Under the pieces are notes generated by a model that saw nothing but the letters and a program-made list of their open reading frames with translations, was not told where the DNA came from and searched no databases. The translations under genes and the position numbers were made by a program. Of a stretch of DNA of 64,000 nt, positions 1 through 64,000 are shown in pieces. The stretch is from NCBI GenBank assembly GCA_028711705.1, contig JAQTRS010000002.1, positions 137,617 through 201,616 on the forward strand, written 5' to 3'. How positions within the stretch are numbered: position 1 is the stretch's first letter; each line of letters begins with the position of its first letter. The DNA is from Candidatus Moraniibacteriota bacterium. Its GTDB lineage: Bacteria; Patescibacteriota; Minisyncoccia; Moranbacterales; UBA1568.

Positions 1-2448
1 GATACTCGCGTCGCGGCCATAGCGAAGGCGAGAGAGTTCTTTGAGGTAATGCCCTAGCTCGATATCGCCCCGGACGGGCGCATAGGTTTTCATATTGAAA
101 GGCCTCGTGAGTTCATTGTTCATGAGAAGACGCGCGAAACAATTCCGGTTATCGACATTGACCAGATCCTGGGATGTGAAGACAGGCGCGAACTGCTTTT
201 CCAGGAACTCGGCATCCTCGGGTCCGACCCGGAATACCACGAGCGACCCGACGTTCCCGAACACCGCCTTGGAAATCTCCTCCTTGAGCTGTCCGATGAA
301 CTGATGCGCGAGCGTGAGAATCAAGCGATACTTGCGGGCCTCGGAAAGGATCTGCGCGATGGAATTGGTCGTCACGTTCTGGAACTCATCCAGATAGACA
401 TAGAAGTCTTTGCGTTCGTCCTCGGGAATATCCGTTCGCGAAAGCGCGCCCATCAGGATCTTCCCCACGATGACCATGCCCAATAAGCGGGCATTGATCT
501 CACCGAGCTTTCCCTTGGAAAGATTCACTAAAAGAATCTTACCATCATCCATCAGCTGACGGAAATTGACCGTGCTTTTCTGCTGGGAAATAATCGGACG
601 CATCATATCATTGGAAGTGAAGGTCGTGAGTTTGGAGGTAATATAGGGAACCATATTGGCCAAGGCTGCCTCGCCGCCAGCCTTTTCCGCCTCCTTCGTC
701 CAAAAATCCACCACGGTCGGATTAGTGCAATGCGAAAGCTTCATCTTGCGGAAATCGGGATCCGCCAACACCTTGGAAATCTCCATCAGCGTCGAGCCGC
801 TCTTCGGATGATCCATGATCAAAAGCATAGCGTTGCGCATATACTGCTCGAACATCGGACCTCCCGTCGCCTTCAGGTCGTACAACTGATCGAAGATGCC
901 TATCATCTCATTGATAACGAAGGTCTTCTGCTCCGGGTGCGCCGGGTCGTATTCGAGCAAATTCAAACCGAACGGCCGCTCCATATCGGACGGATCGAAA
1001 ACAATCACGTCTTCGGCGCGTTCTTTGGGAATAGACATCAGGATGTCCTCGATAGCATCGCCGTGCGGATCGATAAAGCAGAATCCCTTACCGGAAGCGG
1101 CATCTTTCTTGGCTAATTCCTGCAAGAACACCGACTTTCCGACACCCGTCTGCCCCACCACATACATATGCCGGCGCCTGTCGACATCGGTGATCCTGAT
1201 ATCCACCTGCGAGCCACGGTAGTCATTATACCCGAGCGATATCCCCTCCTTCGGGATATTGACCGGCGGCGGAGCAGCCCCCGCTTTGAGCCATTTTATC
1301 TTCGGCGTTTCGGTGGTCGAGATGGGCAGATGGAAAAAGCTGGCAACCTCTTCCGTGGTCAGTATCATCGCATCATCCTCGTCAAAATTACGGAAAATAT
1401 AGTCATACACGATCTCCTTCATCACACGACCCTTCTTGCGATTCTTGACCTGGAAATGATTGACGCCATGATTCTCAAACTGGGAAAAGGCATTCTCCAT
1501 ATGCCCCAAAATCTCATCCGCGCGATACTGAGTAGCGGCAGAGGTGATCAATCGCACGTTCACCGAGAAGGCGGACTTACTGGATTTGGCATCGATAGAC
1601 TTCACTAATTCCTGCTCCTCCGGTGTCAGCTGGATCACCTTTTCGCTTTCACCAAGCTTCTCTTTTTTCCTGGAAGAAAAAACGGCCTGAAACACCCCCT
1701 TGGTCAGTTCGGCACCGATTTCGCTTGCCAGCGATTGATGCGCATACTTGAGCTGCTTGCCCTGTTGCATCTTGTGAGCGATCCGCTTGCCGAGCTTGCG
1801 CCATTCTAAACTTGCTGGGACCAGCACGATCTGAATCACCGCACCTTCCTCTATCGTATCGAGCTTGCTTAAAGAATTTGAAATCTCATTAAGCGGATCG
1901 ACTTCGAGCGACTTATACGTTTTGAGCGGCAGCGCATAGATATTCTTGAGCCCGAGCGTGGAAACGGACGTGAAGCTCTTCGGAGAAAAAATCGTATAGT
2001 CGGTGATCTTTTCGACGGAAGCGTTGGGAAAGAAGCTATGGATTTGCTTTTCGATGCTTTCCCGGAACTTCTTGGGCACGGCCATATAAAAAAGAATCTC
2101 TTCACTCGTCGACGGATTCGCGAGCTCGAAGACGATCTGCGGAGCATGGTACAAAAGACGCTTGAACCACGAGACGGTATTCTTCATATTGGAAAGCGAT
2201 CCCAGGAATTGTTCCATGGAACCGATTTCCTCGCGCCACTCGTCCGGCTTCACGATATCGTCTTTCTTCTTATTGATCTTGCTGATCTTGATCATCTCAA
2301 GATCCATATTGAGCGAACGATTCAATTCGAATCGGAAACGAAAGAAGCTGTGCACTATCAAAAAAAGTCCGCTCAGCAGGAAGACGGCGGCACAGGCAAT
2401 CGTCAGCGGGACGAGAAAAGTGTTCAAATCAAGGTTTTCTGCACTCAT
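1..2448 (-). CDS. Type IV coupling-protein-like P-loop ATPase (TrwB/TraD/VirD4 family), 3' end outside window
   Basis: Manual minus-strand translation is open from ATG (complement 2446-2448) to position 1; it is absent from the ORF track because no in-window stop exists. N-terminal TM helix (LVPLTIACAAVFLLSGLFLIV). Walker A HMYVVGQTGVGKSVFLQEL followed by GFCFIDPHGD (TrwB-like ivDPnGD). Walker B FYVYLDEFQN. C-terminal ARKYRLILTLAHQFIGQL. Confidence 0.6.
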   Translation of the reverse strand, partial: MSAENLDLNTFLVPLTIACAAVFLLSGLFLIVHSFFRFRFELNRSLNMDLEMIKISKINKKKDDIVKPDEWREEIGSMEQFLGSLSNMKNTVSWFKRLLYHAPQIVFELANPSTSEEILFYMAVPKKFRESIEKQIHSFFPNASVEKITDYTIFSPKSFTSVSTLGLKNIYALPLKTYKSLEVDPLNEISNSLSKLDTIEEGAVIQIVLVPASLEWRKLGKRIAHKMQQGKQLKYAHQSLASEIGAELTKGVFQAVFSSRKKEKLGESEKVIQLTPEEQELVKSIDAKSSKSAFSVNVRLITSAATQYRADEILGHMENAFSQFENHGVNHFQVKNRKKGRVMKEIVYDYIFRNFDEDDAMILTTEEVASFFHLPISTTETPKIKWLKAGAAPPPVNIPKEGISLGYNDYRGSQVDIRITDVDRRRHMYVVGQTGVGKSVFLQELAKKDAASGKGFCFIDPHGDAIEDILMSIPKERAEDVIVFDPSDMERPFGLNLLEYDPAHPEQKTFVINEMIGIFDQLYDLKATGGPMFEQYMRNAMLLIMDHPKSGSTLMEISKVLADPDFRKMKLSHCTNPTVVDFWTKEAEKAGGEAALANMVPYITSKLTTFTSNDMMRPIISQQKSTVNFRQLMDDGKILLVNLSKGKLGEINARLLGMVIVGKILMGALSRTDIPEDERKDFYVYLDEFQNVTTNSIAQILSEARKYRLILTLAHQFIGQLKEEISKAVFGNVGSLVVFRVGPEDAEFLEKQFAPVFTSQDLVNVDNRNCFARLLMNNELTRPFNMKTYAPVRGDIELGHYLKELSRLRYGRDASI

Positions 2449-2495
2449 TGTTTTTGTTTTTAGGGAGGATGCGCGTATGTTTCGACTTCCTTTGG

Positions 2496-2918
2496 TTACT
2501 CCGCTATCAATCCGTTCTGCTTGAGGGATTCATAAAACTTATTCGCCAAATCGTCATGCATCTGATCAAGAACGTAGAAATCATTCAGACGTCGAGCGAC
2601 CTTGACGGCATGCACCACGCCTTTCGCGACGGCCAGATCCACCAGCTGCGCTACCTTGGAATCGGCATCCGTCTGAAGAGCGACCTTGTCGGCATCCTGA
2701 TGGATAGCATCATCATGAGCTCCGGTGCTTGGCAGGGCCGTAAGGATACGCTGATACAAGATCTCGCTTTCGCTTTTCACATCCGTCACCTTCTCAGCTG
2801 AAAATTCGGGCGTGCCGATATTCTCGAGCGTATTCCCGCTCATCCCTTCCAGCACGTGACGTTCCTTGGCAGCACTCCCTTCGATCGGTTCGGTGTAGGC
2901 ATTTTTTTCTTCAGGCAT
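2496..2918 (-). CDS. hypothetical protein (140 aa), same operon as the ATPase
   Basis: ORF track; co-directional and tightly spaced between 2935..3237 and the ATPase start; no recognisable motif. Confidence 0.4.
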   Translation of the reverse strand: MPEEKNAYTEPIEGSAAKERHVLEGMSGNTLENIGTPEFSAEKVTDVKSESEILYQRILTALPSTGAHDDAIHQDADKVALQTDADSKVAQLVDLAVAKGVVHAVKVARRLNDFYVLDQMHDDLANKFYESLKQNGLIAE

Positions 2919-2934
2919 AGGTATGGATTTCAGT

Positions 2935-3237
2935 TTATTTATCTCCCTTCATCTCCGACTTGAATTCAGCAACAATCTTTTCTACCATCGCATCATAATC
3001 GGCAATCCTACTCTTTATGAAAGCTTCTATTTCGGTTTGTTCCGGCTTCTGCTCGAGCAGCTTCTCATACTCATCCATGCCGGTCTCGCCGAGGTTCTCC
3101 ATCGTATCGACAAAAATCCGTTTCATGAGAACTTCCGTCATATTGCCAAGGATCTCATCCTGCTTCTGCATCGGCAGTACGCCCAAATCGAATTCATCGA
3201 TAAGCTCCTGTCTGAGTTGTTCGTATTGTAGTGCCAT
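2935..3237 (-). CDS. small acidic helical protein (100 aa), hypothetical
   Basis: ORF track; 18-nt gap to downstream ORF; acidic, Glu/Lys-rich helical composition. Confidence 0.45.
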   Translation of the reverse strand: MALQYEQLRQELIDEFDLGVLPMQKQDEILGNMTEVLMKRIFVDTMENLGETGMDEYEKLLEQKPEQTEIEAFIKSRIADYDAMVEKIVAEFKSEMKGDK

Positions 3238-3273
3238 ATGATAGGGAAATAATGATTGATTACTCGTGTTGTC

Positions 3274-6200
3274 TTATGCTTTCGCGGCATTGACGGCATT
3301 CGCCACCTTGGCAACCCATTGAAGCATCGTCTTATCCGGATCGATCTTGGGCATATTCTCGCCCAATGCTCCCGCATACTTCGCCATGACCGCCAGGACT
3401 TTCTTATACTGCCCGGATTGATCGGCCCGAATCTGCTCAAGTGTAAGGTTCTTCATGTCCTGCCAGACACTCTGTTTCCCTCCGGCCAATTCGCCCATAA
3501 GCCCATGAGGAGTCGCGAGACGGATAATTTCCGCATTTTGCTCGGCTGTCAATCCGACGCCACTCATTTCGAATTCTCCGGTATGCATATTCATCTCCGG
3601 CACGGCTGCTTGCGCAGTATCCGCCGAATGCTTGACGACCTCCGCATTTCCGAACACATCGGTCGGTTGCGCCGAGAAACTTTCAGAAGCAGGCCCGTAT
3701 CCGAATACATCGGTCGGTACGGACGCTGTTTGAGGCTCAACATGTCCTGCCACAACTCCTGCATGATGCTCCATCAGATTGACGGCCGATGCCATGACTT
3801 TGGAATGTATGACAGTAGAATGGTCGGCGACCGCGCGCCCGATATTTTTGGTAATGTCTTCTATATGCAGTCCATTGGCCGACAAAGCTATCTTTTCTCC
3901 ACCCACCACATGATCAAGACTTTCCAGCGTCACGCCGGCGTGATCGTGCACATAATCTATCACCATCCTGTGTGCCATCTTTCCGGCTTCCAATTTATCA
4001 TGGCCGCTTGCCACCAAATGATGGATAAGCTGTCCTTCAATACTTTGCCCCGTACCGGCCTGGATAGCAAGTTCGATCGGCTTTTCCATGTGCTCCGTCG
4101 CATTTTCCACAATAGCCCTTGCAAGCGGAGCATTCTCTATCGGCGGCATCGATGCGGTCGGCGATACCTCGGCCGCCGAACCGAACACCTGGAATTTCTC
4201 CATCAGATACTGAGGCGCCCCGAAACCGAGGAAGGCACCTGCCGCAAAACCGGCCGCCGTGCTGCGGGTACGGCTTTTCATCATACTATTGAGCTTGGTG
4301 TCGATAGTCCCGACACTGACGGCCAGACGCTCCTGTACCTGACGTATCATATCCTCAGGGTTCTGTGTGAAGGCCATTTCTTTTTGCGCATCACGGATAC
4401 TGGCATCGAATTCTTTTTGGGAAGTTTTCTGAGATCGATCCTCACCGAATTGGAAAATGCCTCGGCCAGCGACCGCGCCGCCGAATCCACGACGCGCCAA
4501 GAAAGCGGCACTGGCGGCTCCCGCACCCACGGTCATGCCCAATGCGGCACCACCAGCTATCATAACCGCTGAAAAAGCAAGGCGTTCCTTCAAGGATAAT
4601 CCACGATACCAATCCACCGTCTTTTGGACGGCGCCCATCATCCAATCCGGTGTTTTCACATTAACCCGGGCATCATACACATTGACCCGTTCCTGCACTT
4701 CGATCTCCCTCAATACCTCCACGAGATTTTTCTTCAGAAGCTCCTCAGAAGAGCCGCTCTGTATGCGCGCCATCTCCAAACGAGCATTGGTATAGTCCGT
4801 CAGGGCGGACTGATAAGCCTCCTTCATCGCGATCACGTCCTCGTCGATATCCTTAAAGAGATTCTTGCCGAAGAAGCGGCGTACCTTATCCCGGGCGGTC
4901 GTCTGCTTATAATCCATCCGCACATACTCCGATCGAGCAGCGTCCACATGTGCCTTCATCAGCGCAATCTCTTCAATCTGATCATCAAGCAAGAATTCTT
5001 CTACGGATACTTTTCCTCCGAATAGCTGCTCATTCGAAACGGCTTCATTCTCGGTAAGTTCCTTTTCCGATACCGCATGACCAACCATTTCTTCGCTGTC
5101 TGACTCAAGCTCCTGACTTCCTTGCACCCCTTCTTCCTTATCGGCAGCCGGTTTGAGTGTTTCGTCTTGCGCGGAGAGATTTTCCATCGCTTCATGAACA
5201 GGAGCATCCGTACCCTGTTGCGATTCCAAAAGCTCCGCTGCCGTCATCAATGAAACTACCTCACCAGCCGTTTCTTTTTTCACACCGGCTTCCTGATCAG
5301 TCACCCCGGACACCTGCTCCATCTTTTCAGTCTCCTCGTGTTCAGGCTGGCTGTCCACAATCGCCTCAGGCACCGCCGCAACATCCTCAAACGGCTCCTT
5401 CTGCATTTGGTGTGCTTTCAGTTCCGCAGCCAAAACACCCGGGAGATTCCTTGCTACCGTTTTGGAATGCGGAGCCTTATCCAATCCGAGAGAAGTCATC
5501 ACTGTTTGAATGTCACCACCCTCGATAACTTGCACTGCAGCCCGCCTGATATTGTCGGATAACTGAGTTATATATTTTTCTGTCTTGTGCGCTCCTTTGA
5601 ATTTCACGAGATGTCCCTGCGACAAATACGCCCGCAATTCATCGCTTTTCGGTTCAAAGGCCTGTATCGCTTCAACATCCTCTTCACGAACTTCAGGGGC
5701 ATCCGTATCGGCCACGATGATTTCCTTTTGGACCGAAGTCTTCTTGACACCCTGCTCCGAAACAGTCTTTTCAAAAGGACTCTTCGTAGCATCGGACGCC
5801 TCCATAGCGGAAGATACCACTTCTTTTATCGCCGTCTGGTCATCAGAATTCACCTTATCTTCCAATGCACTGACAGATGATTCATCTGTTGTCGCCTGCT
5901 CCAGTAATGTCGATCCACCTTCCGGGATGATTCTTTCGGTAACGATGCTTCCATCTGCGCTCACAGTGGGTTCTTTTTCCACGGCAACTTTTCCGGACAT
6001 AGCAGGAAGACTGTCTTCGATACCCTGGATAGTGAAAGGGACGAAGGCGGACGTTTCAGATTTTTCCTGATTCCCTTGCGCATCCAAAGTCACCTTGTGT
6101 CCGCGCCTTGCCAGTGTCGCTAGCTTGAGCCGAAGCCCTTGTAATTCCACGTAAGCACCGAACCGATCCGCAGGAAATTCCTGAAGCGCGTCCTTGCCGT

Positions 6201-6528
6201 CCCTGGACCGCACCAAAAACGTATCACTTGGCGCGTCGTACTGGGCGATCACATCTTTTGTTCCGTCTATATTCACAAGCGCCACCGGCTTGCCACCATT
6301 CGCCTTCAATCCCAAAACGATGCTTGCGGCCGATTCGGCAGACCGACTCCTCGCATACAAATCCATCAATTGCTCATCCGTTTTATTAAGATCGATGGCC
6401 TTCACATCGGGAAGATTGCTTTCCGATGTCGCAGGAACATCCTCAGCTGTCTTTATTTTAAGATCATGCAATAACGGTCCCAATAGATCCGCCATCGTTC
6501 CGTGTACTGGCTTCGTTTTTTCCGACAT
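3274..6528 (-). CDS. large acidic membrane protein (1084 aa), hypothetical
   Basis: ORF track. Two Gly/Ala-rich hydrophobic hairpins mid-protein (LAFSAVMIAGGAALGMTVGAGAASAAFLARRGFGGAVAG; TAAGFAAGAFLGFGAPQYL), long acidic low-complexity N-terminal half, internal tandem PTDVFG repeat. First gene of the operon ending in the coupling ATPase. Confidence 0.6.
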   Translation of the reverse strand: MSEKTKPVHGTMADLLGPLLHDLKIKTAEDVPATSESNLPDVKAIDLNKTDEQLMDLYARSRSAESAASIVLGLKANGGKPVALVNIDGTKDVIAQYDAPSDTFLVRSRDGKDALQEFPADRFGAYVELQGLRLKLATLARRGHKVTLDAQGNQEKSETSAFVPFTIQGIEDSLPAMSGKVAVEKEPTVSADGSIVTERIIPEGGSTLLEQATTDESSVSALEDKVNSDDQTAIKEVVSSAMEASDATKSPFEKTVSEQGVKKTSVQKEIIVADTDAPEVREEDVEAIQAFEPKSDELRAYLSQGHLVKFKGAHKTEKYITQLSDNIRRAAVQVIEGGDIQTVMTSLGLDKAPHSKTVARNLPGVLAAELKAHQMQKEPFEDVAAVPEAIVDSQPEHEETEKMEQVSGVTDQEAGVKKETAGEVVSLMTAAELLESQQGTDAPVHEAMENLSAQDETLKPAADKEEGVQGSQELESDSEEMVGHAVSEKELTENEAVSNEQLFGGKVSVEEFLLDDQIEEIALMKAHVDAARSEYVRMDYKQTTARDKVRRFFGKNLFKDIDEDVIAMKEAYQSALTDYTNARLEMARIQSGSSEELLKKNLVEVLREIEVQERVNVYDARVNVKTPDWMMGAVQKTVDWYRGLSLKERLAFSAVMIAGGAALGMTVGAGAASAAFLARRGFGGAVAGRGIFQFGEDRSQKTSQKEFDASIRDAQKEMAFTQNPEDMIRQVQERLAVSVGTIDTKLNSMMKSRTRSTAAGFAAGAFLGFGAPQYLMEKFQVFGSAAEVSPTASMPPIENAPLARAIVENATEHMEKPIELAIQAGTGQSIEGQLIHHLVASGHDKLEAGKMAHRMVIDYVHDHAGVTLESLDHVVGGEKIALSANGLHIEDITKNIGRAVADHSTVIHSKVMASAVNLMEHHAGVVAGHVEPQTASVPTDVFGYGPASESFSAQPTDVFGNAEVVKHSADTAQAAVPEMNMHTGEFEMSGVGLTAEQNAEIIRLATPHGLMGELAGGKQSVWQDMKNLTLEQIRADQSGQYKKVLAVMAKYAGALGENMPKIDPDKTMLQWVAKVANAVNAAKA

Positions 6529-6575
6529 ACTTTTATTTTTGAAAATCTACATCCATGAAGAAAATCTATGCTATA

Positions 6576-6603
6576 ATTGTAACATAGAACCAAGAGGCGT
6601 CAA
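6576..6603 (-). promoter_or_regulatory. sigma70-like promoter for the 3274..6528 operon (TTGACG-N16-TACAAT on minus strand)
   Basis: Minus-strand -35 TTGACG (plus 6598-6603), 16-bp spacer, -10 TACAAT (plus 6576-6581), about 50 nt upstream of the ATG at 6528. Confidence 0.3.
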
Positions 6604-6633
6604 ACAAAATAAGTCAAAGAAAAATACACAACT

Positions 6634-8259
6634 ATGCACGTACCGAACCAATCCGCCGTCAGGCTTATGAGCCTGGCATGCCTTGTTGTCATACTCTCGC
6701 TCGCCCTCTTCCTGCGTGCGTATAATATCGAAAATATCCCAACCGGGCTCTATCCGGACGAGGCCGTCAATGCGACCGATGCCCTGCACGCGCTCAAAAC
6801 CCATCACTTCAAACTCTTCTACGAAAATAACCAGGGCCGTGAGGGATTGTTCATTAACCTGCAGGCATTGGCGCTTGGCGTATTGGGCGTCAGTGTGTTC
6901 GCGCTCAAATTCTGGTCGATAGTGTTTGGCACCCTCACCGTCTTAGGGATGTACCTTTTTGCCAAAGAAATCTGGCAAAAGCGCTCTATCGCCCTTATAA
7001 CAGCATATTTTACCGCCATCTCCTTTTGGGCCATCAACTTTTCCCGCATCGGATTCCGAGCCATCATGGTGCCGTTCATCCTCTCTTTCTCTTTTTATTT
7101 CTTCTTCCGCGGGCTTCGCACCAAAAGCTTCATAAGCTTCGCGCTATCCGGCTTCATTTTCGCCCTCGGCCTCCACACCTATATCGCCTTCCGCCTTACT
7201 CCGCTCATCCTCATCTTCTTCCTCATCGGACTCATGCTCTCCTATGAAAATTTCCTCAAGCTCTATTGGAAACACGCCCTCACCTTCATCTTCTTCGCCT
7301 TCATAGCGGCCGTGCCGATGTTTTTCGATTTCTCTGCGCATCCCGAGCATTTCAATTCACGGGCCGCCCATGTCTCCATCTTCTCTCCCGAGATAAACCA
7401 TGGCAATTTCTGGGGAACACTCACCAAAACACTGGGACTGAGCCTTATCAAATACAACTTTGTCGGCGATCAGAATTGGCGCCACAACTATCCTCCCTAC
7501 GCGATTCTCGATCCCATTACCGGCATCGCCTTCCTGGTCGGGTTTCTCTACCTCATCCCCCGTACCGTAAAGCTCCTCGTCAGACGATTGAGGGACAAGG
7601 ACCGCAACAAGGAGCTCGCGCTCAATTTCCTGTTCATCGGGTGGTTTTTCACTATGCTGATGCCGGAATTCCTCACCGATGAGGGGCTGCCGCATGCCCT
7701 TCGGGCTATCGGCACCATCCCGGTCGTTTTCCTGATCGCTTCCACACCCTTTCTGTGGATAGGTGAACGTCTCAGATCAGCACAGCCCGGCATGAAAGTC
7801 ATCATCCTTTCCTTCATCGCCTTCACTCTCATCGGAACCGGCGTCTTCAACGGCGTCAAATATCTCATCTTCTACGCTAACAATCCCAAGCAACACGAAG
7901 CCTTCAATGAAAACTACAAGAATATGGCCCAATACCTCCTGGCACTGCCGGTCGAGGTGAAAAAATATGTCTATGTCAGCTCCGGCGGCATCCTCCCTGA
8001 AAACAACCTGCCCATCGCCGCCCAACCCATCACGTTCTTCACCTACCGAAAGGATATCAATCTATCTTTCATCCTTCCGAACGCGGACGCTCCCGAAGGA
8101 ACACTCAATATTCAGGCGCCATCGACTATCGTGCTCATGAATAACGACGAGGACTTCATCTCATCGGTCCAAACACAGTTCCCGCACACCGTACAAGAAA
8201 CCGTCGACCTCCATCCCGGTTTCAAAAGCGAATTCCGAGTCCTTCACGTTGTCCAATAA
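6634..8259 (+). CDS. GT-C family membrane glycosyltransferase (PMT_2/ArnT-like, phospholipid-carrier-dependent)
   Basis: ORF track; polytopic membrane protein; N-terminal loop DE motif (GLYPDEAVNATD) typical of the ArnT/PMT (GT39/GT83) family. Confidence 0.6.
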   Translation: MHVPNQSAVRLMSLACLVVILSLALFLRAYNIENIPTGLYPDEAVNATDALHALKTHHFKLFYENNQGREGLFINLQALALGVLGVSVFALKFWSIVFGTLTVLGMYLFAKEIWQKRSIALITAYFTAISFWAINFSRIGFRAIMVPFILSFSFYFFFRGLRTKSFISFALSGFIFALGLHTYIAFRLTPLILIFFLIGLMLSYENFLKLYWKHALTFIFFAFIAAVPMFFDFSAHPEHFNSRAAHVSIFSPEINHGNFWGTLTKTLGLSLIKYNFVGDQNWRHNYPPYAILDPITGIAFLVGFLYLIPRTVKLLVRRLRDKDRNKELALNFLFIGWFFTMLMPEFLTDEGLPHALRAIGTIPVVFLIASTPFLWIGERLRSAQPGMKVIILSFIAFTLIGTGVFNGVKYLIFYANNPKQHEAFNENYKNMAQYLLALPVEVKKYVYVSSGGILPENNLPIAAQPITFFTYRKDINLSFILPNADAPEGTLNIQAPSTIVLMNNDEDFISSVQTQFPHTVQETVDLHPGFKSEFRVLHVVQ

Positions 8260-8273
8260 TTTTCCCCATTCCT

Positions 8274-10241
8274 ATGCAGAATATCAAAAAGCACGCAGGC
8301 CTCATCCTCTTCATCATCCTGGGCATCTCCTTCATACTGTCGGTCGGTGCCCTGAAGGATGATACAGCCACCTTCGATGAGCGGGGCCATATTCCCGCCG
8401 CCTATTTCTATGTCCGTTACGGGGATATGCGTCTCAATCCGGAACACCCACCCCTCCTCAAGGATCTGGCGGGACTGCCGCTATTATTCATACAGCCGAC
8501 TTTCCCGCTGACGAGCGAACTTTGGACCGATGGCATCACCAGGGAATGGCAATTCGGAACCGCCATGTGGTCAACCTGGCATATCGGCACCGAGTTCCTT
8601 TATAAAAGCGGTAATGATGCAGAGCTCCTGATTTTCCTCCTCCGCCTCCCCATGGTGCTCCTGAGTCTCCTCTTGGGTTTCTTTGTCTACCGATTCACCA
8701 AGGAAATTGCCGGAACGGTTGCCGGACTCTTTGCTGCGTTTCTCTTCGCTTTCGATCCCAATGTTTTGGCGCATAATCACTACGTCACCACGGACCTGGG
8801 TATCGCGGCATTCATTTTTATCGCGACCTACTATTTCGTTCACTTCCTCAAGCATCCTTCCCCGAAACACATCGCCCTTGCCGGAATCACGCTCGGCCTC
8901 GCCCAATTGGCCAAATTCTCCGCCATCCTCCTTATCCCGCTTTTCGGACTGCTCGTCATCATCGCCGGCCTCACCAGACAACCCTCATCGCGGATCACCT
9001 CATCGCTTGGCGCCTTCCGCCGAAAAACGCTCGGCTCTTTCGTATTCCACTACATAGGCATACTCTGCATCGCTTTCTTCGTCATCTGGATGGGCTACCT
9101 TGCCAATACCTGGAATATGCCCGCTCAAAAAACCGTATTGCATGCCAACCTCGTCTTTGCTGGCGGTGCCGCACCGAAAACATTCGCGCGCGACACCGTC
9201 GTCACCCTCGCCCAAACGAAAGGGCTCGAACCGATCGCGCACTATATGCTCGGCGTCTTCATGGTCTTCTCCCGTGTCACCGGCGGCAATTCATTCTATT
9301 TCCTCGGCGATATGCCGGACCATGCCTCCAAGGCATATTTCCCGACCATCTTCTTCCTCAAGGAAACCCTTCCGCTTGTCTTCCTCATCGTTGTCACGGC
9401 ACTTTATACCCTCTGGCGCATCATACGGATATCCTCATCCAAAAACATCTCCTTGATCCGCGGATTCTCGCAGTCTTTCCAGCGGCACATCCCGCAGTAC
9501 ACCATGCTGAGCTTCGTTATTTTCTATGCATATCTGAGCATCATGGGCAATCTCAATATCGGCTTCAGACACCTTTTCCCGATACTGCCATTCATATACG
9601 TCTTAGTCACCATCACGCTTTTCAATTTTATCAAAACCAGATCCGACGCTCCGGCGCATATCTATTGCCCGACCAAGCATATGTACCACATCCTCTTGGG
9701 AGTCTTCGCCTTTTGGATTGCCGCCATCCCAGTCATCGCCTATCCGAATTACCTCTCGTATTTCAACGAGATTGTCGGCGCAAAAAACGGCCACACCGTC
9801 GCCGTCGATTCCAATTATGACTGGGGACAGAACCTTAAACGATTGAAAATATGGATCGACACCTACAACCGATGCATCGCTCAAGAAGACGATTTCCTTG
9901 AGCGCTCCTGCGATTCGCTCACAGAGGACGGCTCCTTCCCGACACAGATGCCGATCACTGATCCTCATATCGACTACTACGGCGGCAGCGAGGTCAGCTA
10001 CTACTTCCCGGAAGGCACGTATACCGCATGGCATTCCGGCGATGCCCCGACATCGGGATGGTTCGCTCTCTCCGCCACCTTCTTCGAGGAAAACCTGCAC
10101 AAACCCCTCAAGCCCGGTGAGACCGACTACTCCTGGCTCCTAAGCTACCAGCCTATCGGACGGGCCGGCAATTCTATGTTCATCTTCTATGTCAGCCCCG
10201 AAAGCCTCAAGCCATCCGCTCCATCACAACATTCAAACTAA
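8274..10241 (+). CDS. GT-C family membrane glycosyltransferase (PMT_2/ArnT-like), paralog 2
   Basis: ORF track; TFDERGHIPAAYFYV DE motif; multiple TM helices; 14-nt gap after the previous GT-C gene. Confidence 0.65.
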   Translation: MQNIKKHAGLILFIILGISFILSVGALKDDTATFDERGHIPAAYFYVRYGDMRLNPEHPPLLKDLAGLPLLFIQPTFPLTSELWTDGITREWQFGTAMWSTWHIGTEFLYKSGNDAELLIFLLRLPMVLLSLLLGFFVYRFTKEIAGTVAGLFAAFLFAFDPNVLAHNHYVTTDLGIAAFIFIATYYFVHFLKHPSPKHIALAGITLGLAQLAKFSAILLIPLFGLLVIIAGLTRQPSSRITSSLGAFRRKTLGSFVFHYIGILCIAFFVIWMGYLANTWNMPAQKTVLHANLVFAGGAAPKTFARDTVVTLAQTKGLEPIAHYMLGVFMVFSRVTGGNSFYFLGDMPDHASKAYFPTIFFLKETLPLVFLIVVTALYTLWRIIRISSSKNISLIRGFSQSFQRHIPQYTMLSFVIFYAYLSIMGNLNIGFRHLFPILPFIYVLVTITLFNFIKTRSDAPAHIYCPTKHMYHILLGVFAFWIAAIPVIAYPNYLSYFNEIVGAKNGHTVAVDSNYDWGQNLKRLKIWIDTYNRCIAQEDDFLERSCDSLTEDGSFPTQMPITDPHIDYYGGSEVSYYFPEGTYTAWHSGDAPTSGWFALSATFFEENLHKPLKPGETDYSWLLSYQPIGRAGNSMFIFYVSPESLKPSAPSQHSN

Positions 10242-10261
10242 CGCACGCTCTTAATAGACAG

Positions 10262-10296
10262 CAAAAAAACCGTCATAGCCATGACGGTTTTTGTTT
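10262..10296. terminator. bidirectional rho-independent terminator between convergent genes
   Basis: aaaaaaACCGTCATagccATGACGGTttttgtttt: 8-bp perfect stem flanked by an A-run and a T-run. Confidence 0.55.
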
Positions 10297-10319
10297 TCAC
10301 CCCTTCACGCGGATAAAGA

Positions 10320-11324
10320 CTACTCATTTTTCTTCTTCTCTTTCTTAGGCAAGGCATCGGCGGCTTCGGCCTCTGGAGCTGGTTCCTCTTCCGGCGGCTT
10401 CGGTGCGGAAACAATCTCGCCCTCTACGGAATAATAGACCCTGTTTTCGGTACGCAGATCGATATACTTCAGGCGATGGCGCCGCTCTTCGGATATCTCT
10501 TTTTTGAAAAGCAGCCCGAGGGTCTGGAGCGATTTATCCATCGGCAATCGCACGTTGATCTGCATTGCCCAGCCTTCCTGCGTCTTGAGGGTCAATGTAT
10601 CCGAAAAGCGGGACGGCGTGGAGCATTCTGCATCCACAGCAATACCGAGTTTTTGCTGTAACCCGTCTTGGATTTGGGCGGCGAAGCGGACGAAATCCTG
10701 ATCGATGAGCGGCTCGTCCATATCGACAGATTGCCCGCTCGTATCGATAATCTTCAAAAAATGCCCCAGATTCTCACCCGATACCGACGTATCGACCTGG
10801 GAATACGCATACCCGTTTTCGTCCACATAAAAACACGTGTCCTGCACGCACCAGAGCACGAGCGTCTGCCGCTCCTTAACACGGGCTATGAGCGTATGCG
10901 GGAATACTCTCGTCAATTCCACCGAAGCGATCTTCTTAAAACGATCCCTGATGTCCGCTTCCATCTTTTCCCGTCGGAACGCGAGCAGATTGCCTTTCGA
11001 GACGCCTCCGGCATAGTTTCCGGATAGGCTCTCTTGTATCAGCTGCCGCACATTATGTTCGGAAATAGCAGATGCGCCCTCGACCTGCACCGTCTGCAGC
11101 TGCAGAAAGGAAGAGAAGAGCGCTACATACACCGTCACGCAGGCGAAAGCCGTCCATAAGAAAAAATAGACGAAATAAAAACCGTCCCGTGTTTTTTTGG
11201 CCTCAGCCTCCTGCGATGTCAGAGGGATTTCTCGGGAAATGACCGGCTTCTTCACGAAGCCTCCCCTCTTGCGCGCACAGCCAAGCGGCGGCAGCGCTTT
11301 TTGTTTTTTTCGAAAATGAAACAT
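10320..11324 (-). CDS. cell-division protein FtsQ/DivIB-like (TM + POTRA)
   Basis: ORF track; N-terminal TM (FYFVYFFLWTAFACVTVYVALF) followed by a POTRA-like LQTVQVEGASAISEHNVRQL; located downstream of holB. Confidence 0.5.
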   Translation of the reverse strand: MFHFRKKQKALPPLGCARKRGGFVKKPVISREIPLTSQEAEAKKTRDGFYFVYFFLWTAFACVTVYVALFSSFLQLQTVQVEGASAISEHNVRQLIQESLSGNYAGGVSKGNLLAFRREKMEADIRDRFKKIASVELTRVFPHTLIARVKERQTLVLWCVQDTCFYVDENGYAYSQVDTSVSGENLGHFLKIIDTSGQSVDMDEPLIDQDFVRFAAQIQDGLQQKLGIAVDAECSTPSRFSDTLTLKTQEGWAMQINVRLPMDKSLQTLGLLFKKEISEERRHRLKYIDLRTENRVYYSVEGEIVSAPKPPEEEPAPEAEAADALPKKEKKKNE

Positions 11325-11330
11325 GTCGTA

Positions 11331-12215
11331 TTACCAATGAAGAAAAAAGGTGTCCAATACCAATCGCGCGCTCGAAGGGAAACGCCTCAGATCGCCGCGC
11401 AGCTTTTCGATGGTCTCGATGCCTTGCATGCGAAGGGCGCTCTCTTGCGATACTTCCGCCATCGCCTCCGCATGAAGCCCTCCCACCCACCACATCAGAA
11501 GCTGCATCGTTTGCCAGACATTGGCCGCGCACGCCTCGGACAAAGCCAGGCGTTCGCGAAGCGGCACCTCCGACAGATGCATCAGTTTTTTCACAATCGC
11601 CAACCGCTCCGAAAATTCCGACTCCTCATGCAGGCTCTGCACCACAAGTCCGGGCCGGCCGAGCTCAAGCAGAAACCTCTGCTTCGACGGAAGCGAGGAA
11701 CCCATCGTATCTTCCAGCATCTCTGCCTTCGGAACCTAACAAAACGCGATCTGTTGGCAACGGGAAAGCGTCGTTGGCAGTATCCTCCCGAGCTCATGCG
11801 TTATCAGGATAATCACCGCATAGGCCGGTGGTTCCTCCAAAATCTTGAGCAAGGCATTTTGCGCCGCTTCGGTCAATCGATGCGCATCACGGATGATGAG
11901 CACCTTCTTTTCGGCGGCATAGGGGAAATTATTCAAAAAGTGTGCCGCCTCACGTGTCCTTTCCACCGAAATATCCCGCTCCTTTACGATGCCCTTCTCC
12001 ACCTCCTGTTCCGGCTCCAAAACGAACAGGTCGATTTCCTGATGATTTTGCGTCGCCATCGCATCATGGCTTTTGATCAGCTGCAATGCAAACTCCTTCG
12101 CCACCGCGAATTTCCCCACGCTCTCCGGACCGACAAAAAGATATGTCTGAACAGCGGACCCTTTTTTGGCCATCCGCGACAATCGCTCCCGTATTTTCTG
12201 ATGCCCGATAATCAT
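11331..12215 (-). CDS. holB: DNA polymerase III delta-prime subunit (HolB) interrupted by an in-frame TAG at 11736..11738
   Basis: N-terminal ORF 11739..12215 (stop codon 11736..11738) has the AAA+ clamp-loader motifs (LFVGPESVGKFAVAKEFA, SRC). ORF 11331..11720 continues in the same frame after 5 codons (VPKAE). Combined length of about 293 aa matches delta-prime. Confidence 0.6.
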
Positions 12216-12295
12216 ATATCAACTAACAGCCAACAATTAACGTTCAATGTGTCATCCCCGCGAAAGCGGGCATGATACACTATAAAAAGATCCCA

Positions 12296-13495
12296 CTACG
12301 ATAAAAATTTTAGAAAATCTTTCTCAAATTTTTCTCTTGAAAATCGCTCTGTGGTTTTTATAATCACATCGGCATCATATTGTGCCTTACTTTCCAAAAA
12401 CCTACGGACGCCATCCGCCATGATCTCCGGGGTCTGCGCGCGAAAAAATTCTCCCGTCACACCTTCCTGTACGATTTCCAGAGCGCCGCCATCCGCGTAA
12501 GCGATGACCGGCACACCATAGCGCATCGCTTCCACCATCACCATACCGAAATCATCCTCCGCCGGAAATACGAGCGCGCGGGCATGCTCATACAAGGTGG
12601 CCACAGCCGCATCATCCTGCCATCCGACAACCTTGATGTTGTGCTTGGCAATCCTTCCGAGGCGCTGTTTCTGCTTCCCATCGCCCACCACGATAAGCGG
12701 GAGGCCGAGTTTATTGAACGCTTCCACCGCCAATTCGACTTTCTTATTGGGCGTCAACCGCGATACAATCAGAAAATATTCTTTCGATCCGAACCCGAAA
12801 AAATCTCCTTTCGCATCATCAGTTATCATATTGTGGTCATTGGTGATCGCGAATTGCTCCTCGCCGATCACTGACTGCTGACCGCTTCCCGTTACCGGCG
12901 GATACACTACCGTGCTTTCTCGACGATAGTACTTGGCGATTCGCGACTGCGTATACGAAGAGTTGGCGATCAATACATCAGGCCTATCCGCCGCCTCGCG
13001 ATCCCATACCCGCAGATAGCTCAGCATCATCCGTTTGAAAAGACCGAGCCGCCCGCCGCCGATCTCCTTCAGGTAATGTTCATTATAATCCCACACATAA
13101 CGCATCGGTGAATGGATATAGGCGATGTGCCGGGTATTGAGCCGCGTCACGATGCCCTTGCTCCAGGCGCCCGACGACGAGATCACGATATCAAAATCCC
13201 GCAGATCGAAGGCCTCGATCGCCACTGGAAAAAACGGCAATAAGAACCGGTATCTTTTCCTCAGGAACCTGGGGAAATTCTGCAAAAAAGACGTCCTGAT
13301 ATCCTTATCGGAAAACATACCCCGCATCGCCTCCTTGTCATAGAGCAGGGTATAGATCGGCGCCTGAGGAAACATTTCGGACAATTCCGCGAGCACCTTT
13401 TCCGCCCCGCCCTGACATACCAAAAAATCGTGCACCAAGGCCACTTTCTTATCCTTCAGATACTCGCTCTCCAGATTGGGTTGACTTTCATTCAT
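12296..13495 (-). CDS. glycosyltransferase family 4 (GT-B, RfaG-like)
   Basis: ORF track; C-terminal EDFGMVMVEAMRYGVPVIAYADGGALEIV (E-x7-E GT4 motif); start trimmed to MNESQ at 13495 on the basis of a conserved leader shared with the second GT4. Confidence 0.8.
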   Translation of the reverse strand: MNESQPNLESEYLKDKKVALVHDFLVCQGGAEKVLAELSEMFPQAPIYTLLYDKEAMRGMFSDKDIRTSFLQNFPRFLRKRYRFLLPFFPVAIEAFDLRDFDIVISSSGAWSKGIVTRLNTRHIAYIHSPMRYVWDYNEHYLKEIGGGRLGLFKRMMLSYLRVWDREAADRPDVLIANSSYTQSRIAKYYRRESTVVYPPVTGSGQQSVIGEEQFAITNDHNMITDDAKGDFFGFGSKEYFLIVSRLTPNKKVELAVEAFNKLGLPLIVVGDGKQKQRLGRIAKHNIKVVGWQDDAAVATLYEHARALVFPAEDDFGMVMVEAMRYGVPVIAYADGGALEIVQEGVTGEFFRAQTPEIMADGVRRFLESKAQYDADVIIKTTERFSREKFEKDFLKFLS

Positions 13496-13514
13496 ATATA
13501 TGCTATAGTTAGGC

Positions 13515-13541
13515 GTCTGAACATTCATTCCGGATTCGGAC
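13515..13541. promoter_or_regulatory. inverted repeat GTCTGAA-N13-TTCGGAC in the divergent GT4 / small-ORF promoter region
   Basis: Seen in sequence; a related palindrome sits at 15002..15018 in the analogous position of the second GT4 module. Confidence 0.3.
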
Positions 13542-13563
13542 TCACACCACAAGAGGTAGAAAC

Positions 13564-13782
13564 ATGCGGCACAAAAAAATTAAGACAATCAAAATCTGGG
13601 TAAAACTCACCTGGCCGGAAATTTTTGCAATACTTGCCCTGGTAAGCATCCTGGGCGCATTCTCCAGCGACAGCCTCCTGGGCGTCCTCGCTATGGATGT
13701 TCTGCTCTTCTTAGGATTGAGCATCCTGGCCATATTAGCTAAAATAGTCTCGAAATACTCGAGATACTATGGCAAACAGTAG
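13564..13782 (+). CDS. small membrane protein (72 aa), divergent from GT4
   Basis: ORF track; RBS AAGAGGT 6 nt upstream; two hydrophobic helices. Confidence 0.4.
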   Translation: MRHKKIKTIKIWVKLTWPEIFAILALVSILGAFSSDSLLGVLAMDVLLFLGLSILAILAKIVSKYSRYYGKQ

Positions 13783-13836
13783 CCAAAGAACCATCGAATA
13801 GAAACCGTCGGACTCTCAAGGAAGAGATCGGCGGTT

Positions 13837-14982
13837 TTAATTTCCCCCCTCCTTCAAAAGAACCCCGATCTCCTTCGCGCATTTCTCCCAACTGAAGCGT
13901 TTCACATTCTCCAGTCCTTTCTGCATTATATCACTTTTCAATTCATTGTCCGAAACGAGCCATCCCATCGCCTCCGCTATTTCCTGGGCACTTTCCGGAT
14001 CCACTAAGAGCGCACCCTCTCCCGCCACCTCCGGCAAAGACGATGTTTTGGAGGTGATGACCGGCGCACCCATATACTGCGCTTCCAGCACGGGGATACC
14101 GAATCCCTCATAAAGGGTCGCGAAAAGAAAACCGTCCGTATTTTTCAGAAGATCCCATTTTTCCACATCAGTCACGTATCCGAGCTCGACGATATCGTTT
14201 CGTATCGGCTGCTTTTCGGCATCATCCGGCTGCATGACATTCAAAGCGAGCCTACGGTCCACGATAGCCTCCTTGATCCGCTCATACCCATACCCCGGCT
14301 TCCCTACTAAGATGAGCCGATGCGAAAACCCGTACGTTTCTTTCGCGAGCGCGAAGGCTTCGATGAGGCGCACGATATTCTTGCGCTCTTCGAGGCGACC
14401 GATAAACAGGAAGTATGGGTGCTGATTCTGTTTTGTCGAACGCCGATTGCCGACCGTATTCTCGTATCCTTCATGCACCACCGTTATCCTCTCTTTTGGC
14501 GTACCGTACACTCGCATCACATCGCGCTTGGTATTCTCCGAAACGCAGATAACCGTCTTGGCGACACGACATGAGAAGCGTATCGCTGCGCGCATGCACA
14601 CTCGGCTCCACATCGAATAGGCCTCGCGGCAGAATTCGTATTCCAAACCATGTATGACCACCGCGGTATGTTTCGGATGAATCAACGGTACGGTATGCGC
14701 CGGTACGAACAAAACATCCGGCGTATGCAGCAGCATTTCCAAAGACAATCTTACCTGCGTCCACAAGCGCGGCGCCCACAGTTTTTTGACCCGCCAGTTG
14801 GACGGCACATCGAAATCCACCGCCTGATCCGACCGGATATACAGAACCACCGAGGCTTCCGAAAGCTCGTTTCGCAGGTGCTTGATGACCTGATAGGAGT
14901 ATTCCTCTATCCCCGTCCGGCGCTTCAGGAAAGCTCGTGACCCATCGATAGCGATGAGCGGAAGTGCTTGACGTTTATTCAT
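13837..14982 (-). CDS. glycosyltransferase family 4 (GT-B)
   Basis: ORF track; EGFGIPVLEAQYMGAPVITSKTSSLPEV GT4 signature. Confidence 0.8.
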   Translation of the reverse strand: MNKRQALPLIAIDGSRAFLKRRTGIEEYSYQVIKHLRNELSEASVVLYIRSDQAVDFDVPSNWRVKKLWAPRLWTQVRLSLEMLLHTPDVLFVPAHTVPLIHPKHTAVVIHGLEYEFCREAYSMWSRVCMRAAIRFSCRVAKTVICVSENTKRDVMRVYGTPKERITVVHEGYENTVGNRRSTKQNQHPYFLFIGRLEERKNIVRLIEAFALAKETYGFSHRLILVGKPGYGYERIKEAIVDRRLALNVMQPDDAEKQPIRNDIVELGYVTDVEKWDLLKNTDGFLFATLYEGFGIPVLEAQYMGAPVITSKTSSLPEVAGEGALLVDPESAQEIAEAMGWLVSDNELKSDIMQKGLENVKRFSWEKCAKEIGVLLKEGGN

Positions 14983-15001
14983 ACATATACTATATTTAAC
15001 T

Positions 15002-15018
15002 GTCTGAATAATTCAGAC
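15002..15018. promoter_or_regulatory. palindrome GTCTGAAtaaTTCAGAC in the divergent promoter region of the GT4 / small-ORF module
   Basis: 7-bp arms with a 3-nt spacer. The 30 nt preceding the GT4 ATG are conserved with those of the other GT4 (cagacNNNtaaNtatagYatatRtATGAAT). Confidence 0.35.
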
Positions 15019-15038
15019 TGAAATCAACTGGAGGGTTT

Positions 15039-15227
15039 ATGCAAGACAGAAAAGATGCAATCATAAGAGAAATTAATCGAAAAGATGCAAAAAATATCGC
15101 GAGTATCGTGGCATTGTGCACATTGATTATCAGTTTTTTTCTAACAAATGTAATAATAGCACTCGTTATTTCAGCCGTAGCTTTTTGGCTTACAAAGAAA
15201 CTGTACGCGCTAAAATACCGTGGATAA
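15039..15227 (+). CDS. small membrane protein (62 aa), divergent from GT4
   Basis: ORF track; GGAGG RBS 6 nt upstream; one or two TM helices; C-terminal basic/aromatic tail similar to the 13564 ORF. Confidence 0.45.
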   Translation: MQDRKDAIIREINRKDAKNIASIVALCTLIISFFLTNVIIALVISAVAFWLTKKLYALKYRG

Positions 15228-15244
15228 AAAACGCAATCTATTTC

Positions 15245-15288
15245 AAAAAACCTATCGATTCTTCAAAGAAGAGTTTGGTAGGTTTTTT
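15245..15288. terminator. bidirectional terminator hairpin between convergent small ORF and mreB
   Basis: AAAAAACCTA-N24-TAGGTTTTTT, 10-bp stem with an inner TTCTTCaaaGAAGA hairpin. Confidence 0.45.
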
Positions 15289-16294
15289 ATTTGCCCAGCA
15301 TCATCGAGCGCTTATACACATCCAGATGATCAAGCACGATGCCCGTCCCTTTGACCACGCACAAGGCTGGCTCATCCGCCAGATAGCAGGGCACATTGAT
15401 GGTCTTGGCGATCAATTGATCCAAGTGCTTGAGTTGCGATGTCCCCCCGGAGAGCACCATCCCCTTGTCCATGACATCCGCGGCCAGTTCCGGCGGCGTT
15501 TCCTGCAGGACCTGCTTGATGACATTGATGATCTCGCGCAATTCATCTTGGATCGCTTCGGTGATTTCATTGGAAGACAATGTGACGGTCTTGGGGAGCC
15601 CGCCCATCAGATCGCGCCCGCGCACGTCCATATATTCTTCCTTGACCTGCGCGATAGCCGAACCGATCTTTATCTTGACCTCTTCCGCCGTCCGTTCCCC
15701 GATCGCCAGGCTGTACTTGCGCTTGATATAATCAGAAATGGCCTGGTCGATACGATTGCCCCCGACGCGCGCGCTGTGCGCCGCCACGATGCCGCCCAAG
15801 GAGATGATCGCGATTTCCGACGTGCCGCCCCCGATATTTATGATCATATTCCCCTGCGCCGTGTGAATCGGGATACCCGCCCCGATCGCCGCCAAGATGG
15901 GTTCTTTGACCACATAGGCCACGCGGGCGCCGGCCTTCATCGCCGCATCCACCACCGCGCGACGCTCGGTCGAGGTGATGCCAGCCGGCACCGACAGCAC
16001 CACCTCGGGACGGAAAAATCGCACGCGCCCGGAAACCTTGCCGATAAAGTAACGCAGCATCGCCTCGGTCACCCGGTAATCCGCGATCGCCCCATCGCGA
16101 AGCGGCTGACTGGCCACGATCGAATCCGGGGTGCGCCCGAGCATCTCCTTGGCTTCATTGCCAACCGCCAACACCTTATTCTCATACAGCGAAACAGCCA
16201 CCACCGATGGCTCATTGATCACAACACCCTTCCCCGGCACAAAGACGAGGGTATTCGCGGTTCCAAGATCGATACCGATTTTTCGTAAAAACAT
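15287..16294 (-). CDS. mreB: rod-shape-determining protein MreB
   Basis: ORF track; actin-fold motifs IGIDLGTANTLV, LSGGTSQL; 335 aa. Confidence 0.95.
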   Translation of the reverse strand: MFLRKIGIDLGTANTLVFVPGKGVVINEPSVVAVSLYENKVLAVGNEAKEMLGRTPDSIVASQPLRDGAIADYRVTEAMLRYFIGKVSGRVRFFRPEVVLSVPAGITSTERRAVVDAAMKAGARVAYVVKEPILAAIGAGIPIHTAQGNMIINIGGGTSEIAIISLGGIVAAHSARVGGNRIDQAISDYIKRKYSLAIGERTAEEVKIKIGSAIAQVKEEYMDVRGRDLMGGLPKTVTLSSNEITEAIQDELREIINVIKQVLQETPPELAADVMDKGMVLSGGTSQLKHLDQLIAKTINVPCYLADEPALCVVKGTGIVLDHLDVYKRSMMLGK

Positions 16295-16352
16295 AGGTGG
16301 GATTCGAGAATGATGAGGTTTTGTGATTTTTAAAAAACAAGACTCGCCGACC

Positions 16353-16415
16353 TTCTGTGCTACCTAAAAATATCCCTCACTCAACACAATCAATGGATAT
16401 TTTTAGAGCACAGAA
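16353..16415. promoter_or_regulatory. long imperfect palindrome between murA stop and mreB start
   Basis: TTCTGTGCT..AAAAATATCC-N19-GGATATTTTT..AGCACAGAA (9 + 10 bp arms). Confidence 0.3.
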
Positions 16416-16480
16416 AGCCGTCTCAAACAGGTTGTTTTTTAAAAATTGCGAAACCTCATCCTCTCGGTTCAGATTAGAGG

Positions 16481-17749
16481 CTACTCTGATATCTCTTTGC
16501 GGACGATCTGCGCGCCGATCCGCTGCAGACGCTCTTCGATTTTTTCATAGCCGCGATCGACCTGCTCGATCTCCTCGATGATGGTCGTGCCGGAAGCCGC
16601 CAGGGCCGCAATAATCAACGAGGCTCCTGCGCGCAAATCATAGCTGCGAATCATCGTTCCTTTGAGTTTCCCGGTACCGTGAATCAGTGCCTGATGCGGA
16701 TTGAGCGCCGTGGAACGCACATTCATCTTCTCCAATCCCATCAAATAATTGAAGCGTCCCTCGAACATATGGTCATGGATCAAGGTGTCGCCCTCGGCCA
16801 CCGCCGCCAAAACGCCGAACAGGGATTGGGTATCGGTTGGGATGCCCGGATAGAGTTCGACTTTGACCTTGCCCGGCGACACTATCCGCTCCGGAGGAAG
16901 CACCTGGATAAAGCCGTCGCCGAACACGAAGTCTGCGCCGAACTCGCGCAATTTTTCAAGCACGAGATCGAGATGCTCCGGCCGCGCATTCCTCACCTTC
17001 AACGGGCTTTTGGTTGCCATACCCAATATCAAGAAGGTGGCCGCTTCGATCGGATCGGGAATAATCTCATGCTCGGCCCCGCTCAGGTGTGCATTGCCTT
17101 CTATTTCAAGCGTATGCGTTCCCAATCCGGAAATCTTTGCGCCCATGGATTGTAAAAGCACCCCCAAATCCTCCACATGCGGCTCGGCCGCCGCGATCTT
17201 GATAATCGATTTCCCTGGCAAGCTCGCTGCGAGCATCATCGCATTTTCGGTAGCCGTCACAGAAAACTCGCGCAGGACGATTTCCGCGCCATGCTTCTTA
17301 CTGGCATCCACTTCATAGACGCTGTCATTTTTTTCTATTGTTACACCAAGCTTGCTCAGCGCATCCATATGCGCATCTACCGGGCGCGCCCCGATCACGC
17401 AGCCGCCTGGGTGATATAATCGGAACTTTTCAAAACGAGCGCTCAACGCACCAAGCAGCAAAATCGACATACGGATTTTTTTCACCAAAGCGAAGTCTAT
17501 TTTTTCCGGATCGATGGCCTTATTGGTGATTTTTACCTTGCGCTCCTGTAGCCATTCTACCTCCGAACCCATGCTTTTGAGGATGTCGAGCAACCGGAAA
17601 ATATCCTCGATCAGTGGCACATTCGACAAAACACACGGCTCTGTCGTGAGCAGTGTGGCGGGGATGAGGGCAGCGGCGGCATTTTTCGAACCGCGCACTT
17701 CGATCTCCCCAGAAAGCGTATTTTCTCCCTGTATTTCAAATACTTGCAT
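16481..17749 (-). CDS. murA: UDP-N-acetylglucosamine 1-carboxyvinyltransferase MurA
   Basis: ORF track; 422 aa; conserved GSKNAA, active-site Cys region (GGCVIGARPVD). Confidence 0.95.
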   Translation of the reverse strand: MQVFEIQGENTLSGEIEVRGSKNAAAALIPATLLTTEPCVLSNVPLIEDIFRLLDILKSMGSEVEWLQERKVKITNKAIDPEKIDFALVKKIRMSILLLGALSARFEKFRLYHPGGCVIGARPVDAHMDALSKLGVTIEKNDSVYEVDASKKHGAEIVLREFSVTATENAMMLAASLPGKSIIKIAAAEPHVEDLGVLLQSMGAKISGLGTHTLEIEGNAHLSGAEHEIIPDPIEAATFLILGMATKSPLKVRNARPEHLDLVLEKLREFGADFVFGDGFIQVLPPERIVSPGKVKVELYPGIPTDTQSLFGVLAAVAEGDTLIHDHMFEGRFNYLMGLEKMNVRSTALNPHQALIHGTGKLKGTMIRSYDLRAGASLIIAALAASGTTIIEEIEQVDRGYEKIEERLQRIGAQIVRKEISE

Positions 17750-17885
17750 ATGGGTACAGTATACCCTACACAGCTGTTTTTTTCAAGTAAAAAAGCGCCT
17801 CCTCTATGGTTACATAGATTCAGCGCTTTTGTTGTGAGAAGTTTTTTAGAGGACCTCTCTTAACTCTTGTTAATTTAATAAAGAA

Positions 17886-18323
17886 CTACATTGAGTTACG
17901 CGTTCGTTGCGTACTCATTAACTCAATCGTCTGCTTCAGTATGTTTACATCGGGCGAATCCCGATTAAATGTCTCGCTGGCAACAAATCCCTGTTGATCA
18001 GATAACTTGCAATATCGCCAACTACCGCTCATTTCACATGACCATCCGATTTTTTTTAAGCTCCATTTCGTAATAGGTGTATAATTATTTGATTCCAATA
18101 TCCGTTGAATACTTAATGCTTCATTAACCGGAACTGTAACAAATACATATGAATTTTCATACTGTGCAGGAAAGGGATATGTGCGTACATATGAAAAACT
18201 TTTCCAATGAGCGTTTTTGTAATTATCAATTGCAATTGAGCTGCCAATGGCAACACATAGAGTAATAAAAAACAAAATTGCAACTTTCCATTCTTCCCAT
18301 ATTTTAAGTGATATATCTTTCAT
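17886..18323 (-). CDS. hypothetical signal-anchored protein (about 145 aa) in a low-GC pocket
   Basis: ORF 17886..18461 trimmed to ATG at 18323 (GGAGG RBS 8 nt upstream: ggggaggagaagaatATG). Local GC visibly about 35-38% against about 50% elsewhere. N-terminal TM, Trp/Tyr-rich ectodomain. Confidence 0.5.
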   Translation of the reverse strand: MKDISLKIWEEWKVAILFFITLCVAIGSSIAIDNYKNAHWKSFSYVRTYPFPAQYENSYVFVTVPVNEALSIQRILESNNYTPITKWSLKKIGWSCEMSGSWRYCKLSDQQGFVASETFNRDSPDVNILKQTIELMSTQRTRNSM

Positions 18324-18610
18324 ATTCTTCTCCTCCCCCGAAAACCGTCGGGAAACTCGGTGGCAAGGTTGCCGGTGATGACACGATTGCGTGTCTTTGA
18401 TACATTGCTCCTCGAATTCCGAGAAGTGTGAGAGGAATGAAGATGACTTCACCTCCCTCACGCTTCCCGAAACTCTCAGAGTTTTTTCATGTATCGGTTG
18501 TCAAAGGGCTTTTGGCACGCTCTTGTCAGTCTCGAAAACGCATTATAGCGCACTTTTTAACTTTTGTCAATGTTTTGTGACGTTTGTGGCTTAAAATAGA
18601 ATCTTTTTTA

Positions 18611-18636
18611 GTCATTCCCGCCTTCGCGGGAATGAC
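18611..18636. repeat. perfect palindrome GTCATTCCCGCcttcGCGGGAATGAC downstream of rpoC
   Basis: 11-bp stem with 4-nt loop, preceded by a T-run on plus; possible rpoC terminator or protein site. Confidence 0.35.
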
Positions 18637-18723
18637 ATGGCTCAGCAAGTTTCTACACAACATAAAATCCCGCCTTTTGAGGGGCGAGACTCTATGTATC
18701 CGATACGCGCTGTCGTATGGAAA

Positions 18724-21700
18724 TTACTTCTTGCCTTCTCGGAAACCGGTTCCGGCTGGAATCAATCGTCCGATGATAACGTTTTCCTTGAGGCCTCGCA
18801 AGCGATCCTCCTTGCCGGCGACGGCGGCATTGATCAGAACGCGGGCCGTCTCCATGAACGATGCGGCAGAAAGGAAGCTCTCGGTCGAAAGCGCCACTTT
18901 AGTGATACCCAGGATAAGTGCCATTCCGGTCGCCTCCTGCCCCTTGGTTGCCCTCGCCTCTTCGTTCGACTCCTCGAACTGGACGCGCTCCACGACATCG
19001 CCCGGCAGAAGCATCGTGCTTCCCGGTTCCGATACCTGGATACGAGAGAGCATCTGACGGATAATCACTTCGATGTGCTTGTCATTGATACCTTCACCCT
19101 GAGATGCATAGATTTCCTGGATCTCGCGGATGACGTAACGGTGCAGTTCTTCGCGGCCCATAACGGTGTAGAGCTTGCGCAAGTCGATGTGTCCTTCGGA
19201 AAGAACCGATCCTTGACCAATCAGATCACCCTCTTGAACCTTGAGCGTCGTACCGGCAGCGATCTGATATTCCTTCACGCTTTCGTCCTGTGCCTGCACT
19301 TTAACGACCACCACTTTGCTGCTTTCCTTGACGATGGATACCACACGTCCGGCCTCTTCGGCGATCAGCGCCTCGCCTTTGGGCTGACGAGCCTCGAAAA
19401 TTTCCTCGACACGAGGGAGGCCCTGCGTAATGTCCGATCCGGCGACACCGCCGATGTGGAAGGTACGCATCGTGAGCTGCGTTCCCGGTTCTCCGATAGC
19501 TTGAGCCGCCACGACGCCGACAGCCTGGCCGAGCTGCACCAAAGCGCTTCGTCCGAGATCCAAACCGTAACATTTCTGACAAACGCCCCTCATGCTCTTG
19601 CAGGTCACGACGCTTCGAATCTTCACCTTGTCGATGTTCAAATCCTCGATCGCCTGTCCCTGCGTCTTGGAGATAAGATCCCCGGCTTTGGCCACGACAT
19701 GTCCGGAAGCATCCGACACGTCCACCAATGCGACACGGCCCTCGACGCGTGTTGCGAAGCTCTGCCCGATGATATCGGAATCGGCCCTGTACAGGTAGGC
19801 GCCTTCGGTATCGCCACAATCGGTTTCGCGGATGATGATATCTTGTGCTACATCGACGAGACGGCGGGTCAAATAACCGGCGGTCGCAGTACGAAGAGCG
19901 GTATCCGCCATACCCTTACGGGCACCGTGCGTCGAGATGAAATACTCCAACACATTGAATCCTTCCTTGAACGAGCTCTTCACAGGAAGTTCGATCGTCT
20001 CACCTGTCGGACCGGCCATCAAGCCTTTCATACCGGTCATCTGCACGACGACCGATTCACTACCGCGGGCCTTGGAATAGACCATCGAGTACACCGGTCC
20101 TTCCTTATCCAAAGAGGCGCGCACGGCATCCGTAATCTTGTTCTTGGCTTCGTTCCAGATTTCGATCACGCGGTTGCGGCGTTCTTCATTGGTCAAAAGA
20201 CCCATGTTGTACTGACCTTTCACCTCGGCCACCTTGGTTTCAGCAACCGCCATGATGTCCTTCTTTTCTGTCGGCACCTTCAGGTCGTCCATACCCCAAC
20301 TGATTCCGGACTTACTGACGAAACGGAATGCCAAATCCTTCACGCGATCCGCGAAAAGAGCGGCCTCGTCCTGTCCAACCGACATCATGATGGTGATCAT
20401 CAGGTTCTTGAGGTCCTTCTTGATCAATTCCTCATTCACAAAACGCAATGTCTCCGGAAGAATATCATTGACCAACACGCGTCCGGCCGAAGTTTCGATG
20501 ATTTCACCGTTCCACAACAACTTGATGGCGGCGTTAATGGCGATCACTTCCGACTGATAGGCCAAGATAACCTCTTCCATCGAACTGAAGATCTTGCCTT
20601 CGCCCTTCATACCCCTCTTGATGTGCGAGAGGTAATACATACCGAGCACCATATCCAAAGACGGGGTCACGATCGGATCTCCCGAAGCCGGCTTGAGGAG
20701 ATTCTTCGCGGAAAGCATGATTTCGGCGCTTTCCTTGCGAGCATGATCAGTCAGTGGCACATGCACCGCCATCTGATCACCATCAAAGTCCGCATTGAAA
20801 GCGGTACACACCATAGGGTGCAGACGGATAGCCTTACCTTCGATCAATACCGGCTGGAAGGCCTGAATGGACAGACGATGAAGGGTCGGTGCGCGGTTGA
20901 GCAAAACATAGTGATGCTCGATGATCTGGTCGAGGATTTCATAGGCCTCTTCCGCTTCAGCATCCACCATCCTGCCGGCGGTACGCACATTATGAGCATA
21001 CTCGCGATCGATGAGCTTGTTGATGATGAACGGCTTGAAAAGTTCCAGCGCCATTTTCTTGGGCAGACCGCACTGATGCAGTTTGAGCTGCGGACCCACG
21101 ACGATAACGGATCGTCCCGAGTAATCCACACGCTTTCCCAAAAGGTTCTGACGGAAACGGCCCTGCTTTCCCTTGAGCGCGTCGGCCAGCGACCGAAGCG
21201 CACGGCGCTGTCCGGTCGAAGCGGCTGTCGATGCCTGTCCGCGACGGGCGCTGTTATCGAAGAGCGCATCCACCGCTTCTTGAAGCATGCGCTTTTCATT
21301 GCGCGTAATCACCTCCGGAGCACCGATACTGTTGAGTTTCTTCAGGCGGTTGTTTCGGTTGATGATGCGGCGGTACAGATCGTTCAGATCGGAGGTTGCA
21401 AACCTACCGCCGTCCAGCGCCACCATCGGACGAAGATCCGGCGGGATAACGGGGATGATGGTCGGAAGCATCCACTCCAATTTCAGATTCGCCTTCTTGA
21501 ATCCCTGGAACAATTTCAAACGCTGCAAGGCCTTCTTTCGATCAGGAGATTCATCCTTGTCGAGATTCTCTTTCAAGATTTCGGTGGTTGCATCGATATC
21601 GATCTTGCTCAGTACCTTGCGCACGGCCTCGGCACCGATACCGGCGTGAAACACCTGTCCGAAACGGGTCGAAAGATTGAAATACTCCACTTCGGAGAGG

Positions 21701-22320
21701 ATCTGGAACGGCTGGAGGTTCTTGATATCCTCCTTGGCGGAACGGTACTGATCCTTCAGGTCATCCATGCCGGCATCGACCGCCTTCTCGTCGTCGCCGT
21801 GATTGTTCTTGACTTCCTTCTGTTTGGACCTGTACTCGCGCTCGAGCTGTTCGACGGCGCGCTCCTTTTCTACCTCATCCACCTCGGTGATGATGTAGGC
21901 GGAAAAATAGATGACCTTCTCCAATTCCTGCGGGGAGATTCCCAAAGCGAGACCGATCTTGGATGGCACGCCACGGAGGAACCAGATATGCGAAACCGGC
22001 GCGGCGAGCTTGATGTGCCCCATGCGCTCACGGCGAACGATGGAACGGGTCACCTCGACTCCGCACTTATCGCACACGATGCCTTTGTAACGGATGCGCT
22101 TGTATTTTCCGCAGTAACACTCCCAGTCCTTGGCCGGACCGAAGATTTTTTCGCAAAACAGACCGTCGAGCTCATAGCGCTGAGTTCGATAGTTGATGGT
22201 CTCGGGCTTGGTTATTTCACCATGCGACCACTCCATCATCTGGTCAGGACTCGCGAGGCTGAGGCGGACGCTCTCGAAGTCGCTTACTTTCGTAATGTTG
22301 TTTTCCATGATCTTGTTCAT
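18724..22320 (-). CDS. rpoC: DNA-directed RNA polymerase subunit beta-prime
   Basis: ORF track; 1198 aa; zinc-binding CxxC, NADFDGD catalytic motif. Confidence 0.97.
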
Positions 22321-22373
22321 AAGTTTAGGTTATTGAAGCGCCGGGCGTAGCAAGTACGCCCCGCGTTATATAA

Positions 22374-25300
22374 TTATGCTTTTTGAGTAGTATCCTCAAG
22401 TGTAATTGGTTCGATAACCGCTTCCGTTATGACAACATCTTCGTCTTCGGGATCGAAGCTTTCGATCTTCGCTCCTACCAATTCTACGTTCAAGCACAAT
22501 CCCTTCAATTCATTGACCAACACATGGAATGACGCCGGGAGGTTCGGACTCTTGATCACCTCGCCCTTGATGATGGATTCATAGGCCTTCGAGCGACCCA
22601 AGACATCGTCGGATTTGATCGTGAGCATTTCCTGGAGCGTATGAGCGGCACCATAACCTTCGAGCGCCCACACTTCCATTTCTCCGAATCGCTGTCCTCC
22701 GAACTGAGCCTTGCCGCCCAGCGGCTGCTGCGTGATCAGAGAGTACGGTCCGATGGAACGCATATGCAACTTGTCCTCGATCAAGTGATTGAGTTTCAAA
22801 ACATACATAACACCGACGGTCGATTCATTATCGAATTTCTCTCCGGTTCGTCCGTCCACCAACTGGCTCTTTCCGTTTTCAGGAAGCCCTGCGGCGCGGA
22901 GTTCGGATTTGATATCCTCTTCGGACACGCCGTCGAGCGCCGGGCTGGCCACATTGTAACCGAGCTTGAGCGCTGCCCATCCCAAATGCGTTTCCAGGAT
23001 CTGTCCGATATTCATACGGCTCGCCACACCCAGCGGGTTGAGAATGACATCCACCGGAGTACCGTCCGGAAGATACGGCATATCCTCGACCGGCGCGATA
23101 CGGGAAATGACACCCTTGTTTCCGTGACGCCCAGCAAGCTTGTCTCCAACAGATACCTTTCGCAACTGAGCGATAGAGATCTGTATCTGCTGAAAGACGC
23201 CCATAGGCAATTTGTCACCGTTCTCACGGGAGAAGATCTTGATATCGACAACCTTTCCGTGCTCGCCGTGCGGGAGATACAGGGAAGTATCCTTCACGTC
23301 ACGGGATTTTTCACCGAAGATGACGCGGAGCAATCGCTCTTCAGCTGTCAGATCGCCTTCGCCCTTCGGAGAAATCTTGCCAACCAAAATATCGCCGGAT
23401 GAGATCTCGGCACCGATGCGGATGATTCCCATTTCGTCGAGGTTCTTCAAACGGTCTTCGCCGATATTAGGGATATCGCGGGTCACGACTTCCGGCCCAA
23501 GCTTGGTGTCGCGAACGTCGAGGGTGAAGTCTTCGATATGGATAGAGCTGTAACGATCCTCATGGAGCAATCGTTCAGAAAGAATGATAGCGTCTTCGAA
23601 GTTATACCCCTGCCATGGCACGAAAGCCACCACCATATTCTGTCCCAAAGCGAGCTCACCGTGATCGGTTGAGGCACCGTCCGCGAGCAAAGATCCCTTC
23701 TTGACGATGGCACCCTTCTTGACGCGAGGCACTTGGTTCATGCTCGTGAACGAGTTGGACTTAGCAAAACTCTGCAAGTGATAGATATGATCAACATAGG
23801 GCTTTTTGGATCCGGCAGGAGCTTCTTCGCGTACCGTCACATGGCTGGCATCAACAGAAATGACCTCGCCGGGACGCACGGCCAACACGACCTGTCCCGA
23901 ATCGGCGGCAGCCTTGTCTTCGATACCGGTTCCCACGATAGGAGCCTGTGGCTTCACGCACGATACGGCCTGGCGTTGCATGTTCGAACCCATGAGGGCG
24001 CGGTTGGCATCGTCGTGCTCCAAGAAAGGAATGAGGGAAGTCGCGATAGAAATACACTGTTTCACGGACACATCCACATAGTTCACCAAAGCGGCTTCCG
24101 CCATTTCAGGATGCCCCTTCACGCGGGCTTCGATCATCGCGTCCAAGATATTGTCATGATCATCGATGTGGATGCCGGCATGCGCGATAATCTGCTTGTC
24201 TTCGACAATAGCGTTCAGATACTCGATCTCGCGGGTCACGAACGGCCTTACCGCAACGGTCTTGATATCCTTCTTCGCAGCGATCTTCTGCGCCAAGGCA
24301 GCATCGATCATCGTGTCCGCGGAAGCGACGCCGTCGATATCCTTCGCCAAAGTGCGGTGCTGAAGCGCCTTCGCATCGTTTGCAACTTCATTGGATACCT
24401 TAAGGTAGGGCGTTTCCAAGAATCCATATTCATTGACACGGGCATAGCTCGCCATATGTCCCACCAGACCGATGTTCGGACCTTCCGGCGTTTCCACCGG
24501 GCAGATTCTTCCGTAATGGGAATGGTGAACATCGCGCACTTCGAATCCGGCACGCTCACGAGTCAGACCTCCGGGACCCATAGCACTCATACGGCGTTTG
24601 TGCTCAAGCTCGGCCAGCGGATTGACCTGGTCCATGAACTGCGACAACTGGGAACTCGAGAAGAATTCCTTTACGGAAGCGGCCACCGGACGAGGATTGA
24701 TAATCTGTCCCGGAACCACCGTCAAAGGATCGCAGGTGCTCATCCTGTCTTTGACATTGCGCACCATACGGTACATACCGACACGCAATTTGTTCTGAAT
24801 CAGCTCGCCTACCGCGCGCACGCGACGGTTGCCGAGGTGGTCGATATCATCCGGCTTCGCGAGCGGATCATTGTTGAGCTTGATGACTTCCTTGATGACC
24901 AAAATCAGGTCTTCCGTATTCAGTACGCGGTTCGCCTCGATATCCTCGCGCTCGATTTCCAAGCGCTGGTTCAGGCGGTAGCGTCCCACGGCGCCGAAGT
25001 CATAACGCTCGAAGTTGAAGAACATCGCATTGACCATTGATTTGGCATTCTCCTCAGTCGCCAGATCTCCCGGACGAAGACGCTTGTATATTTCCTTATA
25101 GCCTTCGCCTTGGTTGCTGGCAGGATCCTTGGCAAGCGTCTCTGTCATGAACTTGATCTCTCCGGTGTCCACGTCCTCGAACGTATCGAGGATTTCCTTC
25201 TCGGTGAAACCGAACGCCTTCAGAAGCGTCGTGACCGGAGCCTTGCGCTTGCGGTCGATCTTGGCGGAGATGACACCGTCGAAATCGGTCTCGATTTCAA

Positions 25301-25832
25301 GCCATGCACCACGGTTCGGGATCAGCTTCGCGCCGAACAGCTTGCGACCCTTCTGGTAGTTCATCGTGAAGAAGACGCCCGGGCTGCGAATCAGCTGACT
25401 GACCACGACGCGCTCCACGCCGTTGATAATGAAGGTTCCGCGATCCGTCATCAAAGGGAATTCACCCAAATAGATTTCCTGCTCTTTCACCTCGCCCGTC
25501 TTTTTCATCGTAAGCGTCGCCTTGGCACGCAGAGGCGCTTCATAGGAAATGTTTTTCGCCTTCGCCGTGATCTCATCGTACTTAGGCTCATCCAAATAAT
25601 AGCTGTCCAGCGTGAGTTCCATGTCCTTGCCTGCGAAATCCTTCATCGGATTGACCTCGACTAAAAGCTCTTTCAAACCCTTCTCCCAGAACCACTTAAA
25701 GGAATCGAGCTGGACCTCGATGAGGTTCGGCAGCGACACCATGATGCGGCGGTTGAAAAACTTTCTCTTCGAAAGGGATGAACCGGCACCGAAATTATCC
25801 TTGATCGACAGACTCTTTTTTTCCGTAGACAT
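22374..25832 (-). CDS. rpoB: DNA-directed RNA polymerase subunit beta
   Basis: ORF 22374..25943 trimmed to MSTEKK (ATG 25830-25832) by homology with RpoB N-termini; about 1152 aa. Confidence 0.95.
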   Translation of the reverse strand: MSTEKKSLSIKDNFGAGSSLSKRKFFNRRIMVSLPNLIEVQLDSFKWFWEKGLKELLVEVNPMKDFAGKDMELTLDSYYLDEPKYDEITAKAKNISYEAPLRAKATLTMKKTGEVKEQEIYLGEFPLMTDRGTFIINGVERVVVSQLIRSPGVFFTMNYQKGRKLFGAKLIPNRGAWLEIETDFDGVISAKIDRKRKAPVTTLLKAFGFTEKEILDTFEDVDTGEIKFMTETLAKDPASNQGEGYKEIYKRLRPGDLATEENAKSMVNAMFFNFERYDFGAVGRYRLNQRLEIEREDIEANRVLNTEDLILVIKEVIKLNNDPLAKPDDIDHLGNRRVRAVGELIQNKLRVGMYRMVRNVKDRMSTCDPLTVVPGQIINPRPVAASVKEFFSSSQLSQFMDQVNPLAELEHKRRMSAMGPGGLTRERAGFEVRDVHHSHYGRICPVETPEGPNIGLVGHMASYARVNEYGFLETPYLKVSNEVANDAKALQHRTLAKDIDGVASADTMIDAALAQKIAAKKDIKTVAVRPFVTREIEYLNAIVEDKQIIAHAGIHIDDHDNILDAMIEARVKGHPEMAEAALVNYVDVSVKQCISIATSLIPFLEHDDANRALMGSNMQRQAVSCVKPQAPIVGTGIEDKAAADSGQVVLAVRPGEVISVDASHVTVREEAPAGSKKPYVDHIYHLQSFAKSNSFTSMNQVPRVKKGAIVKKGSLLADGASTDHGELALGQNMVVAFVPWQGYNFEDAIILSERLLHEDRYSSIHIEDFTLDVRDTKLGPEVVTRDIPNIGEDRLKNLDEMGIIRIGAEISSGDILVGKISPKGEGDLTAEERLLRVIFGEKSRDVKDTSLYLPHGEHGKVVDIKIFSRENGDKLPMGVFQQIQISIAQLRKVSVGDKLAGRHGNKGVISRIAPVEDMPYLPDGTPVDVILNPLGVASRMNIGQILETHLGWAALKLGYNVASPALDGVSEEDIKSELRAAGLPENGKSQLVDGRTGEKFDNESTVGVMYVLKLNHLIEDKLHMRSIGPYSLITQQPLGGKAQFGGQRFGEMEVWALEGYGAAHTLQEMLTIKSDDVLGRSKAYESIIKGEVIKSPNLPASFHVLVNELKGLCLNVELVGAKIESFDPEDEDVVITEAVIEPITLEDTTQKA

Positions 25833-26195
25833 ACAAAAACGCCCATGCGTCGCCCCTTTGCATGAGGATTTTTGCATTCGGTGCAGATCGAGGCACAAGC
25901 GAGGAGCGCAGTAAGTCGTACAGGGAAGTACGGCGTCGAGCACCGGAGCTTGAAACGAAGAGCTGCGCCTAATGGGAAAGTCCTCAAAAAGGTGCGGGCT
26001 ATGAGATTTATTATGGTGGCTAATTAAACGAGGGCACGAACACTAAACATTCATTCGGTACTTTAACTCCCCATTCCACCACTTTGCTTTACGTAAGCCA
26101 TAAAACAGTTAGAAAAACGAGCAGTCATTGCTTAAAGTAACCTTCAACCCAATCAGTCCTAGATCGTGCATTTCTTGAAAGTTGAATACTTACGT

Positions 26196-26224
26196 ATAGT
26201 AGCAATTGCGTGAGTTTTTGTCAA
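26196..26224 (-). promoter_or_regulatory. consensus sigma70 promoter (TTGACA-N17-TACTAT) about 365 nt upstream of rpoB
   Basis: Minus-strand -35 TTGACA (plus 26219-26224), 17-bp spacer, -10 TACTAT (plus 26196-26201), directly after the stop of the upstream exonuclease gene. Confidence 0.4.
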
Positions 26225-26228
26225 ATTC

Positions 26229-26927
26229 CTAAAATAGCGTGTTGGCCGGTTTTGCAACAGGAGATGGCGCATGCTCATTCTTGACGGATTCGAGGAGCTT
26301 TTTGCGACCGTGCAGTTCGGCGATATATTCCCAATTGCGGAATTCCGGATATTTCTCGAGCTGCTTCTCCAAAATCTCCACCGTCACCTCGACATCCCCT
26401 GCTCCGGTATGAGCAGACGTGTGCTCTTTGCCGCAATAGAGCTTATAGGCTGCCGAAAGATTGCGGGCCGAGACCATATCGCGGGCCGCCATCTTGTGAT
26501 ACAAAACCTTGGCATCTAGGATGCGCTTATTGCTGTAATCGAAGTTCTTGCCTACTTTGGCGAATTCCGCGCGCAAAAATGGCAAATCGAATCCCGTGAT
26601 ATTGAATCCCCCCACGTCCGATCCCTCGAACACGCTCCACAATTCATAGCACAATTGCGCGAATGACGGAGCCTCTGCCACATCCGCATCCGAAATGCCG
26701 TGTATCGCCTTAGCGTCCTCCGGTATCGGCATACCCGGATTGATGCGCTTGGCTACGGCGATCACCTGACCATTGGGCATGATTTTCCGGTAGGCGATCT
26801 CCACCATCCGGTCCTCGCCAATGGCAAGACCGGTCGTCTCGAGGTCGAAGATGACCATCGGGCGCTCAAGCGGTAAAAATTGCGGGATACTGGAAGTTGA
26901 CATAAACATTTCGAAAGTTAAATACAC
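26229..26927 (-). CDS. DEDDh 3'-5' exonuclease (DnaQ/epsilon-like)
   Basis: ORF track; Exo I motif VIFDLETTGL, Exo II GFNITGFDLPFL, Exo III H-x4-D region (HTGAGDVEVT). Confidence 0.75.
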   Translation of the reverse strand: MYLTFEMFMSTSSIPQFLPLERPMVIFDLETTGLAIGEDRMVEIAYRKIMPNGQVIAVAKRINPGMPIPEDAKAIHGISDADVAEAPSFAQLCYELWSVFEGSDVGGFNITGFDLPFLRAEFAKVGKNFDYSNKRILDAKVLYHKMAARDMVSARNLSAAYKLYCGKEHTSAHTGAGDVEVTVEILEKQLEKYPEFRNWEYIAELHGRKKLLESVKNEHAPSPVAKPANTLF

Positions 26928-26969
26928 ATAGAGTCCACTTCAGTATAGCAAGACGGGGACGGATTGTCA

Positions 26970-28799
26970 TTATTCGACCGTCACGCTCTTGGCAAGATTG
27001 CGTGGCCGATCGACATCATAACCTTTGGCGACGCTCATATGATAGGCGAAGAGCTGGAGCGGGATGATCGACAGAATCGGTGTCAGAAGTTCGAGCGTCT
27101 TGGGGATGAGAATGACCTCGTCCGCCTTCCCACCGATAGCCTCATTGCCCTCGGTCGTGATAACGATCACTCTGCCTCCGCGCGCCTTGATTTCCTCCAG
27201 GCCGCTGATGGATTTTTCATAGACGCTGTCCTTGGGCGCGATGAACAGACACAAAGACTGCTCATCGATCAGGGCGATCGGCCCGTGTTTCATCTCGCCC
27301 GTCGGATACCCCTGGGCCGGCACATAGGCGATCTCCTTGATCTTGAGCGCCCCCTCAAGGGCGATCGGCATATTGTACTTCCTTCCCAGATAGAGAAAGT
27401 GAGGCGTGTCCTGATATTTCTTTGCCATCTTTTTGATAGGCTCCGACTGTTCCGCTACTTTCTCTATCAAGCTCGGCAACATCCTTAATCCTTCAGCGAT
27501 ACGTTTTCCTGTCACCAAAGACATCCCACGCATCCGCCCGAAGTACAGTGTCAGCAAAGCGAGGATGGCGAGCTGAGAAGTGAAGGCTTTGGTCGACGCG
27601 ACGGACACTTCCGGACCGGCATGATTATATATCCCCGCATCGGTCTCGCGCGCAATCGTCGACCCGACAACATTGACCACGCCCAAAGTCAGGGCGCCCT
27701 TGCGCTTCGCCTCACGGACAGCCGCTAAGGTGTCCGCCGTCTCCCCCGATTGCGACAGGGCGATGACGGCCGTGCGTTCATCGATCAAGGATTTACGATA
27801 GCGGAACTCCGAAGCATATTCCACCTCCACCGGGATGCCGGCGTATTCTTCGAGCATATACTCCCCCGCAAGTCCCGCATGATAGGATGTCCCGCAGGAC
27901 GCGATGACGATGCGATCGATTTTCCGCAGACGCTCCTCAACCGGCATCAACCCCCCGAGCTTCGCCAGGCCTTCTTCCACAAGCAAGCGCCCGCGCAGCG
28001 CGTCTTCGAAACTCTTGGGCTGCTCCAATATTTCCTTGATCATGAAATGCGGGTGACCACCCTTCTGCGCCTGCTCCTGTGACCACTCCAAAATCTGCTC
28101 TTCTTTTTCAAGCAATTCATGGTCCAATGTTTTGACACGGTAACCTTGCAGATCAATGATCGCCATCTCCCCATCTTCCAGGTAGATGACTTTGCTCACA
28201 TGCCCCACCATCGCCGAAACATCCGAGGCCACCAGGTATTCATCCGTTCCCACCCCGATAACCAGCGGGCTTCCCTTACGCGCCACGAACAGCTTCTCGG
28301 GATCGGAAACGCCCATCATCGCCACGCCATAGGTTCCCTGAAGCGCCGAGAGTGCCCTTGTGAATGCGTCCTCGAATTCGCAGGATTTCAATTCCTCTTC
28401 CACGAGATGCGCGATTACTTCGCTATCGGTTTCGGAGACGAATCTATGTCCCTTACCGACCAGCATATCCCGAAGCTCCTGATAATTCTCAACGATACCG
28501 TTGTGCACCAAGCTCAGATTGCCAAAGCAATCGGCGTGCGGATGCGCATTCGTTTCGGACGGCTTACCATGCGTTGCCCAACGGGTATGCGCGATTCCCA
28601 GCATCGCCTGCCGGGCGTCCCCTCGTATCTTCGATTCGAGTTCGGCCACTTTTCCTACGGCTTTCGTCAGAAATATCCGCCCGTCTTTCATGACGGCCAT
28701 GCCGGCGCTATCGTATCCGCGGTATTCCAGGCGGCGTAAACCTTCGATCAAAAAGTCCTTCGCGTTTCTCTTTCCGATGTATCCGATGATTCCACACAT
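26970..28799 (-). CDS. glmS: glutamine--fructose-6-phosphate aminotransferase GlmS
   Basis: ORF track; MCGIIGYIG N-terminal Cys, two SIS domains, 609 aa. Confidence 0.95.
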   Translation of the reverse strand: MCGIIGYIGKRNAKDFLIEGLRRLEYRGYDSAGMAVMKDGRIFLTKAVGKVAELESKIRGDARQAMLGIAHTRWATHGKPSETNAHPHADCFGNLSLVHNGIVENYQELRDMLVGKGHRFVSETDSEVIAHLVEEELKSCEFEDAFTRALSALQGTYGVAMMGVSDPEKLFVARKGSPLVIGVGTDEYLVASDVSAMVGHVSKVIYLEDGEMAIIDLQGYRVKTLDHELLEKEEQILEWSQEQAQKGGHPHFMIKEILEQPKSFEDALRGRLLVEEGLAKLGGLMPVEERLRKIDRIVIASCGTSYHAGLAGEYMLEEYAGIPVEVEYASEFRYRKSLIDERTAVIALSQSGETADTLAAVREAKRKGALTLGVVNVVGSTIARETDAGIYNHAGPEVSVASTKAFTSQLAILALLTLYFGRMRGMSLVTGKRIAEGLRMLPSLIEKVAEQSEPIKKMAKKYQDTPHFLYLGRKYNMPIALEGALKIKEIAYVPAQGYPTGEMKHGPIALIDEQSLCLFIAPKDSVYEKSISGLEEIKARGGRVIVITTEGNEAIGGKADEVILIPKTLELLTPILSIIPLQLFAYHMSVAKGYDVDRPRNLAKSVTVE

Positions 28800-28854
28800 A
28801 TGTTTGGGAATTAAAAGTTACCGTTTCTTCTCCGGCAGCTGCGGCCGGTGCCGA

Positions 28855-29496
28855 TCAAGCGGAAAGCACCTTCACTATAGCATCAAAGTCCTGGATCATA
28901 AAATCGGCAGAAGGGCTTTGTACGTCCTGATAACGCCCCTCCGACCGCATCACCTGCACCGTCTTCACGGCCGGGATATTCTTTTTGACATCGTCGATAT
29001 ATTCGGCCCGATCATCGAAAAACCATACCGGTTCATCGCCGGATCTTTCCATCACCAACACTATCGGAACATACTTTTTCTCCTGCACGATAAACACCTC
29101 ATCGAAGTATTCCCGCAAGCCCGTGCCGTTTATCTTCTCGTTCTGAAATGCCGACTGCCCGAAGGAAAGCACGTATACCCGTATATTTTTTTCACGCGCC
29201 CTCTCAAAAAACAGGCGTATATCGGGAAAGACATAGCGGGAAGTGTCTTGTAAAAATACTGCCGCCGATTTCCTCACCGCATCGGTATCGAACACGATTT
29301 TTTGCGAAGCGATACTACTGAGGTGCATTTCCATATCATAGATCGCCGTGTCGTCACCGAGCACACGATACGCGTTTTGGCGGGTCTTCTTATACATATC
29401 GAACGGAACGCCGTTATCGGTGAATACCGTCGAAAAATCCGTGACGAAATCCCGCGTATTGAAAATCGTGTCGTCCCAATCGATAAAAACTCTCAT
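28855..29496 (-). CDS. HAD-superfamily hydrolase
   Basis: ORF track; motif I DWDDT near the N-terminus; 4-nt overlap with the upstream yvcK-like gene. Confidence 0.6.
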   Translation of the reverse strand: MRVFIDWDDTIFNTRDFVTDFSTVFTDNGVPFDMYKKTRQNAYRVLGDDTAIYDMEMHLSSIASQKIVFDTDAVRKSAAVFLQDTSRYVFPDIRLFFERAREKNIRVYVLSFGQSAFQNEKINGTGLREYFDEVFIVQEKKYVPIVLVMERSGDEPVWFFDDRAEYIDDVKKNIPAVKTVQVMRSEGRYQDVQSPSADFMIQDFDAIVKVLSA

Positions 29497-30533
29497 ATGA
29501 TGTCTTGTATTATTTTTTTATTTTCATTGAATGTCAGCAGGAACTCGATAACCTGCGCCAGCTTATCGGAATCATGCCGGATGAAGGAACGCGTGTTGGT
29601 GAGGACATCGTTTTTGTGTATCTCCGGGACCTTATTGCTCACAACATTCGCCTTAACGACCTTGTATGTCCGCTCGACATACTCATGAAACAAAACCTGC
29701 GCGCCTTTGCCCTCGAATTGCTCGTATTTTTCGATCAGTTCCTTTTTCAATTTATGATCGTTATAGACCACATAGTCGATGCGTCCCTCCTCGATATAGC
29801 GCTCCAATGATTGAACATACTCGCGCACGCTCCACCCGTCCGTCAATCCCCTTTTGTTGGTGAGATTAGCAACATACACGATACGAGCCTTCGCATTCCG
29901 TATGGCCGTCGATACCTCCTCGATCAGAAGATTCGGCACTATGCTCCCAAAGTGATCCCCAGGACCGAGCACAATCACATTCGCCTCACGGATAGCGCTG
30001 AGCGCATCGGCATTGGCACGCACGGCGTGCTCCAGCCTAATGCTTTTAAGCCTGATACCCTTCTCCCGAAGGTCCGCATTGCTGTCCAACTGATCCTCGC
30101 CATACAACACCTCCCCATTCTCAAGCGTGGTAATAAAACGCATATCATCCTCCGTCACCGGAAGCACCCGCCCGTAAACATTGAGGATACGCGACGCCTC
30201 CCTGAGTCCGCGCGACATCCCGCCACAGGTTTTTTCCAAGGCGCTGATCAGGATATTCCCGAAATTATGCCCCGCAAGCCCTCCGTTCTCGAAACGGTAA
30301 TTCATCAGATCGCGCATCTTCTCTGATGAGCGCGAGAGCGCGACCAGGCACTGGCGCACGTCTCCGGGTGGCAATACGCCCAATTCATCGCGCAGTACGC
30401 CCGTCGATCCGCCGTCATCAGCCATCGTGACGATCGCCGAAAGATCCACCGGATATTTTTTCAACCCGGAAAGCAGCGTGAAGCTTCCTGTCCCTCCTCC
30501 AATGGTAACGATTTTTTTCCTTTTCATACTCAT
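29493..30533 (-). CDS. YvcK/GlmR (CofD-like, UPF0052) gluconeogenesis factor family protein
   Basis: ORF track; strong similarity to B. subtilis YvcK across its length (IVTIGGGTG, TMADDGGSTG, GDVRQCLVAL, VIVLGPGD). Confidence 0.85.
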   Translation of the reverse strand: MSMKRKKIVTIGGGTGSFTLLSGLKKYPVDLSAIVTMADDGGSTGVLRDELGVLPPGDVRQCLVALSRSSEKMRDLMNYRFENGGLAGHNFGNILISALEKTCGGMSRGLREASRILNVYGRVLPVTEDDMRFITTLENGEVLYGEDQLDSNADLREKGIRLKSIRLEHAVRANADALSAIREANVIVLGPGDHFGSIVPNLLIEEVSTAIRNAKARIVYVANLTNKRGLTDGWSVREYVQSLERYIEEGRIDYVVYNDHKLKKELIEKYEQFEGKGAQVLFHEYVERTYKVVKANVVSNKVPEIHKNDVLTNTRSFIRHDSDKLAQVIEFLLTFNENKKIIQDII

Positions 30534-30596
30534 GATTTACATATCCGAAGTAAGTATTGTTGGCACGTAATGATGCATCCGCTATCAAATACATCA

Positions 30597-31301
30597 TTAC
30601 TGATCTTGTGAGATTGCCCGAAGAAACTGCTCTGCCAGGGCTAAGTCTTGGGGATTGCCGACCGGCAGCCACCTTCGCGTCACTTTGACTTGTACCGGAT
30701 GCTTCTGACCCATAACAACCAGTGTCTGAGGCAGGCCGTATTCCGTCTCGGATATTTTGACGGGAGGATAGGTGAAAAAATCCGTGCTCAGGACATAGGC
30801 CCCCGTATTGACCAAGCCTTCACCTAATTCGTGCGGACGCTCCACCACACCCGCCAAATGATGCCGCTCATCGACCGTCACCAGACCGAAGGCGGACGCA
30901 TCCTGCGTATGGTACCCGAGCAGTGCAAGCGGATAGTGCATGATCTTTTCGATATCGTCCGGATGATAGAGGTCGTCGCCCATCGTCACCAAAAACCGCT
31001 CGCGGACGATGTCTTTCACGAGATAGATGGCGCCCGCCGTCCCGTTAAGCTCGGTCTGCTCGACATAGGTTATCTTTTTTCCGTTCCACTTTGTGCCGAA
31101 ATAGTCCTGGATAATTTCCTTCTTGTATCCGACAACGAGAATGACTTCCTCAACACCTTCCGGGAGCAGGCGTATCTTATGCGCCAGCAAAGGCAGGCCG
31201 AGCACACAGATCATCGGCTTCGGAGTATTGTTCGTCAATTCGCCCATACGGGTACCGCGCCCGGCGGCCAAAATTACGCACTGCATAGGCTTAGACAACA
31301 A
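30597..31301 (-). CDS. sugar-phosphate nucleotidyltransferase (NTP_transferase fold)
   Basis: ORF track; N-terminal LAAGRGTRMGELTNNTPKPM signature. Confidence 0.75.
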   Translation of the reverse strand: MLSKPMQCVILAAGRGTRMGELTNNTPKPMICVLGLPLLAHKIRLLPEGVEEVILVVGYKKEIIQDYFGTKWNGKKITYVEQTELNGTAGAIYLVKDIVRERFLVTMGDDLYHPDDIEKIMHYPLALLGYHTQDASAFGLVTVDERHHLAGVVERPHELGEGLVNTGAYVLSTDFFTYPPVKISETEYGLPQTLVVMGQKHPVQVKVTRRWLPVGNPQDLALAEQFLRAISQDQ

Positions 31302-34300
31302 TATTCATCAGTCGATTCGGCACGAAAATCACTTTCCTGATAGTTTTTCCCTGGATATGGAGCGCCACTTTCTCATCCTGCAGTGCAAGCGTTTCAACAT
31401 CCTTCTGCTGTGCGCCGGAAGCGACGGCTATTTTGGCGCGGAGCTTCCCATTGACCTGCACGACGATATCGACCGTTTCATCTTGCAAAAGCTTCGGATC
31501 GAATTTCGGCCACACGCCTTCGGTGATAGATCCGGCGTGACCGAGCCTCTCCCACAGCTCTTCGGCGATATGCGGTGCAAACGGAGATAAGAGGAGCAGG
31601 AAGGTTTCAAAATCATCCTGCGAGATCTTTGCCTGCCTATCCATCTCATTGACGAGTATCATCAGGCTGCTGACAGCCGTATTGAAACGGAACTCCTCGA
31701 TATCCTGCGTGACTTTCTGGATAGTCTTGTGCAACAGCGTGCGCAAAGCATTGTTTTCTGTTCCTTGTTTTCTGTTGATTGCTGACTGTTGACTAACTTT
31801 CTCTCCCATTCTCCACACCTTTTCCAAGAAGCGTCGCGGTCCGACAAGATTGTCCGTCTTCCAGGCTTTGGCATCCTCAAGCGGCCCCATGAACATCTCA
31901 TAAAGCCTTAGAGAATCCGCACCGAATTGCCCGACGACATCATCCGGATTGACGACATTCCCCAAAGACTTGCTCATCTTGCGGCCGTCTTCCGCCAACA
32001 CCATGCCCTGGTGCCTGAGCTTCATGAACGGCTCATCGAAATCAATCAGCCCATACTTTCGGAGCGCTTTGGCAAAGAACCTCGCATAGAGAAGATGCAG
32101 CACCGTATGTTCCGCTCCGCCCATATACACATCCACCGGGAGCCACTTCGCGAGTTTTTCCGGATCTGCAAATGCTTCCGTATTCTTCGGATCAACGAAA
32201 CGCAGATAGTACCAGCTCGAACACACGAACGTATCCATCGTATCGGATTCACGCCTCGCTTTTTCACCGCACTTCGGACACAATACATCATGAAAGCTTT
32301 CCGAACGTGTGAGCGGAGACTCCCCTGTCGGGCGGAAATCCACATCCATCGGTAAACTAACCGGAAGATCCTGCTCCGGCACCGGCTGCTCGCCGCAGGT
32401 ATCGCAGTAGATGATCGGGATCGGCGCACCCCAATAGCGCTGCCGCGATACGAGCCAATCACGCAATCGATAATTCACTTTTTTCTCACCGAGTTTTTTC
32501 TCCTCCAACCATTGTGTTATTTTTTCTCGCGCTGCTTGTGAAGCCAATCCCGAAAATGCTCCGGAATCAGCCAGCACGCCGTCTTCAGCAAAGATCTTCC
32601 CTTGGATGAATTTGTCGAAAAGGTATCGATGCAACGGATCAGCAACCTTGGCGAATGCATCTTCTCTGGTAATCCATTCCACCGTGAACTTATTATGCTC
32701 GTCCGCTTCCAAACGCTGCTCCGCTTTTTCCTTATCCGCCAAACGAAAGTGCAGCCCTGTGGCCTCGATATTCCTGTAGACATTCTTGGAAGCCGCGAAA
32801 TAGTGATGATGGATTTTTTCGGATACCGCCACGAGCTTCACATGCTTGTAGCCAGTCTCCTCTTCGATCTCCCGCACGGCCGCCTGAATCACGTCCTCCT
32901 CTTCTTCCAGTCCCCCGCCGATAAACAGATTGCCGCCGAGTTTCTCCCCCCAATTGATGGAGAGGAATTTCCCGGTTTTCGCATCCTCGACCACCGCCAC
33001 GATACTGCGACGGAATTCCTCATTCTCACGCACCGTCCCCGTGACCGGTTCGATCGATATACGTATCGGAAGATCGTATTTCTTCGCGAAGGCAAAATCG
33101 CGCTCATCATGCGCTGGTACCGCCATCACCGCTCCGGTTCCATAATTACCGAGCACATAGTCCGCCACAAATACCGGGACCGCCTCACCGGTGAATGGAT
33201 TGATAGCCTCGATACCCTCAAGCTTCACGCCCGTCTTATCCTTGGCAAGTTCCGTACGCTCAAGCTCCGTTTTCTTCTTCGTCGCTTCAAGATATTTTTC
33301 GACTTCAGCCTTGTTGCTGATTCCCTGTTGACTGTTATTTGTTAATTGTTGACTGACCAAAGGATGTTCCGGCGCCACCACGACATAGGTGCAACCGAAA
33401 ATAGTATCGACACGCGTCGTGAACACTTCGATATCCTCCTGCCCTTGCTTATCTTCCGTTTTTTGTTGACTGTTAATTGTTGACCCGCCCGCAACGTTTC
33501 GCGTAGCGATTCGGGCAGGCTGTTGACTGATATGAAATCGCACCATCGCCCCCTCGCTCCTTCCGATCCAGTGCTGCTGCGCCTTCTTGGTTGACTCGGG
33601 CCAATCGATTTTTTTAAGACCGGAAATCAGTCCGGAAACATCGCGTCCCTCGAATTGCTGATCCTCGATGAAATCCGTGATCTTGAAAAACCATTGCTTC
33701 AGATCCTTCTGCACCACTTCCGTCTTGCAGCGCTCGCACACGCCATCCACCACCTGCTCATTGGCCAGCACGGTCTGGCACGACGGACACCAATTCACGC
33801 TCGCCTGTTTACGATAGGCCAAACCGTTCTTATACAGAAACAAAAACAGCCACTGCGTCCATTTGTAATATTCGGGGCTCGACGTATCGATTTCGCGCGA
33901 CCAGTCATAGGAAATCCCCAAGCTCTTGATCTGACGGGTGAAGTTGGCGATATTTTCGTGGGTTTTTTGATCGGGGTGCACGCCGGTCTTGATGGCGAAG
34001 TTTTCCGCAGGCAGTCCGAAAGCGTCCCACCCGATCGGATGCAAGACTTCAAAACCCTGCAGGCGCTTGAAGCGCGAATAGATGTCCGTGGCCGTATAAT
34101 TCTCCACATGACCCACGTGCAAACCGTCCCCCGAAGGATACGGGAACATGTCCAACACATAACATTTTTCCTTGCCGGACTGATCCGATGCCTGAAAGTC
34201 GCCCTGCTTCGCCCACCGGTCTTGCCATTTCTTCTCGATAGTTTTAGCGCTGTACTGGCCTGCCATAAGGAAAGTATTAAGAGTATTACCCTTATCATAG

Positions 34301-34326
34301 CCTCTTTGGGACTTTTTTTCAAGCAA
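31291..34326 (-). CDS. leuS: leucine--tRNA ligase with an inserted Nudix-hydrolase-box segment
   Basis: ORF track; class-I HIGH (PYPSGDGLHVGH), KMSKS, AVPAHDERDFAFAKKYDLP. 1011 aa versus a typical about 800-880. Perfect Nudix box GGGLEEEEDVIQAAVREIEEETGY inserted after the AVPAHDERD motif. Confidence 0.93.
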   Translation of the reverse strand: MLEKKSQRGYDKGNTLNTFLMAGQYSAKTIEKKWQDRWAKQGDFQASDQSGKEKCYVLDMFPYPSGDGLHVGHVENYTATDIYSRFKRLQGFEVLHPIGWDAFGLPAENFAIKTGVHPDQKTHENIANFTRQIKSLGISYDWSREIDTSSPEYYKWTQWLFLFLYKNGLAYRKQASVNWCPSCQTVLANEQVVDGVCERCKTEVVQKDLKQWFFKITDFIEDQQFEGRDVSGLISGLKKIDWPESTKKAQQHWIGRSEGAMVRFHISQQPARIATRNVAGGSTINSQQKTEDKQGQEDIEVFTTRVDTIFGCTYVVVAPEHPLVSQQLTNNSQQGISNKAEVEKYLEATKKKTELERTELAKDKTGVKLEGIEAINPFTGEAVPVFVADYVLGNYGTGAVMAVPAHDERDFAFAKKYDLPIRISIEPVTGTVRENEEFRRSIVAVVEDAKTGKFLSINWGEKLGGNLFIGGGLEEEEDVIQAAVREIEEETGYKHVKLVAVSEKIHHHYFAASKNVYRNIEATGLHFRLADKEKAEQRLEADEHNKFTVEWITREDAFAKVADPLHRYLFDKFIQGKIFAEDGVLADSGAFSGLASQAAREKITQWLEEKKLGEKKVNYRLRDWLVSRQRYWGAPIPIIYCDTCGEQPVPEQDLPVSLPMDVDFRPTGESPLTRSESFHDVLCPKCGEKARRESDTMDTFVCSSWYYLRFVDPKNTEAFADPEKLAKWLPVDVYMGGAEHTVLHLLYARFFAKALRKYGLIDFDEPFMKLRHQGMVLAEDGRKMSKSLGNVVNPDDVVGQFGADSLRLYEMFMGPLEDAKAWKTDNLVGPRRFLEKVWRMGEKVSQQSAINRKQGTENNALRTLLHKTIQKVTQDIEEFRFNTAVSSLMILVNEMDRQAKISQDDFETFLLLLSPFAPHIAEELWERLGHAGSITEGVWPKFDPKLLQDETVDIVVQVNGKLRAKIAVASGAQQKDVETLALQDEKVALHIQGKTIRKVIFVPNRLMNIVV

Positions 34327-34330
34327 AACG

Positions 34331-34355
34331 AAAAGCGGACAAGATGTCCGCTTTC
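34331..34355 (-). terminator. rho-independent terminator downstream of the DUF4349-like gene
   Basis: GCGGACAagaTGTCCGC hairpin followed on the minus strand by TTTTCGTTTT. Confidence 0.5.
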
Positions 34356-34375
34356 ATACCTAATCAACCGTCAGA

Positions 34376-35371
34376 TTATTGCCTGAGCCACTGATGGAGT
34401 TTTTTCACCACCACATACAGGATGCCTCCGAAGATCAGGAGGAAAATTCCCAGGATCGGCACTACCACGATGACGAAGGAGATGAGGAAAGATATCGCTC
34501 CTTGCCCTGCTTTAATGAGCGCGTTCACCGCCGCCTTGATTTCCTGCAGCGGGCGCCAATCCGTGTCGGTCTTGCCGATCTTGGTGTCTTCCGTGAACGA
34601 CACGGCGATGGTCGACATATCCGACTGATTGTCCAGATATTTCATCTGCGCCTGGAGCTGTTCGATTTCGCCGCGAACCCGTGCAAGCTGTGTCGTCACC
34701 TGCAAAACATCGTCTATATTATTGGAGTCCCGCGTCAGGATAGCAGCGATAGATTCTTCCTCCACCTGCTTGTTTTTCAAGCGGGCCTGTAAGTCGACAT
34801 ACTGACTTGTCACGTCCTGACCGTTCGTCGTCTCCCTCACCACGACGCGCGCGATGGATTTGATGCTCTGCATCGCTTCATCAAAATGGGCAGCCGAAAC
34901 CTTTATCGTCGCCTGTCCCTGCTTGATGCTATTGGCCGTCTTGGCATCATAGATCGAGGAAGAAAAGATATCCCCTTCAAATTGCGCAGCGATCCCTCGC
35001 AGCTGATCCATAGCCTTCTCGACGCTCTCCACCTTCAGCGTCAGGTCCCCTGTCTTGACGACTTTCTTTTCTGCCGGAGCGACGTCTTCGGTCTGCGGCA
35101 ATGTTCCGTTATCGGTTGCTCTGCCGATCGAAGGCGCGATTTCGGATCCCGGTAAGCCCATCGGCGAAGGGACACCCATGCCGACCACGCCGCTATTTTT
35201 CTGCACGCGGCTATCCGAAAAATACGGGGCATTTATCCCACCCAGCATCATATTTTGCCTATTGCCAATCACGATGATCGCAACCGCGATAATGAATGCC
35301 ACAACAGCGGCGATAGCGATCCCTCTGGCAACACGCGAAAAACGCTCACGCCCCGAAGACGACATGTCCAT
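34376..35371 (-). CDS. DUF4349-like membrane-anchored protein
   Basis: ORF track; N-terminal TM, central coiled-coil, C-terminal double TM (AISFLISFVIVVVPILGIFLLIFGGILYVV), an architecture typical of DUF4349. Confidence 0.5.
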   Translation of the reverse strand: MDMSSSGRERFSRVARGIAIAAVVAFIIAVAIIVIGNRQNMMLGGINAPYFSDSRVQKNSGVVGMGVPSPMGLPGSEIAPSIGRATDNGTLPQTEDVAPAEKKVVKTGDLTLKVESVEKAMDQLRGIAAQFEGDIFSSSIYDAKTANSIKQGQATIKVSAAHFDEAMQSIKSIARVVVRETTNGQDVTSQYVDLQARLKNKQVEEESIAAILTRDSNNIDDVLQVTTQLARVRGEIEQLQAQMKYLDNQSDMSTIAVSFTEDTKIGKTDTDWRPLQEIKAAVNALIKAGQGAISFLISFVIVVVPILGIFLLIFGGILYVVVKKLHQWLRQ

Positions 35372-35411
35372 AATGTTATATTAAAAAATAACCCACACTG
35401 TCAGTGTACCA

Positions 35412-35726
35412 CTATTTCACTATGACACAAAAATCATCCTCCAACTTCTGCCGCAGAGCAGCATGGAAATCTTCCATGCTCGCACCGCCATGCAAACTCA
35501 CCACCAGTATCTGCACGGCACCATCGGAACACACTTTGAGCTGACAAGCACCCCCGCCAAGCGTCGCGACGCGTAGCTCCTTTTTATTGCCGCGCCGTCG
35601 CCCATCAATAAAACCTATCGTATATTTTTTGACCAGCGGGCATTGTTCCAAAAACCGCACCACATCCTTGGCGCGAGGGATTAGGCTCGAATGACTGCTC
35701 TTGCTGCGTTTGTATTGTCCTGCCAT
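35412..35726 (-). CDS. hypothetical protein (104 aa)
   Basis: ORF track only. Confidence 0.35.
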   Translation of the reverse strand: MAGQYKRSKSSHSSLIPRAKDVVRFLEQCPLVKKYTIGFIDGRRRGNKKELRVATLGGGACQLKVCSDGAVQILVVSLHGGASMEDFHAALRQKLEDDFCVIVK

Positions 35727-35743
35727 AGTCCCTTACTTACCGA

Positions 35744-35770
35744 GCGGCACCCTACAAAAGAGGGTGCCGC
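35744..35770. terminator. GC-rich hairpin downstream of atpC
   Basis: GCGGCACCCTacaaaagAGGGTGCCGC, 10-bp perfect stem, no clear U-run. Confidence 0.35.
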
Positions 35771-35794
35771 CTCGGAACGAATCATACGATATTC

Positions 35795-36247
35795 CTATAC
35801 CTGCACTTCCGGAACCGCCCGGTGCTTCGCATGATGCTTGCGCGCCACCCGGATACGCGTCAATTGTTTTTCAAGCGATGCGGCAATGCGAGCATATTCC
35901 TCACTGTCCAAAAATGTGTCCTGTCGCATCAGTTTTTCTGCCCGCTCTTTCGCTTCCTGTGCCCGCGCGATATCGATGGCATCCGCATACTCCGCCGTAT
36001 CCGCAAGCAAGGTTAAGACATTATCATGGAATTCCACAAAACCGCCCGAGACCGCCAAGGCGATCTCATCGCTCTGTGCCGATTCCTTGCGATACACAAC
36101 TTCACCCGCCTTGAGCGCACCGATATACGAGATATGTTCCGGCAGTATCGTGATTTCGCCATCCTCGATCGGAAGCGTCACTTGATACACTTCTTCTTCC
36201 GAGACTACCTTCTCCGGCGTGATGATTTTGAGTGTGATTTTTTTCAT
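35795..36247 (-). CDS. atpC: ATP synthase F1 epsilon subunit
   Basis: ORF trimmed to MKKITLKI (ATG 36245-36247); overlaps the atpD stop; beta-sandwich plus helical hairpin pattern. Confidence 0.85.
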   Translation of the reverse strand: MKKITLKIITPEKVVSEEEVYQVTLPIEDGEITILPEHISYIGALKAGEVVYRKESAQSDEIALAVSGGFVEFHDNVLTLLADTAEYADAIDIARAQEAKERAEKLMRQDTFLDSEEYARIAASLEKQLTRIRVARKHHAKHRAVPEVQV

Positions 36248-36264
36248 ACTCGATTCTTGATTCA

Positions 36265-37737
<1,473 letters not shown>

Positions 37738-37779
37738 CTATTGTAACACGGGCTCGCTGAAAGGCGTTTTTTATACACC

Positions 37780-37808
37780 TTGACAAATCGATCCCAAAAG
37801 TGTATGTT
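37780..37808 (+). promoter_or_regulatory. sigma70 promoter TTGACAAAT-N-TATGTT for the 37891 cassette
   Basis: -35 TTGACA 37780-37785, 17-bp spacer, -10 TATGTT 37803-37808; paralogous to the promoters at 41700 and 42337. Confidence 0.5.
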
Positions 37809-37890
37809 ATGCAGTCAATGGATTCAGCATGAAATTATTGACTGTACCGTTATTTAACAACCTTTTATCATCAGACCGCAAGGAGGTCGC

Positions 37891-38277
37891 ATGAAACAAT
37901 ATCTCCGCATCATAACCGCCGGCACACTCGGGCTCACAACAGCATTTGCCGTCATGGTATTGCTATACGCCATGGCAACCGGCATGCATCGTGGGAAATC
38001 CATCCTCGATGCCAGTGAAGAATCCGTTCTTATTTTCATCGGCATCGCGATCATCACGTCTAGCGGTATCGCTGCAATGGTAATACTGGCGTGCCTCAAA
38101 AAAGCGTGGGAAATCGGATCGGCCTTCACCATGATTCTCGCAGTCGCCGCAGGATTGGCGGAAATTTTGAGCGATCAGTTTTTGCTGATACTCATCATGA
38201 TCGTCGTCGTAGCATCGATCGGCCTTTGGTATTCCTACCAAAAAGCCCTTGCCATCCCTGCGAACAAAAACAAGTAA
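37891..38277 (+). CDS. small polytopic membrane protein (128 aa), cassette C
   Basis: ORF track; AAGGAGGT RBS 4 nt upstream; 4 predicted TM helices; opposite strand to the flanking atp genes. Confidence 0.55.
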   Translation: MKQYLRIITAGTLGLTTAFAVMVLLYAMATGMHRGKSILDASEESVLIFIGIAIITSSGIAAMVILACLKKAWEIGSAFTMILAVAAGLAEILSDQFLLILIMIVVVASIGLWYSYQKALAIPANKNK

Positions 38278-38288
38278 TTCATCCAGCA

Positions 38289-38317
38289 TTTGGGATTCGA
38301 TACCATCCAATCCCAAA
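38289..38317 (+). repeat. conserved stem-loop TTTGGGATT-cgataccatcc-AATCCCAAA directly after the 38277 stop (copy 1 of 3)
   Basis: 9-bp perfect stem; same loop as copy 2 (38714..38742); stem differs by the compensatory pair T..A versus C..G. Confidence 0.45.
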
Positions 38318-38400
38318 GCGCGGGGCAAAATCTCCGCCCTTCGGTCATATCGTAACAAGATACCGAGGGGCGACTTTTCCAATCAACCGAGGAATCTATC

Positions 38401-38700
38401 ATGTCAACCTACACCACCATGCGTGTTTTCAAAATACTGACTTCGAAGGGGAAGACTTATTTCGCTGAGCAAGAAGGGCTTGAAATCCTGCGCAGCCACA
38501 ATAACTTGGAAAGCGTCGCAAGATCCGTCAAGGAAAAACTTGCTACCGCCACAACCTCTATCGATTTTTGCTTCACGCCGTTTCATGATGCGACCGTCGG
38601 GTGCGACGGCAAAACGCTCTGTCACTACAAACCGCTATCAGAACGTGAGAAAACGATCTTCCTAGATGCTCTCTGCTCCGCCGGTAAACCGGCCGAATAA
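38401..38700 (+). CDS. small Cys-containing soluble protein (99 aa), hypothetical
   Basis: ORF track; GAGGAA RBS; followed by the same conserved 3' stem-loop as the membrane-protein cassettes. Confidence 0.45.
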   Translation: MSTYTTMRVFKILTSKGKTYFAEQEGLEILRSHNNLESVARSVKEKLATATTSIDFCFTPFHDATVGCDGKTLCHYKPLSEREKTIFLDALCSAGKPAE

Positions 38701-38713
38701 TTTTCACCCAACA

Positions 38714-38742
38714 TTCGGGATTCGATACCATCCAATCCCGAA
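38714..38742 (+). repeat. conserved stem-loop TTCGGGATT-cgataccatcc-AATCCCGAA directly after the 38700 stop (copy 2)
   Basis: 9-bp perfect stem plus outer CACCC/GGGTG pairing (38704..38752). Confidence 0.45.
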
Positions 38743-38854
38743 GCGTGGGGTGAAGCGCTATCGCCTTTCAATTACTTTTACTTTCACAAAAGCTACTGAG
38801 GGCGATTTTTTAATGTGAAAATTTTCAATTCAAATCGATACTGTTCTTAGTCTC

Positions 38855-38924
38855 ATGACCGTACTATTTTATACGCAACCTTCTTAAGTACTCCAACGGT
38901 TACTTAACAAAATAGTACGGTCAT
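38855..38924. repeat. long hairpin: 16-bp perfect inverted repeat ATGACCGTACTATTTT with a 38-nt loop containing CCTTCTTAAGTACTCCAACGGT
   Basis: Seen in sequence downstream of the atpG stop; loop core matches (22/24) the reverse complement of the loop of the 47075..47145 palindrome. Confidence 0.45.
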
Positions 38925-38963
38925 ACTCAGTCTTTTGTGGTAATTGCTTTTAGTCATCCTTTA

Positions 38964-39917
38964 TCATCCGTTTACCGCTGCCATACCAGCGGAAAGCTCG
39001 GCGATTTCCTGCGTCACTTTCGCCTGGCGGAGCTGATTGTACGAAAGCGTGAAATCGGCGACCATATCCTTGGCGGCATCGGTCGCATTACGCATCGCCA
39101 TCATTCTGGCGGCCTCCTGCGACGCATTGGATTCCAAAATGGCGTGATGGATCTGCATCTCGATCAACCGCGGGATAAGCATTTCCAATACCATCTCCGG
39201 TGTCGGCTCTATCTGATACTGCTTGCGAAGTTCCAAAACATCGGGTTGCCTCGGATGAGACTGCTTCGCAGGCGCATACACCGGCTCATGAGTATCCTCC
39301 ATCTCCCCGATTTCGTCCTGCAAAGCGCCTTGCGACAATGGGAGTAAGCGCCGCACATTCGTCTTCTGGACCATCGGCGAGACATAGTCCGTATAGATGA
39401 GCATCACCTTGTCATAGCACCCGCTCTCATATTCCTCCCGCACCAACCGCGCGATAGGACGGACGCCTGCCGCACGCACCTGTGTGAGCGCATCGGGAAA
39501 GGAGGCCTTGATGACACCCTGGCACTGGCGCAGCAGCTGATCGCCTTTCTTACCGATGGAGACGAAATCGATGTACTCCGGCTTCACGCCCCGCTCTCCG
39601 AATCTCGCCACTTCCTGCTTCACCTGACGGATGATCTGCGTATTGAATGAGCCGCACAAGCCGCGATTGGCAGTAATGACCACGAGCAAGACTCTTTTCA
39701 CCTCGCGTGCCCGGAACAATGTATAATCCTCATCCTTCATCGCTTGGGAAACCTTGGCCAGCACCTGAAGCGCACTTTGCGCATACGGACGGATGGCCAC
39801 CACCTGCGCCACGGCCTTGCGCATTTTGACGGCGGAAATCATCTCCATAGCCCGGGTGATCTTGCTCGTGCTCTTGATTCCTTTTATTCGTTGTTTGAGT
39901 TCTTTGGTTGACGGCAT
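38964..39917 (-). CDS. atpG: ATP synthase F1 gamma subunit
   Basis: ORF track; 317 aa; conserved N- and C-terminal helices (ITRAMEMISAVKMRKA; QEIAELSAG). Confidence 0.9.
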   Translation of the reverse strand: MPSTKELKQRIKGIKSTSKITRAMEMISAVKMRKAVAQVVAIRPYAQSALQVLAKVSQAMKDEDYTLFRAREVKRVLLVVITANRGLCGSFNTQIIRQVKQEVARFGERGVKPEYIDFVSIGKKGDQLLRQCQGVIKASFPDALTQVRAAGVRPIARLVREEYESGCYDKVMLIYTDYVSPMVQKTNVRRLLPLSQGALQDEIGEMEDTHEPVYAPAKQSHPRQPDVLELRKQYQIEPTPEMVLEMLIPRLIEMQIHHAILESNASQEAARMMAMRNATDAAKDMVADFTLSYNQLRQAKVTQEIAELSAGMAAVNG

Positions 39918-40025
39918 AACTATGAGAATTATGAATCAAGAATTTGGAATTAAGCGCTTTGTTCACAAAATCTTTCTTTATAGCAAGCTTGATTCTTTAT
40001 TCTTAATTCCTGATTCCATATATTT

Positions 40026-41522
40026 TTAAAACATTTTCTTAAACTCGGTGATGCTCTGCTGCAAAGTTTCTTCCACCTCCGGGGTCAAAACCTTTTCCTT
40101 GCGGATGGCTTCGATAACCGCCGAGCCTTCCGTTTCCAGATAGACATGGAATTTCTTTTCCCAATCGCCCAAAGCTTCCACTGCCACATCTTCAAGATAC
40201 CCTCGAGTCAAGGCATAGAGTAATGCCACTTCGTGTTCGACAGACAACGGCGCGTACTGCGACTGCTTCAAGACTTCGACGCCTCGCTTACCACGCTCGA
40301 TCTGTTGCTTGGTCTTTTCATCCAAATCCGAGCCGAACTGCGCGAACGCTTCGAGCTCACGGAATTGCGCGAGATCGAGACGGAGCTTGCCAGCCACTTG
40401 TTTCATCGCTTTGATCTGAGCATCACCACCCACGCGCGATACGGAAAGCCCGACATTGAGCGCTGGCCTGATACCCTTGTAAAACAGGTCCGATTCGAGG
40501 TAAATCTGACCGTCGGTGATGGAGATGACATTGGTCGGGATATACGCCGACACGTCACCTGCCTGAGTTTCGATAATCGGGAGCGCGGTCAAAGAACCGC
40601 CGCCGTTTTCGGCATTGAGTTTGGCGCTGCGCTCGAGCAATCGGGAATGCAGATAAAACACATCTCCAGGATACGCTTCGCGTCCCGGTGGGCGTCGCAG
40701 GATGAGCGAGATCTGACGATAGGCCGCGGCATGTTTGGACAGATCATCATAGACCACCAACACGTCCTTACCCCTGTCCATAAAGTACTCGCCCATCGCG
40801 CATCCGGCATACGGAGCGATGAATGACAGTGCAGCCGGATCGGATGCGCCTGCCACGACGATCGTTGTATATTCCATCGCACACTTTTCCTCGAGCTCGG
40901 CAACGATACGCGCGATCTTGGATTCCTTCTGCCCGATAGCGACATAGATGCAGATGACACCCTGCCCCGCCTGATTGAGGATGGTATCGATAGCGATAGC
41001 GGTCTTACCGGTCTGACGATCCCCGATAATAAGCTCGCGCTGTCCGCGTCCGATCGGTATGAGCGCGTCAATCGCCTTGATACCCGTCTGAAGCGGCTGA
41101 TGCACGGACTGCCTGGTGATTACGCCCGGAGCGATTTTTTCCACCGGATACAATGCACTCGTTGCGATGGCGCCCTTGCCATCGATCGGCGAGCCCAGTG
41201 CATTCGTTACGCGTCCAATAACCGCATCTCCCACCGGCACCGACAATATTTTTCCCGTCGCCTTGACGACATCGCCTTCCTTGATCGATCCCATCTGACT
41301 CAAAAGCATAATACCTGCCTGATCCTCCTCAAGGTTGAGCGCCACACCCAAGGATCCATCGGGAAATTCTACCATTTCAGAAGCTTTGACATTCGCAAGT
41401 CCAGAGGCGCGCACGACGCCATCCCCCACTTCCAAAACCGTCCCGATTTCCTCGCGCGTGGTTTCGGAGTGGAATCCTTCAATTTGTTTTTTCAATTCTT
41501 CGATAAGGTGATTATTGGACAT
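40026..41522 (-). CDS. atpA: ATP synthase F1 alpha subunit
   Basis: ORF track; Walker A GDRQTGKT; 498 aa. Confidence 0.96.
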
Positions 41523-41699
41523 AGATGTAAGTATTAGGAATTAAGAGTTTAGAATCAAGCTTTCTTCTTTGTTGTGCTGGACTCGTTTCAGCATCCCCTC
41601 CTTTGTAAAACCGATTATATCTACTCGGGATCCTGAAACAAGTTCAGGATGACAGAAACACAATTTTTGCTTTATCTAGGATATTTTTCTCTTCAATTC

Positions 41700-41728
41700 T
41701 TGACAAATGACTGAGTATGGAGTACAAC
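41700..41728 (+). promoter_or_regulatory. sigma70 promoter TTGACAAAT-N-TACAAC for cassette A
   Basis: -35 41700-41705, 17-bp spacer, -10 41723-41728; sequence TTGACAAATgactgagtatggagTACAAC is paralogous to 42337..42365. Confidence 0.45.
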
Positions 41729-41768
41729 ACAAATTCGTACAATTTAGATTCCTTTCAAAATCTGAACC

Positions 41769-42032
41769 ATGCGAAGGCTTAACAATTTTTATTTTCAACC
41801 GATCGAGGAGATCGAAACGAACCACAAACTACAATTTAAAATGAGTCTGATAATTGCTGTGATTAGTCTAGTAATTACCATTGGATGGGTAATCCTTCAA
41901 CCTTTATTGGTATTATTCGGAGTAATAAGCCTCGAGCTCACTAATTCAATTGGGCTAATCCCGTCTGGTATCGGAATAATCACATTTGCAATTAGTATGA
42001 TGATTGCAGCAACTAGTGCCATGCCAAAATAA
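41769..42032 (+). CDS. small membrane protein (87 aa; possibly 63 aa from the ATG at 41841), cassette A
   Basis: ORF track; two TM helices. The leader gatcgaggagatcgaaACG is homologous to cassette B's gatcgaggagatcgaaATG (start codon replaced by ACG), so the true start is uncertain. Confidence 0.45.
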   Translation: MRRLNNFYFQPIEEIETNHKLQFKMSLIIAVISLVITIGWVILQPLLVLFGVISLELTNSIGLIPSGIGIITFAISMMIAATSAMPK

Positions 42033-42064
42033 AAAATGTAGTCTCGGTAATTTTCACCCCACAA

Positions 42065-42091
42065 TCAGGATTTGAAAATTCCAATCCCGAA
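42065..42091 (+). repeat. degenerate third copy of the 3' stem-loop (TCAGGATT..AATCCCGAA) after the 42032 stop
   Basis: Flanking TTTTCACCCcAcAaTC aligns with copy 2; stem has one A-C mismatch. Confidence 0.3.
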
Positions 42092-42114
42092 GCATGAGGT
42101 CAAAAAACATAACG

Positions 42115-42160
42115 CCTTCAGCCCCTATTGCAACAGCAATATACTGAAGGTTGTTTTTTT
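42115..42160 (+). terminator. rho-independent terminator CCTTCAG-N22-CTGAAGG + TTGTTTTTTT
   Basis: 7-bp stem plus T-run; a paralogous terminator is at 42784..42830. Confidence 0.6.
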
Positions 42161-42201
42161 ATTTCAAGGAACTTCTCATTGCTCGGCACACCTTTTTCTT
42201 T

Positions 42202-42268
42202 GTCATCCCGAGCGCAGTCGAGGAATCTTTTCCTATCGAGGAGATCCTTCGACTATGCTCAGGATGAC
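42202..42268 (+). repeat. structured element copy 1: outer stem GTCATCCCGAGC/GCTCAGGATGAC enclosing a conserved GAGGAATCTTTTC core
   Basis: Seen in sequence; copy 2 (42851..42917) has a completely different 16-bp perfect outer stem but the same core. Confidence 0.4.
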
Positions 42269-42336
42269 ACAACTATATGTCTTCTTGATGTATACGCTAT
42301 TTATTGCTTTATTAAGCGTATTTTTCTCAGATATAC

Positions 42337-42365
42337 TTGACAAATTGCCAAGTATGGAGTATACT
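42337..42365 (+). promoter_or_regulatory. sigma70 promoter TTGACAAAT-N-TATACT for cassette B
   Basis: -35 42337-42342, 17-bp spacer, -10 TATACT 42360-42365. Confidence 0.5.
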
Positions 42366-42445
42366 GCCCTTTCAGTGAGTTTTGTATTATCGAATGCTCA
42401 TCTGATAATTTAACAATTTTTCAATCACAGATCGAGGAGATCGAA

Positions 42446-42754
42446 ATGAACGCCACGAAAATCACAGAAGCATTATCAATAGCGACACTCGCCGTAACAC
42501 TAGGATCACTACCTCTGATGGATAACACTTTCGGACCAACCATGTCCGAAAGGATGCTACAGCTACTGCTGATTCTAGCATTAACCGCAATCGCAGTGCT
42601 AGCACTGGCATACAATGATGAATACGAATCCAAAGCATTTGCCATTGTGATGGTAATCCTAACAATAGGATTCTCGATAGTTCATTTAGTGTCTTGGTGG
42701 ATTCCATGTATAGTTACGCTCGCGGCAGTAAACCTGCTTTCGCGACATTTCTAA
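42446..42754 (+). CDS. small membrane protein (102 aa), cassette B
   Basis: ORF track; GAGGAG RBS 6 nt upstream; three TM helices. Confidence 0.55.
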   Translation: MNATKITEALSIATLAVTLGSLPLMDNTFGPTMSERMLQLLLILALTAIAVLALAYNDEYESKAFAIVMVILTIGFSIVHLVSWWIPCIVTLAAVNLLSRHF

Positions 42755-42783
42755 CACGAAACATCAGACGATAAAATGCCATG

Positions 42784-42830
42784 CCTTCAGTTATTACTGT
42801 AAACATACAACATACTGAAGGCTATTTTTT
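42784..42830 (+). terminator. rho-independent terminator CCTTCAG-N24-CTGAAGG + CTATTTTTT
   Basis: Paralog of 42115..42160. Confidence 0.6.
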
Positions 42831-42850
42831 ATTGCCAAAGAACTTTCTCC

Positions 42851-42917
42851 TTATCGTTCCGAGTTTATTGAGGAATCTTTTCTTGTAACGGGCTCCTCAG
42901 CAAACTCGGAACGATAA
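42851..42917 (+). repeat. structured element copy 2: outer stem TTATCGTTCCGAGTTT/AAACTCGGAACGATAA enclosing GAGGAATCTTTTC
   Basis: 16-bp perfect stem; core shared with 42202..42268; ends 17 nt before the atpH stop (convergent). Confidence 0.4.
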
Positions 42918-42933
42918 TGTCCACAACCTCATT

Positions 42934-43335
42934 TTATTTTAACAGTATTTTTCTTACATCTTTTATCTTTCCTGCCACCGATGCATCCACCAGATGATTG
43001 TCGGTTTTCATCACCGCGCCTCCGATAAGTGTACTATCAGACCGGGTATCGAGCGCCACTGACTCGCTTTCAAACATTTCCTTCGCGAATACTTCCAACT
43101 CTTTCATCAATTCCGCATTTGCAGGAAAAGCGGTCGTGACCGATACGCGCTTCATGCCTGTTTTCGCATCCTGCAATCGCTCCAACTTCTTGACGATACC
43201 GGATAGCTTCTTGAAGTCGCCTTTGCGTCTCAGGAATGCGAAGAAGTCCGCTGCAATCCTTGTCTGATCAACCGCAGACTTCTCTGCAGAGAGTGAAAGA
43301 AGGGCTTTTGCATATTGTGAGGCGGTCGTACGCAT
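42934..43335 (-). CDS. atpH: ATP synthase F1 delta subunit (OSCP)
   Basis: ORF track; 133 aa (short); position between atpF and atpA. Confidence 0.75.
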   Translation of the reverse strand: MRTTASQYAKALLSLSAEKSAVDQTRIAADFFAFLRRKGDFKKLSGIVKKLERLQDAKTGMKRVSVTTAFPANAELMKELEVFAKEMFESESVALDTRSDSTLIGGAVMKTDNHLVDASVAGKIKDVRKILLK

Positions 43336-43339
43336 GGGA

Positions 43340-43834
43340 TTATCCTAAAGATTTCAAATGTTTTTGGATGAGTTCGCTGTCCTTATGGGCATCGATCTTT
43401 TCCTGCAAAACTTTTTCCGTCGTCAAAACGACTAATTCCGCCAGCTGCGCCTTCGCATCACTCAATAATTTCGCTTTCTCTGATTCCATCTTCAGTTCTG
43501 ATTGCTTCATAAGACGATCCACGTCTTCCTTGGCTTGCTCGAGCATCTTCTCATAATTCTGTTTGCCCAATCTTTCCGCCTTTTCGAGTATTTTCTGCGC
43601 TTCTTTCTTGGCCTGTTCCAGCATTTCCCGTTCCTTCTGCTCCATCTCGCCGAGTTTCTTGTGCGCGGCATCGGCATCCGAGAGCCCCTTATCGATACGC
43701 TCCGTGCGCTCCGCAAGGAATGCTAACATCGGACGATACGCGAAACGGCGCAATATCCAAAACAGTATCGCGAAGTTTACGATCTGGGCGATGAAAAGCT
43801 TCCAATCGATGCCGAGTTTTGCAAGAATTTCCAT
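43340..43834 (-). CDS. atpF: ATP synthase Fo subunit b
   Basis: ORF track; N-terminal TM plus long charged coiled-coil. Confidence 0.85.
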   Translation of the reverse strand: MEILAKLGIDWKLFIAQIVNFAILFWILRRFAYRPMLAFLAERTERIDKGLSDADAAHKKLGEMEQKEREMLEQAKKEAQKILEKAERLGKQNYEKMLEQAKEDVDRLMKQSELKMESEKAKLLSDAKAQLAELVVLTTEKVLQEKIDAHKDSELIQKHLKSLG

Positions 43835-43845
43835 AGAAGCTTATA

Positions 43846-44118
<273 letters not shown>

Positions 44119-44216
44119 TTATCATGTTAATTATGTATCATCCCGAGCTCGGCGAGCGATTTCCTTTTCGGGAGATTCTTCGACAAGCTCGAAATGATAC
44201 TGCCTAACTCCCCGGA

Positions 44217-44960
44217 TCAATGCTCCGCTTCGAGTGTCGCCATCTTGATAAATACCAGCGAGAGAAGTGCGAACACCGCTGCCTGCACAAACCCCACGAA
44301 CACCTCGATAATCAGGAAGGGGATGGGCAAGGCATAGGGCACCAGATGCAGCATCACGATCAGAAGCACCTCGCCGGCGAACACATTTCCGAAAAGACGG
44401 AATGAAAACGAGATCATACGCGTCACTTCGCTGAGCAGCTCCAAAAGTCCCACGAAACTTCCCACAAGATACGGCTTATGGAAGGGGCTGACAAAAAACT
44501 TCCTCCCATATTTCGCCACGCCGATCGTCGCGATGCCAAGGAACTGCACCGAAAACACCACGATAAACGACAGCGCGATCGTCGTATTAAGATCAGCGGA
44601 ACCGCTCCGGATAAACGGGATGATGGAATGCTCTCCATGCGCAAGGCCGACCGTTCCCATACCCGGCAAAAGACCAATCCAATTGGAGAAGAGCACAAAA
44701 ATAAAGATAGTAGCGATAAGCGGGAAAACCGCGTGCGCCAACTTCTTATCCTGCATGATATCCAGAGTAAAACCCCATATCGCTTCAATCAGCGCCTCTG
44801 CTCCATTTTGGAGCCCGCGTGGCACCGGCTGCAGCCTTCCTTGGAGCGCAAACGCCGCCATCATCACCAATACGCTCACGATGAGGGTCATAATGAGCGT
44901 ATTGGTCACCGGGAAACCCCCGATGTGAAACAAACTTTCGGCTGCGATCGATACTTCCAT
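44217..44960 (-). CDS. atpB: ATP synthase Fo subunit a
   Basis: ORF track; 247 aa polytopic; conserved Arg in RLFGN. Confidence 0.9.
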   Translation of the reverse strand: MEVSIAAESLFHIGGFPVTNTLIMTLIVSVLVMMAAFALQGRLQPVPRGLQNGAEALIEAIWGFTLDIMQDKKLAHAVFPLIATIFIFVLFSNWIGLLPGMGTVGLAHGEHSIIPFIRSGSADLNTTIALSFIVVFSVQFLGIATIGVAKYGRKFFVSPFHKPYLVGSFVGLLELLSEVTRMISFSFRLFGNVFAGEVLLIVMLHLVPYALPIPFLIIEVFVGFVQAAVFALLSLVFIKMATLEAEH

Positions 44961-45097
44961 AAATGCGATACTTTTTTTTATCCTGCCATCATAACACGAA
45001 AATCGAGACGCTCAGACGTCAGGATATTCACATCAATTGTCGCTTATGCGCATAAAAAAGTCAAGAAAAAACCGAAAAACCACGCGAGGATACAAGC

Positions 45098-45125
45098 TTG
45101 CATTATTTTCCCCCTGTGGTATGCT
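45098..45125 (+). promoter_or_regulatory. sigma70-like promoter TTGCAT-N16-TATGCT upstream of tRNA-Glu
   Basis: Seen in sequence, 62 nt upstream of the tRNA 5' end. Confidence 0.4.
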
Positions 45126-45187
45126 ACACATATTCCTTGCACAGAGGTTTTATTTTTGTAGATTTTCGCAAGGAAATATCCGTTTTC

Positions 45188-45259
45188 GGTCCCATCGTCT
45201 AACGGTTAGGACAGCAGGTTTTCATCCTGTAAACCGGGGTTCGACTCCCCGTGGGATCA
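45188..45259 (+). tRNA. tRNA-Glu (anticodon UUC)
   Basis: Hand-folded cloverleaf: acceptor GGTCCCA/TGGGATC, D-stem GTCT/GGAC, anticodon stem GCAGG/CCTGT with loop TTTTCAT, T-stem CGGGG/CCCCG, T-loop TTCGACT. CCA not encoded. Confidence 0.85.
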
Positions 45260-45265
45260 CATAGT

Positions 45266-45295
45266 AAAAAGACGCTCTTAAGTGAGCGTCTTTTT
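45266..45295. terminator. bidirectional terminator AAAAA-GACGCTC-ttaagt-GAGCGTC-TTTTT
   Basis: 7-bp perfect stem with an A-run and a T-run; serves the tRNA (+) and the convergent 45323..45616 (-) gene. Confidence 0.65.
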
Positions 45296-45322
45296 CATGG
45301 CAAGATTTGCCTTCTGCGAAGC

Positions 45323-45616
45323 TTAGGCGATAGCGAAGCCATAGACCCCTGCGATGGTCTCGGCGATTCTTCGGGACGAATAGCCTTCCGGCAAATCCGA
45401 TGTCACCTCGAATTTCTTGATATCCCCGGTTGTGAGCTGATGCTTTTGCAGCATCGTGTCAATGGCGGGGAGCAGCTTCTCCAGCAGACTGTATCCGTCG
45501 CATACCAACACCCGCTCCACCGAAACGCCGCCTTTTTGCAGGCTCAAAAACACCTCGGCCTTCCCTGCTTCCAGTAACAATGACCATTGCTGCGTATCCA
45601 TAGGCGCTGTTCTCAT
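45323..45616 (-). CDS. short TsaB/YeaZ-like protein (97 aa; possibly truncated)
   Basis: ORF track; resembles only the N-terminal roughly 100 residues of TsaB; assignment tentative. Confidence 0.35.
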   Translation of the reverse strand: MRTAPMDTQQWSLLLEAGKAEVFLSLQKGGVSVERVLVCDGYSLLEKLLPAIDTMLQKHQLTTGDIKKFEVTSDLPEGYSSRRIAETIAGVYGFAIA

Positions 45617-45696
45617 TATTATATATACAATATCTGGGTTCCGATTGCCCTCTTTATGAATAGGAGGGATGACTTTCGTTCAGTCACCCCTCTATT

Positions 45697-46224
45697 TTAC
45701 ATCATAAATATGAATCCTTTCCCTTTATTAAGAAGATGCTCCAGGATGTCTCTCGTTATCGAAGACACCGGATGACAACTCCCCTGTTCATCACCGAACA
45801 TTTTCTCGATGATTATATTGCTCGCCTGCAAAAGAGATATCCAACAAAAGGCCTCTATTTCTTGATTAGCGATCATCTTTTTCCCGTCCTTGCACACGAC
45901 CTTGCACATATGAACTTCGACTGATTTCTTGGAAAAAGAGGCCTCTCCTCGAAAAATTTTCGGAGAAAAGGTTCCTTTTATCTCAAAAACGCCATTCTTC
46001 AGCTCTTTGTCAAGCTCCCTATGCAATGTATCTGTCAAGGATTCATTGCCATTGACTTTTCCACCCGGAAGGGTCCAACAGGAAGTCTTGGTTTCTTGAT
46101 CGTATTTAAGCACCAATAACAATCTATTATCCTGAGACTCGATACATATCGCATGGACCGCTATCTCATCCGCCATGCAATCTCTTTTCATACAACAAAT
46201 AGCACTCATATCAAAATCCCCCAC
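45697..46224 (-). CDS. Nudix hydrolase
   Basis: ORF track; Nudix box LPGGKVNGNESLTDTLHRELDKEL; start uncertain (MADEIAVH alternative at 46176); lower-GC stretch. Confidence 0.6.
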   Translation of the reverse strand: MGDFDMSAICCMKRDCMADEIAVHAICIESQDNRLLLVLKYDQETKTSCWTLPGGKVNGNESLTDTLHRELDKELKNGVFEIKGTFSPKIFRGEASFSKKSVEVHMCKVVCKDGKKMIANQEIEAFCWISLLQASNIIIEKMFGDEQGSCHPVSSITRDILEHLLNKGKGFIFMM

Positions 46225-46276
46225 AAAAAAGAACTGGGTCTATCGTACAAGATTGTTTGCTTCTTGTCAAGGAAAA

Positions 46277-47026
46277 TTACAGATTCTTCCAATCGAATCC
46301 CCAGGGGTCGGTCTTACGTCCGGGAGCGATATCATCATGGCCGAGAACATATTTGATGGCATACTGGTCCTTCAGGGAGGCAATAAGCAGCTTCAGGGCC
46401 GTATACTGCTCATCCGTATACTCGCCCGTCTTGGTATTGATAAGCTCTATGCCGATGGAAAAATCATTCACATCGGTCCGTCCGTCCGGCATCTTGCTCA
46501 CGCCCGCATGCCACGCAATATTCTCATCCTTGACCAGCCTATACACGATGCCATCCCGGCCGATAAGGTAGTGTGCGGAAACACCGTAACTCTTATAGAC
46601 ACCGATGATTCCCTCGACGGAATAGGGGTCATCCCCTACCGAATCATAGGAGGAGTGCAGGATGATCGTATCAATAGTTCGCGGCTTGCTCGGCACCGAA
46701 AATCCGAAACCGACCAGCTTGTTGCGGATATCCAATTTTGACGACGCTACGGATTTTTTTTGAGCATCCTCTTTCGGCGTTTCTTTTGTAAGAGTATCCT
46801 TTGTGTCCGTCGCCACATCCGTGTCCTGCATCTGATTCGCCTTAACATCCTCCGTTACGCCAGAAGAAGAAGACGGCGCCGTCTTCTGTGTTGCCAAGCG
46901 TTCCATCTGAGCCGCCATATCCGCCACAGTAGGCGCATAAACTTCCTGCATCCGCATCACAGAAAAACTCACTCCGCCAAGCAGTGCTATGATTATCCCG
47001 CCGATAAAGATATACTTCTTATTCAT
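46277..47026 (-). CDS. N-acetylmuramoyl-L-alanine amidase (Amidase_2/PGRP fold) with N-terminal TM
   Basis: ORF trimmed to MNKKYIF (ATG 47024-47026); the AWHAG..GIEL..H..D zinc-amidase pattern. Confidence 0.85.
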   Translation of the reverse strand: MNKKYIFIGGIIIALLGGVSFSVMRMQEVYAPTVADMAAQMERLATQKTAPSSSSGVTEDVKANQMQDTDVATDTKDTLTKETPKEDAQKKSVASSKLDIRNKLVGFGFSVPSKPRTIDTIILHSSYDSVGDDPYSVEGIIGVYKSYGVSAHYLIGRDGIVYRLVKDENIAWHAGVSKMPDGRTDVNDFSIGIELINTKTGEYTDEQYTALKLLIASLKDQYAIKYVLGHDDIAPGRKTDPWGFDWKNL

Positions 47027-47074
47027 ACTCTCAGTATACCACACCTCTCTCCTTCGTTCACTTGCCGGAAACAA

Positions 47075-47145
47075 AAATGGTGTCAGATATATTTTCAGGA
47101 CCGTTGGAGTACTCGAGAAGGTCCTGAAAATATATCTGACACCAT
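47075..47145. repeat. perfect 27-bp inverted repeat AATGGTGTCAGATATATTTTCAGGACC with a 17-bp loop gttggaGTACTCgagaa
   Basis: Seen in sequence, in the divergent region between the amidase gene (-) and the lamin-tail gene (+); loop core is shared with the hairpin at 38855..38924. Confidence 0.5.
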
Positions 47146-47253
47146 TGCCTCACTCCGTACAAACATTTTAAAAAAGTTTTATCTTTCTTTGAACTTTCCT
47201 TCATCAAAAATAGTTTACACTACTGACATAGCCTAAATCACTCAGCAACTCCT

Positions 47254-49407
47254 ATGAAACGATCTCATCTTTCTTCTGCATTCATCCTCCTTTCCTGTAT
47301 CGTCTTCAACGCAGAAACTCCGCAGGCGTGGGCGGTGGCGCTGCCGAAGGTTATCATAAGCGAAATCCAGATCGCGGGAGATAAGGCGGATGATGAATTC
47401 ATCGAGCTGCAGAACACGACCGATGCAGACATCGATCTTAATGGATGGACACTGCGCAAGAAAACCAAAAACGACACCTCCGCACTGGGCGCATCCATCA
47501 TAGACCTTTCGATGGCGGACACGCTTTCCGTGACAGTGCCTGCTCACGGGTATCTTCTCTGGGCGAACTCCAAGGGCATTTTCAAAACGGCAACCCTCGA
47601 TCGATTTTCGAGCGGTAACTCCTTTACCAATGATGCGAGCGATCCGCATAGCGTCGCACTGTTTGATGCGGATGGATCGCTCATCGATGCCATCACCTGG
47701 GGAACTCCCCACCCGAACCCGTTTGCGGAAAGCCTTTACTATCCCGTCAATCCACCGAAAAACACCAGCCTAAAACGGGATCTAGCAACCGATACGCTCA
47801 CACCGCAATCGCATCCGACACCTTTAAACACTGCCTCGATCACAGAAAAGCCTGCGCTAAGCGCCTTGCCTGAAGCGGACCAAGATCCATCGACATCCCC
47901 TGCCGTATCATCTGGCGCAAGCAGCATCCGCATCAATGAAATCTTCCCCAATCCATCCGACACGGACGAATTCATCGAGCTCTTCAATTTCGGAACCGCC
48001 GATATCGACCTCAAGGATTGGTCGCTGCATGACGCCTCCAAAACCGGACGATACGATTTCAAACAAAGCACCGTCATCAAAGCGCAGTCCTACCTCACTC
48101 TCTTGAGCGATTCGCTCCCCTTCGCGCTCAACAATACCGATGAAACCATCACGCTCTTTGATGCGCAGGGAAGCGCCGTCGACACCGGAAGCTATGCCAA
48201 AAGCAATAAGGACGTCTCCTATAACTTCACGCCTTCGGGATGGCGATGGAGCGACATCGTTACGCCCGATGCGATCAATCGTATCCCTGACACTCCGCTT
48301 TCGATAATCGACATCCCGAAACACATCTACCTGAATGTACCGGCCCATTTCGATGCGGCCAATGCCGATGACAACATCCGCTACACGTGGAATTTCGGCG
48401 ACGGACACAAAAGCCGCCTTGAAAGCGCCGTGCACACCTATGACGCGCCGGGAAACTATATCGTCACGCTCACCGCGTCCGGTCCCCTCGAGGATACCAT
48501 TCAGACATTTTACATCAAGGTCGAAAAGTTTCCCGCCATAAAACTGGTCATCACGGGCGTAAGTCCTAATCCGGCAGGCGCGGATACGGACAATGAATGG
48601 ATAACCATCAAGAATCAGAGCAAAAAGAAGGTCGATCTTCTGGACTGGAGTATCGCCACCGGCACCACCAAAAAGACGCTCACCAATCATCCTATCGAGG
48701 AGTCATTGATTATCAAGCCCGGCAAAGAGCTTACGCTCACGCATGATATCACCGCTTTTTCGCTCCCCAACAAAGGCGGCTTCATCGAGCTTCGGCAGCC
48801 CGATAAGAAAGCCGCCGACACGCTCCGGTACGCGAAAGCGGGCGGCGTGAAAGAGGATGAATACTATCAGAAATCCAAACATAAAACCTGGGCCTGGATA
48901 CAAGAGACTGATCCGATCGCTGATGCGAGCGATACCGCCGAAAGCACTGCCTTGCTTGAGGATACGAAAACGCAGGTCCAAAGCGTTGAGACCGCCAACA
49001 CCCTCATCAATGCGATCGACACCCTCTCCATAGACGAGCTCACCCTTATCAAGGCGCAGATCGAGGCGAAACTGCAATTGGCGGCGATTGCAGGAGAAAG
49101 CCCTCTTCAAGAGGATACCCCCTCCGAAGGCGCGGAAACGGCTTTTTCGCAAACCTATGCGATACCTTCCGATGAATCCCTGTATCACATCCAATCTTTT
49201 CCAGAAGCGCTTCCGGAAAACCAATACAAAACCGTCATCTCACTGATCAATCAGGGTTTCGATCCTACAAAGACAATCGCACGCAGCATAAGCGATTCTC
49301 CTTTCCTTGCACAAGAAGACCGCCTGATACCGCCGCAGACGGAAAGTCCCTCCGACATGATCCAATATCTCAATCAGGCGCTGCATGCTTTTTTGCAAAG
49401 CCGCTAA
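47254..49407 (+). CDS. secreted protein with three lamin-tail domains (LTD) and a PKD domain
   Basis: ORF track; signal peptide; repeated I(S/N)EI..DEFIEL.N...DL..W.L motifs (x3); PKD signature YTWNFGDGHKSRLESAVHTYDAPGNYIVTLTASG. Confidence 0.75.
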   Translation: MKRSHLSSAFILLSCIVFNAETPQAWAVALPKVIISEIQIAGDKADDEFIELQNTTDADIDLNGWTLRKKTKNDTSALGASIIDLSMADTLSVTVPAHGYLLWANSKGIFKTATLDRFSSGNSFTNDASDPHSVALFDADGSLIDAITWGTPHPNPFAESLYYPVNPPKNTSLKRDLATDTLTPQSHPTPLNTASITEKPALSALPEADQDPSTSPAVSSGASSIRINEIFPNPSDTDEFIELFNFGTADIDLKDWSLHDASKTGRYDFKQSTVIKAQSYLTLLSDSLPFALNNTDETITLFDAQGSAVDTGSYAKSNKDVSYNFTPSGWRWSDIVTPDAINRIPDTPLSIIDIPKHIYLNVPAHFDAANADDNIRYTWNFGDGHKSRLESAVHTYDAPGNYIVTLTASGPLEDTIQTFYIKVEKFPAIKLVITGVSPNPAGADTDNEWITIKNQSKKKVDLLDWSIATGTTKKTLTNHPIEESLIIKPGKELTLTHDITAFSLPNKGGFIELRQPDKKAADTLRYAKAGGVKEDEYYQKSKHKTWAWIQETDPIADASDTAESTALLEDTKTQVQSVETANTLINAIDTLSIDELTLIKAQIEAKLQLAAIAGESPLQEDTPSEGAETAFSQTYAIPSDESLYHIQSFPEALPENQYKTVISLINQGFDPTKTIARSISDSPFLAQEDRLIPPQTESPSDMIQYLNQALHAFLQSR

Positions 49408-49429
49408 CGCCCTCCCTCGCGTATGCGCC

Positions 49430-50155
49430 CTACTCGATCGGAGCGAGACTCTCAATAGAATCCGGCACTTTCTCGATCACAGGGGACTCCTTCTCAATAG
49501 GCGCTAAAAACTCTTTCTCTTCCTGCTCGGATTCCGTTTCCGCAATCGGGGAAGAAAGCTTGCGATAAACATAGACAGTAGCGAGCATCGAAAGCGGCAT
49601 CGTGACGAGCAAACCAACGATAAGCGCAAGGAATCCGAGAAGATTGACAGCAAGTATCACCAAGGCGAAACGCAGCAGCTGCCACTTATGACCCTCCGTG
49701 ATGCGCGCGCTCTCCCTCAGACTCTCTACGACATCGGTCCGCTTATCGATCAGAAAATACTTATAGAACTGGTAGCGCAAGGCGAGATACACTCCAGGGA
49801 TAACCAAAAGCAATAACCCTGCAAACACCATGATTCCGTACACCACATTGGCCACGAAGTAGCGGAACGTGATCGGGTACTGAGAAAAAATATCCGCGAT
49901 TTTCACCGCTCTTCCGTCATACAAAGATAGCATCACAGAGATCAGTCCGGCATCGATCACAAACCCCAAAACCACGGATACAACCTGCATGAAAAACAAA
50001 ACACCCTGATTATCGGTAAAATTATCGATCACATCCGGCACCACTGCAAACACCCCGGACACCACGATGATGGCCAACAGGAATAAGAATTTCTCTTTCA
50101 CCATGGCCCAGCCGAAACCGAGAGCTTCGCTTATGGAAAATGACGCTGTATTCAT
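49430..50155 (-). CDS. polytopic membrane protein (possibly DUF975-like), acidic C-terminal tail
   Basis: ORF track; 5-6 TM helices; family assignment tentative. Confidence 0.45.
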   Translation of the reverse strand: MNTASFSISEALGFGWAMVKEKFLFLLAIIVVSGVFAVVPDVIDNFTDNQGVLFFMQVVSVVLGFVIDAGLISVMLSLYDGRAVKIADIFSQYPITFRYFVANVVYGIMVFAGLLLLVIPGVYLALRYQFYKYFLIDKRTDVVESLRESARITEGHKWQLLRFALVILAVNLLGFLALIVGLLVTMPLSMLATVYVYRKLSSPIAETESEQEEKEFLAPIEKESPVIEKVPDSIESLAPIE

Positions 50156-50247
50156 ACGATATGGTCGTTAACCGTTTATATTTCGTCTATAAAAAACCTG
50201 CTAAGTCCCCAGACTAGCTACTGTCAGTATACCATATACACTCGAAC

Positions 50248-50556
50248 TCATATCGGTTTTTGCTTGAGTGCGATCAGAGCGTCCATGCTATCCTCTTCCG
50301 AAAGTTTGTTTCGCCCCACAAATCCGCATTTCACGCATGTATGTATCACGCTGAAAACTTGCCGCTCCTTGGTCCAGCTGAAGGGTCGAAGCATCCCACC
50401 GCACAAAGAAGCACGATCCCCGGGATGTATATCCACATGCTTGCCCCACAGACACTTCGGACAATGATTGGTGTAGCCGTTCCCTGCGACAAAAAACCCA
50501 CACTGCTCGCAGGTGAAGTCCTCCTTTTTTCGCCGGAATGTGTTTGACATAGGCAC
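50248..50556 (-). CDS. RNHCP-domain protein
   Basis: ORF track; CEQCG..YTNHCPKCLW..CVKCG zinc-ribbon pattern with the eponymous NHCP motif. Confidence 0.6.
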   Translation of the reverse strand: MPMSNTFRRKKEDFTCEQCGFFVAGNGYTNHCPKCLWGKHVDIHPGDRASLCGGMLRPFSWTKERQVFSVIHTCVKCGFVGRNKLSEEDSMDALIALKQKPI

Positions 50557-50661
50557 TGCTTATCGATACAATAGCATACCATAGACGAACCCTTTTGCAA
50601 AATCAAGCGAAAAGGACAAAAACATGGTATAAAGAAAGAGTCATCCGCCTATCAAAAAACT

Positions 50662-52545
50662 ATGTTTTCACGGTTCTGCCTTTCTCCCGTCCGACTGTTT
50701 CTCTTCGTCATCGTAGCGCTCTTTTTTGGCTTCGGAAGCTACCATATCACGAAGTTTGAAACGACCGACGAACATTTTTGGAAATACGAGCGCATCCCGC
50801 AGTACTGGGAGGCTATCCGAAATCTGCATCCGAAGCAGACCGCGATAAACGACAAGCCCGGCATCACGACCGCTCTCATTTCAGGTATCGGTATGCTGGT
50901 GGGCGAAAGCCCGCAAAACCACCGTGTCCGCGACGATATCGCCACACAGGGCAATATCTTCACGATATACGATACGACGCTCACGCAGAAAATCAACGCG
51001 ACGCTACGCATCCCCATACTCCTTTTCAATGGATGCTTCCTTTTCTATTTTTTCTGGGTACTCAGAAAAGTCACTCGCGACAGGTGGCTATCGCTCTGGA
51101 GCACCCTCTTCATCGGCCTCTCGCCCATCCTCATCGGCATCTCGCAGATCATCAATCCCGATGCCTTCCTTTGGACGTTCGGTGCATCCGCCCTCCTTTC
51201 CTTCATCGCACTCCTCCGAACGAATGAAAAGAAATTCCTTGCCCTCACCGCAGTCCTCACCGGCTGCGCCCTCCTTTCCAAATACACCGCCAACATCCTC
51301 TTCCCCATCTATCTCTTCCTTATTTTTTCACACTTCATCCTCCGTTTCGCATCCGAAAAAACGCGCAGTCCGGAAAGCATACGGCGCTACTTCCACAAGG
51401 AGTTCGTCTTTTTCACCCTTATCTTTCTTGGGGCATCGATCGTCTTTTCCATCTTCATGCCCGCAGCCCTGGTCAAACCGATACTTCTCTACAAAGCCAC
51501 CATCGGCTTCCCGCTCTTTCACAAGCTCCTGTGGCCTATCGCAACCACCATCACCCTGACGCTTGCAGATATCCATTGCTTTAAAGCCAAAATCCTGCGT
51601 GTCATCGCAAAAAATATAAACGATCGACAGTATCTCATCCTCCGGGCATGCTCCCTTTTCGCATTCATCTTTTTCGGTGCTATCTTTATCAACGGTGCCA
51701 CCGGAAATGCATTCATCCCGTTCGATGTCCTTCTTGAAACTGCCAAAAGCAACGGCAAGCTTGCCTTTCCCACCCTACAGAACGCTCATCCGCTTGTCGC
51801 TTTCACGCAAAAACTCCTGCTGCAGGCCTATCCGTTCACATTCTCACTACCGACAACGCTCTTATTGTTGCTGCTAGGATTATGGCTCAAGATATCCTTC
51901 ACGAGTGTCCGCAAACACAAACTTCTCTTCCTTATCCTCACCATCATCCCCTTCCTCTACTTTTCGGCAGCGCTCTTCGGAGACGTGTTGACGAATGCCC
52001 GCTACACGATACTCCTGTATCCGCTTATGGCAATCTTAGGCGCCCTTGGCATACGAGCCCTCCTGCCAAATGCTTCCGCGAAGCACCCGATCATCATCAC
52101 GATCGCTTTGATTATCTTGAGCACGCTTTCGCTTATCCGGATACAACCGTTCTATTTCAATTACGCGAACTCCTTCCTTCCCCGTCAGTTCACCGTCCAT
52201 GACGGCTGGGGCTACGGATCCTATGAAGCCGCTACCTACCTCAATTCCTTGCCGAACGCAGCATCGCTTATCATCTGGACCGATCGCAACACAGTCTGTC
52301 AATTCTTCGTGGGAAAATGTCTGAGCGGTACCAAGATCAATGTGGAGACGGTTGTTCCGGATTACTTCATCATTACCAAACGGGGCGTTGAACGCGGCTA
52401 CACCTTCGTATGGAAAGGACCCTCCGAACTTGTGCCGCATCCTCGCGACTACTATTATACCCAAGAGTCGCTTTCTCATCCGGCGTGGCAGCTCTTCATC
52501 GATGACCGTCCCGAAAACTTCATCAAGGCGATCCCGGTGCGCTAA
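50662..52545 (+). CDS. GT-C family membrane glycosyltransferase (PMT_2/ArnT-like), paralog 3
   Basis: ORF track; TTDEHFW DE motif in the first loop; about 12 TM helices. Confidence 0.55.
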   Translation: MFSRFCLSPVRLFLFVIVALFFGFGSYHITKFETTDEHFWKYERIPQYWEAIRNLHPKQTAINDKPGITTALISGIGMLVGESPQNHRVRDDIATQGNIFTIYDTTLTQKINATLRIPILLFNGCFLFYFFWVLRKVTRDRWLSLWSTLFIGLSPILIGISQIINPDAFLWTFGASALLSFIALLRTNEKKFLALTAVLTGCALLSKYTANILFPIYLFLIFSHFILRFASEKTRSPESIRRYFHKEFVFFTLIFLGASIVFSIFMPAALVKPILLYKATIGFPLFHKLLWPIATTITLTLADIHCFKAKILRVIAKNINDRQYLILRACSLFAFIFFGAIFINGATGNAFIPFDVLLETAKSNGKLAFPTLQNAHPLVAFTQKLLLQAYPFTFSLPTTLLLLLLGLWLKISFTSVRKHKLLFLILTIIPFLYFSAALFGDVLTNARYTILLYPLMAILGALGIRALLPNASAKHPIIITIALIILSTLSLIRIQPFYFNYANSFLPRQFTVHDGWGYGSYEAATYLNSLPNAASLIIWTDRNTVCQFFVGKCLSGTKINVETVVPDYFIITKRGVERGYTFVWKGPSELVPHPRDYYYTQESLSHPAWQLFIDDRPENFIKAIPVR

Positions 52546-52625
52546 TACCAAAGGATGTATACTCACCGGTATGCAAAACGACCGTCCAACCGGCGGTCGT
52601 TTCATTGTACACCCACATCCTTTCT

Positions 52626-52892
52626 TCACATCGACTCATGCATCATACGGAGCTGCTCGGACGTGAACTCCACCACCGGAACCACGATAGCCTTCTCTCT
52701 CGCCGATGTCGGCAGCATATCGCGAGCCGTCATATCGTTATCAGCCATCACGAACGCCCATCCCCGATGATCGCCGGTCTTGCAGCCCCAACGGAACATC
52801 TTCAGAATATCCATTCCCTGCGCGTCCATCTCATCCAAAGCCTGCATACATTCTTCAGGGGTATGGGAAACCTCGATAAGGTATTGCATCAT
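52626..52892 (-). CDS. small hypothetical protein (88 aa)
   Basis: ORF track; strong RBS AAGGAGGTG 7 nt upstream. Confidence 0.45.
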   Translation of the reverse strand: MMQYLIEVSHTPEECMQALDEMDAQGMDILKMFRWGCKTGDHRGWAFVMADNDMTARDMLPTSAREKAIVVPVVEFTSEQLRMMHESM

Positions 52893-53026
52893 AAGTCTTC
52901 ACCTCCTTCTTAGGTTCATGATTATGGTTGGATAGCATTGAAAGGACGCACTGACGCACCATCGGTTTCTTGTGCGATAAAATACGTATTGATCCGACCA
53001 AACATTTCATACGACCGATTTTCTTA

Positions 53027-53063
53027 TAAAAATTCCCGAGAACCTAGGCTCTCGGGAATTTTT
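53027..53063. terminator. terminator hairpin AAAAATTCCCGAGA-acctaggc-TCTCGGGAATTTTT downstream of typA
   Basis: 14-bp stem including A/T runs; acts for minus-strand typA. Confidence 0.6.
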
Positions 53064-53094
53064 CATATATTCGCACCGCCACCTCAGCGAAAGA

Positions 53095-54882
53095 TTATTT
53101 CTTTCGTCCCGCCTTGACGCGATCATTTTCGGTCAGATACTGCTTGCGGAGACGGACACTTTCCGGTGTAACTTCGAGGTATTCATCCTCGGCCATAATT
53201 TCAAGTCCGCGCTCAATAGAAAGCTTCCAGGCCGGAACCAGCTTAAGCGCTTCATCGGCACCGCTTGAACGCATGTTGGTAAGATTCTTTCCCTTGATCG
53301 GATTGACGGACATATCATTTCCCTTGGAAACGTTGCCGACAACCATACCCTCATACACTTCGATTCCCGGTTCGACATAAAGCACGCCGCGATCTTGAAG
53401 ATTATTGAGCGCGAAAGCCAATACCTTCCCGGAAACCATGGAGGTCATGGAACCGGATTCGGTCTTCTTGATCTCGCCGGCATACGGACGGAAACCGATC
53501 ATGCGGCTCGTCAGAATTCCCTCGCCCTTGGTATCGACGGTGAATTGACCACGATAACCCAGAAGTCCACGAGTCGGGACCTCGAATACCAAGCGAGTGA
53601 GTGATCCATGACCTTGCTTCATCTCGGCCATAATACCCTTGCGCTTTCCCATGCGCTCAATAACGACACCGGTCATTTCGGTCGGTACATCCACGATCGC
53701 CTCCTCGAACGGCTCGGACTTCACGCCATCGATTTCTTTGATGATAACCTGCGGCTGCGAAACCTGGATCTCGTATCCTTCGCGACGCATATTCTCAAGC
53801 AAGATAGCGACATGCATTTCGCCGCGGCCATAGACCTTATAGGATGCGTCGGAAAAATCGATCTTCAAACCGACATTGATTTCCAGTTCTTTCTCCAAAC
53901 GCTCCCGAATCTGCTGATTGGTCACGAACTTTCCCTCGCGTCCCGCGAACGGAGAATCATTGACCAAGAAATTCAAAGAAATAGTCGGCTCATCGATACT
54001 GATAGCCGGAAGCGCCTCCTGATCAGCGGATGCACACATCGTTTCACCGATATAGATTTCCGGGAATCCGGCGACCATCACGATATCTCCTGCAAAAGCT
54101 TCTTCCACTTCTTTGCGCTCGACACCAAGGAAGGTGAAAAGTTTCGTGACGCGGCTGGTATAGGTCTCGCCGGATATTTTCTTGACGGTTACGGTCTGAC
54201 CGAGCTTTATCGATCCCTCATAAATACGTCCGATCGCCAAACGTCCCAAGAAGTTGTCGTACCCGAGATTGAAAGGCTGCATGCGAAGCGGGGCAGTAGC
54301 GTCCGATGGAGCGGCTGGCACCAATTTCAGTACGGTATCCAAAAGCGGTGTCAGGTCTTTTGATTCTTCATCAAGACTCATCTTCGCGATACCTTCGCGA
54401 CCGATGGCATAAACGGTAGTGAAATCGAGCTGCTCGTCATTGGCACCCAAATCCAAGAACAATTCGAAGACCTGCTCATGAACGATGTCCGGCTGAGCGG
54501 CCGGTTTGTCAATCTTATTGAGTACCACGATCGGCTTGAGCCCGAGTTCCAAAGACTTCTTCAGTACGAAACGCGTCTGCGGCATCGGACCTTCCTGGGC
54601 GTCCACAATCAAAAGCACACAGTCGATAGAACGCAGCACGCGCTCCACCTCGGAACCGAAGTCGGCGTGACCCGGGGTGTCCACGATATTGATTTTAGTG
54701 TCCTTGTAAAAAATAGAGGTGTTCTTGGCATAGATGGTGATACCACGTTCCTTTTCAAGCGAATTGCTGTCCATACTCGCACTCTCGTCCGTCACCATGC
54801 CTGTCTGGCGCATGATGGCATCGGTCAAGGTTGTCTTGCCGTGGTCCACGTGCGCGATAATTGCGATATTTCGAATTTCCAT
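53095..54882 (-). CDS. typA: translational GTPase TypA/BipA
   Basis: ORF trimmed to [19 protein letters not shown] (ATG 54880-54882); G1-G4 motifs and EF-G-like domains. Confidence 0.95.
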
Positions 54883-55041
54883 ACTCGATTCCCTTATAAA
54901 TAATAAAAACGCCACCCGCCGTCAAAAAGCAGGCGAATACACTCGTTACTCCCTATCATAGAACAAAAAGGCTTTCCTGTCAAAACGCCAAAGCGCAACC
55001 GGTAGTCGCGCCTGGCATCGAAACGGAATGTTGCGGAAAGA

Positions 55042-57492
55042 TTAATTTGTCGGCGCGATTTCCCTCCATCTATTGATGGTAGAACAGGATCCACAGGTCT
55101 GCGTCACATTGGTGCAGGAGGCACCGCAATTACTGCCTGGGACAACGGAGGTAGCGCCCGTACAGCTATTGGTCTGGATACATGTCTTCTGTGTTGTCGT
55201 AATAGTCGTACCGCAATTGCTTGCCCCGCAAGTCGCTCCGGCTGCAGAATTACAGCTATAAGAGAAAGTCGGCGTACATGCCGATGGTGTTGACGACACG
55301 TATACTGTTGCGAGCGCTGTTGCAGAATTATCCTCCGCGACGTTCGTACAGTTCAATACATATGTGGTTGTTGCTGTTGGAGACACTGTCTGCGTACCGT
55401 TGAGCGGCTTGGATGAGGCAACGAAAGTCCCTCCCATACCCATGCACCGGGCAGCGCCGGAAGTCGACCAGGTGAGCGTTGATGTCTGACCTGAGATTAT
55501 CGATGTTGGATTGGCGGTAAACGATATGACCGGCGCAGGAGATGGCGGTGGAGCAGGAGCAGGAGCAGGAGCAGGAGCTGGAGCGGGTGCTGGAGCGGGT
55601 GCTGACGAAGACACGGTATAGGTCATTGTCGCCGAACCCACCCGGTAGATGGATCCTCCAGGACTGCCGCACTGACTCGAATTACCGACCCAGGAAGCGC
55701 ACGCCGGTTGGCTTGATGGCGTATAAACCGAATAGTATCCGCGCCATGTCACCGTGTATGTCCCAGGCGTGGTTGGAGCTGCCCATGTTTTCGGGGTGGA
55801 ACTTTGCGCCCAGTATTTGTGATCCGGATTCGGATCGGAAGCAACGTCTTGCCAAGAACCGTTCAAAACAATCATTTCTCCAGTGCCATGATCCACCGTC
55901 CCTCCTCCGCCGAGAGTATTGGAACAGCTTGCGGCAGAAAAAGTCGCGGTCGCTATAACCGTTTCTCCCGGAGCATAGGTCGATTTATTGAGTCCTGCAC
56001 TGAAACTCGTCGTATACGTTCCCTGCCACCCGCCGTAGCTTTTCACCTGTACCGGTATCGACCAAGAATCCCACGAGGCGCTCGCCTGGCCACCGCTCAC
56101 GAATGCGCCTGCACCGATAAGCAATCCGAGCAACACATTCATTGATGACTTTTTTTGCTTCCTGATAAGGTATACTAAAAGGGCTAGGATGAGCAGGAAG
56201 GCTGCGCTGTACACCAATGCACCATTGGGTCTCTTCTGCACCATTGAAGGAGTACCCGTGGATCGTATGGCATAGGTATTTTCTGCCAGTACCTTTCCGG
56301 ACGGATCGATGATCTTGGCTACCAGGCTCGGATTAAGACAGTCAGTCGTGATCGAAAGCATCAAGTGTTCCGTGGCACCTCCGTTTGCTGCGTCCAATTC
56401 CTTCGAAAAAGGGGCGATACAAGATTTGTTCTGATCATTTTTGAGAGAAACAACCAAAGAAGTGTCCGTAGCGAATCCTGTCGGCTGCATACGTGAATCA
56501 GGAAAATTATCCGCCGAACCGGTCCATGCCAATACAAGGGCTGCTTCATCACCCTTAGCGTAGTAGTCCTTATCTAGAGTCAGATTCTGAATGGTGGCGC
56601 TCGATCCTCGGAGCACATAGTGAACGCGCACTCCGGAAGAAACCTGTCCACCCTTATCGTTTACGAACGTAAGCACCACATCATAGGCCTGAGGTTCGAT
56701 CATCTTCGGAAGATACGCATCGAACTTCACTTTTTTCCCGGGAGAAAGCGACAGAGCCGGCAGCTTTTCCGATCCCATATCCTTACCGAATGTCGATCGA
56801 TAGTACACCTGCAGTACGGGCGTTACCGAAACATCTGTCGTAAATTCGCTGATGATGGAGCAGTGCATGCTCAGGGTTTCCTCCTGATTGATATCCACAC
56901 CCTGCGAAAGACTGTATAGAGCATCGTTTTCGCCGACGGTCAAATAGCAGTCAGCATCATTGATAGCCACTTTTTCGCTGGAACCCTTAAGGGAAATGGC
57001 TGGTGTCTGAACCGCTGCAAGCATAAGCCCGTCGGTATTCTTGACCTGCACCTCTACGATATAGGATCCGTTAAGATAGGTCGGCGCCGTATATTCCACC
57101 TCTCTATGCACGGATGCACCCGCAGAAAGATTGAGCATATCATCGCGATACACCTTCTGATCGACGATGGAAAGGTCATCCGATTTCAGGAGATTAACGG
57201 CATACAAAACATTCGGCTGCACGCCAGCCTCATTGGAAATATCGAAGGCGAGCGCAAAAGTATTACCGTCCTGATTCTTTATCTCGATATCGCCCAAACC
57301 AACGGAGGCGATGCGGTCCTTGTCCGTAAGCATCACGGCATCCGCAGCGCTTTGCGACGACATCTCGGTGATCTGCTTCTCAAAAGGCGTCATTTCCGCT
57401 GCCGACACGAAAGGTGCTGCCGCAAAAAAACCAAGAGTTACCACCGCAAACATCAAGAAACGTTTCGGTGTCCGCATTGCGAGCGTCCGCAT
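55042..57492 (-). CDS. large cell-surface protein with signal peptide, internal TM, (PA)n linker and Cys/Thr-rich C-terminal domain
   Basis: ORF track; N-terminal signal MRTLAMRTPKRFLMFAVVTLGFFAAAPFVSAAE; PAPAPAPAPAPAPAPPPSPAP encoded by a GCAGGAGCA tandem DNA repeat (55550-55610); C-terminus CGASNCG..CTGATS..CGASCTN. Confidence 0.6.
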   Translation of the reverse strand: MRTLAMRTPKRFLMFAVVTLGFFAAAPFVSAAEMTPFEKQITEMSSQSAADAVMLTDKDRIASVGLGDIEIKNQDGNTFALAFDISNEAGVQPNVLYAVNLLKSDDLSIVDQKVYRDDMLNLSAGASVHREVEYTAPTYLNGSYIVEVQVKNTDGLMLAAVQTPAISLKGSSEKVAINDADCYLTVGENDALYSLSQGVDINQEETLSMHCSIISEFTTDVSVTPVLQVYYRSTFGKDMGSEKLPALSLSPGKKVKFDAYLPKMIEPQAYDVVLTFVNDKGGQVSSGVRVHYVLRGSSATIQNLTLDKDYYAKGDEAALVLAWTGSADNFPDSRMQPTGFATDTSLVVSLKNDQNKSCIAPFSKELDAANGGATEHLMLSITTDCLNPSLVAKIIDPSGKVLAENTYAIRSTGTPSMVQKRPNGALVYSAAFLLILALLVYLIRKQKKSSMNVLLGLLIGAGAFVSGGQASASWDSWSIPVQVKSYGGWQGTYTTSFSAGLNKSTYAPGETVIATATFSAASCSNTLGGGGTVDHGTGEMIVLNGSWQDVASDPNPDHKYWAQSSTPKTWAAPTTPGTYTVTWRGYYSVYTPSSQPACASWVGNSSQCGSPGGSIYRVGSATMTYTVSSSAPAPAPAPAPAPAPAPAPPPSPAPVISFTANPTSIISGQTSTLTWSTSGAARCMGMGGTFVASSKPLNGTQTVSPTATTTYVLNCTNVAEDNSATALATVYVSSTPSACTPTFSYSCNSAAGATCGASNCGTTITTTQKTCIQTNSCTGATSVVPGSNCGASCTNVTQTCGSCSTINRWREIAPTN

Positions 57493-57527
57493 ATTGTTTT
57501 TATTTTAGAGATTAGTTCTTACTTACC

Positions 57528-57556
57528 AGTATAATATCGTCGTACGACACTGTCAA
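57528..57556 (-). promoter_or_regulatory. consensus sigma70 promoter TTGACA-N17-TATACT for the 55042..57492 gene
   Basis: Minus-strand -35 (plus 57551-57556), 17-bp spacer, -10 (plus 57528-57533), about 35 nt upstream of the ATG. Confidence 0.4.
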
Positions 57557-57592
57557 AATAACCGAACGAAAATATACTTTTTTCACCGGCGA

Positions 57593-58519
57593 TCACTCCC
57601 CTCGCTGCAGATGTTGCAAAATGCTATTGGCGGCAATAGCCCCTTCGGAAGCGGCCGTCACAATCTGGCGAAAGTGATTGGAGGAGGTGGTCGCATCCCC
57701 GGCTGCCCACAGCCCTTGTATATTCGTAGACTGATCGGGGGACACTTTCACATAGCCCTGCTCATCGAGTCCTACTCCCATATCTTTCAAAAACGCCGTA
57801 TTGGGAGTCAAACCGATTTCCACGAACAGTCCGTCGGCCTTAAGCGTCTTGCTTCCCTGATAAGCTTTATCGAGCACCAGATCATCGATACGCGTTTCGC
57901 CTTTGATCTCCACAATATTAGTTTCAAAAATCACCTCGACATTTTCCTTTTTCTGCACAAGATCCTTCCAGAATTTTTCCGCTCGCATTTCCGCACCGCG
58001 CACGACGATATATACCTTCGAGCAGATATTGGACAAATAGGCGCCCGCCTCGGCAGCGCTGTCTCCCCCACCCGCAATAGCCACCACTTTGTTTTTGAAG
58101 AAAAATCCGTCGCAGGTCGGGCAATACGAAACGCCCTTGCCGGCAAGCTCTTTTTCTCCCGGAATATCAAGGTAGCGGTGATGCGTGCCCGTGGCAGAAA
58201 GAAGCGTCTTGGCGGAAAGCTCTTTCCCGTCCGCCAAGGAAAGCACAAAGCCTCCGTCGGCTTGCGGTGCGATGTTTGTCACGATAGCCGGACGGATTTG
58301 CGCACCATAGCTTTTCACGTGTGCGGCAGCGGCATCGGAAAACTCCTGGCCAGTGATGTTTTCCGTGCCCAACCAATTGCCAATCTCGAATGTTTGCGTC
58401 ATAAGACCGCCCGTCACCTCACCGACCACTAGATGCCTGATGCCGTAGCGTGAGGCATAGATGCTTGCAGAAAGGCCTGCCGGTCCGGCCCCGATAATGA
58501 TCAAATCGAATGTTTCCAT
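57593..58519 (-). CDS. trxB: thioredoxin-disulfide reductase
   Basis: ORF track; FAD motif IIGAGPAG, redox-active CPTCD (here YCPTCDG), NADPH GGGDSA. Confidence 0.93.
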   Translation of the reverse strand: METFDLIIIGAGPAGLSASIYASRYGIRHLVVGEVTGGLMTQTFEIGNWLGTENITGQEFSDAAAAHVKSYGAQIRPAIVTNIAPQADGGFVLSLADGKELSAKTLLSATGTHHRYLDIPGEKELAGKGVSYCPTCDGFFFKNKVVAIAGGGDSAAEAGAYLSNICSKVYIVVRGAEMRAEKFWKDLVQKKENVEVIFETNIVEIKGETRIDDLVLDKAYQGSKTLKADGLFVEIGLTPNTAFLKDMGVGLDEQGYVKVSPDQSTNIQGLWAAGDATTSSNHFRQIVTAASEGAIAANSILQHLQRGE

Positions 58520-58604
58520 AATGGTGCGCAGTTATATGATAATCTCCCCTCAGTATACCGCTAAAAAGCGCGGTTATCAACCGAGCCGCTCCTCTGATTC
58601 ATTT

Positions 58605-59858
58605 TTATTCTTCTATCGGGACCAGCTTCAGGGAAAACGTGTTCGAATGGCGATAGATGACGGCGAAGACGGCGATATTGAGTACAGCGAAGACGGCGAA
58701 TGACATAATACCGATCGCGGCATAGATGAGCCCGGCCACGATAGGCACCACTGCCTGCACGAGGGCCACGAGCGACTCCTCGACGCCCATAATTTCTCCC
58801 CGCTTCTTACCGGAAACACTCTGCACGATGAGCGCCTTGAATGTCGACATGGAGAGCGCGATGGCGAGATTAAGGAAATAATAAAAACCGATAAAGAAAA
58901 TGATGGAGTGTGCGAGACTTATGGCCGCAAGTGCGATCAGCATCAGCGCCTGCCCGAAGGAGAATGTTTTCGATTCACCCAAACGCGTTACGAACCATTT
59001 CACCGCGATAAGCTGGTTGAAGATCATAAATGATCCGGTAAAAAGCATCAGCTGCGCCGACTCCCATTCATTCAGATGGAAAAACCGGATGGCGTGGAAA
59101 ATAAAAATAGAAATATACGCCACGAAACCAATTGAAAACAGTACGCGCACCAGAAAAAGCGTTTTCACCTGTCCATCCTGCGCGAAATGCACGATTCTTG
59201 AGAACACATTGATCCGCTTCCAGAGTCCCATCGACACATGCACGGATCGCTTCGATGCCGGCAATGATTCCGGCAGCCACACGTACATGAAGATGAGCGT
59301 CATAAGCGAAATAGCCGCCGCCAATATCCCGACGCCTCCAAAGCCGAGCGGTGTCGCCGAGACCAGGCCGCCCATAACCGGCCCGACGAGCATCCCGAAA
59401 CCGAATGTCGCGCCCATCATCCCAAAGGTCTTCGCTCGGTCCTTTGGTGCCACGATATCGGACGCATAGGCGTTCGCCACCGAGATATTGCCGCCCGTAA
59501 TCCCATCCACCGCGCGAGCCAAACCGATACCGATCAAGGGAAGGGTTATTGTCCACACCCGTATATCCGGCAGATACAGGGCACCCACGAACAAAAGCCA
59601 CCCGATAAATGTCCCGGCGTGGCTGATGAGGAGTATCGGCTTGCGCCCATACGTATCGGAAAGGGCGCCCAAAATCGGCGACCCGATGAATTGGAAAATG
59701 GAAAACAGCGAAAGCAATGCCCCATACAAAACAGGTCCGCCTCCATAGCGTTCCACCAAGAACGGCAGTACGGGAATAAGGATCGAAAACCCCAGCGTAT
59801 TCATGAATGACAAGAGTAAAACCGGTATCAATTTTTTCGACATGGTATATTTCAACAA
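58605..59858 (-). CDS. MFS transporter (12 TM, drug:H+ antiporter-like)
   Basis: ORF track; MFS motif A GALSDTYGRKPIL. Confidence 0.85.
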   Translation of the reverse strand: MLKYTMSKKLIPVLLLSFMNTLGFSILIPVLPFLVERYGGGPVLYGALLSLFSIFQFIGSPILGALSDTYGRKPILLISHAGTFIGWLLFVGALYLPDIRVWTITLPLIGIGLARAVDGITGGNISVANAYASDIVAPKDRAKTFGMMGATFGFGMLVGPVMGGLVSATPLGFGGVGILAAAISLMTLIFMYVWLPESLPASKRSVHVSMGLWKRINVFSRIVHFAQDGQVKTLFLVRVLFSIGFVAYISIFIFHAIRFFHLNEWESAQLMLFTGSFMIFNQLIAVKWFVTRLGESKTFSFGQALMLIALAAISLAHSIIFFIGFYYFLNLAIALSMSTFKALIVQSVSGKKRGEIMGVEESLVALVQAVVPIVAGLIYAAIGIMSFAVFAVLNIAVFAVIYRHSNTFSLKLVPIEE

Positions 59859-59900
59859 TTTTTATATTACCCTCTTGTGCAGATAGTTCTCATAAGTTTT

Positions 59901-61304
59901 TTACAAGCCCTCCACGATAGCGCGGAATTGATCCCCTCGATCGAACTCGTTCTTGAATAATCCGAAGCTCGTCGCTCCCGGAGAAAGCACGATCACATCG
60001 CCCTTCGCCGCCTTTTCGGTAGCGATTCTGATCGCCTCATCCATCGACTCAACGATATCGAAAGCCCTGTCTTTCTGTTCCTCGGGCAATGATTTTTGCA
60101 TGAACCTGATTATCTTGTCCGTCGCCTCTCCCCTGAAGAACACGACGTCTTTCGCATACGTCGCTATCGCCTCACCAAGACCGGCAAATTCCAATCCCTT
60201 ATTATTCCCGCCGGCGATAAGGACTATCGGCTCCTCGAAAGACGAAAGTGCCATGATGGCCGCCTCCGGGACCGTCGCTGCCGTATCATTGTAGTATCCG
60301 ATCCCATTCTTCTCACGGATAAATTCCAAACGATGCGCCACGCCCGAGAAATGCATGATGGCCTTGCGAAGCGTCTTCATTTCCACACCATAGGCGAGCG
60401 CCCCACCTATGGCCGCCAGAACATTGCCGATATTATGCCTGCCCCGCATCCTGATTTCGGAAAGCGTCATCACCTTCTTCGTTTCATGGTCATGGGTATA
60501 AAAAATCTCGCCGTTACTGACAAAAACGCTTTCGGTATCCGTCATGACATGCTCCGAAAATCCCAACGTATGGGAAACGGTGCCGTTTGCCGCCAAAACA
60601 ACAGCTTCATTATCCCGATTGACGATCAGCCAATCTTTCTTGGTCTGGAAGGCGAAGATATTTTTCTTGTCCTTCATATACTCCGCTATGCTCTTATAGT
60701 AATTGAGGTGATCGGAAAATATATTCGTGAAAATAGCGATGTGCGGACTCTTTTGGATGAGCGCGAGCGATGAGAGCCTCCAGCTGGAAAGCTCGAACAC
60801 CACCGCCGACTTCGCCTTGATCTCATCGAGTGCGCCAAGCACCGGCGTCTGTCCGATACCGACGCGCACCACATGATGCCCCGCTGTCCTCAGTATCTCC
60901 GAAAGCAGGGTCGCGGTCGTCGTCTTGCCCTTCGTTCCTGTGACACCGATAATCGGCCTTGGGCACAACTGGAAAAAAATACTCGCATCCATTTCGACCG
61001 GGATATTCTTCTTCCGAGCCAACTTCACGTATTCGTTGGTCCAAGCAATACCCGGGTTGACGATCACCATATCCACACGGGTAAAATCCTCGGGACGATG
61101 CTGCCCAAGCACATAGGTGATGGTTTTGATACCCTTAAGCAGCGCGATGGAGGCGGCGAGCTCGGAGCGTTTTTTGATATCGGTAACGATGATCTCCTTG
61201 GCACCGCACTTCGCCAAAAACTTGACCGTATCCACGCCGCCGCCGTTCAAACCCAAACCGAACACGGTGACACGTTTATTTTTGAAAAATTGTTTCGTAA
61301 TCAT
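59901..61304 (-). CDS. murD: UDP-N-acetylmuramoyl-L-alanine--D-glutamate ligase MurD
   Basis: ORF trimmed to MITKQFF (ATG 61302-61304); IGVTGTKGKTTTATLL P-loop, Mur ligase central and C-terminal domains. Confidence 0.9.
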   Translation of the reverse strand: MITKQFFKNKRVTVFGLGLNGGGVDTVKFLAKCGAKEIIVTDIKKRSELAASIALLKGIKTITYVLGQHRPEDFTRVDMVIVNPGIAWTNEYVKLARKKNIPVEMDASIFFQLCPRPIIGVTGTKGKTTTATLLSEILRTAGHHVVRVGIGQTPVLGALDEIKAKSAVVFELSSWRLSSLALIQKSPHIAIFTNIFSDHLNYYKSIAEYMKDKKNIFAFQTKKDWLIVNRDNEAVVLAANGTVSHTLGFSEHVMTDTESVFVSNGEIFYTHDHETKKVMTLSEIRMRGRHNIGNVLAAIGGALAYGVEMKTLRKAIMHFSGVAHRLEFIREKNGIGYYNDTAATVPEAAIMALSSFEEPIVLIAGGNNKGLEFAGLGEAIATYAKDVVFFRGEATDKIIRFMQKSLPEEQKDRAFDIVESMDEAIRIATEKAAKGDVIVLSPGATSFGLFKNEFDRGDQFRAIVEGL

Positions 61305-61372
61305 AACTGACTGAGAAAATAATGCGCTCGTTTCACGTCGGAACATTTCCAATCGGAAAATATACCCTGCAA

Positions 61373-62959
61373 TCAGAACCACGAGGATGTTTTTCGCAGC
61401 ACCTCTCCTGAACGCTTGCCGGTATAGACACCGTTATCGATAGAGACTTCCCCGTTGATAAGCACCCACTCCATACCGCGAGCATACTGATACGGATTCT
61501 CAGACGTTGCCGGCGATGCTATATGGGACGGGTGAAACACCACTATATCAGCATAATTTCCCTTGCGCAAGATGCCTCGATCTTTAAGTCCGAACTTCTT
61601 TGCAGGCTTGCCGCTCATCTTATGAATCGCCTCCTCCCAGCTGAGAAGTTTTTTTTGCCTTACATGGTGGGAAAGTACCAAAGGGAATGTCCCGAAGCTT
61701 CGCGGATGCACCCGCTCTCCCGTGCTCTGATAGTCAGTCGAATACCCGGAACCATTGGTGCTGATGATGGAAAAGGGGTGCTGTATCGCCTTCTCGATAT
61801 TCTCCTCGCTCACCACTTCCATAGAGGCCACAGCCCGTCCACCGCTTCCGATGAGCACAGAGATAAGCGCTTCTTCCGGCGACATATTCTGATTCTTGGC
61901 GATAGCGGCGATGCTTTGATGCACCAGAATCTGATTCAATGGCGATGTCAGGATCACGATTTTGGAATAATCTCTTTTTTTCTCACGCAGCTCGATGACC
62001 ACCTCGTTCTTGATTTCGGGATCCTTCAACCGTTCAAGCATCATCCGTTTCCCGCCCTCGGTCACCCATTCGGGCAGAAGTGTGTACAAAACGGTTCCCG
62101 TCACGACATACGGGTACACATCGAACGTGACATCGACACCGCCCGACTGCGCCGACTCGATAAGATAGAGCGCCTGCTCCATCAGGTGCCAGTGCTCCTC
62201 GCCCACTGCCTTCAAATGTGAGAGGTGCAATCGGCAACCGGTTGTGCGAGCGATGGCAAGCGCCTCCTGGATAGACTCCAAAAGATGCGCCGACTCATCC
62301 CGCAAGTGCACCGTGTACACGCCGTCTTCTTTCTCCACCAGTTCTCCCAAGGCGGCGAGCTCGTTTGCGGAAGCGTGCCTGGCATGCGTATATTCCAATC
62401 CCAAAGAACAGCCGTATGATCCGTCGCGAAGCGAGCGCTTGAGCATCACGCTCATCGATGCCAATTCATCGGAGCGAAGCGGCCGCGCCTCATCCTTGAT
62501 GAGGCCGCGACGCAGCGTCCCGTGCCCTGAAAGCGTCGCAAAATTCACCGAAAGGGCATGCTGTTCTATGTGCGTCAAAAACTCTTTCATCGAGAGCCAG
62601 TTGAGATTGATTTTCCGGATATCGGCCCATTTCTGAATGGACTGCAGCATGGAGGCGTTAACCAAGGGTGCCAGCGATGATCCGCAATTGCCTCCCACAA
62701 TCGTCGTAATACCCTGATATACCAGACTCTCCAGATGCGGGTTGGAAAATATCTGCCAGTACGTGTCGGAGTGATTATTGACATCGATGAATCCAGGCGC
62801 GACATATCGATCCGTCGCATCGATAACGCGCTTTGCCGATTCATCGTGAAGGTCACCGATAAATGTGATCATCTCTTCCTTCACGCCCACATCGGCGCGA
62901 AACATGCGGCCGCCCGCACCATCGATAACCGTTCCGTTTTTTATGATAACATCGTACAT
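61373..62959 (-). CDS. amidohydrolase family, N-acyl-D-amino-acid deacylase (D-aminoacylase)-like
   Basis: ORF track; 528 aa; metal-binding HSD, GITTIVGGNCG and C-terminal beta-sandwich typical of D-aminoacylases. Confidence 0.75.
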   Translation of the reverse strand: MYDVIIKNGTVIDGAGGRMFRADVGVKEEMITFIGDLHDESAKRVIDATDRYVAPGFIDVNNHSDTYWQIFSNPHLESLVYQGITTIVGGNCGSSLAPLVNASMLQSIQKWADIRKINLNWLSMKEFLTHIEQHALSVNFATLSGHGTLRRGLIKDEARPLRSDELASMSVMLKRSLRDGSYGCSLGLEYTHARHASANELAALGELVEKEDGVYTVHLRDESAHLLESIQEALAIARTTGCRLHLSHLKAVGEEHWHLMEQALYLIESAQSGGVDVTFDVYPYVVTGTVLYTLLPEWVTEGGKRMMLERLKDPEIKNEVVIELREKKRDYSKIVILTSPLNQILVHQSIAAIAKNQNMSPEEALISVLIGSGGRAVASMEVVSEENIEKAIQHPFSIISTNGSGYSTDYQSTGERVHPRSFGTFPLVLSHHVRQKKLLSWEEAIHKMSGKPAKKFGLKDRGILRKGNYADIVVFHPSHIASPATSENPYQYARGMEWVLINGEVSIDNGVYTGKRSGEVLRKTSSWF

Positions 62960-62968
62960 ATTTTTTTC

Positions 62969-63967
62969 CTAAGCGATCAATTGGGCCATTTCGACAAGAC
63001 GGTTGGAATAGCCCCACTCATTGTCATACCATGCCACTATCTTGACCAGGTTCCCACCCACTACTTTCGTGAGCGACAGATCGGCGATGCTTGAATATGG
63101 ATTGCCGATAAAGTCGGATGAGACTAACGGCTCATCGGTAATGCTGAATATGCCCTGATACGAAGGCTCTTGTGCAGCCGCCCGAAGCGCCGCATTGATT
63201 TCCTCCACTGTCGCATCGCGCTTGAGTAAGAACGTGAAATCCGTCAGCGACACCACGATAGTCGGAACCCTCACCGCCAAGCCGTCAAAAAGACCGGCGA
63301 GTTCCGGTATGACCTCGGTCACCGCGATGGCGGCACCGGTCGTCGTCGGTACGATATTTTCAGCCGCCGCGCGTCCTCGGCGCCAATCCTTGTGCGGCCC
63401 GTCCTGCAGGTTCTGGTCCGCGGTATAGGAATGGATCGTCGTCATGAGCGCCTTTTCGATACCGAAAGCCTTCTGGACAATCTTGGCGACGGGCGCGATG
63501 CAATTGGTCGTACAGGAAGCATTGGAAAGGATTTCCTGATCGGAAGCATACTGATCATCATTGACGCCCAAAAGAAAGGTCGGAACATCCCCACCCTCTT
63601 TGGCGGGCGCCGAAAGAATCACTTTCTTCGCACCGGCCTGTATGTGTGCCCGCATCGCATCACCATTTACGAAACGCCCCGTGCACTCGAGCACGACATC
63701 CACCGACAAATCACCCCATGGCAACTGCTTAGGGTCGGGCTGCGCGTATACCGGAATGATCTTACCATTGACAATCAGACTGTTCTCACCCGCCTCCACG
63801 CTGTAGTGATAGCGTCCATAGGCGGTATCATAGCGTAAAAGGTGCGCTAATGTCTTCGCGTCCGTCAGGTCGTTGATGGCCACCACCTCGATATCGTTTT
63901 TGGTAAAAGCGATCTTGAAGGCGGCGCGTCCGATACGACCAAAACCATTGATTGCGATTTTTTTCAT
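62969..63967 (-). CDS. gap: glyceraldehyde-3-phosphate dehydrogenase
   Basis: ORF track; NGFGRIGR NAD motif, active-site SNASCTTNC. Confidence 0.95.
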   Translation of the reverse strand: MKKIAINGFGRIGRAAFKIAFTKNDIEVVAINDLTDAKTLAHLLRYDTAYGRYHYSVEAGENSLIVNGKIIPVYAQPDPKQLPWGDLSVDVVLECTGRFVNGDAMRAHIQAGAKKVILSAPAKEGGDVPTFLLGVNDDQYASDQEILSNASCTTNCIAPVAKIVQKAFGIEKALMTTIHSYTADQNLQDGPHKDWRRGRAAAENIVPTTTGAAIAVTEVIPELAGLFDGLAVRVPTIVVSLTDFTFLLKRDATVEEINAALRAAAQEPSYQGIFSITDEPLVSSDFIGNPYSSIADLSLTKVVGGNLVKIVAWYDNEWGYSNRLVEMAQLIA

Positions 63968-64000
63968 AGGTGTTTTTATTTTTACGTATATATCATCATG

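Follow-up and report, generated by a model that had tools for sequence, protein, structure and literature searches.

Coupling proteins (T4CPs) such as TrwB of R388, VirD4 and TraD/TraG are membrane-anchored P-loop motors. A recent study (Quinonero-Coronel et al. 2025; PMC12102498) counts 5713 VirD4-like homologues in 2918 Patescibacteria genomes, about two per genome, of which just 148 lie near virB4; its authors suggest that they were possibly exapted. In the same study T4CP homologues occur in more genomes (2918) than VirB4 does (2417), so that some may work without a T4SS. In S. epibionticum the T4SS is essential and the T4CP homologue, which may belong to another subfamily, is not (PMC12102498); the T4SS cluster of this species has no recognisable coupling protein (PMC10633639).

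The window analysed here, the whole 64-kb stretch of DNA, comes from the ultrasmall genome of a member of Moranbacteria (Patescibacteria). On the minus strand of the chromosome it carries a four-gene operon ending in an ATPase gene, whose product is almost certainly one of the VirD4-like homologues counted in that study (PMC12102498). Orphan T4CP homologues have been known in Patescibacteria since 2025. The partners, fusion and VirB4-like domain reported below appear undescribed: the parts of the study that were searched make no mention of conserved partners, a fusion, a VirB4-like N-domain or a hypervariable neighbour (PMC12102498).

Layout of the operon

The four minus-strand open reading frames of the original prediction were all found in place, and the operon is real. 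From 5' to 3', a promoter-like site at 6603..6576 is followed by genes for proteins of 1084, 100 and 140 residues and by the ATPase gene, with intergenic gaps of 36, 16 and 47 nt; a search for terminator-like sites on the minus strand inside the operon returned none. The predicted promoter sequence is present, has an extended −10 TG and scores 10/12, the top of positions 1..7000; it is a consensus match only, in a scan that gave 12 sites against 6.3 expected. The acidity anticipated for both small proteins agrees with their computed pI, and the 1084-aa protein is acidic as well (Table 1).

Table 1 Features of the operon, in window coordinates.
Feature	Position	Strand	Basis or remark
T4CP-family ATPase	1..2448	−	816 of 821 aa in the window
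TrwB-like motor domain, residues 401-816	1..1248	−	family alignment, PDB profile match, structural superposition
Motor-domain motifs	Walker A 1132-1155, IDPHGD 1057-1074, Walker B 379-402, LAHQFIGQL 286-312	−	sequence
ATPase N-terminal domain, residues 45-400	1249..2316	−	Pfam DUF8128 (PF26449) in orthologues; predicted VirB4/TrwK N-domain fold
Single N-terminal TM helix of the ATPase, residues 10-34	2347..2421	−	predicted; basic residues C-terminal to the helix
140-aa acidic protein, pI 4.8	2496..2918	−	predicted dedicated partner of the ATPase, by adjacency and fusion
100-aa acidic helical protein, pI 4.3, DUF5663-like	2935..3237	−	Pfam 17.4 bits, under the 23.7 cut-off
1084-aa acidic protein, pI 4.96, hypervariable	3274..6528	−	ORF; Moranbacteria only
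Conserved C-terminal helical module of the 1084-aa protein, last ~70 aa	3277..3486	−	
Conserved core of the 1084-aa protein, residues 511-790: helical region and two Gly/Ala-rich hydrophobic segments	4159..4998	−	
Gly/Ala-rich hydrophobic stretch 2, residues about 757-776, TAAGFAAGAFLGFGAPQYLM	4201..4260	−	
Gly/Ala-rich hydrophobic stretch 1, residues about 648-692, ERLAFSAVMIAGGAALGMTVGAGAASAAFLARRGFGGAVAGRGIF	4453..4587	−	
Sigma-70-like promoter candidate, TTGACG-N16(TG)-TACAAT	6576..6603	−	consensus match only; first ATG 48 nt downstream

The ATPase and its relatives

The product of the last gene is a P-loop ATPase with a predicted membrane anchor, and it belongs to the T4CP (TrwB/VirD4) family. 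Since an identical NCBI protein (P0001) has 821 residues, the window misses only the last five codons and the stop; the 3' end was rightly placed beyond it to that extent, and the gene is otherwise near-complete. The motifs named as diagnostic are all present, GQTGVGKS at residues 432-439, IDPHGD at 459-464 and LAHQFIGQL at 713-721, together with a Walker B motif, YVYLDEFQ, at 683-690. The family alignment shows no variation in Walker A, Walker B or AHQ, and the Walker A context RHxxVxGxTGxGKS...DPxGD, followed by Walker B and the AHQ region, is common to TrwB/VirD4.

In a Pfam scan, TrwB_AAD_bind, TraG-D_C and T4SS-DNA_transf score above their cut-offs, FtsK_SpoIIIE and HerA_C below, and the FtsK_SpoIIIE match spans just 26 residues. 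A family profile built from 29 homologues finds TrwB as its best match in the PDB (2e-8), DotL next (6e-6) and HerA after; profile searches do not shift the protein to FtsK/SpoIIIE or HerA, and the predicted T4CP assignment stands. In structural superposition the AF2 model (pLDDT 86.7) matches almost all of the soluble domain of TrwB (TrwBdeltaN70), with a TM-score of 0.62-0.68 (TrwB-normalised), at a sequence identity of just ~15-17%. The family comprises 5528 clusters (50% identity) at E<1e-30.

Three parts make up the protein: a single TM helix, a domain resembling the N-domain of VirB4 (DUF8128) and the TrwB-like motor; because basic residues follow the helix, the remainder is predicted to be cytoplasmic. 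TrwB-type T4CPs have two TM helices instead of one, and canonical T4CPs lack a VirB4-like domain, whereas here one of 350 residues is placed between anchor and motor. Searched against the PDB for its fold, this domain has 14 TrwK chains as its sole significant matches (E 6e-7 to 9e-5, TM-score 0.43-0.48). The two-domain layout is common with VirB4/TrwK, and the N-terminal helix is reminiscent of VirB3-VirB4 fusions. VirB4, however, has no sequence-level match to the ATPase, whose motor sits closer to T4CPs and whose gene has no VirB3/6/8 neighbours. Unlike TrwB/VirD4, the ATPase is encoded by a chromosomal core gene with no relaxase or T4SS genes nearby.

Full-length homologues occur on Bacillus, Streptomyces, haloarchaeal and Sulfolobus plasmids, a FATA host range that is also that of the Patescibacteria VirB4 ancestor (PMC12102498). 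The closest relatives outside Patescibacteria are 'DUF87 domain-containing' proteins of 886-913 residues on Bacillus plasmids, homologous over their full length including the N-domain. With one of them, the 886-aa WP_121549396.1 of B. subtilis plasmid NZ_CP032854, the family aligns in hhalign over 658 columns (probability 100%, E 2e-53, 24% identity); the VirB4-like ATPase of the same plasmid gives no alignment to the family. A Tcp-like conjugation operon starts with the gene for this homologue, beside which a replication-relaxation protein is encoded; a coupling role is presumed for the homologue from gene order. The window ATPase does not share the plasmid neighbours (a replication-relaxation protein and TcpC/E/F/H-like genes), and the Bacillus plasmids have no counterparts of the 140-aa protein, DUF5663 or the large protein. 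Further full-length homologues (phrog_5156 with Bacillus phage G gp156, CP-51 gp91 and PBC5_050; phrog E 7e-86, 21-24% identity over residues ~80-800) are encoded by phages, in early or replication regions, without a 140-aa homologue.

Small partners and a hypervariable neighbour

In the 140-aa protein the N-terminal half is variable, and a helical domain of ~55 residues at the C-terminus is conserved (KGvxxAvxvAxxlxDpxxLDxxHDxL); neither Pfam nor the PDB gave a match. Among 84 loci, 34 have the gene for this protein directly upstream of the ATPase gene, at a distance of -31..184 nt. In ~20 further loci the protein is fused to the ATPase N-terminus, and these fused forms have no TM helix. Judged by gene order and fusion, it is a dedicated cytoplasmic partner of the ATPase; in Paceibacteria-type lineages, the fused protein takes the place of the TM anchor.

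Orthologues of the 100-aa protein carry DUF5663 (PF18908), and in 16 loci this domain and the ATPase are linked. Beyond Moranbacteria it adjoins the ATPase in four lineages (Azam-, Doudna- and two others), in differing gene orders, and is the predicted second small acidic partner in some lineages. Conservation of the neighbourhood covers the 140-aa protein, even as a fusion, and DUF5663 in some lineages; for the 1084-aa protein it is confined to Moranbacteria.

The 1084-aa protein, described in the original prediction as a giant protein without a recognisable domain, indeed matched nothing in protein-family searches, and no signal peptide was found in it. Both Gly/Ala-rich hydrophobic stretches were located, and the TM hairpin topology ascribed to them is putative. 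Residues 1-510, its N-terminal half, are poorly conserved. In comparison with the closest relative, the flanks share 72-76% of their nucleotides and identity of the ATPase reaches 91%, whereas the 1084-aa gene gives no nucleotide alignment and its product is 28% identical in amino acids.

Genomic setting and probable function

We give about even credence to the following reading: the locus is an 'orphan' coupling-protein module of the Patescibacteria chromosome, inherited vertically and not a conjugative element, that likely feeds a T4SS encoded elsewhere, for which the ATPase probably recruits substrates. The ATPase would form a membrane ring, in which ATP would drive the recruitment and pushing of a macromolecular substrate. 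The recipient would most likely be the Patescibacteria T4SS (VirB4 cluster), which is encoded elsewhere in about 80% of such genomes and lacks a dedicated coupling protein. Each of the two small acidic proteins may be an adaptor or chaperone; the acidic, hypervariable 1084-aa protein, with its Gly/Ala-rich putative membrane hairpins, may be cargo, which we favour, or a lineage-specific membrane platform. Counted against this reading are the lack of a T4SS gene in the 64-kb window, the dispensable T4CP homologue of S. epibionticum, the spread of T4CP homologues to more genomes than VirB4, a VirB4-like N-domain and single TM helix that are foreign to characterised T4CPs, the absence of the large protein from most lineages and the rarity of similar Gly/Ala-hairpin proteins near the ATPase outside Moranbacteria.

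The ATPase family is ancestrally conjugative, but that the locus is an integrated element of conjugative or mobilisable type, or the remains of one in decay, is largely refuted and very unlikely. As originally noted for VirB4 and relaxase, no relaxase, VirB4, VirB6/8 or integrase gene was found near the operon, in the 64-kb window or in the loci of relatives. Window ORFs of at least 600 residues encode RpoB, RpoC, LeuRS, GlmS, BipA, PMT-type transferases and surface proteins, none of them VirB4-like, and the T4SS or relaxase genes to be looked for beyond position 1 are absent downstream in the syntenic loci of relatives. The locus has no tRNA genes and no flanking or att-like repeats, it stands in a housekeeping context within the window, its GC content is uniform, and throughout Moranbacteria synteny is conserved and the ATPase is at least 70% identical. 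In other Patescibacteria classes the gene stands beside the housekeeping genes secY-adk-map, dnaX or cysS. The catalytic residues are invariant, so that the gene is under purifying selection, not in decay. In this core-chromosomal setting the proposed conjugation or DNA-transfer module is not supported, and the original prediction as a whole is partly supported. An anti-phage defence ATPase of HerA or MADS type, to which a PADLOC mad8 match (5e-14) and weak HerA matches could point, is hardly to be expected either: the PADLOC matches are limited to the P-loop core, which is generic, the adjacent genes include no other MADS gene, HerA partner, nuclease or methylase, and the gene belongs to the universal core, unlike patchy island genes.

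TrwB-type motors are DNA-dependent ATPases, which counts for an autonomous DNA translocase working without a T4SS (in uptake, export or chromosome clearance), with the small proteins as regulators; DNA would be moved across or along the single membrane, as by Streptomyces TraB/FtsK or archaeal CedB. Weak NCBIfam P-loop matches to CedB and CedD, the homologues on Streptomyces and Sulfolobus plasmids and in Bacillus phage early or replication regions, dnaX as downstream neighbour in many lineages, and a presence in more genomes than VirB4 (PMC12102498) agree with it. We nevertheless hold it to be unlikely: no DNA-binding domain, ComEC, relaxase or clt-like repeat is found nearby, the FtsK_SpoIIIE match is short and sub-cut-off, competence of Saccharibacteria depends on ComEC and T4P (PMC10633639), and acidic adaptor-like partners with a hypervariable neighbour better suit protein handling. 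The ATPase and its 140-aa partner could instead serve envelope biogenesis or surface-glycoprotein export, the large protein being a surface or membrane glycoprotein modified by adjacent PMT-type transferases. In several lineages the pair formed by the 140-aa gene and the ATPase is preceded, in divergent orientation, by PMT_2 transferases, whether or not the large protein is present, in others a GtrA-family protein comes after the ATPase, and the 1084-aa protein evolves as surface-exposed proteins do. This synteny, however, is perhaps inherited, not functional, and is absent in Paceibacteria-type loci with their secY-adk-map neighbours; the large protein lacks a signal peptide, and we know of no glycoprotein export route that uses a T4CP. 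Such a role is quite improbable. As for the 1084-aa gene, it might be a mere neighbour, on one transcript with the ATPase module in Moranbacteria but functionally unlinked to it, and coding for a membrane protein that evolves fast and is disordered in part: the gene is confined to 12 Moranbacteria loci, word-based searches returned nothing else, and the ATPase evidently works without it in most lineages. We find this doubtful, as its order and tight spacing are invariant in all Moranbacteria loci with enough upstream sequence, and DUF5663 travels with large ORFs beside the ATPase in loci L062 and L034. Moreover, the direct neighbours of the ATPase in Doudna- and Paceibacterota loci include large acidic proteins that are non-homologous and have an internal Gly/Ala-rich hairpin of the same kind; outside Moranbacteria such proteins are rare, at 3 of 75 large ORFs near the ATPase against 1 of 122 distant ones.

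Operon, genomic setting and the conjugation reading

The block of four minus-strand genes, the ATPase motifs quoted in the original prediction and the promoter-like site were all recovered in the sequence. From first to last, the genes are separated by 36, 16 and 47 nt, with no terminator-like site on the minus strand within the block. The promoter candidate lies 48 nt 5' of the operon's first ATG; it is a consensus match and no proof of transcription. The ATPase, said to lose its 3' end at the window's edge, is indeed cut off, but only by the few codons indicated in the table: an identical NCBI protein (P0001) from Candidatus Moranbacteria, annotated as a 'TraM recognition domain-containing protein', is 821 aa long. 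Its nearest homologues all belong to Moranbacteria (Patescibacteria/CPR).

Coordinates of the operon and of other features in the window
Feature	Position	Strand	Remark
Promoter candidate, TTGACG-N16-TACAAT	6603..6576	-	extended -10 TG; best match in first 7 kb
1084-aa protein	6528..3274	-	ORF call
100-aa protein (DUF5663-like)	3237..2935	-	ORF call
140-aa protein	2918..2496	-	ORF call
ATPase	2448..1	-	ORF call; last five codons beyond window
19-nt direct repeat	3649-3667 and 3700-3718		95% identical
Antisense ORF inside 1084-aa gene	3256-4572	+	438 aa; most likely shadow ORF, no gene
PMT_2/ArnT-like glycosyltransferase	6634-8259	+	divergent from operon
PMT_2/ArnT-like glycosyltransferase	8274-10241	+	divergent from operon
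Antisense ORF opposite rpoC	18637-22350	+	1237 aa; most likely shadow ORF, no gene
Leucyl-tRNA synthetase	31291-34326	-	1011 aa
717-aa protein	47254-49407	+
816-aa protein	55042-57492	-	no Pfam match

Otherwise the window carries core chromosomal genes of an ordinary kind: rpoB, rpoC, leuS, glmS, bipA, ATP synthase and PMT-type glycosyltransferases. GC content is uniform, the first 20 kb contain no tRNA gene, and no flanking repeats were detected. We confirm that neither a relaxase nor VirB4 is visible: relaxase and T4SS genes are absent from the 64-kb window and from ±10 kb in relatives, and no VirB4-like protein occurs among window ORFs of at least 600 aa. The 816-aa ORF, considered as a VirB4 or a paralogue of the ATPase, is unrelated to either. 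Probably a surface protein, it has a PAPAPAP linker and an internal hydrophobic helix. Genes of VirB4, VirB6, relaxase or pilin type, to be looked for past position 1, did not appear when that continuation was read in Moranbacteria relatives. Downstream of the ATPase there are a convergent protein of ~760-870 aa, a 200-aa protein, RmuC, a MraY-like transferase, PrmC and RF-1, and no T4SS gene.

With no conjugation gene nearby and a core chromosomal location, the view of the locus as a candidate conjugation module is rejected; that of a DNA-transfer module is not supported. An integrative or conjugative element is dismissed as well: there is no relaxase, integrase, MPF gene, att site or compositional island, and chromosomal synteny is conserved. 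A defence system of the HerA/MADS kind fares no better, the matches being confined to the generic P-loop core of a universal core gene that has no adjacent partner genes.

The convergent protein directly 3' of the ATPase, just past window position 1, is conserved in Moranbacteria and has no Pfam match. Among the related loci fetched for comparison (numbered L001 onwards), it is found at L003:13534-16011 (-), with equivalents in L001, L002, L005-L008, L012 and L015.

Family and fold of the ATPase

Three Pfam models of type IV coupling proteins (T4CPs) match the ATPase above cut-off, all with modest scores: TrwB_AAD_bind (25.2, cut-off 20.5), TraG-D_C (25.3, cut-off 22) and T4SS-DNA_transf (21.0, cut-off 20.1). 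NCBIfam matches are TraD and VirD4-like models, far under their cut-offs. A profile of 29 homologues searched against the PDB ranked TrwB best (2e-8), then DotL (6e-6) and HerA (1e-3), and returned no VirB4/TrwK chain at E≤1. Membership of FtsK/SpoIIIE is not supported, its motor domain staying under threshold (20.6 bits, cut-off 24, residues 420-445 only). Nor is membership of HerA: HerA_C scores 12.6 against a cut-off of 22, DUF87 matches only in part (23.3 versus 23.2, residues 412-492 only), and HerA structures rank under T4CPs in both the PDB profile search and Foldseek. VirB4 membership by sequence is likewise unsupported, as the ATPase has no match to the VirB4 Pfam models CagE_TrbE_VirB and AAA_10, no TrwK at E≤1, an hhalign probability of only 2.6% (see below), and no VirB3-, VirB6- or VirB8-type gene beside it, in the window or in relatives.

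Beside the motifs already quoted, the protein has the Walker B sequence YVYLDEFQ. Residues G432, G435, G437, K438, D460, P461, G463, D687, E688 and Q716 are invariant in the 29 homologues (30-72% identity). Across Moranbacteria, homologues are at least 70% identical, and the whole family comprises 5528 clusters (50% identity) at E<1e-30. The ATPase is under strong purifying selection.

T4CPs usually have a membrane anchor of two TM helices; in contrast, the N-terminal anchor here is one hydrophobic helix (residues 10-34). Basic residues following it suggest that the rest of the protein is cytoplasmic. In the AF2 model (pLDDT 86.7), the C-terminal half superposes on nearly the whole of soluble TrwB, with a Foldseek TM-score of 0.62-0.68 normalised to TrwB. 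The best full-length Foldseek matches were unexpectedly TrwK/VirB4, and residues 45-400 were therefore modelled alone (pLDDT 85.8). This region corresponds to PF26449/DUF8128 in orthologues. Significant PDB matches to the model of this region were limited to 14 TrwK/VirB4 chains (E 6e-7 to 9e-5, TM-score 0.43-0.48); beyond these, the best match has an E of 4e-3 and a poor TM-score. DUF8128 is thus predicted to adopt the fold of a VirB4-type N-terminal domain, a likeness to VirB4 that extends neither to sequence matches nor to VirB3/VirB6/VirB8 neighbours. Together with the TrwB-like superposition, it gives a modelled layout in which a single TM helix precedes a VirB4-N-domain-like module and a T4CP-like motor. 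The T4CP family assignment is firm, drawing on Pfam, the PDB profile, the fold and a plasmid homologue, and the original prediction is supported with one qualification: the protein falls in a long T4CP clade with a predicted VirB4-like N-domain.

Full-length homologues, N-domain included, occur at 22-29% identity in 368 plasmid records, mainly from Bacillus (153 records), Streptomyces (92), haloarchaea and Sulfolobus (11). The MPF-FATA class, within which the Patescibacteria VirB4 clade is placed (PMC12102498), has the same Firmicutes-Actinobacteria-Archaea host range. In the 24.7-kb B. subtilis plasmid NZ_CP032854, an 886-aa 'DUF87' homologue heads a conjugation operon that continues with a replication-relaxation family protein, a TcpC-like conjugal transfer protein, a TcpE-family protein, an 848-aa ATP-binding protein and a 784-aa conjugal transfer protein. 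Compared with the 886-aa protein, the Patescibacteria profile gives an alignment that spans both domains (hhalign probability 100%, E 2e-53, 658 columns); with the 848-aa VirB4/TcpF-like ATPase it gives none (2.6%). By its position in the operon and by exclusion of the latter, the 886-aa protein would be the coupling protein of that system. Only in such distant Bacillus-plasmid homologues is the family associated with a relaxase or T4SS.

Bacillus phages also encode homologues (phrog_5156, E 7e-86; phage G gp156, CP-51 gp91, PBC5_050), located in early or replication regions. The predicted VirB4-like N-domain joined to a T4CP-like motor is shared with the homologues of monoderm plasmids and phages, and bears on the kinship of the two T4SS ATPase families. 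As counterparts of the operon's other proteins, PBC5_049 and CP-51 gp90 and gp92 fail the models of the 140-aa protein, DUF5663 and the large-protein core. PBC5 gene 049 (L085:6328-6774) overlaps the 5' side of the phage ATPase homologue; its 148-aa product has a signal-like N-terminus and two hydrophobic helices, with a VirB2- or VirB3-like look.

Partner proteins and neighbourhood conservation

We called ORFs and built family HMMs for 80 further loci from species-representative genomes, all of them Patescibacteria where the label is informative. In 34 loci, the gene directly 5' of the ATPase codes for a homologue of the 140-aa protein, at a distance of -31 to 184 nt. In ~20 others, of Nomura-, Taylor- and Paceibacterota type, the same domain is fused to the ATPase N-terminus in ORFs of 908-968 aa that have no N-terminal TM helix. 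The family has no Pfam or PDB match; its conserved part, a domain of ~55 aa at the C-terminus, is helical and carries an invariant LDxxHD-type motif. The 140-aa protein is a dedicated cytoplasmic partner of the ATPase; adjacency over many lineages and the Rosetta-stone fusion are strong evidence for a physical partnership.

The 100-aa protein scores 17.4 bits against DUF5663 (PF18908; cut-off 23.7), and its orthologues (E about 1e-40 to the family HMM) carry unmarked precomputed PF18908 matches. All 12 Moranbacteria loci have DUF5663, as do four other lineages with differing gene orders: DUF5663, 140-aa gene, ATPase in L075 (Azambacteria); 1019-aa protein, DUF5663, ATPase in L062 (Doudnabacteria); ATPase, 584-aa protein, DUF5663, 980-aa protein in L034; and linked to the ATPase in L014. 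Evidence for its linkage to the ATPase is moderate. The likeness of the two acidic partners (~12-15 kDa) to secretion adaptors or chaperones is one of size and charge only.

The 1084-aa protein is found only in the 12 Moranbacteria loci, in constant order. Conservation of the neighbourhood with the ATPase therefore holds for the 140-aa protein and, in some lineages, for DUF5663, but not for the large protein outside Moranbacteria. As originally stated, it contains no recognisable domain: Pfam, NCBIfam, PHROGs and PADLOC yield no family match. Word-based homology searches retrieved only the protein itself when the full sequence was used, and nothing with an alignment of its conserved core, low-complexity words having probably swamped the candidate lists in both cases. 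Acidic and lacking a signal peptide, the protein is poorly conserved, with gaps, over its first ~510 residues. The conserved core (residues 511-790) is made up of helices and a pair of Gly/Ala-rich hydrophobic stretches with basic residues after each; a conserved helical module also occupies the last ~70 residues.

The 1084-aa protein evolves far faster than its neighbours. Compared with L002, the closest relative, amino-acid identity is 91% for the ATPase, 75% for the PMT transferases, 71% for DUF5663 and 56% for the 140-aa protein, with flanking DNA at 72-76% nucleotide identity. The large protein retains 28% over its C-terminal half, and no nucleotide alignment spans 3277-6525: the gene is a hypervariable slot between alignable flanks. 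We read it as a lineage-specific accessory, cargo or membrane platform. In L062, L066 and L071, the ATPase has as its neighbour a large acidic protein that is non-homologous and contains a similar Gly/Ala-rich hairpin in its interior. Outside Moranbacteria, such proteins number 3/75 near the ATPase versus 1/122 at distance, an enrichment too weak for us to claim a general partnership. At the protein level, the 19-nt direct repeat corresponds to a PTDVFG(Y/N) peptide that occurs twice in the C-terminal part of the large protein.

In other lineages the ATPase is embedded among housekeeping genes, with secY-like, adk and map upstream and ndk and RNase J downstream, or with cysS upstream and dnaX downstream. 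These neighbours argue for a core cellular role rather than a mobile element.

Different small neighbours adjoin the ATPase in other Patescibacteria (L021, L024, L028, L031, L033, L035, L037, L063, L076 and others). One family, F7, is an unrelated ~168-aa protein upstream of the ATPase in this set; another, F3, is a ~215-aa protein located downstream, bearing the motif GVFDGQxMIGPDGxxYxVPxNYASKSKLVEGD and followed by dnaX. Neither is a homologue of the 140-aa protein (hhalign probability <1%). Divergent PMT_2/ArnT-like genes also recur, in L002, L003, L030, L043-L045, L049 and L050, and stand 5' of the 140-aa/ATPase pair even where the lineage lacks the large protein. A GtrA-family membrane protein lies 3' of the ATPase in L020, L022, L030, L042 and L053; with PMT_2, it makes up a recurrent envelope-glycosylation neighbourhood.

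Proposed role, rival readings and significance

Patescibacteria live in dependence on other cells, and they need their T4SS to grow as epibionts. Most probably, the ATPase feeds a Patescibacteria T4SS encoded elsewhere: it would recruit the substrate and energise its transfer. The T4SS cluster of S. epibionticum has no recognisable coupling protein (PMC10633639). PMC12102498 reports VirB4 in 2417 of 3035 Patescibacteria genomes and 5713 VirD4-like homologues in 2918 genomes, only 148 of them near virB4. Two points from the same paper count against T4SS feeding: the T4CP homologue of S. epibionticum is dispensable whereas its T4SS is essential, and the genomes with T4CP homologues outnumber those with VirB4. 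Chief among the rival readings is an autonomous DNA translocase; were the ATPase only a housekeeping DNA pump, the finding would be of modest interest. The recurrent PMT_2 and GtrA neighbours suggest, at most, a link of the operon to envelope glycosylation.

We think it improbable that the four genes form a self-contained, Patescibacteria-specific host-interaction device. There, a conjugation-derived coupling ATPase with a VirB4-like N-domain, served by the 140-aa protein and DUF5663 as adaptors, would export the hypervariable giant protein, whose hairpins would insert in the membrane of the host or of the epibiont-host junction and help to build the conduit by which the epibiont feeds. Membrane insertion by Inc-type and translocator effectors offers a parallel to the Gly/Ala-rich hairpins, and the hypervariability would be the trace of an arms race with hosts.

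For T4SS feeding, the locus offers testable candidates for the missing parts of a secretion system that has no coupling protein in its own cluster: a coupling-type ATPase conserved throughout the sampled Patescibacteria loci, a dedicated partner domain backed by gene fusion (the 140-aa protein), a second small acidic protein and, for Moranbacteria, a possible cargo in the hypervariable membrane protein. Orphan T4CP homologues in Patescibacteria are already published, with exaptation proposed (PMC12102498). A literature search of incomplete coverage found no mention of DUF8128 or DUF5663, and we did not find described the conserved 140-aa partner and its fusion with the ATPase, the VirB4-like fold predicted for DUF8128, or the hypervariable neighbour.

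Elsewhere in the window, the leucyl-tRNA synthetase contains a NUDIX match (PF00293, E 6e-13, residues 439-571) just past the editing domain, an unusual insertion for this enzyme. The 717-aa protein combines three lamin-tail domains with a PKD domain.

Follow-up and report, generated by a model that had tools for sequence, protein, structure and literature searches.

Aminoacyl-tRNA synthetases (aaRS) are among the most conserved of enzymes, and extra catalytic domains are rare in their bacterial forms. The leucyl-tRNA synthetase (LeuRS) gene in a 64,000-nucleotide stretch of a tiny Candidatus Moranbacteria (Patescibacteria/CPR) genome, hereafter the window, nevertheless encodes a Nudix signature within the synthetase itself. 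This raises the questions of whether a second enzyme is embedded there, how such an insert is inherited, and what it might do.

Our data show that the host gene is the housekeeping leuS of this genome. The open frame encoding LeuRS spans 31291..34326 on the minus strand. The product had first been read as 1011 aa, which requires a TTG start; that length is unsupported, as the deposited protein (P0002, 100% identical to the window leuS product) has 991 aa and the alignment to Thermus thermophilus (Tth) LeuRS (1h3n; phmmer E 1.8e-227) starts at residue 4. The protein scores 1051 bits against the bacterial leuS equivalog TIGR00396 (leuS_bact; cutoff 548.4), and its full-length AF2 model (pLDDT 89.5, pTM 0.82) matches LeuRS structures in Foldseek with a target-normalised TM of 0.85. 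The synthetic (HVGH, KMSKS) and editing (TTRVDT, AHDERD) signatures are intact, and both sets of motifs are kept in 120/120 LeuRS relatives; within the CP1 editing domain, T283, T284, R285, D287, and T288 are at least 90% conserved among these relatives, and H386, D387, R389, and D390 are invariant. The gene order leuS-NTP_transferase-...-glmS is common to the window and to Nudix-less orthologues, and the locus is an orthologous housekeeping one. NCBI labels this protein and several like it merely as "class I tRNA ligase family protein."

Table 1. Features of the leuS locus and a second Nudix ORF, in window coordinates.
Feature	Position	Strand	Residues	Basis or remark
leuS CDS	31291..34266	minus	991 aa	ORF list; ATG at 34266, stop 31291-31293
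HIGH signature (HVGH)	34108..34119	minus		motif position in translated leuS
CP1 editing domain, N-terminal part	33049..33561	minus	aa ~236-406	PF13603 E 2.4e-55; Tth LeuRS alignment
Low-complexity Q/N/S-rich extra segment at CP1 entry	33427..33531	minus	aa 246-280	predicted disordered
T-rich motif TTRVDT	33403-33420	minus		in CP1 N-terminal part
AVPAHDERD	33097-33123	minus		in CP1 N-terminal part
Nested insert	32596..33048	minus	aa 407-557, ~150 aa	alignment gap vs 1h3n
Pfam NUDIX match PF00293	32614..33012	minus		profile positions 3-132 of 134
Nudix box GGLEEEEDVIQAAVREIEEETGY	32848..32916	minus	G451, E457, R465, E466, E469, E470, G472	
CP1 editing domain, C-terminal part, IFAEDGVLADSGAFSGL...KKVN	32470..32595	minus	aa 558-599	aligns Tth 376-417
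MVLAEDGRKMSKS, KMSKS loop and short linker at would-be leucine-specific domain	31966..32004	minus		
Free-standing Nudix ORF	45697-46224	minus		PF00293 E 6e-10

Most, but not all, bacterial LeuRS have a leucine-specific domain, and the sequence-only reading of this locus had placed the insert there. The alignment to Tth LeuRS rules this out: query residues 759->763 align to Tth 580->637, Tth residues 581-636 have no counterpart, and the leucine-specific domain is, on this comparison, absent. The domain is located just before KMSKS in LeuRS and is not essential to the enzyme (PMC3643597), so its absence is no bar to membership among the bacterial LeuRS. The insert lies instead within CP1, in a surface loop of the editing domain, where it stands in place of a 12-residue loop (364-375) of the Tth enzyme. 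The Q/N/S-rich segment at the CP1 entry likewise has no counterpart in Tth LeuRS, with pLDDT <50 at aa 255-271.

The borders of the insert are well defined. The conserved 19-residue motif said to precede it is found at 33067-33123, and the 20-residue motif at which the core was said to resume is present at 32413-32472; the resumption is less direct than described, however, with ~40 CP1 residues (EDGVLADSGAFSGL...KKVN) coming between the insert end and YRLRDW. The LeuRS reading frame is continuous, the LeuRS sequence restarts precisely past the insert, and the C-terminal part of CP1 then leads back into the catalytic core. The span first given for the insert, 32880-33060, overlaps it but covers its N-terminal third only. 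No GC or skew anomaly is seen across the insert, which argues against recent foreign DNA. An intein or homing element is also rejected: Pfam finds NUDIX alone in the insert and no Hint splicing, intein, or homing endonuclease domain in the window protein, and the AF2 model shows the insert still in place and folded.

The ~150 extra residues do contain the perfect Nudix signature originally noted. The box GGLEEEEDVIQAAVREIEEETGY fits Gx5Ex7REUxEExGU (G451...E457...R465-E466-I467-x-E469-E470-x-G472-Y473), with the complete catalytic set of E457, R465, E466, E469, and E470. The Pfam profile matches with E 6.1e-13 and 49.4 bits (gathering score 21.1) and extends over nearly the entire domain, far beyond the 23-aa box. 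Modeled alone by AF2, the insert reaches a pLDDT of 94.1, bears the box on a helix at insert residues 55-67, and matches many Nudix structures with a Foldseek probability of 1.0, including 2azw (TM 0.72/0.78); according to this model, it is an autonomous alpha/beta/alpha Nudix sandwich. The sequence-only reading had named two outcomes that would count against it, a profile match confined to the box and a predicted structure lacking the Nudix fold. Because the profile covers the whole domain and the model both adopts the fold and superposes on 2azw, neither was found, and its central claim, a Nudix domain embedded in LeuRS, holds. We consider it nearly certain that the insert is a nested, folded, and selectively maintained Nudix domain, and very probable that it is a catalytically active one.

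This architecture is widespread in the Patescibacteria. A word-indexed search with the insert alone returned one match (P0001), and exhaustive HMMER and full-length searches revealed the family. An embedded Nudix domain is present in 68 of the 120 closest LeuRS, and Nudix-LeuRS occur in at least 76 GTDB species. The LeuRS-embedded homologues keep REx2EE in 76/76 cases and the strict box in 75/76, and nearly every one of the 76 boxes differs at non-catalytic positions; among inserts that are 21-69% identical, the box columns are invariant or at least 90% conserved. Within the insert type of the window (type A), Nudix identity follows LeuRS-core identity (r = 0.81), with means of 59% for Nudix and 62% for the core. 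Divergence about as slow as that of the core indicates purifying selection, and the correlation shows that type A has been inherited together with the enzyme, which rules out a recent transfer of the window's insert. The Nudix clade to which it belongs is found mostly inside LeuRS, with 96 of the 150 best cluster representatives being LeuRS-linked.

Across all insert types, core and insert identities are nearly uncorrelated (r = 0.21), and at least five types, mutually ~25% identical, occupy the one site. In the two nearest cores to that of the window, P0003 (85% identical) and P0004 (83%), the site is filled by other types with 32% and 23% identity to its insert, and the mosaic boundaries are sharp: sliding identity to the window LeuRS falls from 0.9-1.0 to 0.1-0.5 exactly at the insert. 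These three observations rule out a single vertical history for all inserts. On the core tree, LeuRS with and without the insert are intermingled, some close relatives have no insert at this exact site, and in P0025, P0029, and P0036 the exact same CP1 site holds a nucleotidyltransferase-like domain; GIY-YIG or serine-hydrolase domains are found at nearby CP1 sites in relatives. Because one site can hold Nudix types ~25% identical, a nucleotidyltransferase, or nothing, these data point to replacement and loss of the inserts as cassettes. The architecture is lineage-wide and cassette-like, not a singular event. An adjacent Nudix gene does not substitute for the missing domain in the Nudix-less orthologues, none being found beside leuS at L001-L003.

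The clade also appears in other settings. Nudix copies occur at LeuRS sites outside CP1, with up to three per enzyme; in P0038, one lies between the catalytic and anticodon-binding domains. Members of the same clade are nested in a ProRS, with a degenerate box (KEILEE), and in a PNPase-like protein (P0245), and a free Nudix protein 48% identical to the insert (P0127) is encoded 5 bp upstream of a ValRS-like gene. Degenerate boxes are likewise present in the free Nudix P0161 (RKIKEE) and in one LeuRS type (LKEIHEE). Free-standing CP1-Nudix proteins of 275-350 aa (P0001, P0124, P0131, and others) retain the CP1 scaffold and Nudix box and have lost editing residues, as in P0124 (ERLET, AHSQAD) and P0001 (ETNRLDC). 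P0124 comes from a closed genome of 875 kb (CP066684.1), where it is a genuine gene, and the P0001 contig has both a Nudix gene and a CP1-Nudix gene ahead of leuS. The free-standing Nudix ORF of the window itself exists as first described, but the implied connection does not: it shows no relationship to the insert (BLASTP E 8.3), its box is degenerate (RELDKE), and it can be dismissed as source or paralogue of the insert. Taken with the free-standing CP1-Nudix proteins, the cassette-like way in which the inserts turn over suggests that this is a functional module so far unrecognised, and more than a one-off fusion.

What might the embedded enzyme do? Aminoacyl-tRNA synthetases synthesise Ap3-5N (PMC7705103). 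The best explanation as a whole, which we advance tentatively and with slightly less than even confidence, is a bifunctional protein that cleaves ApnN by-products at source. One protein would combine LeuRS with a pyrophosphohydrolase that depends on divalent cations and belongs with the small MutT/ApnA-hydrolase/RppH-like enzymes. The most likely job of this hydrolase would be to cleave, where they arise, the adenylylated polyphosphates (Ap4A and related ApnN) that aminoacyl-adenylate chemistry yields as by-products. Such cleavage would curb the build-up of alarmones or Np4-cap precursors and return AMP/ATP to a nucleotide-salvage-dependent organism. The Nudix domain would be an accessory that leucylation does not require, as its loss or exchange in many close orthologues implies. 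This proposal draws on the ties of the clade to adenylate-forming synthetases (the LeuRS-linked majority, the ProRS, the ValRS-like neighbor of P0127, and the genes ahead of leuS on the P0001 contig), on the selection evident at the catalytic residues, and on the high rank of Ap4A hydrolases among the PDB matches of the insert profile. Against it, the PNPase-like host makes no adenylate, two or three copies in some LeuRS exceed the need of a simple clean-up role, and Nudix-less orthologues manage with no Nudix gene beside leuS. In E. coli, LeuRS is not known to rank with the strongest producers of Ap4A, which also counts against an ApnN role.

Comparison of the insert profile with the PDB places the Ap4A hydrolases of lupin (1f3y; 4.2e-10) and Aquifex (3i7u; 2.4e-8) in the top four, with MutT, NudB, and DIPP trailing them by within about three orders of magnitude, and the Ap6A hydrolase Ndx1 has the top sequence identity (24-25%) among 50 listed structural matches. 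Outside the box, a group of residues rich in His, Lys, and Arg is conserved in type A (R15, H82-H84, K90, R94, and K122 in insert numbering) and would suit a polyphosphate chain. Dunn et al. reportedly named, in 1999, a Tyr that follows the Nudix box by about 16-18 residues as an Ap4A-hydrolase marker; a Tyr at +16 (HHHY) is at least 90% conserved in type A, and F, G, or others occur in the other insert types. The structural matches are not discriminating, however: the best, 2azw, is uncharacterised, and ADP-ribose pyrophosphatase, NudI, and RppH score about equal to ApnA hydrolases. Nor is a substrate-specific family reached. None of the listed NCBIfam equivalog matches attains its cutoff, and an ApnA-hydrolase model is absent among them; NudB (dihydroneopterin triphosphate diphosphatase) scores 33.2 bits against a cutoff of 103 and RppH (NF001938) 24.7 against 116, a likeness in fold only. 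With all scores far under cutoff, substrate assignment by this route is rejected. An ApnN-type substrate is possible but short of probable; ApnA hydrolysis is our guess at the leading candidate, and Ap4A hydrolysis in cis is plausible.

An unlikely alternative is an RNA-end hydrolase on an RNA-binding scaffold, in which CP1 would hold tRNA or RNA termini for the Nudix domain to act upon. The domain might strip a 5' pyrophosphate or Np4/NAD-type caps in the manner of RppH, or might clear the tRNA 3' end of a (pyro)phosphate or nucleotide adduct that blocks it, with CP1 presenting the substrate. E. coli RppH is among the best fold matches (TM 0.60-0.65) and RppH is among the top NCBIfam models, yet its scores fall far under the family cutoffs. 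Every fusion host (LeuRS, ProRS, PNPase-like) binds RNA, and both the free-standing CP1-Nudix proteins, whose scaffold and box outlast the editing residues, and the nucleotidyltransferase-like domain at the same CP1 site would fit action on RNA ends, but the Nudix copies outside CP1, such as that of P0038, would not.

In a broader scheme, which we likewise consider improbable, CPR bacteria and some DPANN-like archaea would use aaRS as a chassis for exchangeable enzymatic cassettes, swapped by recombination at fixed loops and including CP1-Nudix as an unrecognised module. The cassettes would comprise several Nudix types and nucleotidyltransferase, GIY-YIG, and serine hydrolase domains. The CP1-Nudix unit, which is also known as a free-standing protein whose editing site is dead, would have as its targets either the ends of tRNA or nucleotide signals that derive from synthetases. 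It might serve in tRNA repair, in countering toxins or phages, or in the control of alarmones, and roles of this kind would account for inserts that diversify, occur in several copies, and turn over often.

More doubtful is the view that the insert is an accessory cassette, exchangeable and with a function that has nothing to do with leucylation, with LeuRS serving as a tolerant, always-expressed carrier for a selfish or near-neutral domain insertion or for a module of a diversifying conflict or defence repertoire. The weak core-insert correlation, the five or more divergent types at one site, the mosaic boundaries of P0003 and P0004, the interleaved presence and absence, the unrelated domains at or near the CP1 loop, and the copies at several sites in several host proteins are all in keeping with this. 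Neutrality, however, predicts something other than a type A as conserved as an essential core with catalytic residues kept in 76/76 species, and the missing Hint/intein or endonuclease domain, the uniform composition, and the strong bias of the clade toward aaRS genes, operon neighbors included, which indicates a functional link, also speak against a mere passenger. A non-catalytic module, in which the Nudix fold senses nucleotides, regulates, or serves structurally and in this way modulates CP1 movement or tRNA binding, is a decidedly remote prospect. Since CP1 turns as the enzyme passes from its aminoacylation state to its editing state (PMC3643597), the motion could be tuned by a bulky insert, and the degenerate boxes of P0161, the ProRS insert, and one LeuRS type are what pseudo-enzymes would have; the full catalytic set of the window and its 76 type-A homologues is instead the signature of a working hydrolase. 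Finally, a chimeric contig or frame error joining a Nudix gene to leuS, conceivable in a metagenome-assembled genome such as this one, has practically no chance of being correct, the artefact being refuted by the continuous frame and by the recurrence of the same in-frame architecture in dozens of independent assemblies, closed genomes such as CP025011.1 among them.

Full-text searches aimed at fusions of Nudix with LeuRS or other aaRS found no description of a Nudix-LeuRS fusion, and within those searches the design is undescribed; a second enzyme nested in the proofreading domain of an aaRS is, to that extent, new to the literature. If the Nudix domain is active, tRNA charging in these metabolically minimal organisms would be physically coupled to the turnover of nucleotides, alarmones, or RNA caps, providing a natural system for probing what the Ap4A-type by-products of synthetases do. 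It would also show that a CP1 surface loop tolerates insertion and swapping of whole domains, which is of use in engineering. The insert further bears on the annotation of such proteins.

The window enzyme shares with bacterial LeuRS (T. thermophilus 1H3N/2BTE, E. coli 4AQ7/4ARC) the class Ia core, HIGH/KMSKS, a CP1 with T-rich and AHD(x)RD motifs, and the anticodon-binding and C-terminal domains. It differs in adding the Nudix domain at loop Tth 364-375 and the disordered segment at the CP1 entry and in being without a leucine-specific domain. In Mycoplasma mobile LeuRS (3ZIU; PMC3643597), the leucine-specific domain is also swapped for a short pre-KMSKS linker (GKDG; EDGR in the window), but that enzyme is without CP1, whereas the window enzyme keeps an intact-looking CP1 enlarged by a second enzyme domain. 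Single-domain Nudix hydrolases (2AZW of E. faecalis, 1F3Y, 3I7U, Ndx1 1VC8 of T. thermophilus, and E. coli RppH 4S2X) have the same box, fold, and size as the insert, which is only 15-25% identical to them, nested in another enzyme, and part of a clade largely in aaRS hosts. The family NF040702 (isoleucine--tRNA ligase, N-acetyltransferase domain-containing) similarly joins a class Ia synthetase to an unrelated catalytic domain, but synthetase and added fold are both different (the window protein scores 88.9 bits against a cutoff of 1999), and its N-acetyltransferase domain is appended as opposed to nested. AlaX and YbaK/ProX are free-standing trans-editing factors, and the free-standing CP1-Nudix relatives are likewise autonomous copies of an aaRS editing fold. 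These relatives often lose the editing residues and are probably not deacylases; unlike AlaX and YbaK/ProX, they derive from the CP1 of LeuRS and bear a Nudix domain.

The leuS product of the window is a bacterial leucyl-tRNA synthetase (LeuRS) that scores 1051 bits against TIGR00396 (cutoff 548), aligns to Thermus thermophilus LeuRS (1h3n) with an E value of 1.8e-227, and carries the HVGH and KMSKS motifs, the T-rich editing motif TTRVDT and AVPAHDERD. Translation starts from the ATG at 34266, so that the product has 991 aa and not the 1011 aa of the sequence-only reading: residue 4 is the first to align with the Thermus enzyme, and P0002, an identical protein deposited from a Candidatus Moranbacteria MAG, is also 991 aa long. 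Like several Nudix-bearing orthologues, P0002 is named by NCBI "class I tRNA ligase family protein" and not leucine–tRNA ligase, the insert possibly interfering with the naming rule. The gene order in the window is leuS, NTP_transferase, CofD-like, HAD and glmS, with DUF4349 and an ATP synthase operon upstream, and because the order leuS-NTP_transferase(-glmS) is common to Nudix-less orthologues, we regard this part of the 64-kb window as an ordinary housekeeping locus.

Within this enzyme lies a complete Nudix domain. The Pfam NUDIX profile matches 133 residues of the insert over positions 3–132 of 134 (E 6.1e-13; 49.4 bits against a gathering score of 21.1), well past the 23-aa Nudix box, which is itself perfect. 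An AlphaFold model of the full-length protein, built with 120 sequences, has a pLDDT of 89.5 and a pTM of 0.82, the blocks of the insert reaching 84–97 with strands and helices in the expected order; modeled alone, the insert has a pLDDT of 94.1. In Foldseek, its matches are Nudix hydrolases of solved structure, at a probability of 1.0; 2azw ranks first (TM 0.72/0.78), ahead of ADP-ribose pyrophosphatase, NudI, RppH, Ndx1 and the Ap4A hydrolase NUDT2. On LeuRS structures, the full model has a TM of 0.85 target-normalized and 0.75 query-normalized, a gap that is consistent with an extra domain of ≈150 aa lacking a counterpart. The proposal of a Nudix domain embedded in LeuRS therefore withstands the two objections that the sequence-only reading had itself raised, namely that the similarity might end with the box and that the Nudix fold might be lacking.

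The domain is not located where that reading had placed it, at the leucine-specific domain (LSD), and sits instead inside CP1, the editing domain, in place of a 12-residue Thermus loop (residues 364–375), with ≈40 CP1 residues remaining between it and YRLRDW. The LSD, a module of the second Rossmann-fold half that a β-ribbon links to KMSKS (PMC3643597), is missing altogether: query residues 759→763 align to Thermus 580→637, leaving MVLAEDGR-KMSKS. This short linker resembles the GKDG tetrapeptide that precedes KMSKS in Mycoplasma mobile LeuRS (PMC3643597). At the CP1 entrance, a low-complexity segment is predicted to be disordered (pLDDT <50 for residues 255–271); its length in relatives is mostly 4–31 residues and reaches 161 in the homologue P0072, which has a serine/alpha-beta hydrolase there, ahead of CP1. 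In other LeuRS, a Nudix domain or a serine hydrolase occupies this second site.

Features of the leuS gene, of related Nudix genes at other loci (L-numbers) and of the rest of the window
Feature	Position	Strand	Remark
leuS ORF	31291-34326	minus	bacterial leucyl-tRNA synthetase
Q/N/S-rich low-complexity segment ISQQPARIATRNVAGGSTINSQQKTEDKQGQEDIE at CP1 entrance	33427-33531	minus	without Thermus LeuRS counterpart
Nudix insert	32596-33048	minus	query residues 407-557, gap in Thermus LeuRS alignment
Nudix box, perfect	32848-32916	minus	G451-x5-E457-x7-R465-E466-I-x-E469-E470-x-G472-Y
Short linker (..AEDGR) directly into KMSKS, without LSD	31966-32004	minus	Thermus alignment
P0131, free-standing CP1-Nudix protein	L004:29-1069		
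P0127 and 760-aa ValRS-like class I synthetase gene	L084:711-1175 and 1180-3462		P0127 5 bp upstream
ProRS with nested Nudix, B/C-like kind (P0272)	L087:2762-4693		also P0273-P0276
Free-standing Nudix ORF	45697-46224	minus	PF00293, E 6e-10
tRNA-Glu (UUC)	45188-45260	plus	sole RNA gene detected within 64 kb

The architecture is widespread. Among the 120 closest LeuRS from a 5.8-billion-protein collection, 71 have a segment of >140 residues at exactly the insert site (68 Nudix and 3 nucleotidyltransferase-like), and the remainder have 16–121 residues there, mostly 16–50. With the insert alone as query, only 287 relatives (E <= 1e-3) emerged from an exhaustive HMMER search across 1.84 billion cluster representatives. 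Of the best 150 of these, 96 are LeuRS-linked, with Nudix copies at the window's site (89), before CP1 (17) and after the YRLRDW/zinc region (4); 11 of the 150 representatives have two copies and 2 have three. By Pfam, P0128 (1140 aa) and P0125 (941 aa) each contain three NUDIX domains, a pair ahead of CP1 plus a single copy at the window's site. We also scanned one genome per GTDB species with two exact peptide patterns, which capture only type A, the sequence class of the window's insert, and give counts that are lower bounds. Type A occurs in at least 76 species, in 76 of 76 inside leuS and in 62 as a complete ORF, across Saccharibacteria, Paceibacteria, Uhrbacteria, Giovannonibacteria and others; this recurrence, which includes the closed genome CP025011.1, excludes an assembly artefact. 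Several genomes with this bacterial-type LeuRS-Nudix bear record labels of Woesearchaeota, Nanoarchaeia, Gammaproteobacteria, Bdellovibrionales or Bacillota (L015, L024, L009/L018/L022) and are likely mislabeled or mis-binned Patescibacteria MAGs.

Conservation centers on the catalytic residues. Numbered within the insert, E62, E65, E66 and G68 are invariant among inserts 21–69% identical to the window's, and R61, G47, G48 and E53 are at least 90% conserved; REx2EE is present in 76 of 76 genomic type-A homologues and the strict Nudix box in 75, the non-catalytic box positions varying freely. At least five insert types (A–E), ≈25% identical to one another, occupy the window's site. Within type A, Nudix identity tracks LeuRS-core identity (r = 0.81; means of 59% versus 62%), which means that type A has descended vertically, with purifying selection about equal to that acting on the essential core. 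Across types this relation collapses (r = 0.21). The nearest cores to the window's, those of P0003 (85%) and P0004 (83%), carry a type B insert (32% identity) and a type D insert (23%), respectively, and sliding-window identity to these two proteins falls from 0.9–1.0 to 0.1–0.5 exactly between residues ≈401 and ≈560. In a distance-based neighbor-joining tree of the cores, presence and absence of the insert are interleaved. The simplest reading of these comparisons would be an old type-A insertion followed by repeated precise replacement by other cassettes and repeated loss, with replacement plausibly occurring through recombination in the strongly conserved flanking sequences.

The Nudix clade also appears outside LeuRS. 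P0001 and about a dozen other genes encode free-standing proteins of 275–350 aa comprising CP1, Nudix and the CP1 C terminus; in many of them the Nudix box is kept while T-rich or Asp residues of the editing site are gone. P0001 (on a 36-kb JGI contig) is flanked by a 164-aa Nudix gene on one side and, on the other, by an 804-aa leuS that has no Nudix domain. P0124 (L005:5001-5864), a genuine gene, belongs to a closed genome of 875 kb (CP066684.1) and has SerRS and a class Ib synthetase upstream and no synthetase within 5 kb downstream. The free-standing Nudix protein P0127, 48% identical to the insert, has tsaD directly upstream, and P0161 lies two genes upstream of a Nudix-bearing ProRS. In this ProRS, a Nudix domain of the clade sits between the anticodon-binding and C-terminal domains, with KE instead of RE in the box; only 5 of the 120 nearest ProRS relatives share it, the named ones being Nanoarchaeota/Woesearchaeota, which hints at cassette transfer between CPR bacteria and DPANN archaea. 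In P0245, a PNPase-like protein of 519 aa (RNase_PH + RNase_PH_C), a NUDIX domain of the clade separates the two RNase PH halves. Other LeuRS vary in what they carry and where: a ≈155-aa nucleotidyltransferase-like domain (PF10706/PF14907) and not Nudix at the window's CP1 loop (P0025, P0029, P0036), a GIY-YIG domain within CP1 (P0055), NUDIX between the catalytic and anticodon-binding domains (P0038), and a ≈130-aa insert without domain assignment at reference positions 620–700 (P0009, P0017, P0051, P0052).

The window's LeuRS, otherwise intact, thus contains a Nudix domain that is folded in the model, has its full catalytic set and is selectively maintained, from which we infer a bifunctional protein. 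The insert approaches none of the NCBIfam equivalogs (NudB, 33 bits versus 103; RppH, 25 versus 116), and its Foldseek matches are scattered over ApnA hydrolases, RppH, ADP-ribose pyrophosphatase and NTPases. If the domain is active, the ApnN family is, tentatively, the best substrate lead, because synthetases turn the aminoacyl-adenylate into Ap3-5N (PMC7705103), the clade is linked by fusion or operon to three different adenylate-forming synthetases, Ap4A hydrolases are two of the four best matches in a profile search of the PDB, and, outside the Nudix box, a His/Lys/Arg-rich set is conserved in type A. The main rival, a role directed at RNA ends with CP1 as a presenting scaffold, seems rather unlikely to us; the free-standing CP1-Nudix proteins with dead editing sites, the PNPase-like host, the RppH-like fold matches and the nucleotidyltransferase at the same CP1 loop in relatives all point toward it. 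An exchangeable cassette, selfish or conflict-related and with a role independent of leucylation, would account for the turnover of inserts, but leaves unexplained the strong conservation of type A and the bias of the clade toward aminoacyl-tRNA synthetases (aaRS), and we consider it improbable.

The free-standing Nudix gene reported by the sequence-only reading is indeed a Pfam NUDIX member, but is no kin of the insert: BLASTP between the two gives an E value of 8.3, which is not significant. The box of this ORF, RELDKE, is short of one catalytic Glu and of the Gly that comes next, and the protein may therefore be inactive or atypical. Elsewhere in the window, two ORFs on opposite strands overlap almost fully (18637-22350, plus, 1237 aa; 18724-22320, minus, 1198 aa), and leuS is shadowed by antisense ORFs of 150–250 aa; at most one gene is expected in each such pair.

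We found no paper on a Nudix domain nested in LeuRS or any other aaRS in the open full-text literature; Nudix-LeuRS proteins are already public with automatic Pfam labels. What appears new and merits follow-up is the exchange of cassettes at a single CP1 loop, the multi-copy Nudix insertions in LeuRS, the CP1-Nudix proteins standing free of LeuRS, and the spread of the clade to ProRS, a ValRS neighborhood and a PNPase-like host. The kinds themselves are known: aaRS that bear an accessory domain, and Nudix hydrolases.

Follow-up and report, generated by a model that had tools for sequence, protein, structure and literature searches.

A covarying hairpin in inverted small-gene cassettes within the ATP synthase operon of a Candidatus Moranbacteria lineage, and its preference for the strand antisense to the small genes

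The window analysed here, a 64-kb stretch of DNA, comes from a Candidatus Moranbacteria MAG and carries the ATP synthase (atp) operon on its minus strand. The atpG–atpD and atpH–atpA gaps of this operon hold four plus-strand cassettes, W1 to W4, which run antisense to it (Table 1), and this orientation recurs in all 16 cassettes of the window and its relatives. The common plan comprises a strong sigma-70 promoter, a structured leader of ~80 nt, a small and usually hydrophobic ORF, an interrupted hairpin of ~55 nt and an intrinsic terminator. The TTGACAAAT context around the −35 element of the W1 promoter is common to cassettes of relatives, and the W1 leader plan recurs in W3, W4 and 10 cassettes of relatives. 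W2 has no promoter of its own, its ORF beginning 21 nt past terminator 1. The long hairpin is missing from five cassettes (W4, L037b, L041b, L041c and L046c), those of the atpD–atpC gap included. Leaders and trailers are far better conserved than the coding regions between them.

Table 1. Coordinates of the atp genes and cassette features, counted from the first letter of the window.
Feature	Position	Strand	Remarks
Host atp operon	36265..44960	minus	Pfam labels taken from orthologous genes
atpD	36265–37731	minus	
W1 promoter	37780..37808	plus	TTGACAAAT...TATGTT; promoter scan 10/12
W1 leader	37809..37890	plus	hairpin CAGTCAAT/ATTGACTG, TTTAACAA box, Shine-Dalgarno AAGGAGG
W1 ORF (PHT88_02545)	37891..38277	plus	128 aa, multi-pass hydrophobic protein
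Hairpin copy 1	38278..38332	minus (strand of selected structure)	TTTGGGATT-cgataccatcc-AATCCCAAA at 38289–38317; inner stem 38289–38297 / 38309–38317; CM 67.8 bits
Terminator 1	38335..38379	plus	CGCCCTTCGGT...ACCGAGGGGCG + CTTTTCC, T-run weak
W2 ORF (PHT88_02550)	38401..38700	plus	99 aa, soluble ORFan
Hairpin copy 2	38701..38757	minus	best formed; TTCGGGATT-cgataccatcc-AATCCCGAA at 38714–38742; inner stem 38714–38722 / 38734–38742; CM 80.9 bits
Terminator 2	38760..38812	plus	ATCGCCTTTCA...TGAGGGCGAT + TTTTTT
atpG	38964–39917	minus	
atpA	40026–41522	minus	
W3 promoter	41700..41728	plus	TTGACAAAT-N-TACAAC, −10 decayed
W3 ORF	41769..42032	plus	two-helix membrane protein
Hairpin copy 3	42048..42106	minus	ATCAGGATT-tgaaaattcc-AATCCCGAA, about 42065–42093; CM 69.7 bits; degenerate on the plus strand; G·U pairs give a well-formed minus-strand hairpin
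Terminator 3 + conserved box ATTTCAAGGAAC	42114..42172	–	CCTTCAG...CTGAAGG + T-run (hairpin and T-run 42114–42163)
W4 promoter	42337..42365	plus	TTGACA-N17-TATACT; promoter scan 11/12
W4 ORF	42446..42754	plus	102-aa membrane protein
Terminator 4 + box TTGCCAAAGAAC	42783..42843	–	follows W4 ORF
atpH	42934–43335	minus	
atpF	43340–43834	minus	
atpB	44217–44960	minus	

The cassette ORFs are under purifying selection (dN/dS 0.24–0.43), which shows that they are real genes. The W1 protein has an ortholog in L050 (50% identity, dN/dS 0.24) and is distantly related to the cassette protein of L046b, and the W3 protein has an ortholog in L046 (78% identity, dN/dS 0.29). The ancestral ATG start of W3 is now ACG (41817–41819), with a usable ATG at 41841. 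Hydrophobic proteins are encoded by 13 of the 16 ORFs, while W2 and L037b encode soluble ones. Lengths range from 38 to 134 aa, most lying between 63 and 134 aa; only the 38-aa protein of L041a/L048a, with its transmembrane helix and basic tail like those of classical type I toxins, matches the size of such toxins (<60 aa). Searches of Pfam and PADLOC returned no match for the cassette proteins, and no family for that of W1. The W2 ORF is not present in the orthologous gap of L050. Homologous cassette proteins occupy different gaps (atpG–atpD for W1, atpF–atpH for L046b), and L042, L043 and L047, which are more distantly related and whose operons are compact, have no cassettes; both observations show gain and movement of cassettes.

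The first-pass annotation had described a 9-bp stem-loop with a compensatory base-pair change shortly after the stop codons of three small ORFs. Its description of copies 1 and 2 is exact, including the replacement of T-A by C-G in the third stem position, and copy 3 is degenerate as claimed, with 7/9 pairs and an A·C mismatch on the plus strand. A degenerate 29-mer pattern finds 2 matches in the window against 0.00 expected (100 shuffles). The distances of 12, 14 and 33 nt from stop codon to stem are also correct, and a second in-frame TAA in copy 3 (42048–42050) lines up with the stops of the other two copies. The ~55-nt interrupted hairpin has about 22 pairs, and the 9-bp stem forms its inner stem; the outer stem, TTCACC../..GGTGAA, and a mid stem precede it, and a stem of 3 bp closes the apex. 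W1, W2, L041a and L048a share one loop, CGATACCATCC, despite their differing stems.

The three ORF/hairpin/terminator units of the window are paralogous copies of one cassette and therefore not three independent observations. Independence rests on relatives, where nine further copies were found in the atp-operon gaps of seven related contigs. In an alignment of 11 copies drawn from several genomes, both partners have changed in 9 of 22 pairs, although these copies are mutually related and the counts are not independent events. On the ORF strand, 80% of cells in the same copies pair, compared with 18–47% when the partners are slid, and none of 500 shuffles reached the observed covariation. The earlier view that covariation marks a selected structure rather than chance is thus borne out, both by the additional copies and by the changes they carry. 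A covariance model search with filters off recovered no copy in the 64-kb window beyond the three in atp gaps; across about 107 kb of related loci, copies again lay solely in atp gaps. In most copies the hairpin starts 11–14 nt past the cassette stop codon, whereas anything from 12 nt to more than 400 nt separates it from the upstream atp gene, and W1 comes after another cassette; the hairpin is linked to the small ORF and not to any atp gene. In the two L046 cassettes the leader and outer hairpin are identical and the apical stems differ by compensatory changes, which is what one would expect of an apical region that determines partner specificity. Membership of an Rfam family was rejected: at the gathering threshold the window gives tRNA-Glu as its sole match and none at the hairpin, and a permissive scan of 37700–43000 gave only chance-level matches, elsewhere than at the hairpin.

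The strand on which this structure is maintained can be read from its imperfect pairs. On the ORF strand, the non-Watson-Crick positions comprise 27 A·C and 4 G·U, and the atp-sense strand, where A·C becomes G·U, pairs in 89.0% of cells compared with 80.2%. Mean folding energy is −25.6 kcal/mol on the atp-sense strand and −17.9 kcal/mol on the ORF strand, with all 11 tested copies favouring the former (Wilcoxon p = 0.001). In the window the minus and plus strands give −21.4 and −17.2 kcal/mol for copy 1, −30.4 and −27.2 for copy 2, and −22.7 and −10.0 kcal/mol for copy 3. The RNAalifold consensus has 21 pairs at −24.65 kcal/mol on the minus strand, but 14 pairs at −10.04 kcal/mol on the plus strand. 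The adjacent terminator hairpin, used as an internal control, has no such asymmetry (−20.5 vs. −20.1, p = 0.59; 16 vs. 15 G·U pairs), and strand-biased mutation is therefore not the explanation. The excess of A·C over G·U, together with the better folding of the opposite strand, shows that the selected structure lies antisense to the small ORFs, and the ORF strand implied by the first-pass annotation is not supported. Counting A·C against G·U, with a neighbouring terminator as control, offers a simple and reusable strand test for hairpins.

Like intrinsic terminators, the element is a GC-containing hairpin behind a stop codon, but this class was rejected since no U-run follows it on either strand. 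The first-pass annotation was right on that point, yet it missed the classical hairpin and T-run terminator that lies a further 2–8 nt downstream of each window copy. The cassette terminators have their T-run on the cassette strand only. In terminator 3, the minus strand holds a promoter-like TTGAAA-N18-TATATT (42167–42138, promoter scan 10/12), and in terminator 4 a promoter-like TTGGCA-N18-TATGTT (42838–42809). Of 15 modules, 10 carry a sigma-70-like site at an equivalent position on the atp-sense strand; 500 shuffles gave 2.4 on average and never more than 7. Its −35 element, TTGAAA, lies just beyond the A-run and its −10 element in the distal stem or loop of the terminator, and the box ATTTCAAAGAAC past the T-run is conserved although the terminator does not need it. 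The spacers of these sites range from 16 to 20 nt, and the matches in W1 and W2, which have the best hairpins of the window, are weak (8/12, below threshold).

We consider it possible, at a probability of roughly 40%, that the hairpin forms the structured part of a cis-antisense RNA that controls the small genes in a manner resembling a type I toxin-antitoxin system. Such an RNA would start at the promoter inside the terminator, facing back into the cassette, and would consist of a single-stranded 5′ segment of ~25–35 nt, the long hairpin, and then the antisense of the ORF 3′ end. Its hairpin would meet the complementary, weaker hairpin of the mRNA 3′ UTR loop to loop, and the contact would spread into a long duplex that would be cut by RNase III or a similar enzyme, or would otherwise destabilise the small-protein mRNA. 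The transcript, its start, this pairing pathway and any toxicity of the small proteins are putative. Among the roles listed by the first-pass annotation, an antisense target comes nearest to this proposal, while a 3′ stabiliser is not supported by the A·C excess and the weaker ORF-strand fold. Against an antisense RNA stand the subthreshold promoter matches of W1 and W2 and the variable promoter spacers, the lack of a visible terminator for the putative transcript on the atp-sense strand, the size of most ORFs and the solubility of two, and the five cassettes without a hairpin. Moreover, read-through of the atp operon could equally transcribe the atp-sense strand, and single-stranded DNA would fit a G·T-based strand preference as well.

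Type I systems with convergent transcripts that overlap at their 3′ ends have been described (PMC5961336; PMC12390103), as in txpA/RatA and bsrG/SR4 of B. subtilis and CD2517.1/RCd8 of C. difficile. Like these pairs, the cassettes have a small membrane protein gene with a promoter of its own and a long leader, and the strand facing the 3′ UTR is the one on which a structured RNA is favoured. A promoter-like element points back into the gene from past its 3′ end, and a long perfect duplex, which would suit RNase III, could form. On the other hand, they share no sequence or family relation with them, most of their ORFs are longer, with soluble proteins among the products, the putative antisense promoter and the sense terminator overlap, and the cassettes sit within an essential operon. 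Their host also belongs to the Patescibacteria, for which no type I system is reported; PMC12390103 names three phyla only and adds a cyanobacterial case of its own. In the Enterococcus par locus (fst RNA I / RNA II), convergent transcripts meet at a shared terminator hairpin, and the cassette terminator is likewise equally stable on both strands; however, par pairs through 5′ direct repeats near the start codon, and the cassettes have no leader-trailer repeat above chance.

The same atp-sense strand evidence would fit a hairpin that acts in the atp operon's own transcript, as a processing site for an RNase III-type cut or as an exonuclease barrier, an account that we regard as somewhat unlikely. 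To get from atpG, atpH or atpF to the atp gene that follows, polymerase has to traverse an inverted cassette, and the hairpin would separate or stabilise segments of the atp mRNA and limit long duplexes with the cassette mRNA. The uniform antisense orientation of the cassettes, one-sided T-runs that would let atp-sense transcription pass, and the restriction of the hairpin to atp gaps in the window and the related loci all agree with this account, as does the interrupted helix of ~22 bp, a size cut by RNase III. However, the hairpin keeps its position relative to the cassette stop codon rather than to the atp genes, and both W4 and the atpD–atpC cassettes manage without it. In addition, the conserved sequence beside the cassette promoter holds a candidate divergent promoter, TTGTCA-N17-TATCCT, that could serve the downstream atp gene and make read-through unnecessary.

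A role on the ORF-sense mRNA, in which the hairpin is a 3′-UTR stabiliser, protein-binding site or terminator helper as the first-pass annotation had it, appears improbable. Because it lies between stop codon and terminator, the hairpin is certainly transcribed with the small ORF; the ORF strand still folds (z −5.5, −5.9 and −3.6), and the loop is unchanged in four cassettes. Yet the mismatches of this strand become G·U on the other, its consensus is the weaker one, and W3 and L046a barely fold on it (−10.0 and −9.3 kcal/mol).

We think it more doubtful still that the hairpin forms in single-stranded DNA for cassette recombination or mobility, recognised on the lagging-strand template like attC bottom strands or the subterminal hairpins of IS200/IS605. 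The favoured strand does complement the cassette ORF, as attC bottom strands do, and it is G-rich (GC skew is negative on the plus strand across the window); homologous cassettes in different gaps, with none in the distant compact operons, would also suit mobility. An imperfect palindrome directly after the cassette ORF and two sites 425 bp apart recall integron attC, as does bottom-strand folding, which is not diagnostic since antisense RNAs share it. Nevertheless, attC was rejected: the R'' (RYYYAAC) and R' (GTTRRRY) boxes occur together in none of 12 copies in either orientation, RYYYAAC standing at the hairpin base only in W2 (ACCCAAC) and L046a having one site in its apical part. Moreover, conservation here lies in the inner stem and variability in the outer one, whereas attC shows the opposite, and these cassettes carry promoters and terminators. 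A scan of 20 neighbouring ORFs found housekeeping genes throughout, with no integrase or transposase, and viral contigs, phages and plasmids gave no matches. REP/BIME palindromes share with the element an imperfect palindromic form in intercistronic gaps of operons and a conceivable role as mRNA barrier, but these and IS200-IS605-derived elements were rejected because it is not dispersed beyond the atp gaps in the 64-kb window and the related loci searched and is tied to one specific cassette; the cassettes that lack it also speak against mobility. Finally, a recoding signal, whether stop-codon read-through or a SECIS-like element about 11 nt past the stop, is very improbable: the 11–14 nt spacing resembles bacterial SECIS and L048a has lost its stop so that the ORF runs into the hairpin, but a SECIS was rejected on stops that are TAA rather than TGA in 8/12 copies (W1, W2, W3, L039a, L040b, L046a/b and L050), no conserved reading frame comes after the stop, and the mRNA strand gives the less stable fold.

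To our knowledge, almost no regulatory RNAs are known for this unculturable, phylum-level group. If the antisense RNA proposal is true, the hairpin would be a structured RNA motif absent from current catalogues, its covariation and strand assignment both clear, the type I class would reach beyond the few known phyla, and the leader, hairpin and terminator signature would provide a sequence handle for finding more cassettes. In one Moranbacteria lineage, self-insulated, inverted small-gene cassettes have colonised the ATP synthase operon gap by gap, which is unusual for streamlined genomes of ~1 Mb. A further, rather unlikely extension is that the cassettes are a new addiction or dormancy module with the atp operon as antidote. 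A membrane-toxin gene would have been planted backwards in the atp gaps, atp-sense transcription, by read-through or from the terminator-embedded promoter, would supply the silencing antisense RNA, and a fall in atp transcription would let the toxin mRNA escape. If so, the Candidate Phyla Radiation would gain its first type I-like system, and a housekeeping mRNA would for the first time be seen to double as an antitoxin.

A hairpin of about 55 nt, conserved, covarying and selected antisense to small ORFs, recurs in the ATP synthase locus of this Moranbacteria genome. The first-pass annotation had reported three copies of a 9-bp stem-loop shortly after small-ORF stop codons. The first two, TTTGGGATTcgataccatccAATCCCAAA and TTCGGGATTcgataccatccAATCCCGAA, were recovered exactly (table), and the degenerate 29-mer gave 2 matches in the window against 0 in 100 shuffles. 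The third is degenerate as described, with an A·C mismatch in its 5' arm and a 3' arm and flank CCAATCCCGAAGC common to the other copies; the distances to the stop codons were also correct. Alignment of the three window regions (repeat and inverted-repeat families) reveals a conserved unit far longer than the 9-bp stem, which starts at the stop codon (TAA-TTTTCACC) and in which the 9-bp stem is enclosed by outer and middle stems and followed by a 3-bp apical stem. The remark that no U-run follows holds for this hairpin but not for the module, since a second hairpin with a T-run, an ordinary intrinsic terminator, lies 2–8 nt downstream.

The F-type ATP synthase operon (atpB, atpE, atpF, atpH, atpA, atpG, atpD, atpC) lies on the minus strand. 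Two gaps within it have an enlarged length of 1.2–1.4 kb, each with two plus-strand units (cassettes W1 to W4). A promoter (TTGACAAAT, then TATGGAGTATACT or a variant), a leader of ~80 nt with a covarying hairpin and a TTTAACAAT box, and a Shine-Dalgarno sequence are common to W1, W3 and W4; the long hairpin is present in W1, W2 and W3, and the terminator in all four. These signals (promoter/leader, hairpin, terminator) are absent elsewhere in the 64-kb window. The window is normal chromosomal DNA: around the locus lie genes such as MreB, MurA, glycosyltransferases, BipA, GAPDH and Mur ligase, and none of these neighbours encodes an integrase or transposase. The MAG has locus tags of the form PHT88_*, and SRR22315508 contains this locus too. 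A tRNA-Glu(UUC) gene just upstream of the operon is the only Rfam or ARAGORN match in the window. Elsewhere, two ORFs of ~1,200 aa overlap almost fully on opposite strands; only one can be the real gene.

Features of the ATP synthase locus, of the rest of the window and of related contigs (L-numbers; letter suffixes mark individual cassettes or hairpins)
Feature	Position	Strand	Location
Unit 1 ORF	37891-38277	plus	atpG-atpD gap
Hairpin copy 1	38289-38317		
Terminator 1 (hairpin + T-run)	38335-38379	plus	
Cassette 2	38380-38812		
Unit 2 ORF	38401-38700	plus	atpG-atpD gap
Hairpin copy 2	38714-38742		
Terminator 2 (hairpin + T-run)	38760-38812	plus	
Second structured element	38855-38924		between terminator 2 and atpG stop
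Cassette 3	41700-42050		
Unit 3 ORF	41769-42032	plus	atpH-atpA gap
Former start codon, cassette 3	41817-41819		
Hairpin copy 3	~42065-42093		
Terminator 3 (hairpin + T-run)	42114-42163	plus	
Unit 4 ORF	42446-42754	plus	atpH-atpA gap
TTGTCAA element	41678-41706	minus	
Palindromic repeats	41590-41655, 42198-42275, 42851-42917		cassette-atp gene spaces
tRNA-Glu(UUC)	45188-45260	plus	upstream of atp operon
27-bp perfect palindrome	47078-47144		unrelated gap
Overlapping ORF	18637-22350	plus	
Overlapping ORF	18724-22320	minus	
Hairpins L037/L038, L039, L040a, L041a, L048a, L050		opposite atp	atpG-atpD gap
Hairpins L040b, L046a		opposite atp	atpH-atpA gap
Hairpin L046b		opposite atp	atpF-atpH gap
Element orthologous to 38855-38924	L050 1313-1392		
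Insertions in relatives	L041 2836-3714, 6988-7497; L046 3337-4245; L049 1026-2541	same as atp	atp gaps

The small ORFs behave as genes, because dN/dS lies well below 1 in three orthologous pairs: W1/L050 (50% amino-acid identity, dN/dS 0.24), W3/L046a (78%, 0.29) and L041a/L048a (72%, 0.43). Hydrophobic membrane proteins are encoded by 13 of 16 ORFs (38–134 aa), and W1 is homologous to L046b (E 1e-6) despite their different gaps. Assignment to a family failed, with no Pfam or PADLOC match; comparison with 5.8 billion clusters left W1 and W2 as ORFans, and a full HMMER scan of 1.84 billion representatives returned one real homolog, the L050 ortholog of the 128-aa W1 protein. Cassette 3 looks partly decayed from its sequence: its -10 is TACAAC in place of TATACT, its ancestral start codon is now ACG (ATG in the L046a ortholog and cassette 4), and its hairpin is the most degenerate on the ORF strand; its protein is still conserved as given for that pair. 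Cassette 2 encodes a 99-aa soluble ORFan (annotated PHT88_02550 in a Candidatus Moranbacteria MAG) that starts 21 nt past the weak T4 terminator of cassette 1. Because it is without its own promoter or leader and the orthologous L050 gap contains cassette 1 only, cassette 2, together with its hairpin and terminator, has the look of a recently inserted or duplicated unit that probably shares a transcript with cassette 1. The -35 of the cassettes, TTGACAA, is almost a palindrome and reads TTGTCAA in the atp sense, with TATCCT, TAGCCT or TAGCTT 17 nt further on; equivalent sites stand beside each cassette promoter, within a conserved TTGCTTTATTAAGGCTATT stretch, and the atp gene downstream may receive a divergent promoter from the cassette.

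Relatives were reached via AtpG, through contigs encoding its closest homologs, and via the sole homolog of the 128-aa protein; their atp loci were inspected, and hairpins were found by sequence profile and covariance model. Nine more hairpins were present on seven contigs (AtpG 70–76% identical where present), each just past the stop codon of a small ORF that has promoter, leader and terminator of the same kind, except L048a, where the stop codon is lost and the ORF runs into the hairpin. Five cassettes (W4, L037b, L041b, L041c, L046c) have promoter, leader and terminator without the long hairpin, four of them in the atpD-atpC gap. Distant relatives (L042, 66%; L043, 61%; L047) have compact atp operons and no cassettes, and gain of the cassettes is therefore placed within one subclade. 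Searching 185,579 species genomes, JGI metagenomes and viral contigs for exact patterns yielded nothing beyond chance, and the element is therefore narrowly distributed. The pattern GGGATTN{8,10}CCAATCCCRAAGC gave 35 matches in genome contigs (a collection without the source genome), about the chance number and with unrelated loops and flanks, and a dispersed repeat was rejected. In the metagenomes a first pattern gave 0 matches, and a second only a known contig (L045 = L038) and one chance match within an alanyl-tRNA synthetase gene; no match came from viral contigs or from phage and plasmid records.

In this clade the atp operon tolerates insertions to an unusual degree. Its gaps are insertion hot spots, and in various relatives they also contain GIY-YIG ORFs, YecM, a methyltransferase-like ORF and palindromic repeats. 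Same-strand insertions in other relatives (table) include a ~300-aa methyltransferase-like ORF (atpA-atpG), YecM (atpD-atpC) and a hydrolase and an acyltransferase after atpG. Palindromic repeats of the form GTCATCC...GAGCG.AGTCGAGG.../...GGATGAC, with a 24-bp inverted repeat, occupy the spaces between cassettes and atp genes in the window and flank small GIY-YIG nuclease ORFs between atpG and atpD in L039 and L040. The second structured element has a 16-bp perfect stem (ATGACCGTACTATTTT/AAAATAGTACGGTCAT) and a 38-nt loop containing CGCAACCTTCTTAAGTACTCCAACGGTTAC; its L050 ortholog combines an entirely different stem with the same loop, and it appears to represent a separate hairpin family with conserved loop and free stem. 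The loop motif recurs, inverted, in a 27-bp perfect palindrome, where a weak covariance-model match was discarded as unrelated.

In an alignment of 11 copies (A2, 22-pair structure), 80% of cells are paired, versus 18–47% with partners slid. In nine pairs both partners have changed, and none of 500 shuffles matched the covariation score. The annotation had staked its hairpin on further copies and on covariation, and both exist: the change that it saw, C-G to T-A at stem position 3 in W1, is one of the nine. Others are T-A to A-T at position 1 (L040b), G-C to A-T at position 4 (L041a, L048a, L046a/b) and T-A to C-G at position 9 (L041a, L048a), and the apical stem is replaced wholesale in L046a, L046b and L050.

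The mismatches are one-sided. Across 12 copies the ORF-sense strand has 27 A·C cells versus 4 G·U (binomial p = 3e-5; the copies are related), distributed over at least 10 different pairs; pairing is 80.2% there versus 89.0% on the atp-sense strand, where each A·C becomes G·U. Mean folding energy over the 11 copies tested is -25.6 kcal/mol in the atp sense versus -17.9 kcal/mol (Wilcoxon p = 0.001). The RNAalifold consensus in the atp sense has 21 pairs, 9 of them compensatory, at -24.65 kcal/mol; its counterpart on the ORF strand has 14 pairs at -10.04 kcal/mol. GC skew is steadily negative across the window, and strand-biased mutation could in principle mimic such asymmetry; the terminator hairpin, 2–8 nt away, served as internal control. 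In 15 modules it shows no asymmetry (-20.5 vs -20.1 kcal/mol, p = 0.59; 16 vs 15 G·U pairs), and we therefore conclude that the long hairpin has been selected as a single strand reading in the atp direction.

Three possible carriers fit that strand, with graded likelihood. A dedicated antisense RNA is our leading candidate, at a probability of roughly 0.4. Past the terminator T-run stands a conserved box, not needed by a terminator, that reads ATTTCAAAGAAC on the cassette strand and GTTCTTTGAAATAAAAAAA on the atp-sense strand. The promoter-like site there comprises a -35 (TTGAAA, TTGGCA or TTGCAA) 16–19 nt upstream of a second hexamer (TATGTT, TATATT, TATAAT or NATTAT) in the distal terminator stem, and 10 of 15 modules satisfy the promoter scanner at that one position (shuffles: mean 2.4, maximum 7); the W1 and W2 sites score only 8/12, and spacers vary among modules. 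A promoter within the hairpin (TTGACC/TTCACC as -35) was rejected on inspection of the sequences, as no acceptable -10 stands at the right spacing. Read-through from the atp genes, a less likely source, would draw on the fact that all cassettes are inverted with T-runs on the cassette strand only, so that atp-sense polymerases could pass. The spacing of the hairpin is constant relative to the cassette stop codon but not relative to any atp gene, and in the window the W1 copy follows another cassette instead of an atp gene; both point to a function linked with the cassette and speak for a dedicated antisense RNA. An atp-sense intrinsic terminator was rejected as well, because every copy lacks a U-run after the hairpin. 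The annotation's implied placement in the ORF mRNA is improbable, given that the atp-sense strand folds better in 11 of 11 copies tested. Single-stranded DNA would fit the strand preference, G·T being the mildest DNA mismatch too; it is rated the least probable carrier.

Were the hairpin carried by such an antisense RNA, it would make loop-to-loop contact with its weaker complement in the mRNA 3' UTR, and pairing would then extend along the 3' region, where the two are perfectly complementary, leading to decay of the duplex or to a less stable mRNA. Long antisense stems of RNAs of this type (CopA, Sok-type) familiarly contain interior mismatches and bulges. Two L046 cassettes have identical flanks and differing but internally compensated apical stems, as would be expected if the apex sets partner specificity. 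The route from loop contact to duplex decay or mRNA destabilisation is described for the txpA/RatA, bsrG/SR4 and C. difficile CD2517.1/RCd8 pairs (PMC5961336; PMC12390103).

Rfam returned no family at gathering or permissive threshold. Bottom-strand folding is shared with attC sites, but R boxes (core sites) are absent, the neighbouring genes include no integrase and the cassettes have their own promoter, unlike promoterless attC cassettes, and this identity was rejected. So were a REP-type element, on distribution in the window and the related loci; a SECIS or read-through signal, on stop-codon identity; and a par-like leader/trailer direct repeat with one antisense RNA for both ends, its longest common substrings being no better than in shuffles. 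Type I toxin-antitoxin systems offer the closest working analogy, with membership tentative: a single ORF family falls within their size range, and both the antisense transcript and the toxicity are putative. They have been reported only from Proteobacteria, Firmicutes, Tenericutes and one recent cyanobacterial case (PMC12390103), and our literature search found no paper connecting them with the Candidate Phyla Radiation. The features together suggest a cis-antisense control that resembles type I toxin-antitoxin systems and is covered by no described family. The hairpin is part of a modular small-gene cassette that, in the small and related sample of copies compared at atp loci, has spread through the ATP synthase operon gaps of a single Moranbacteria lineage.
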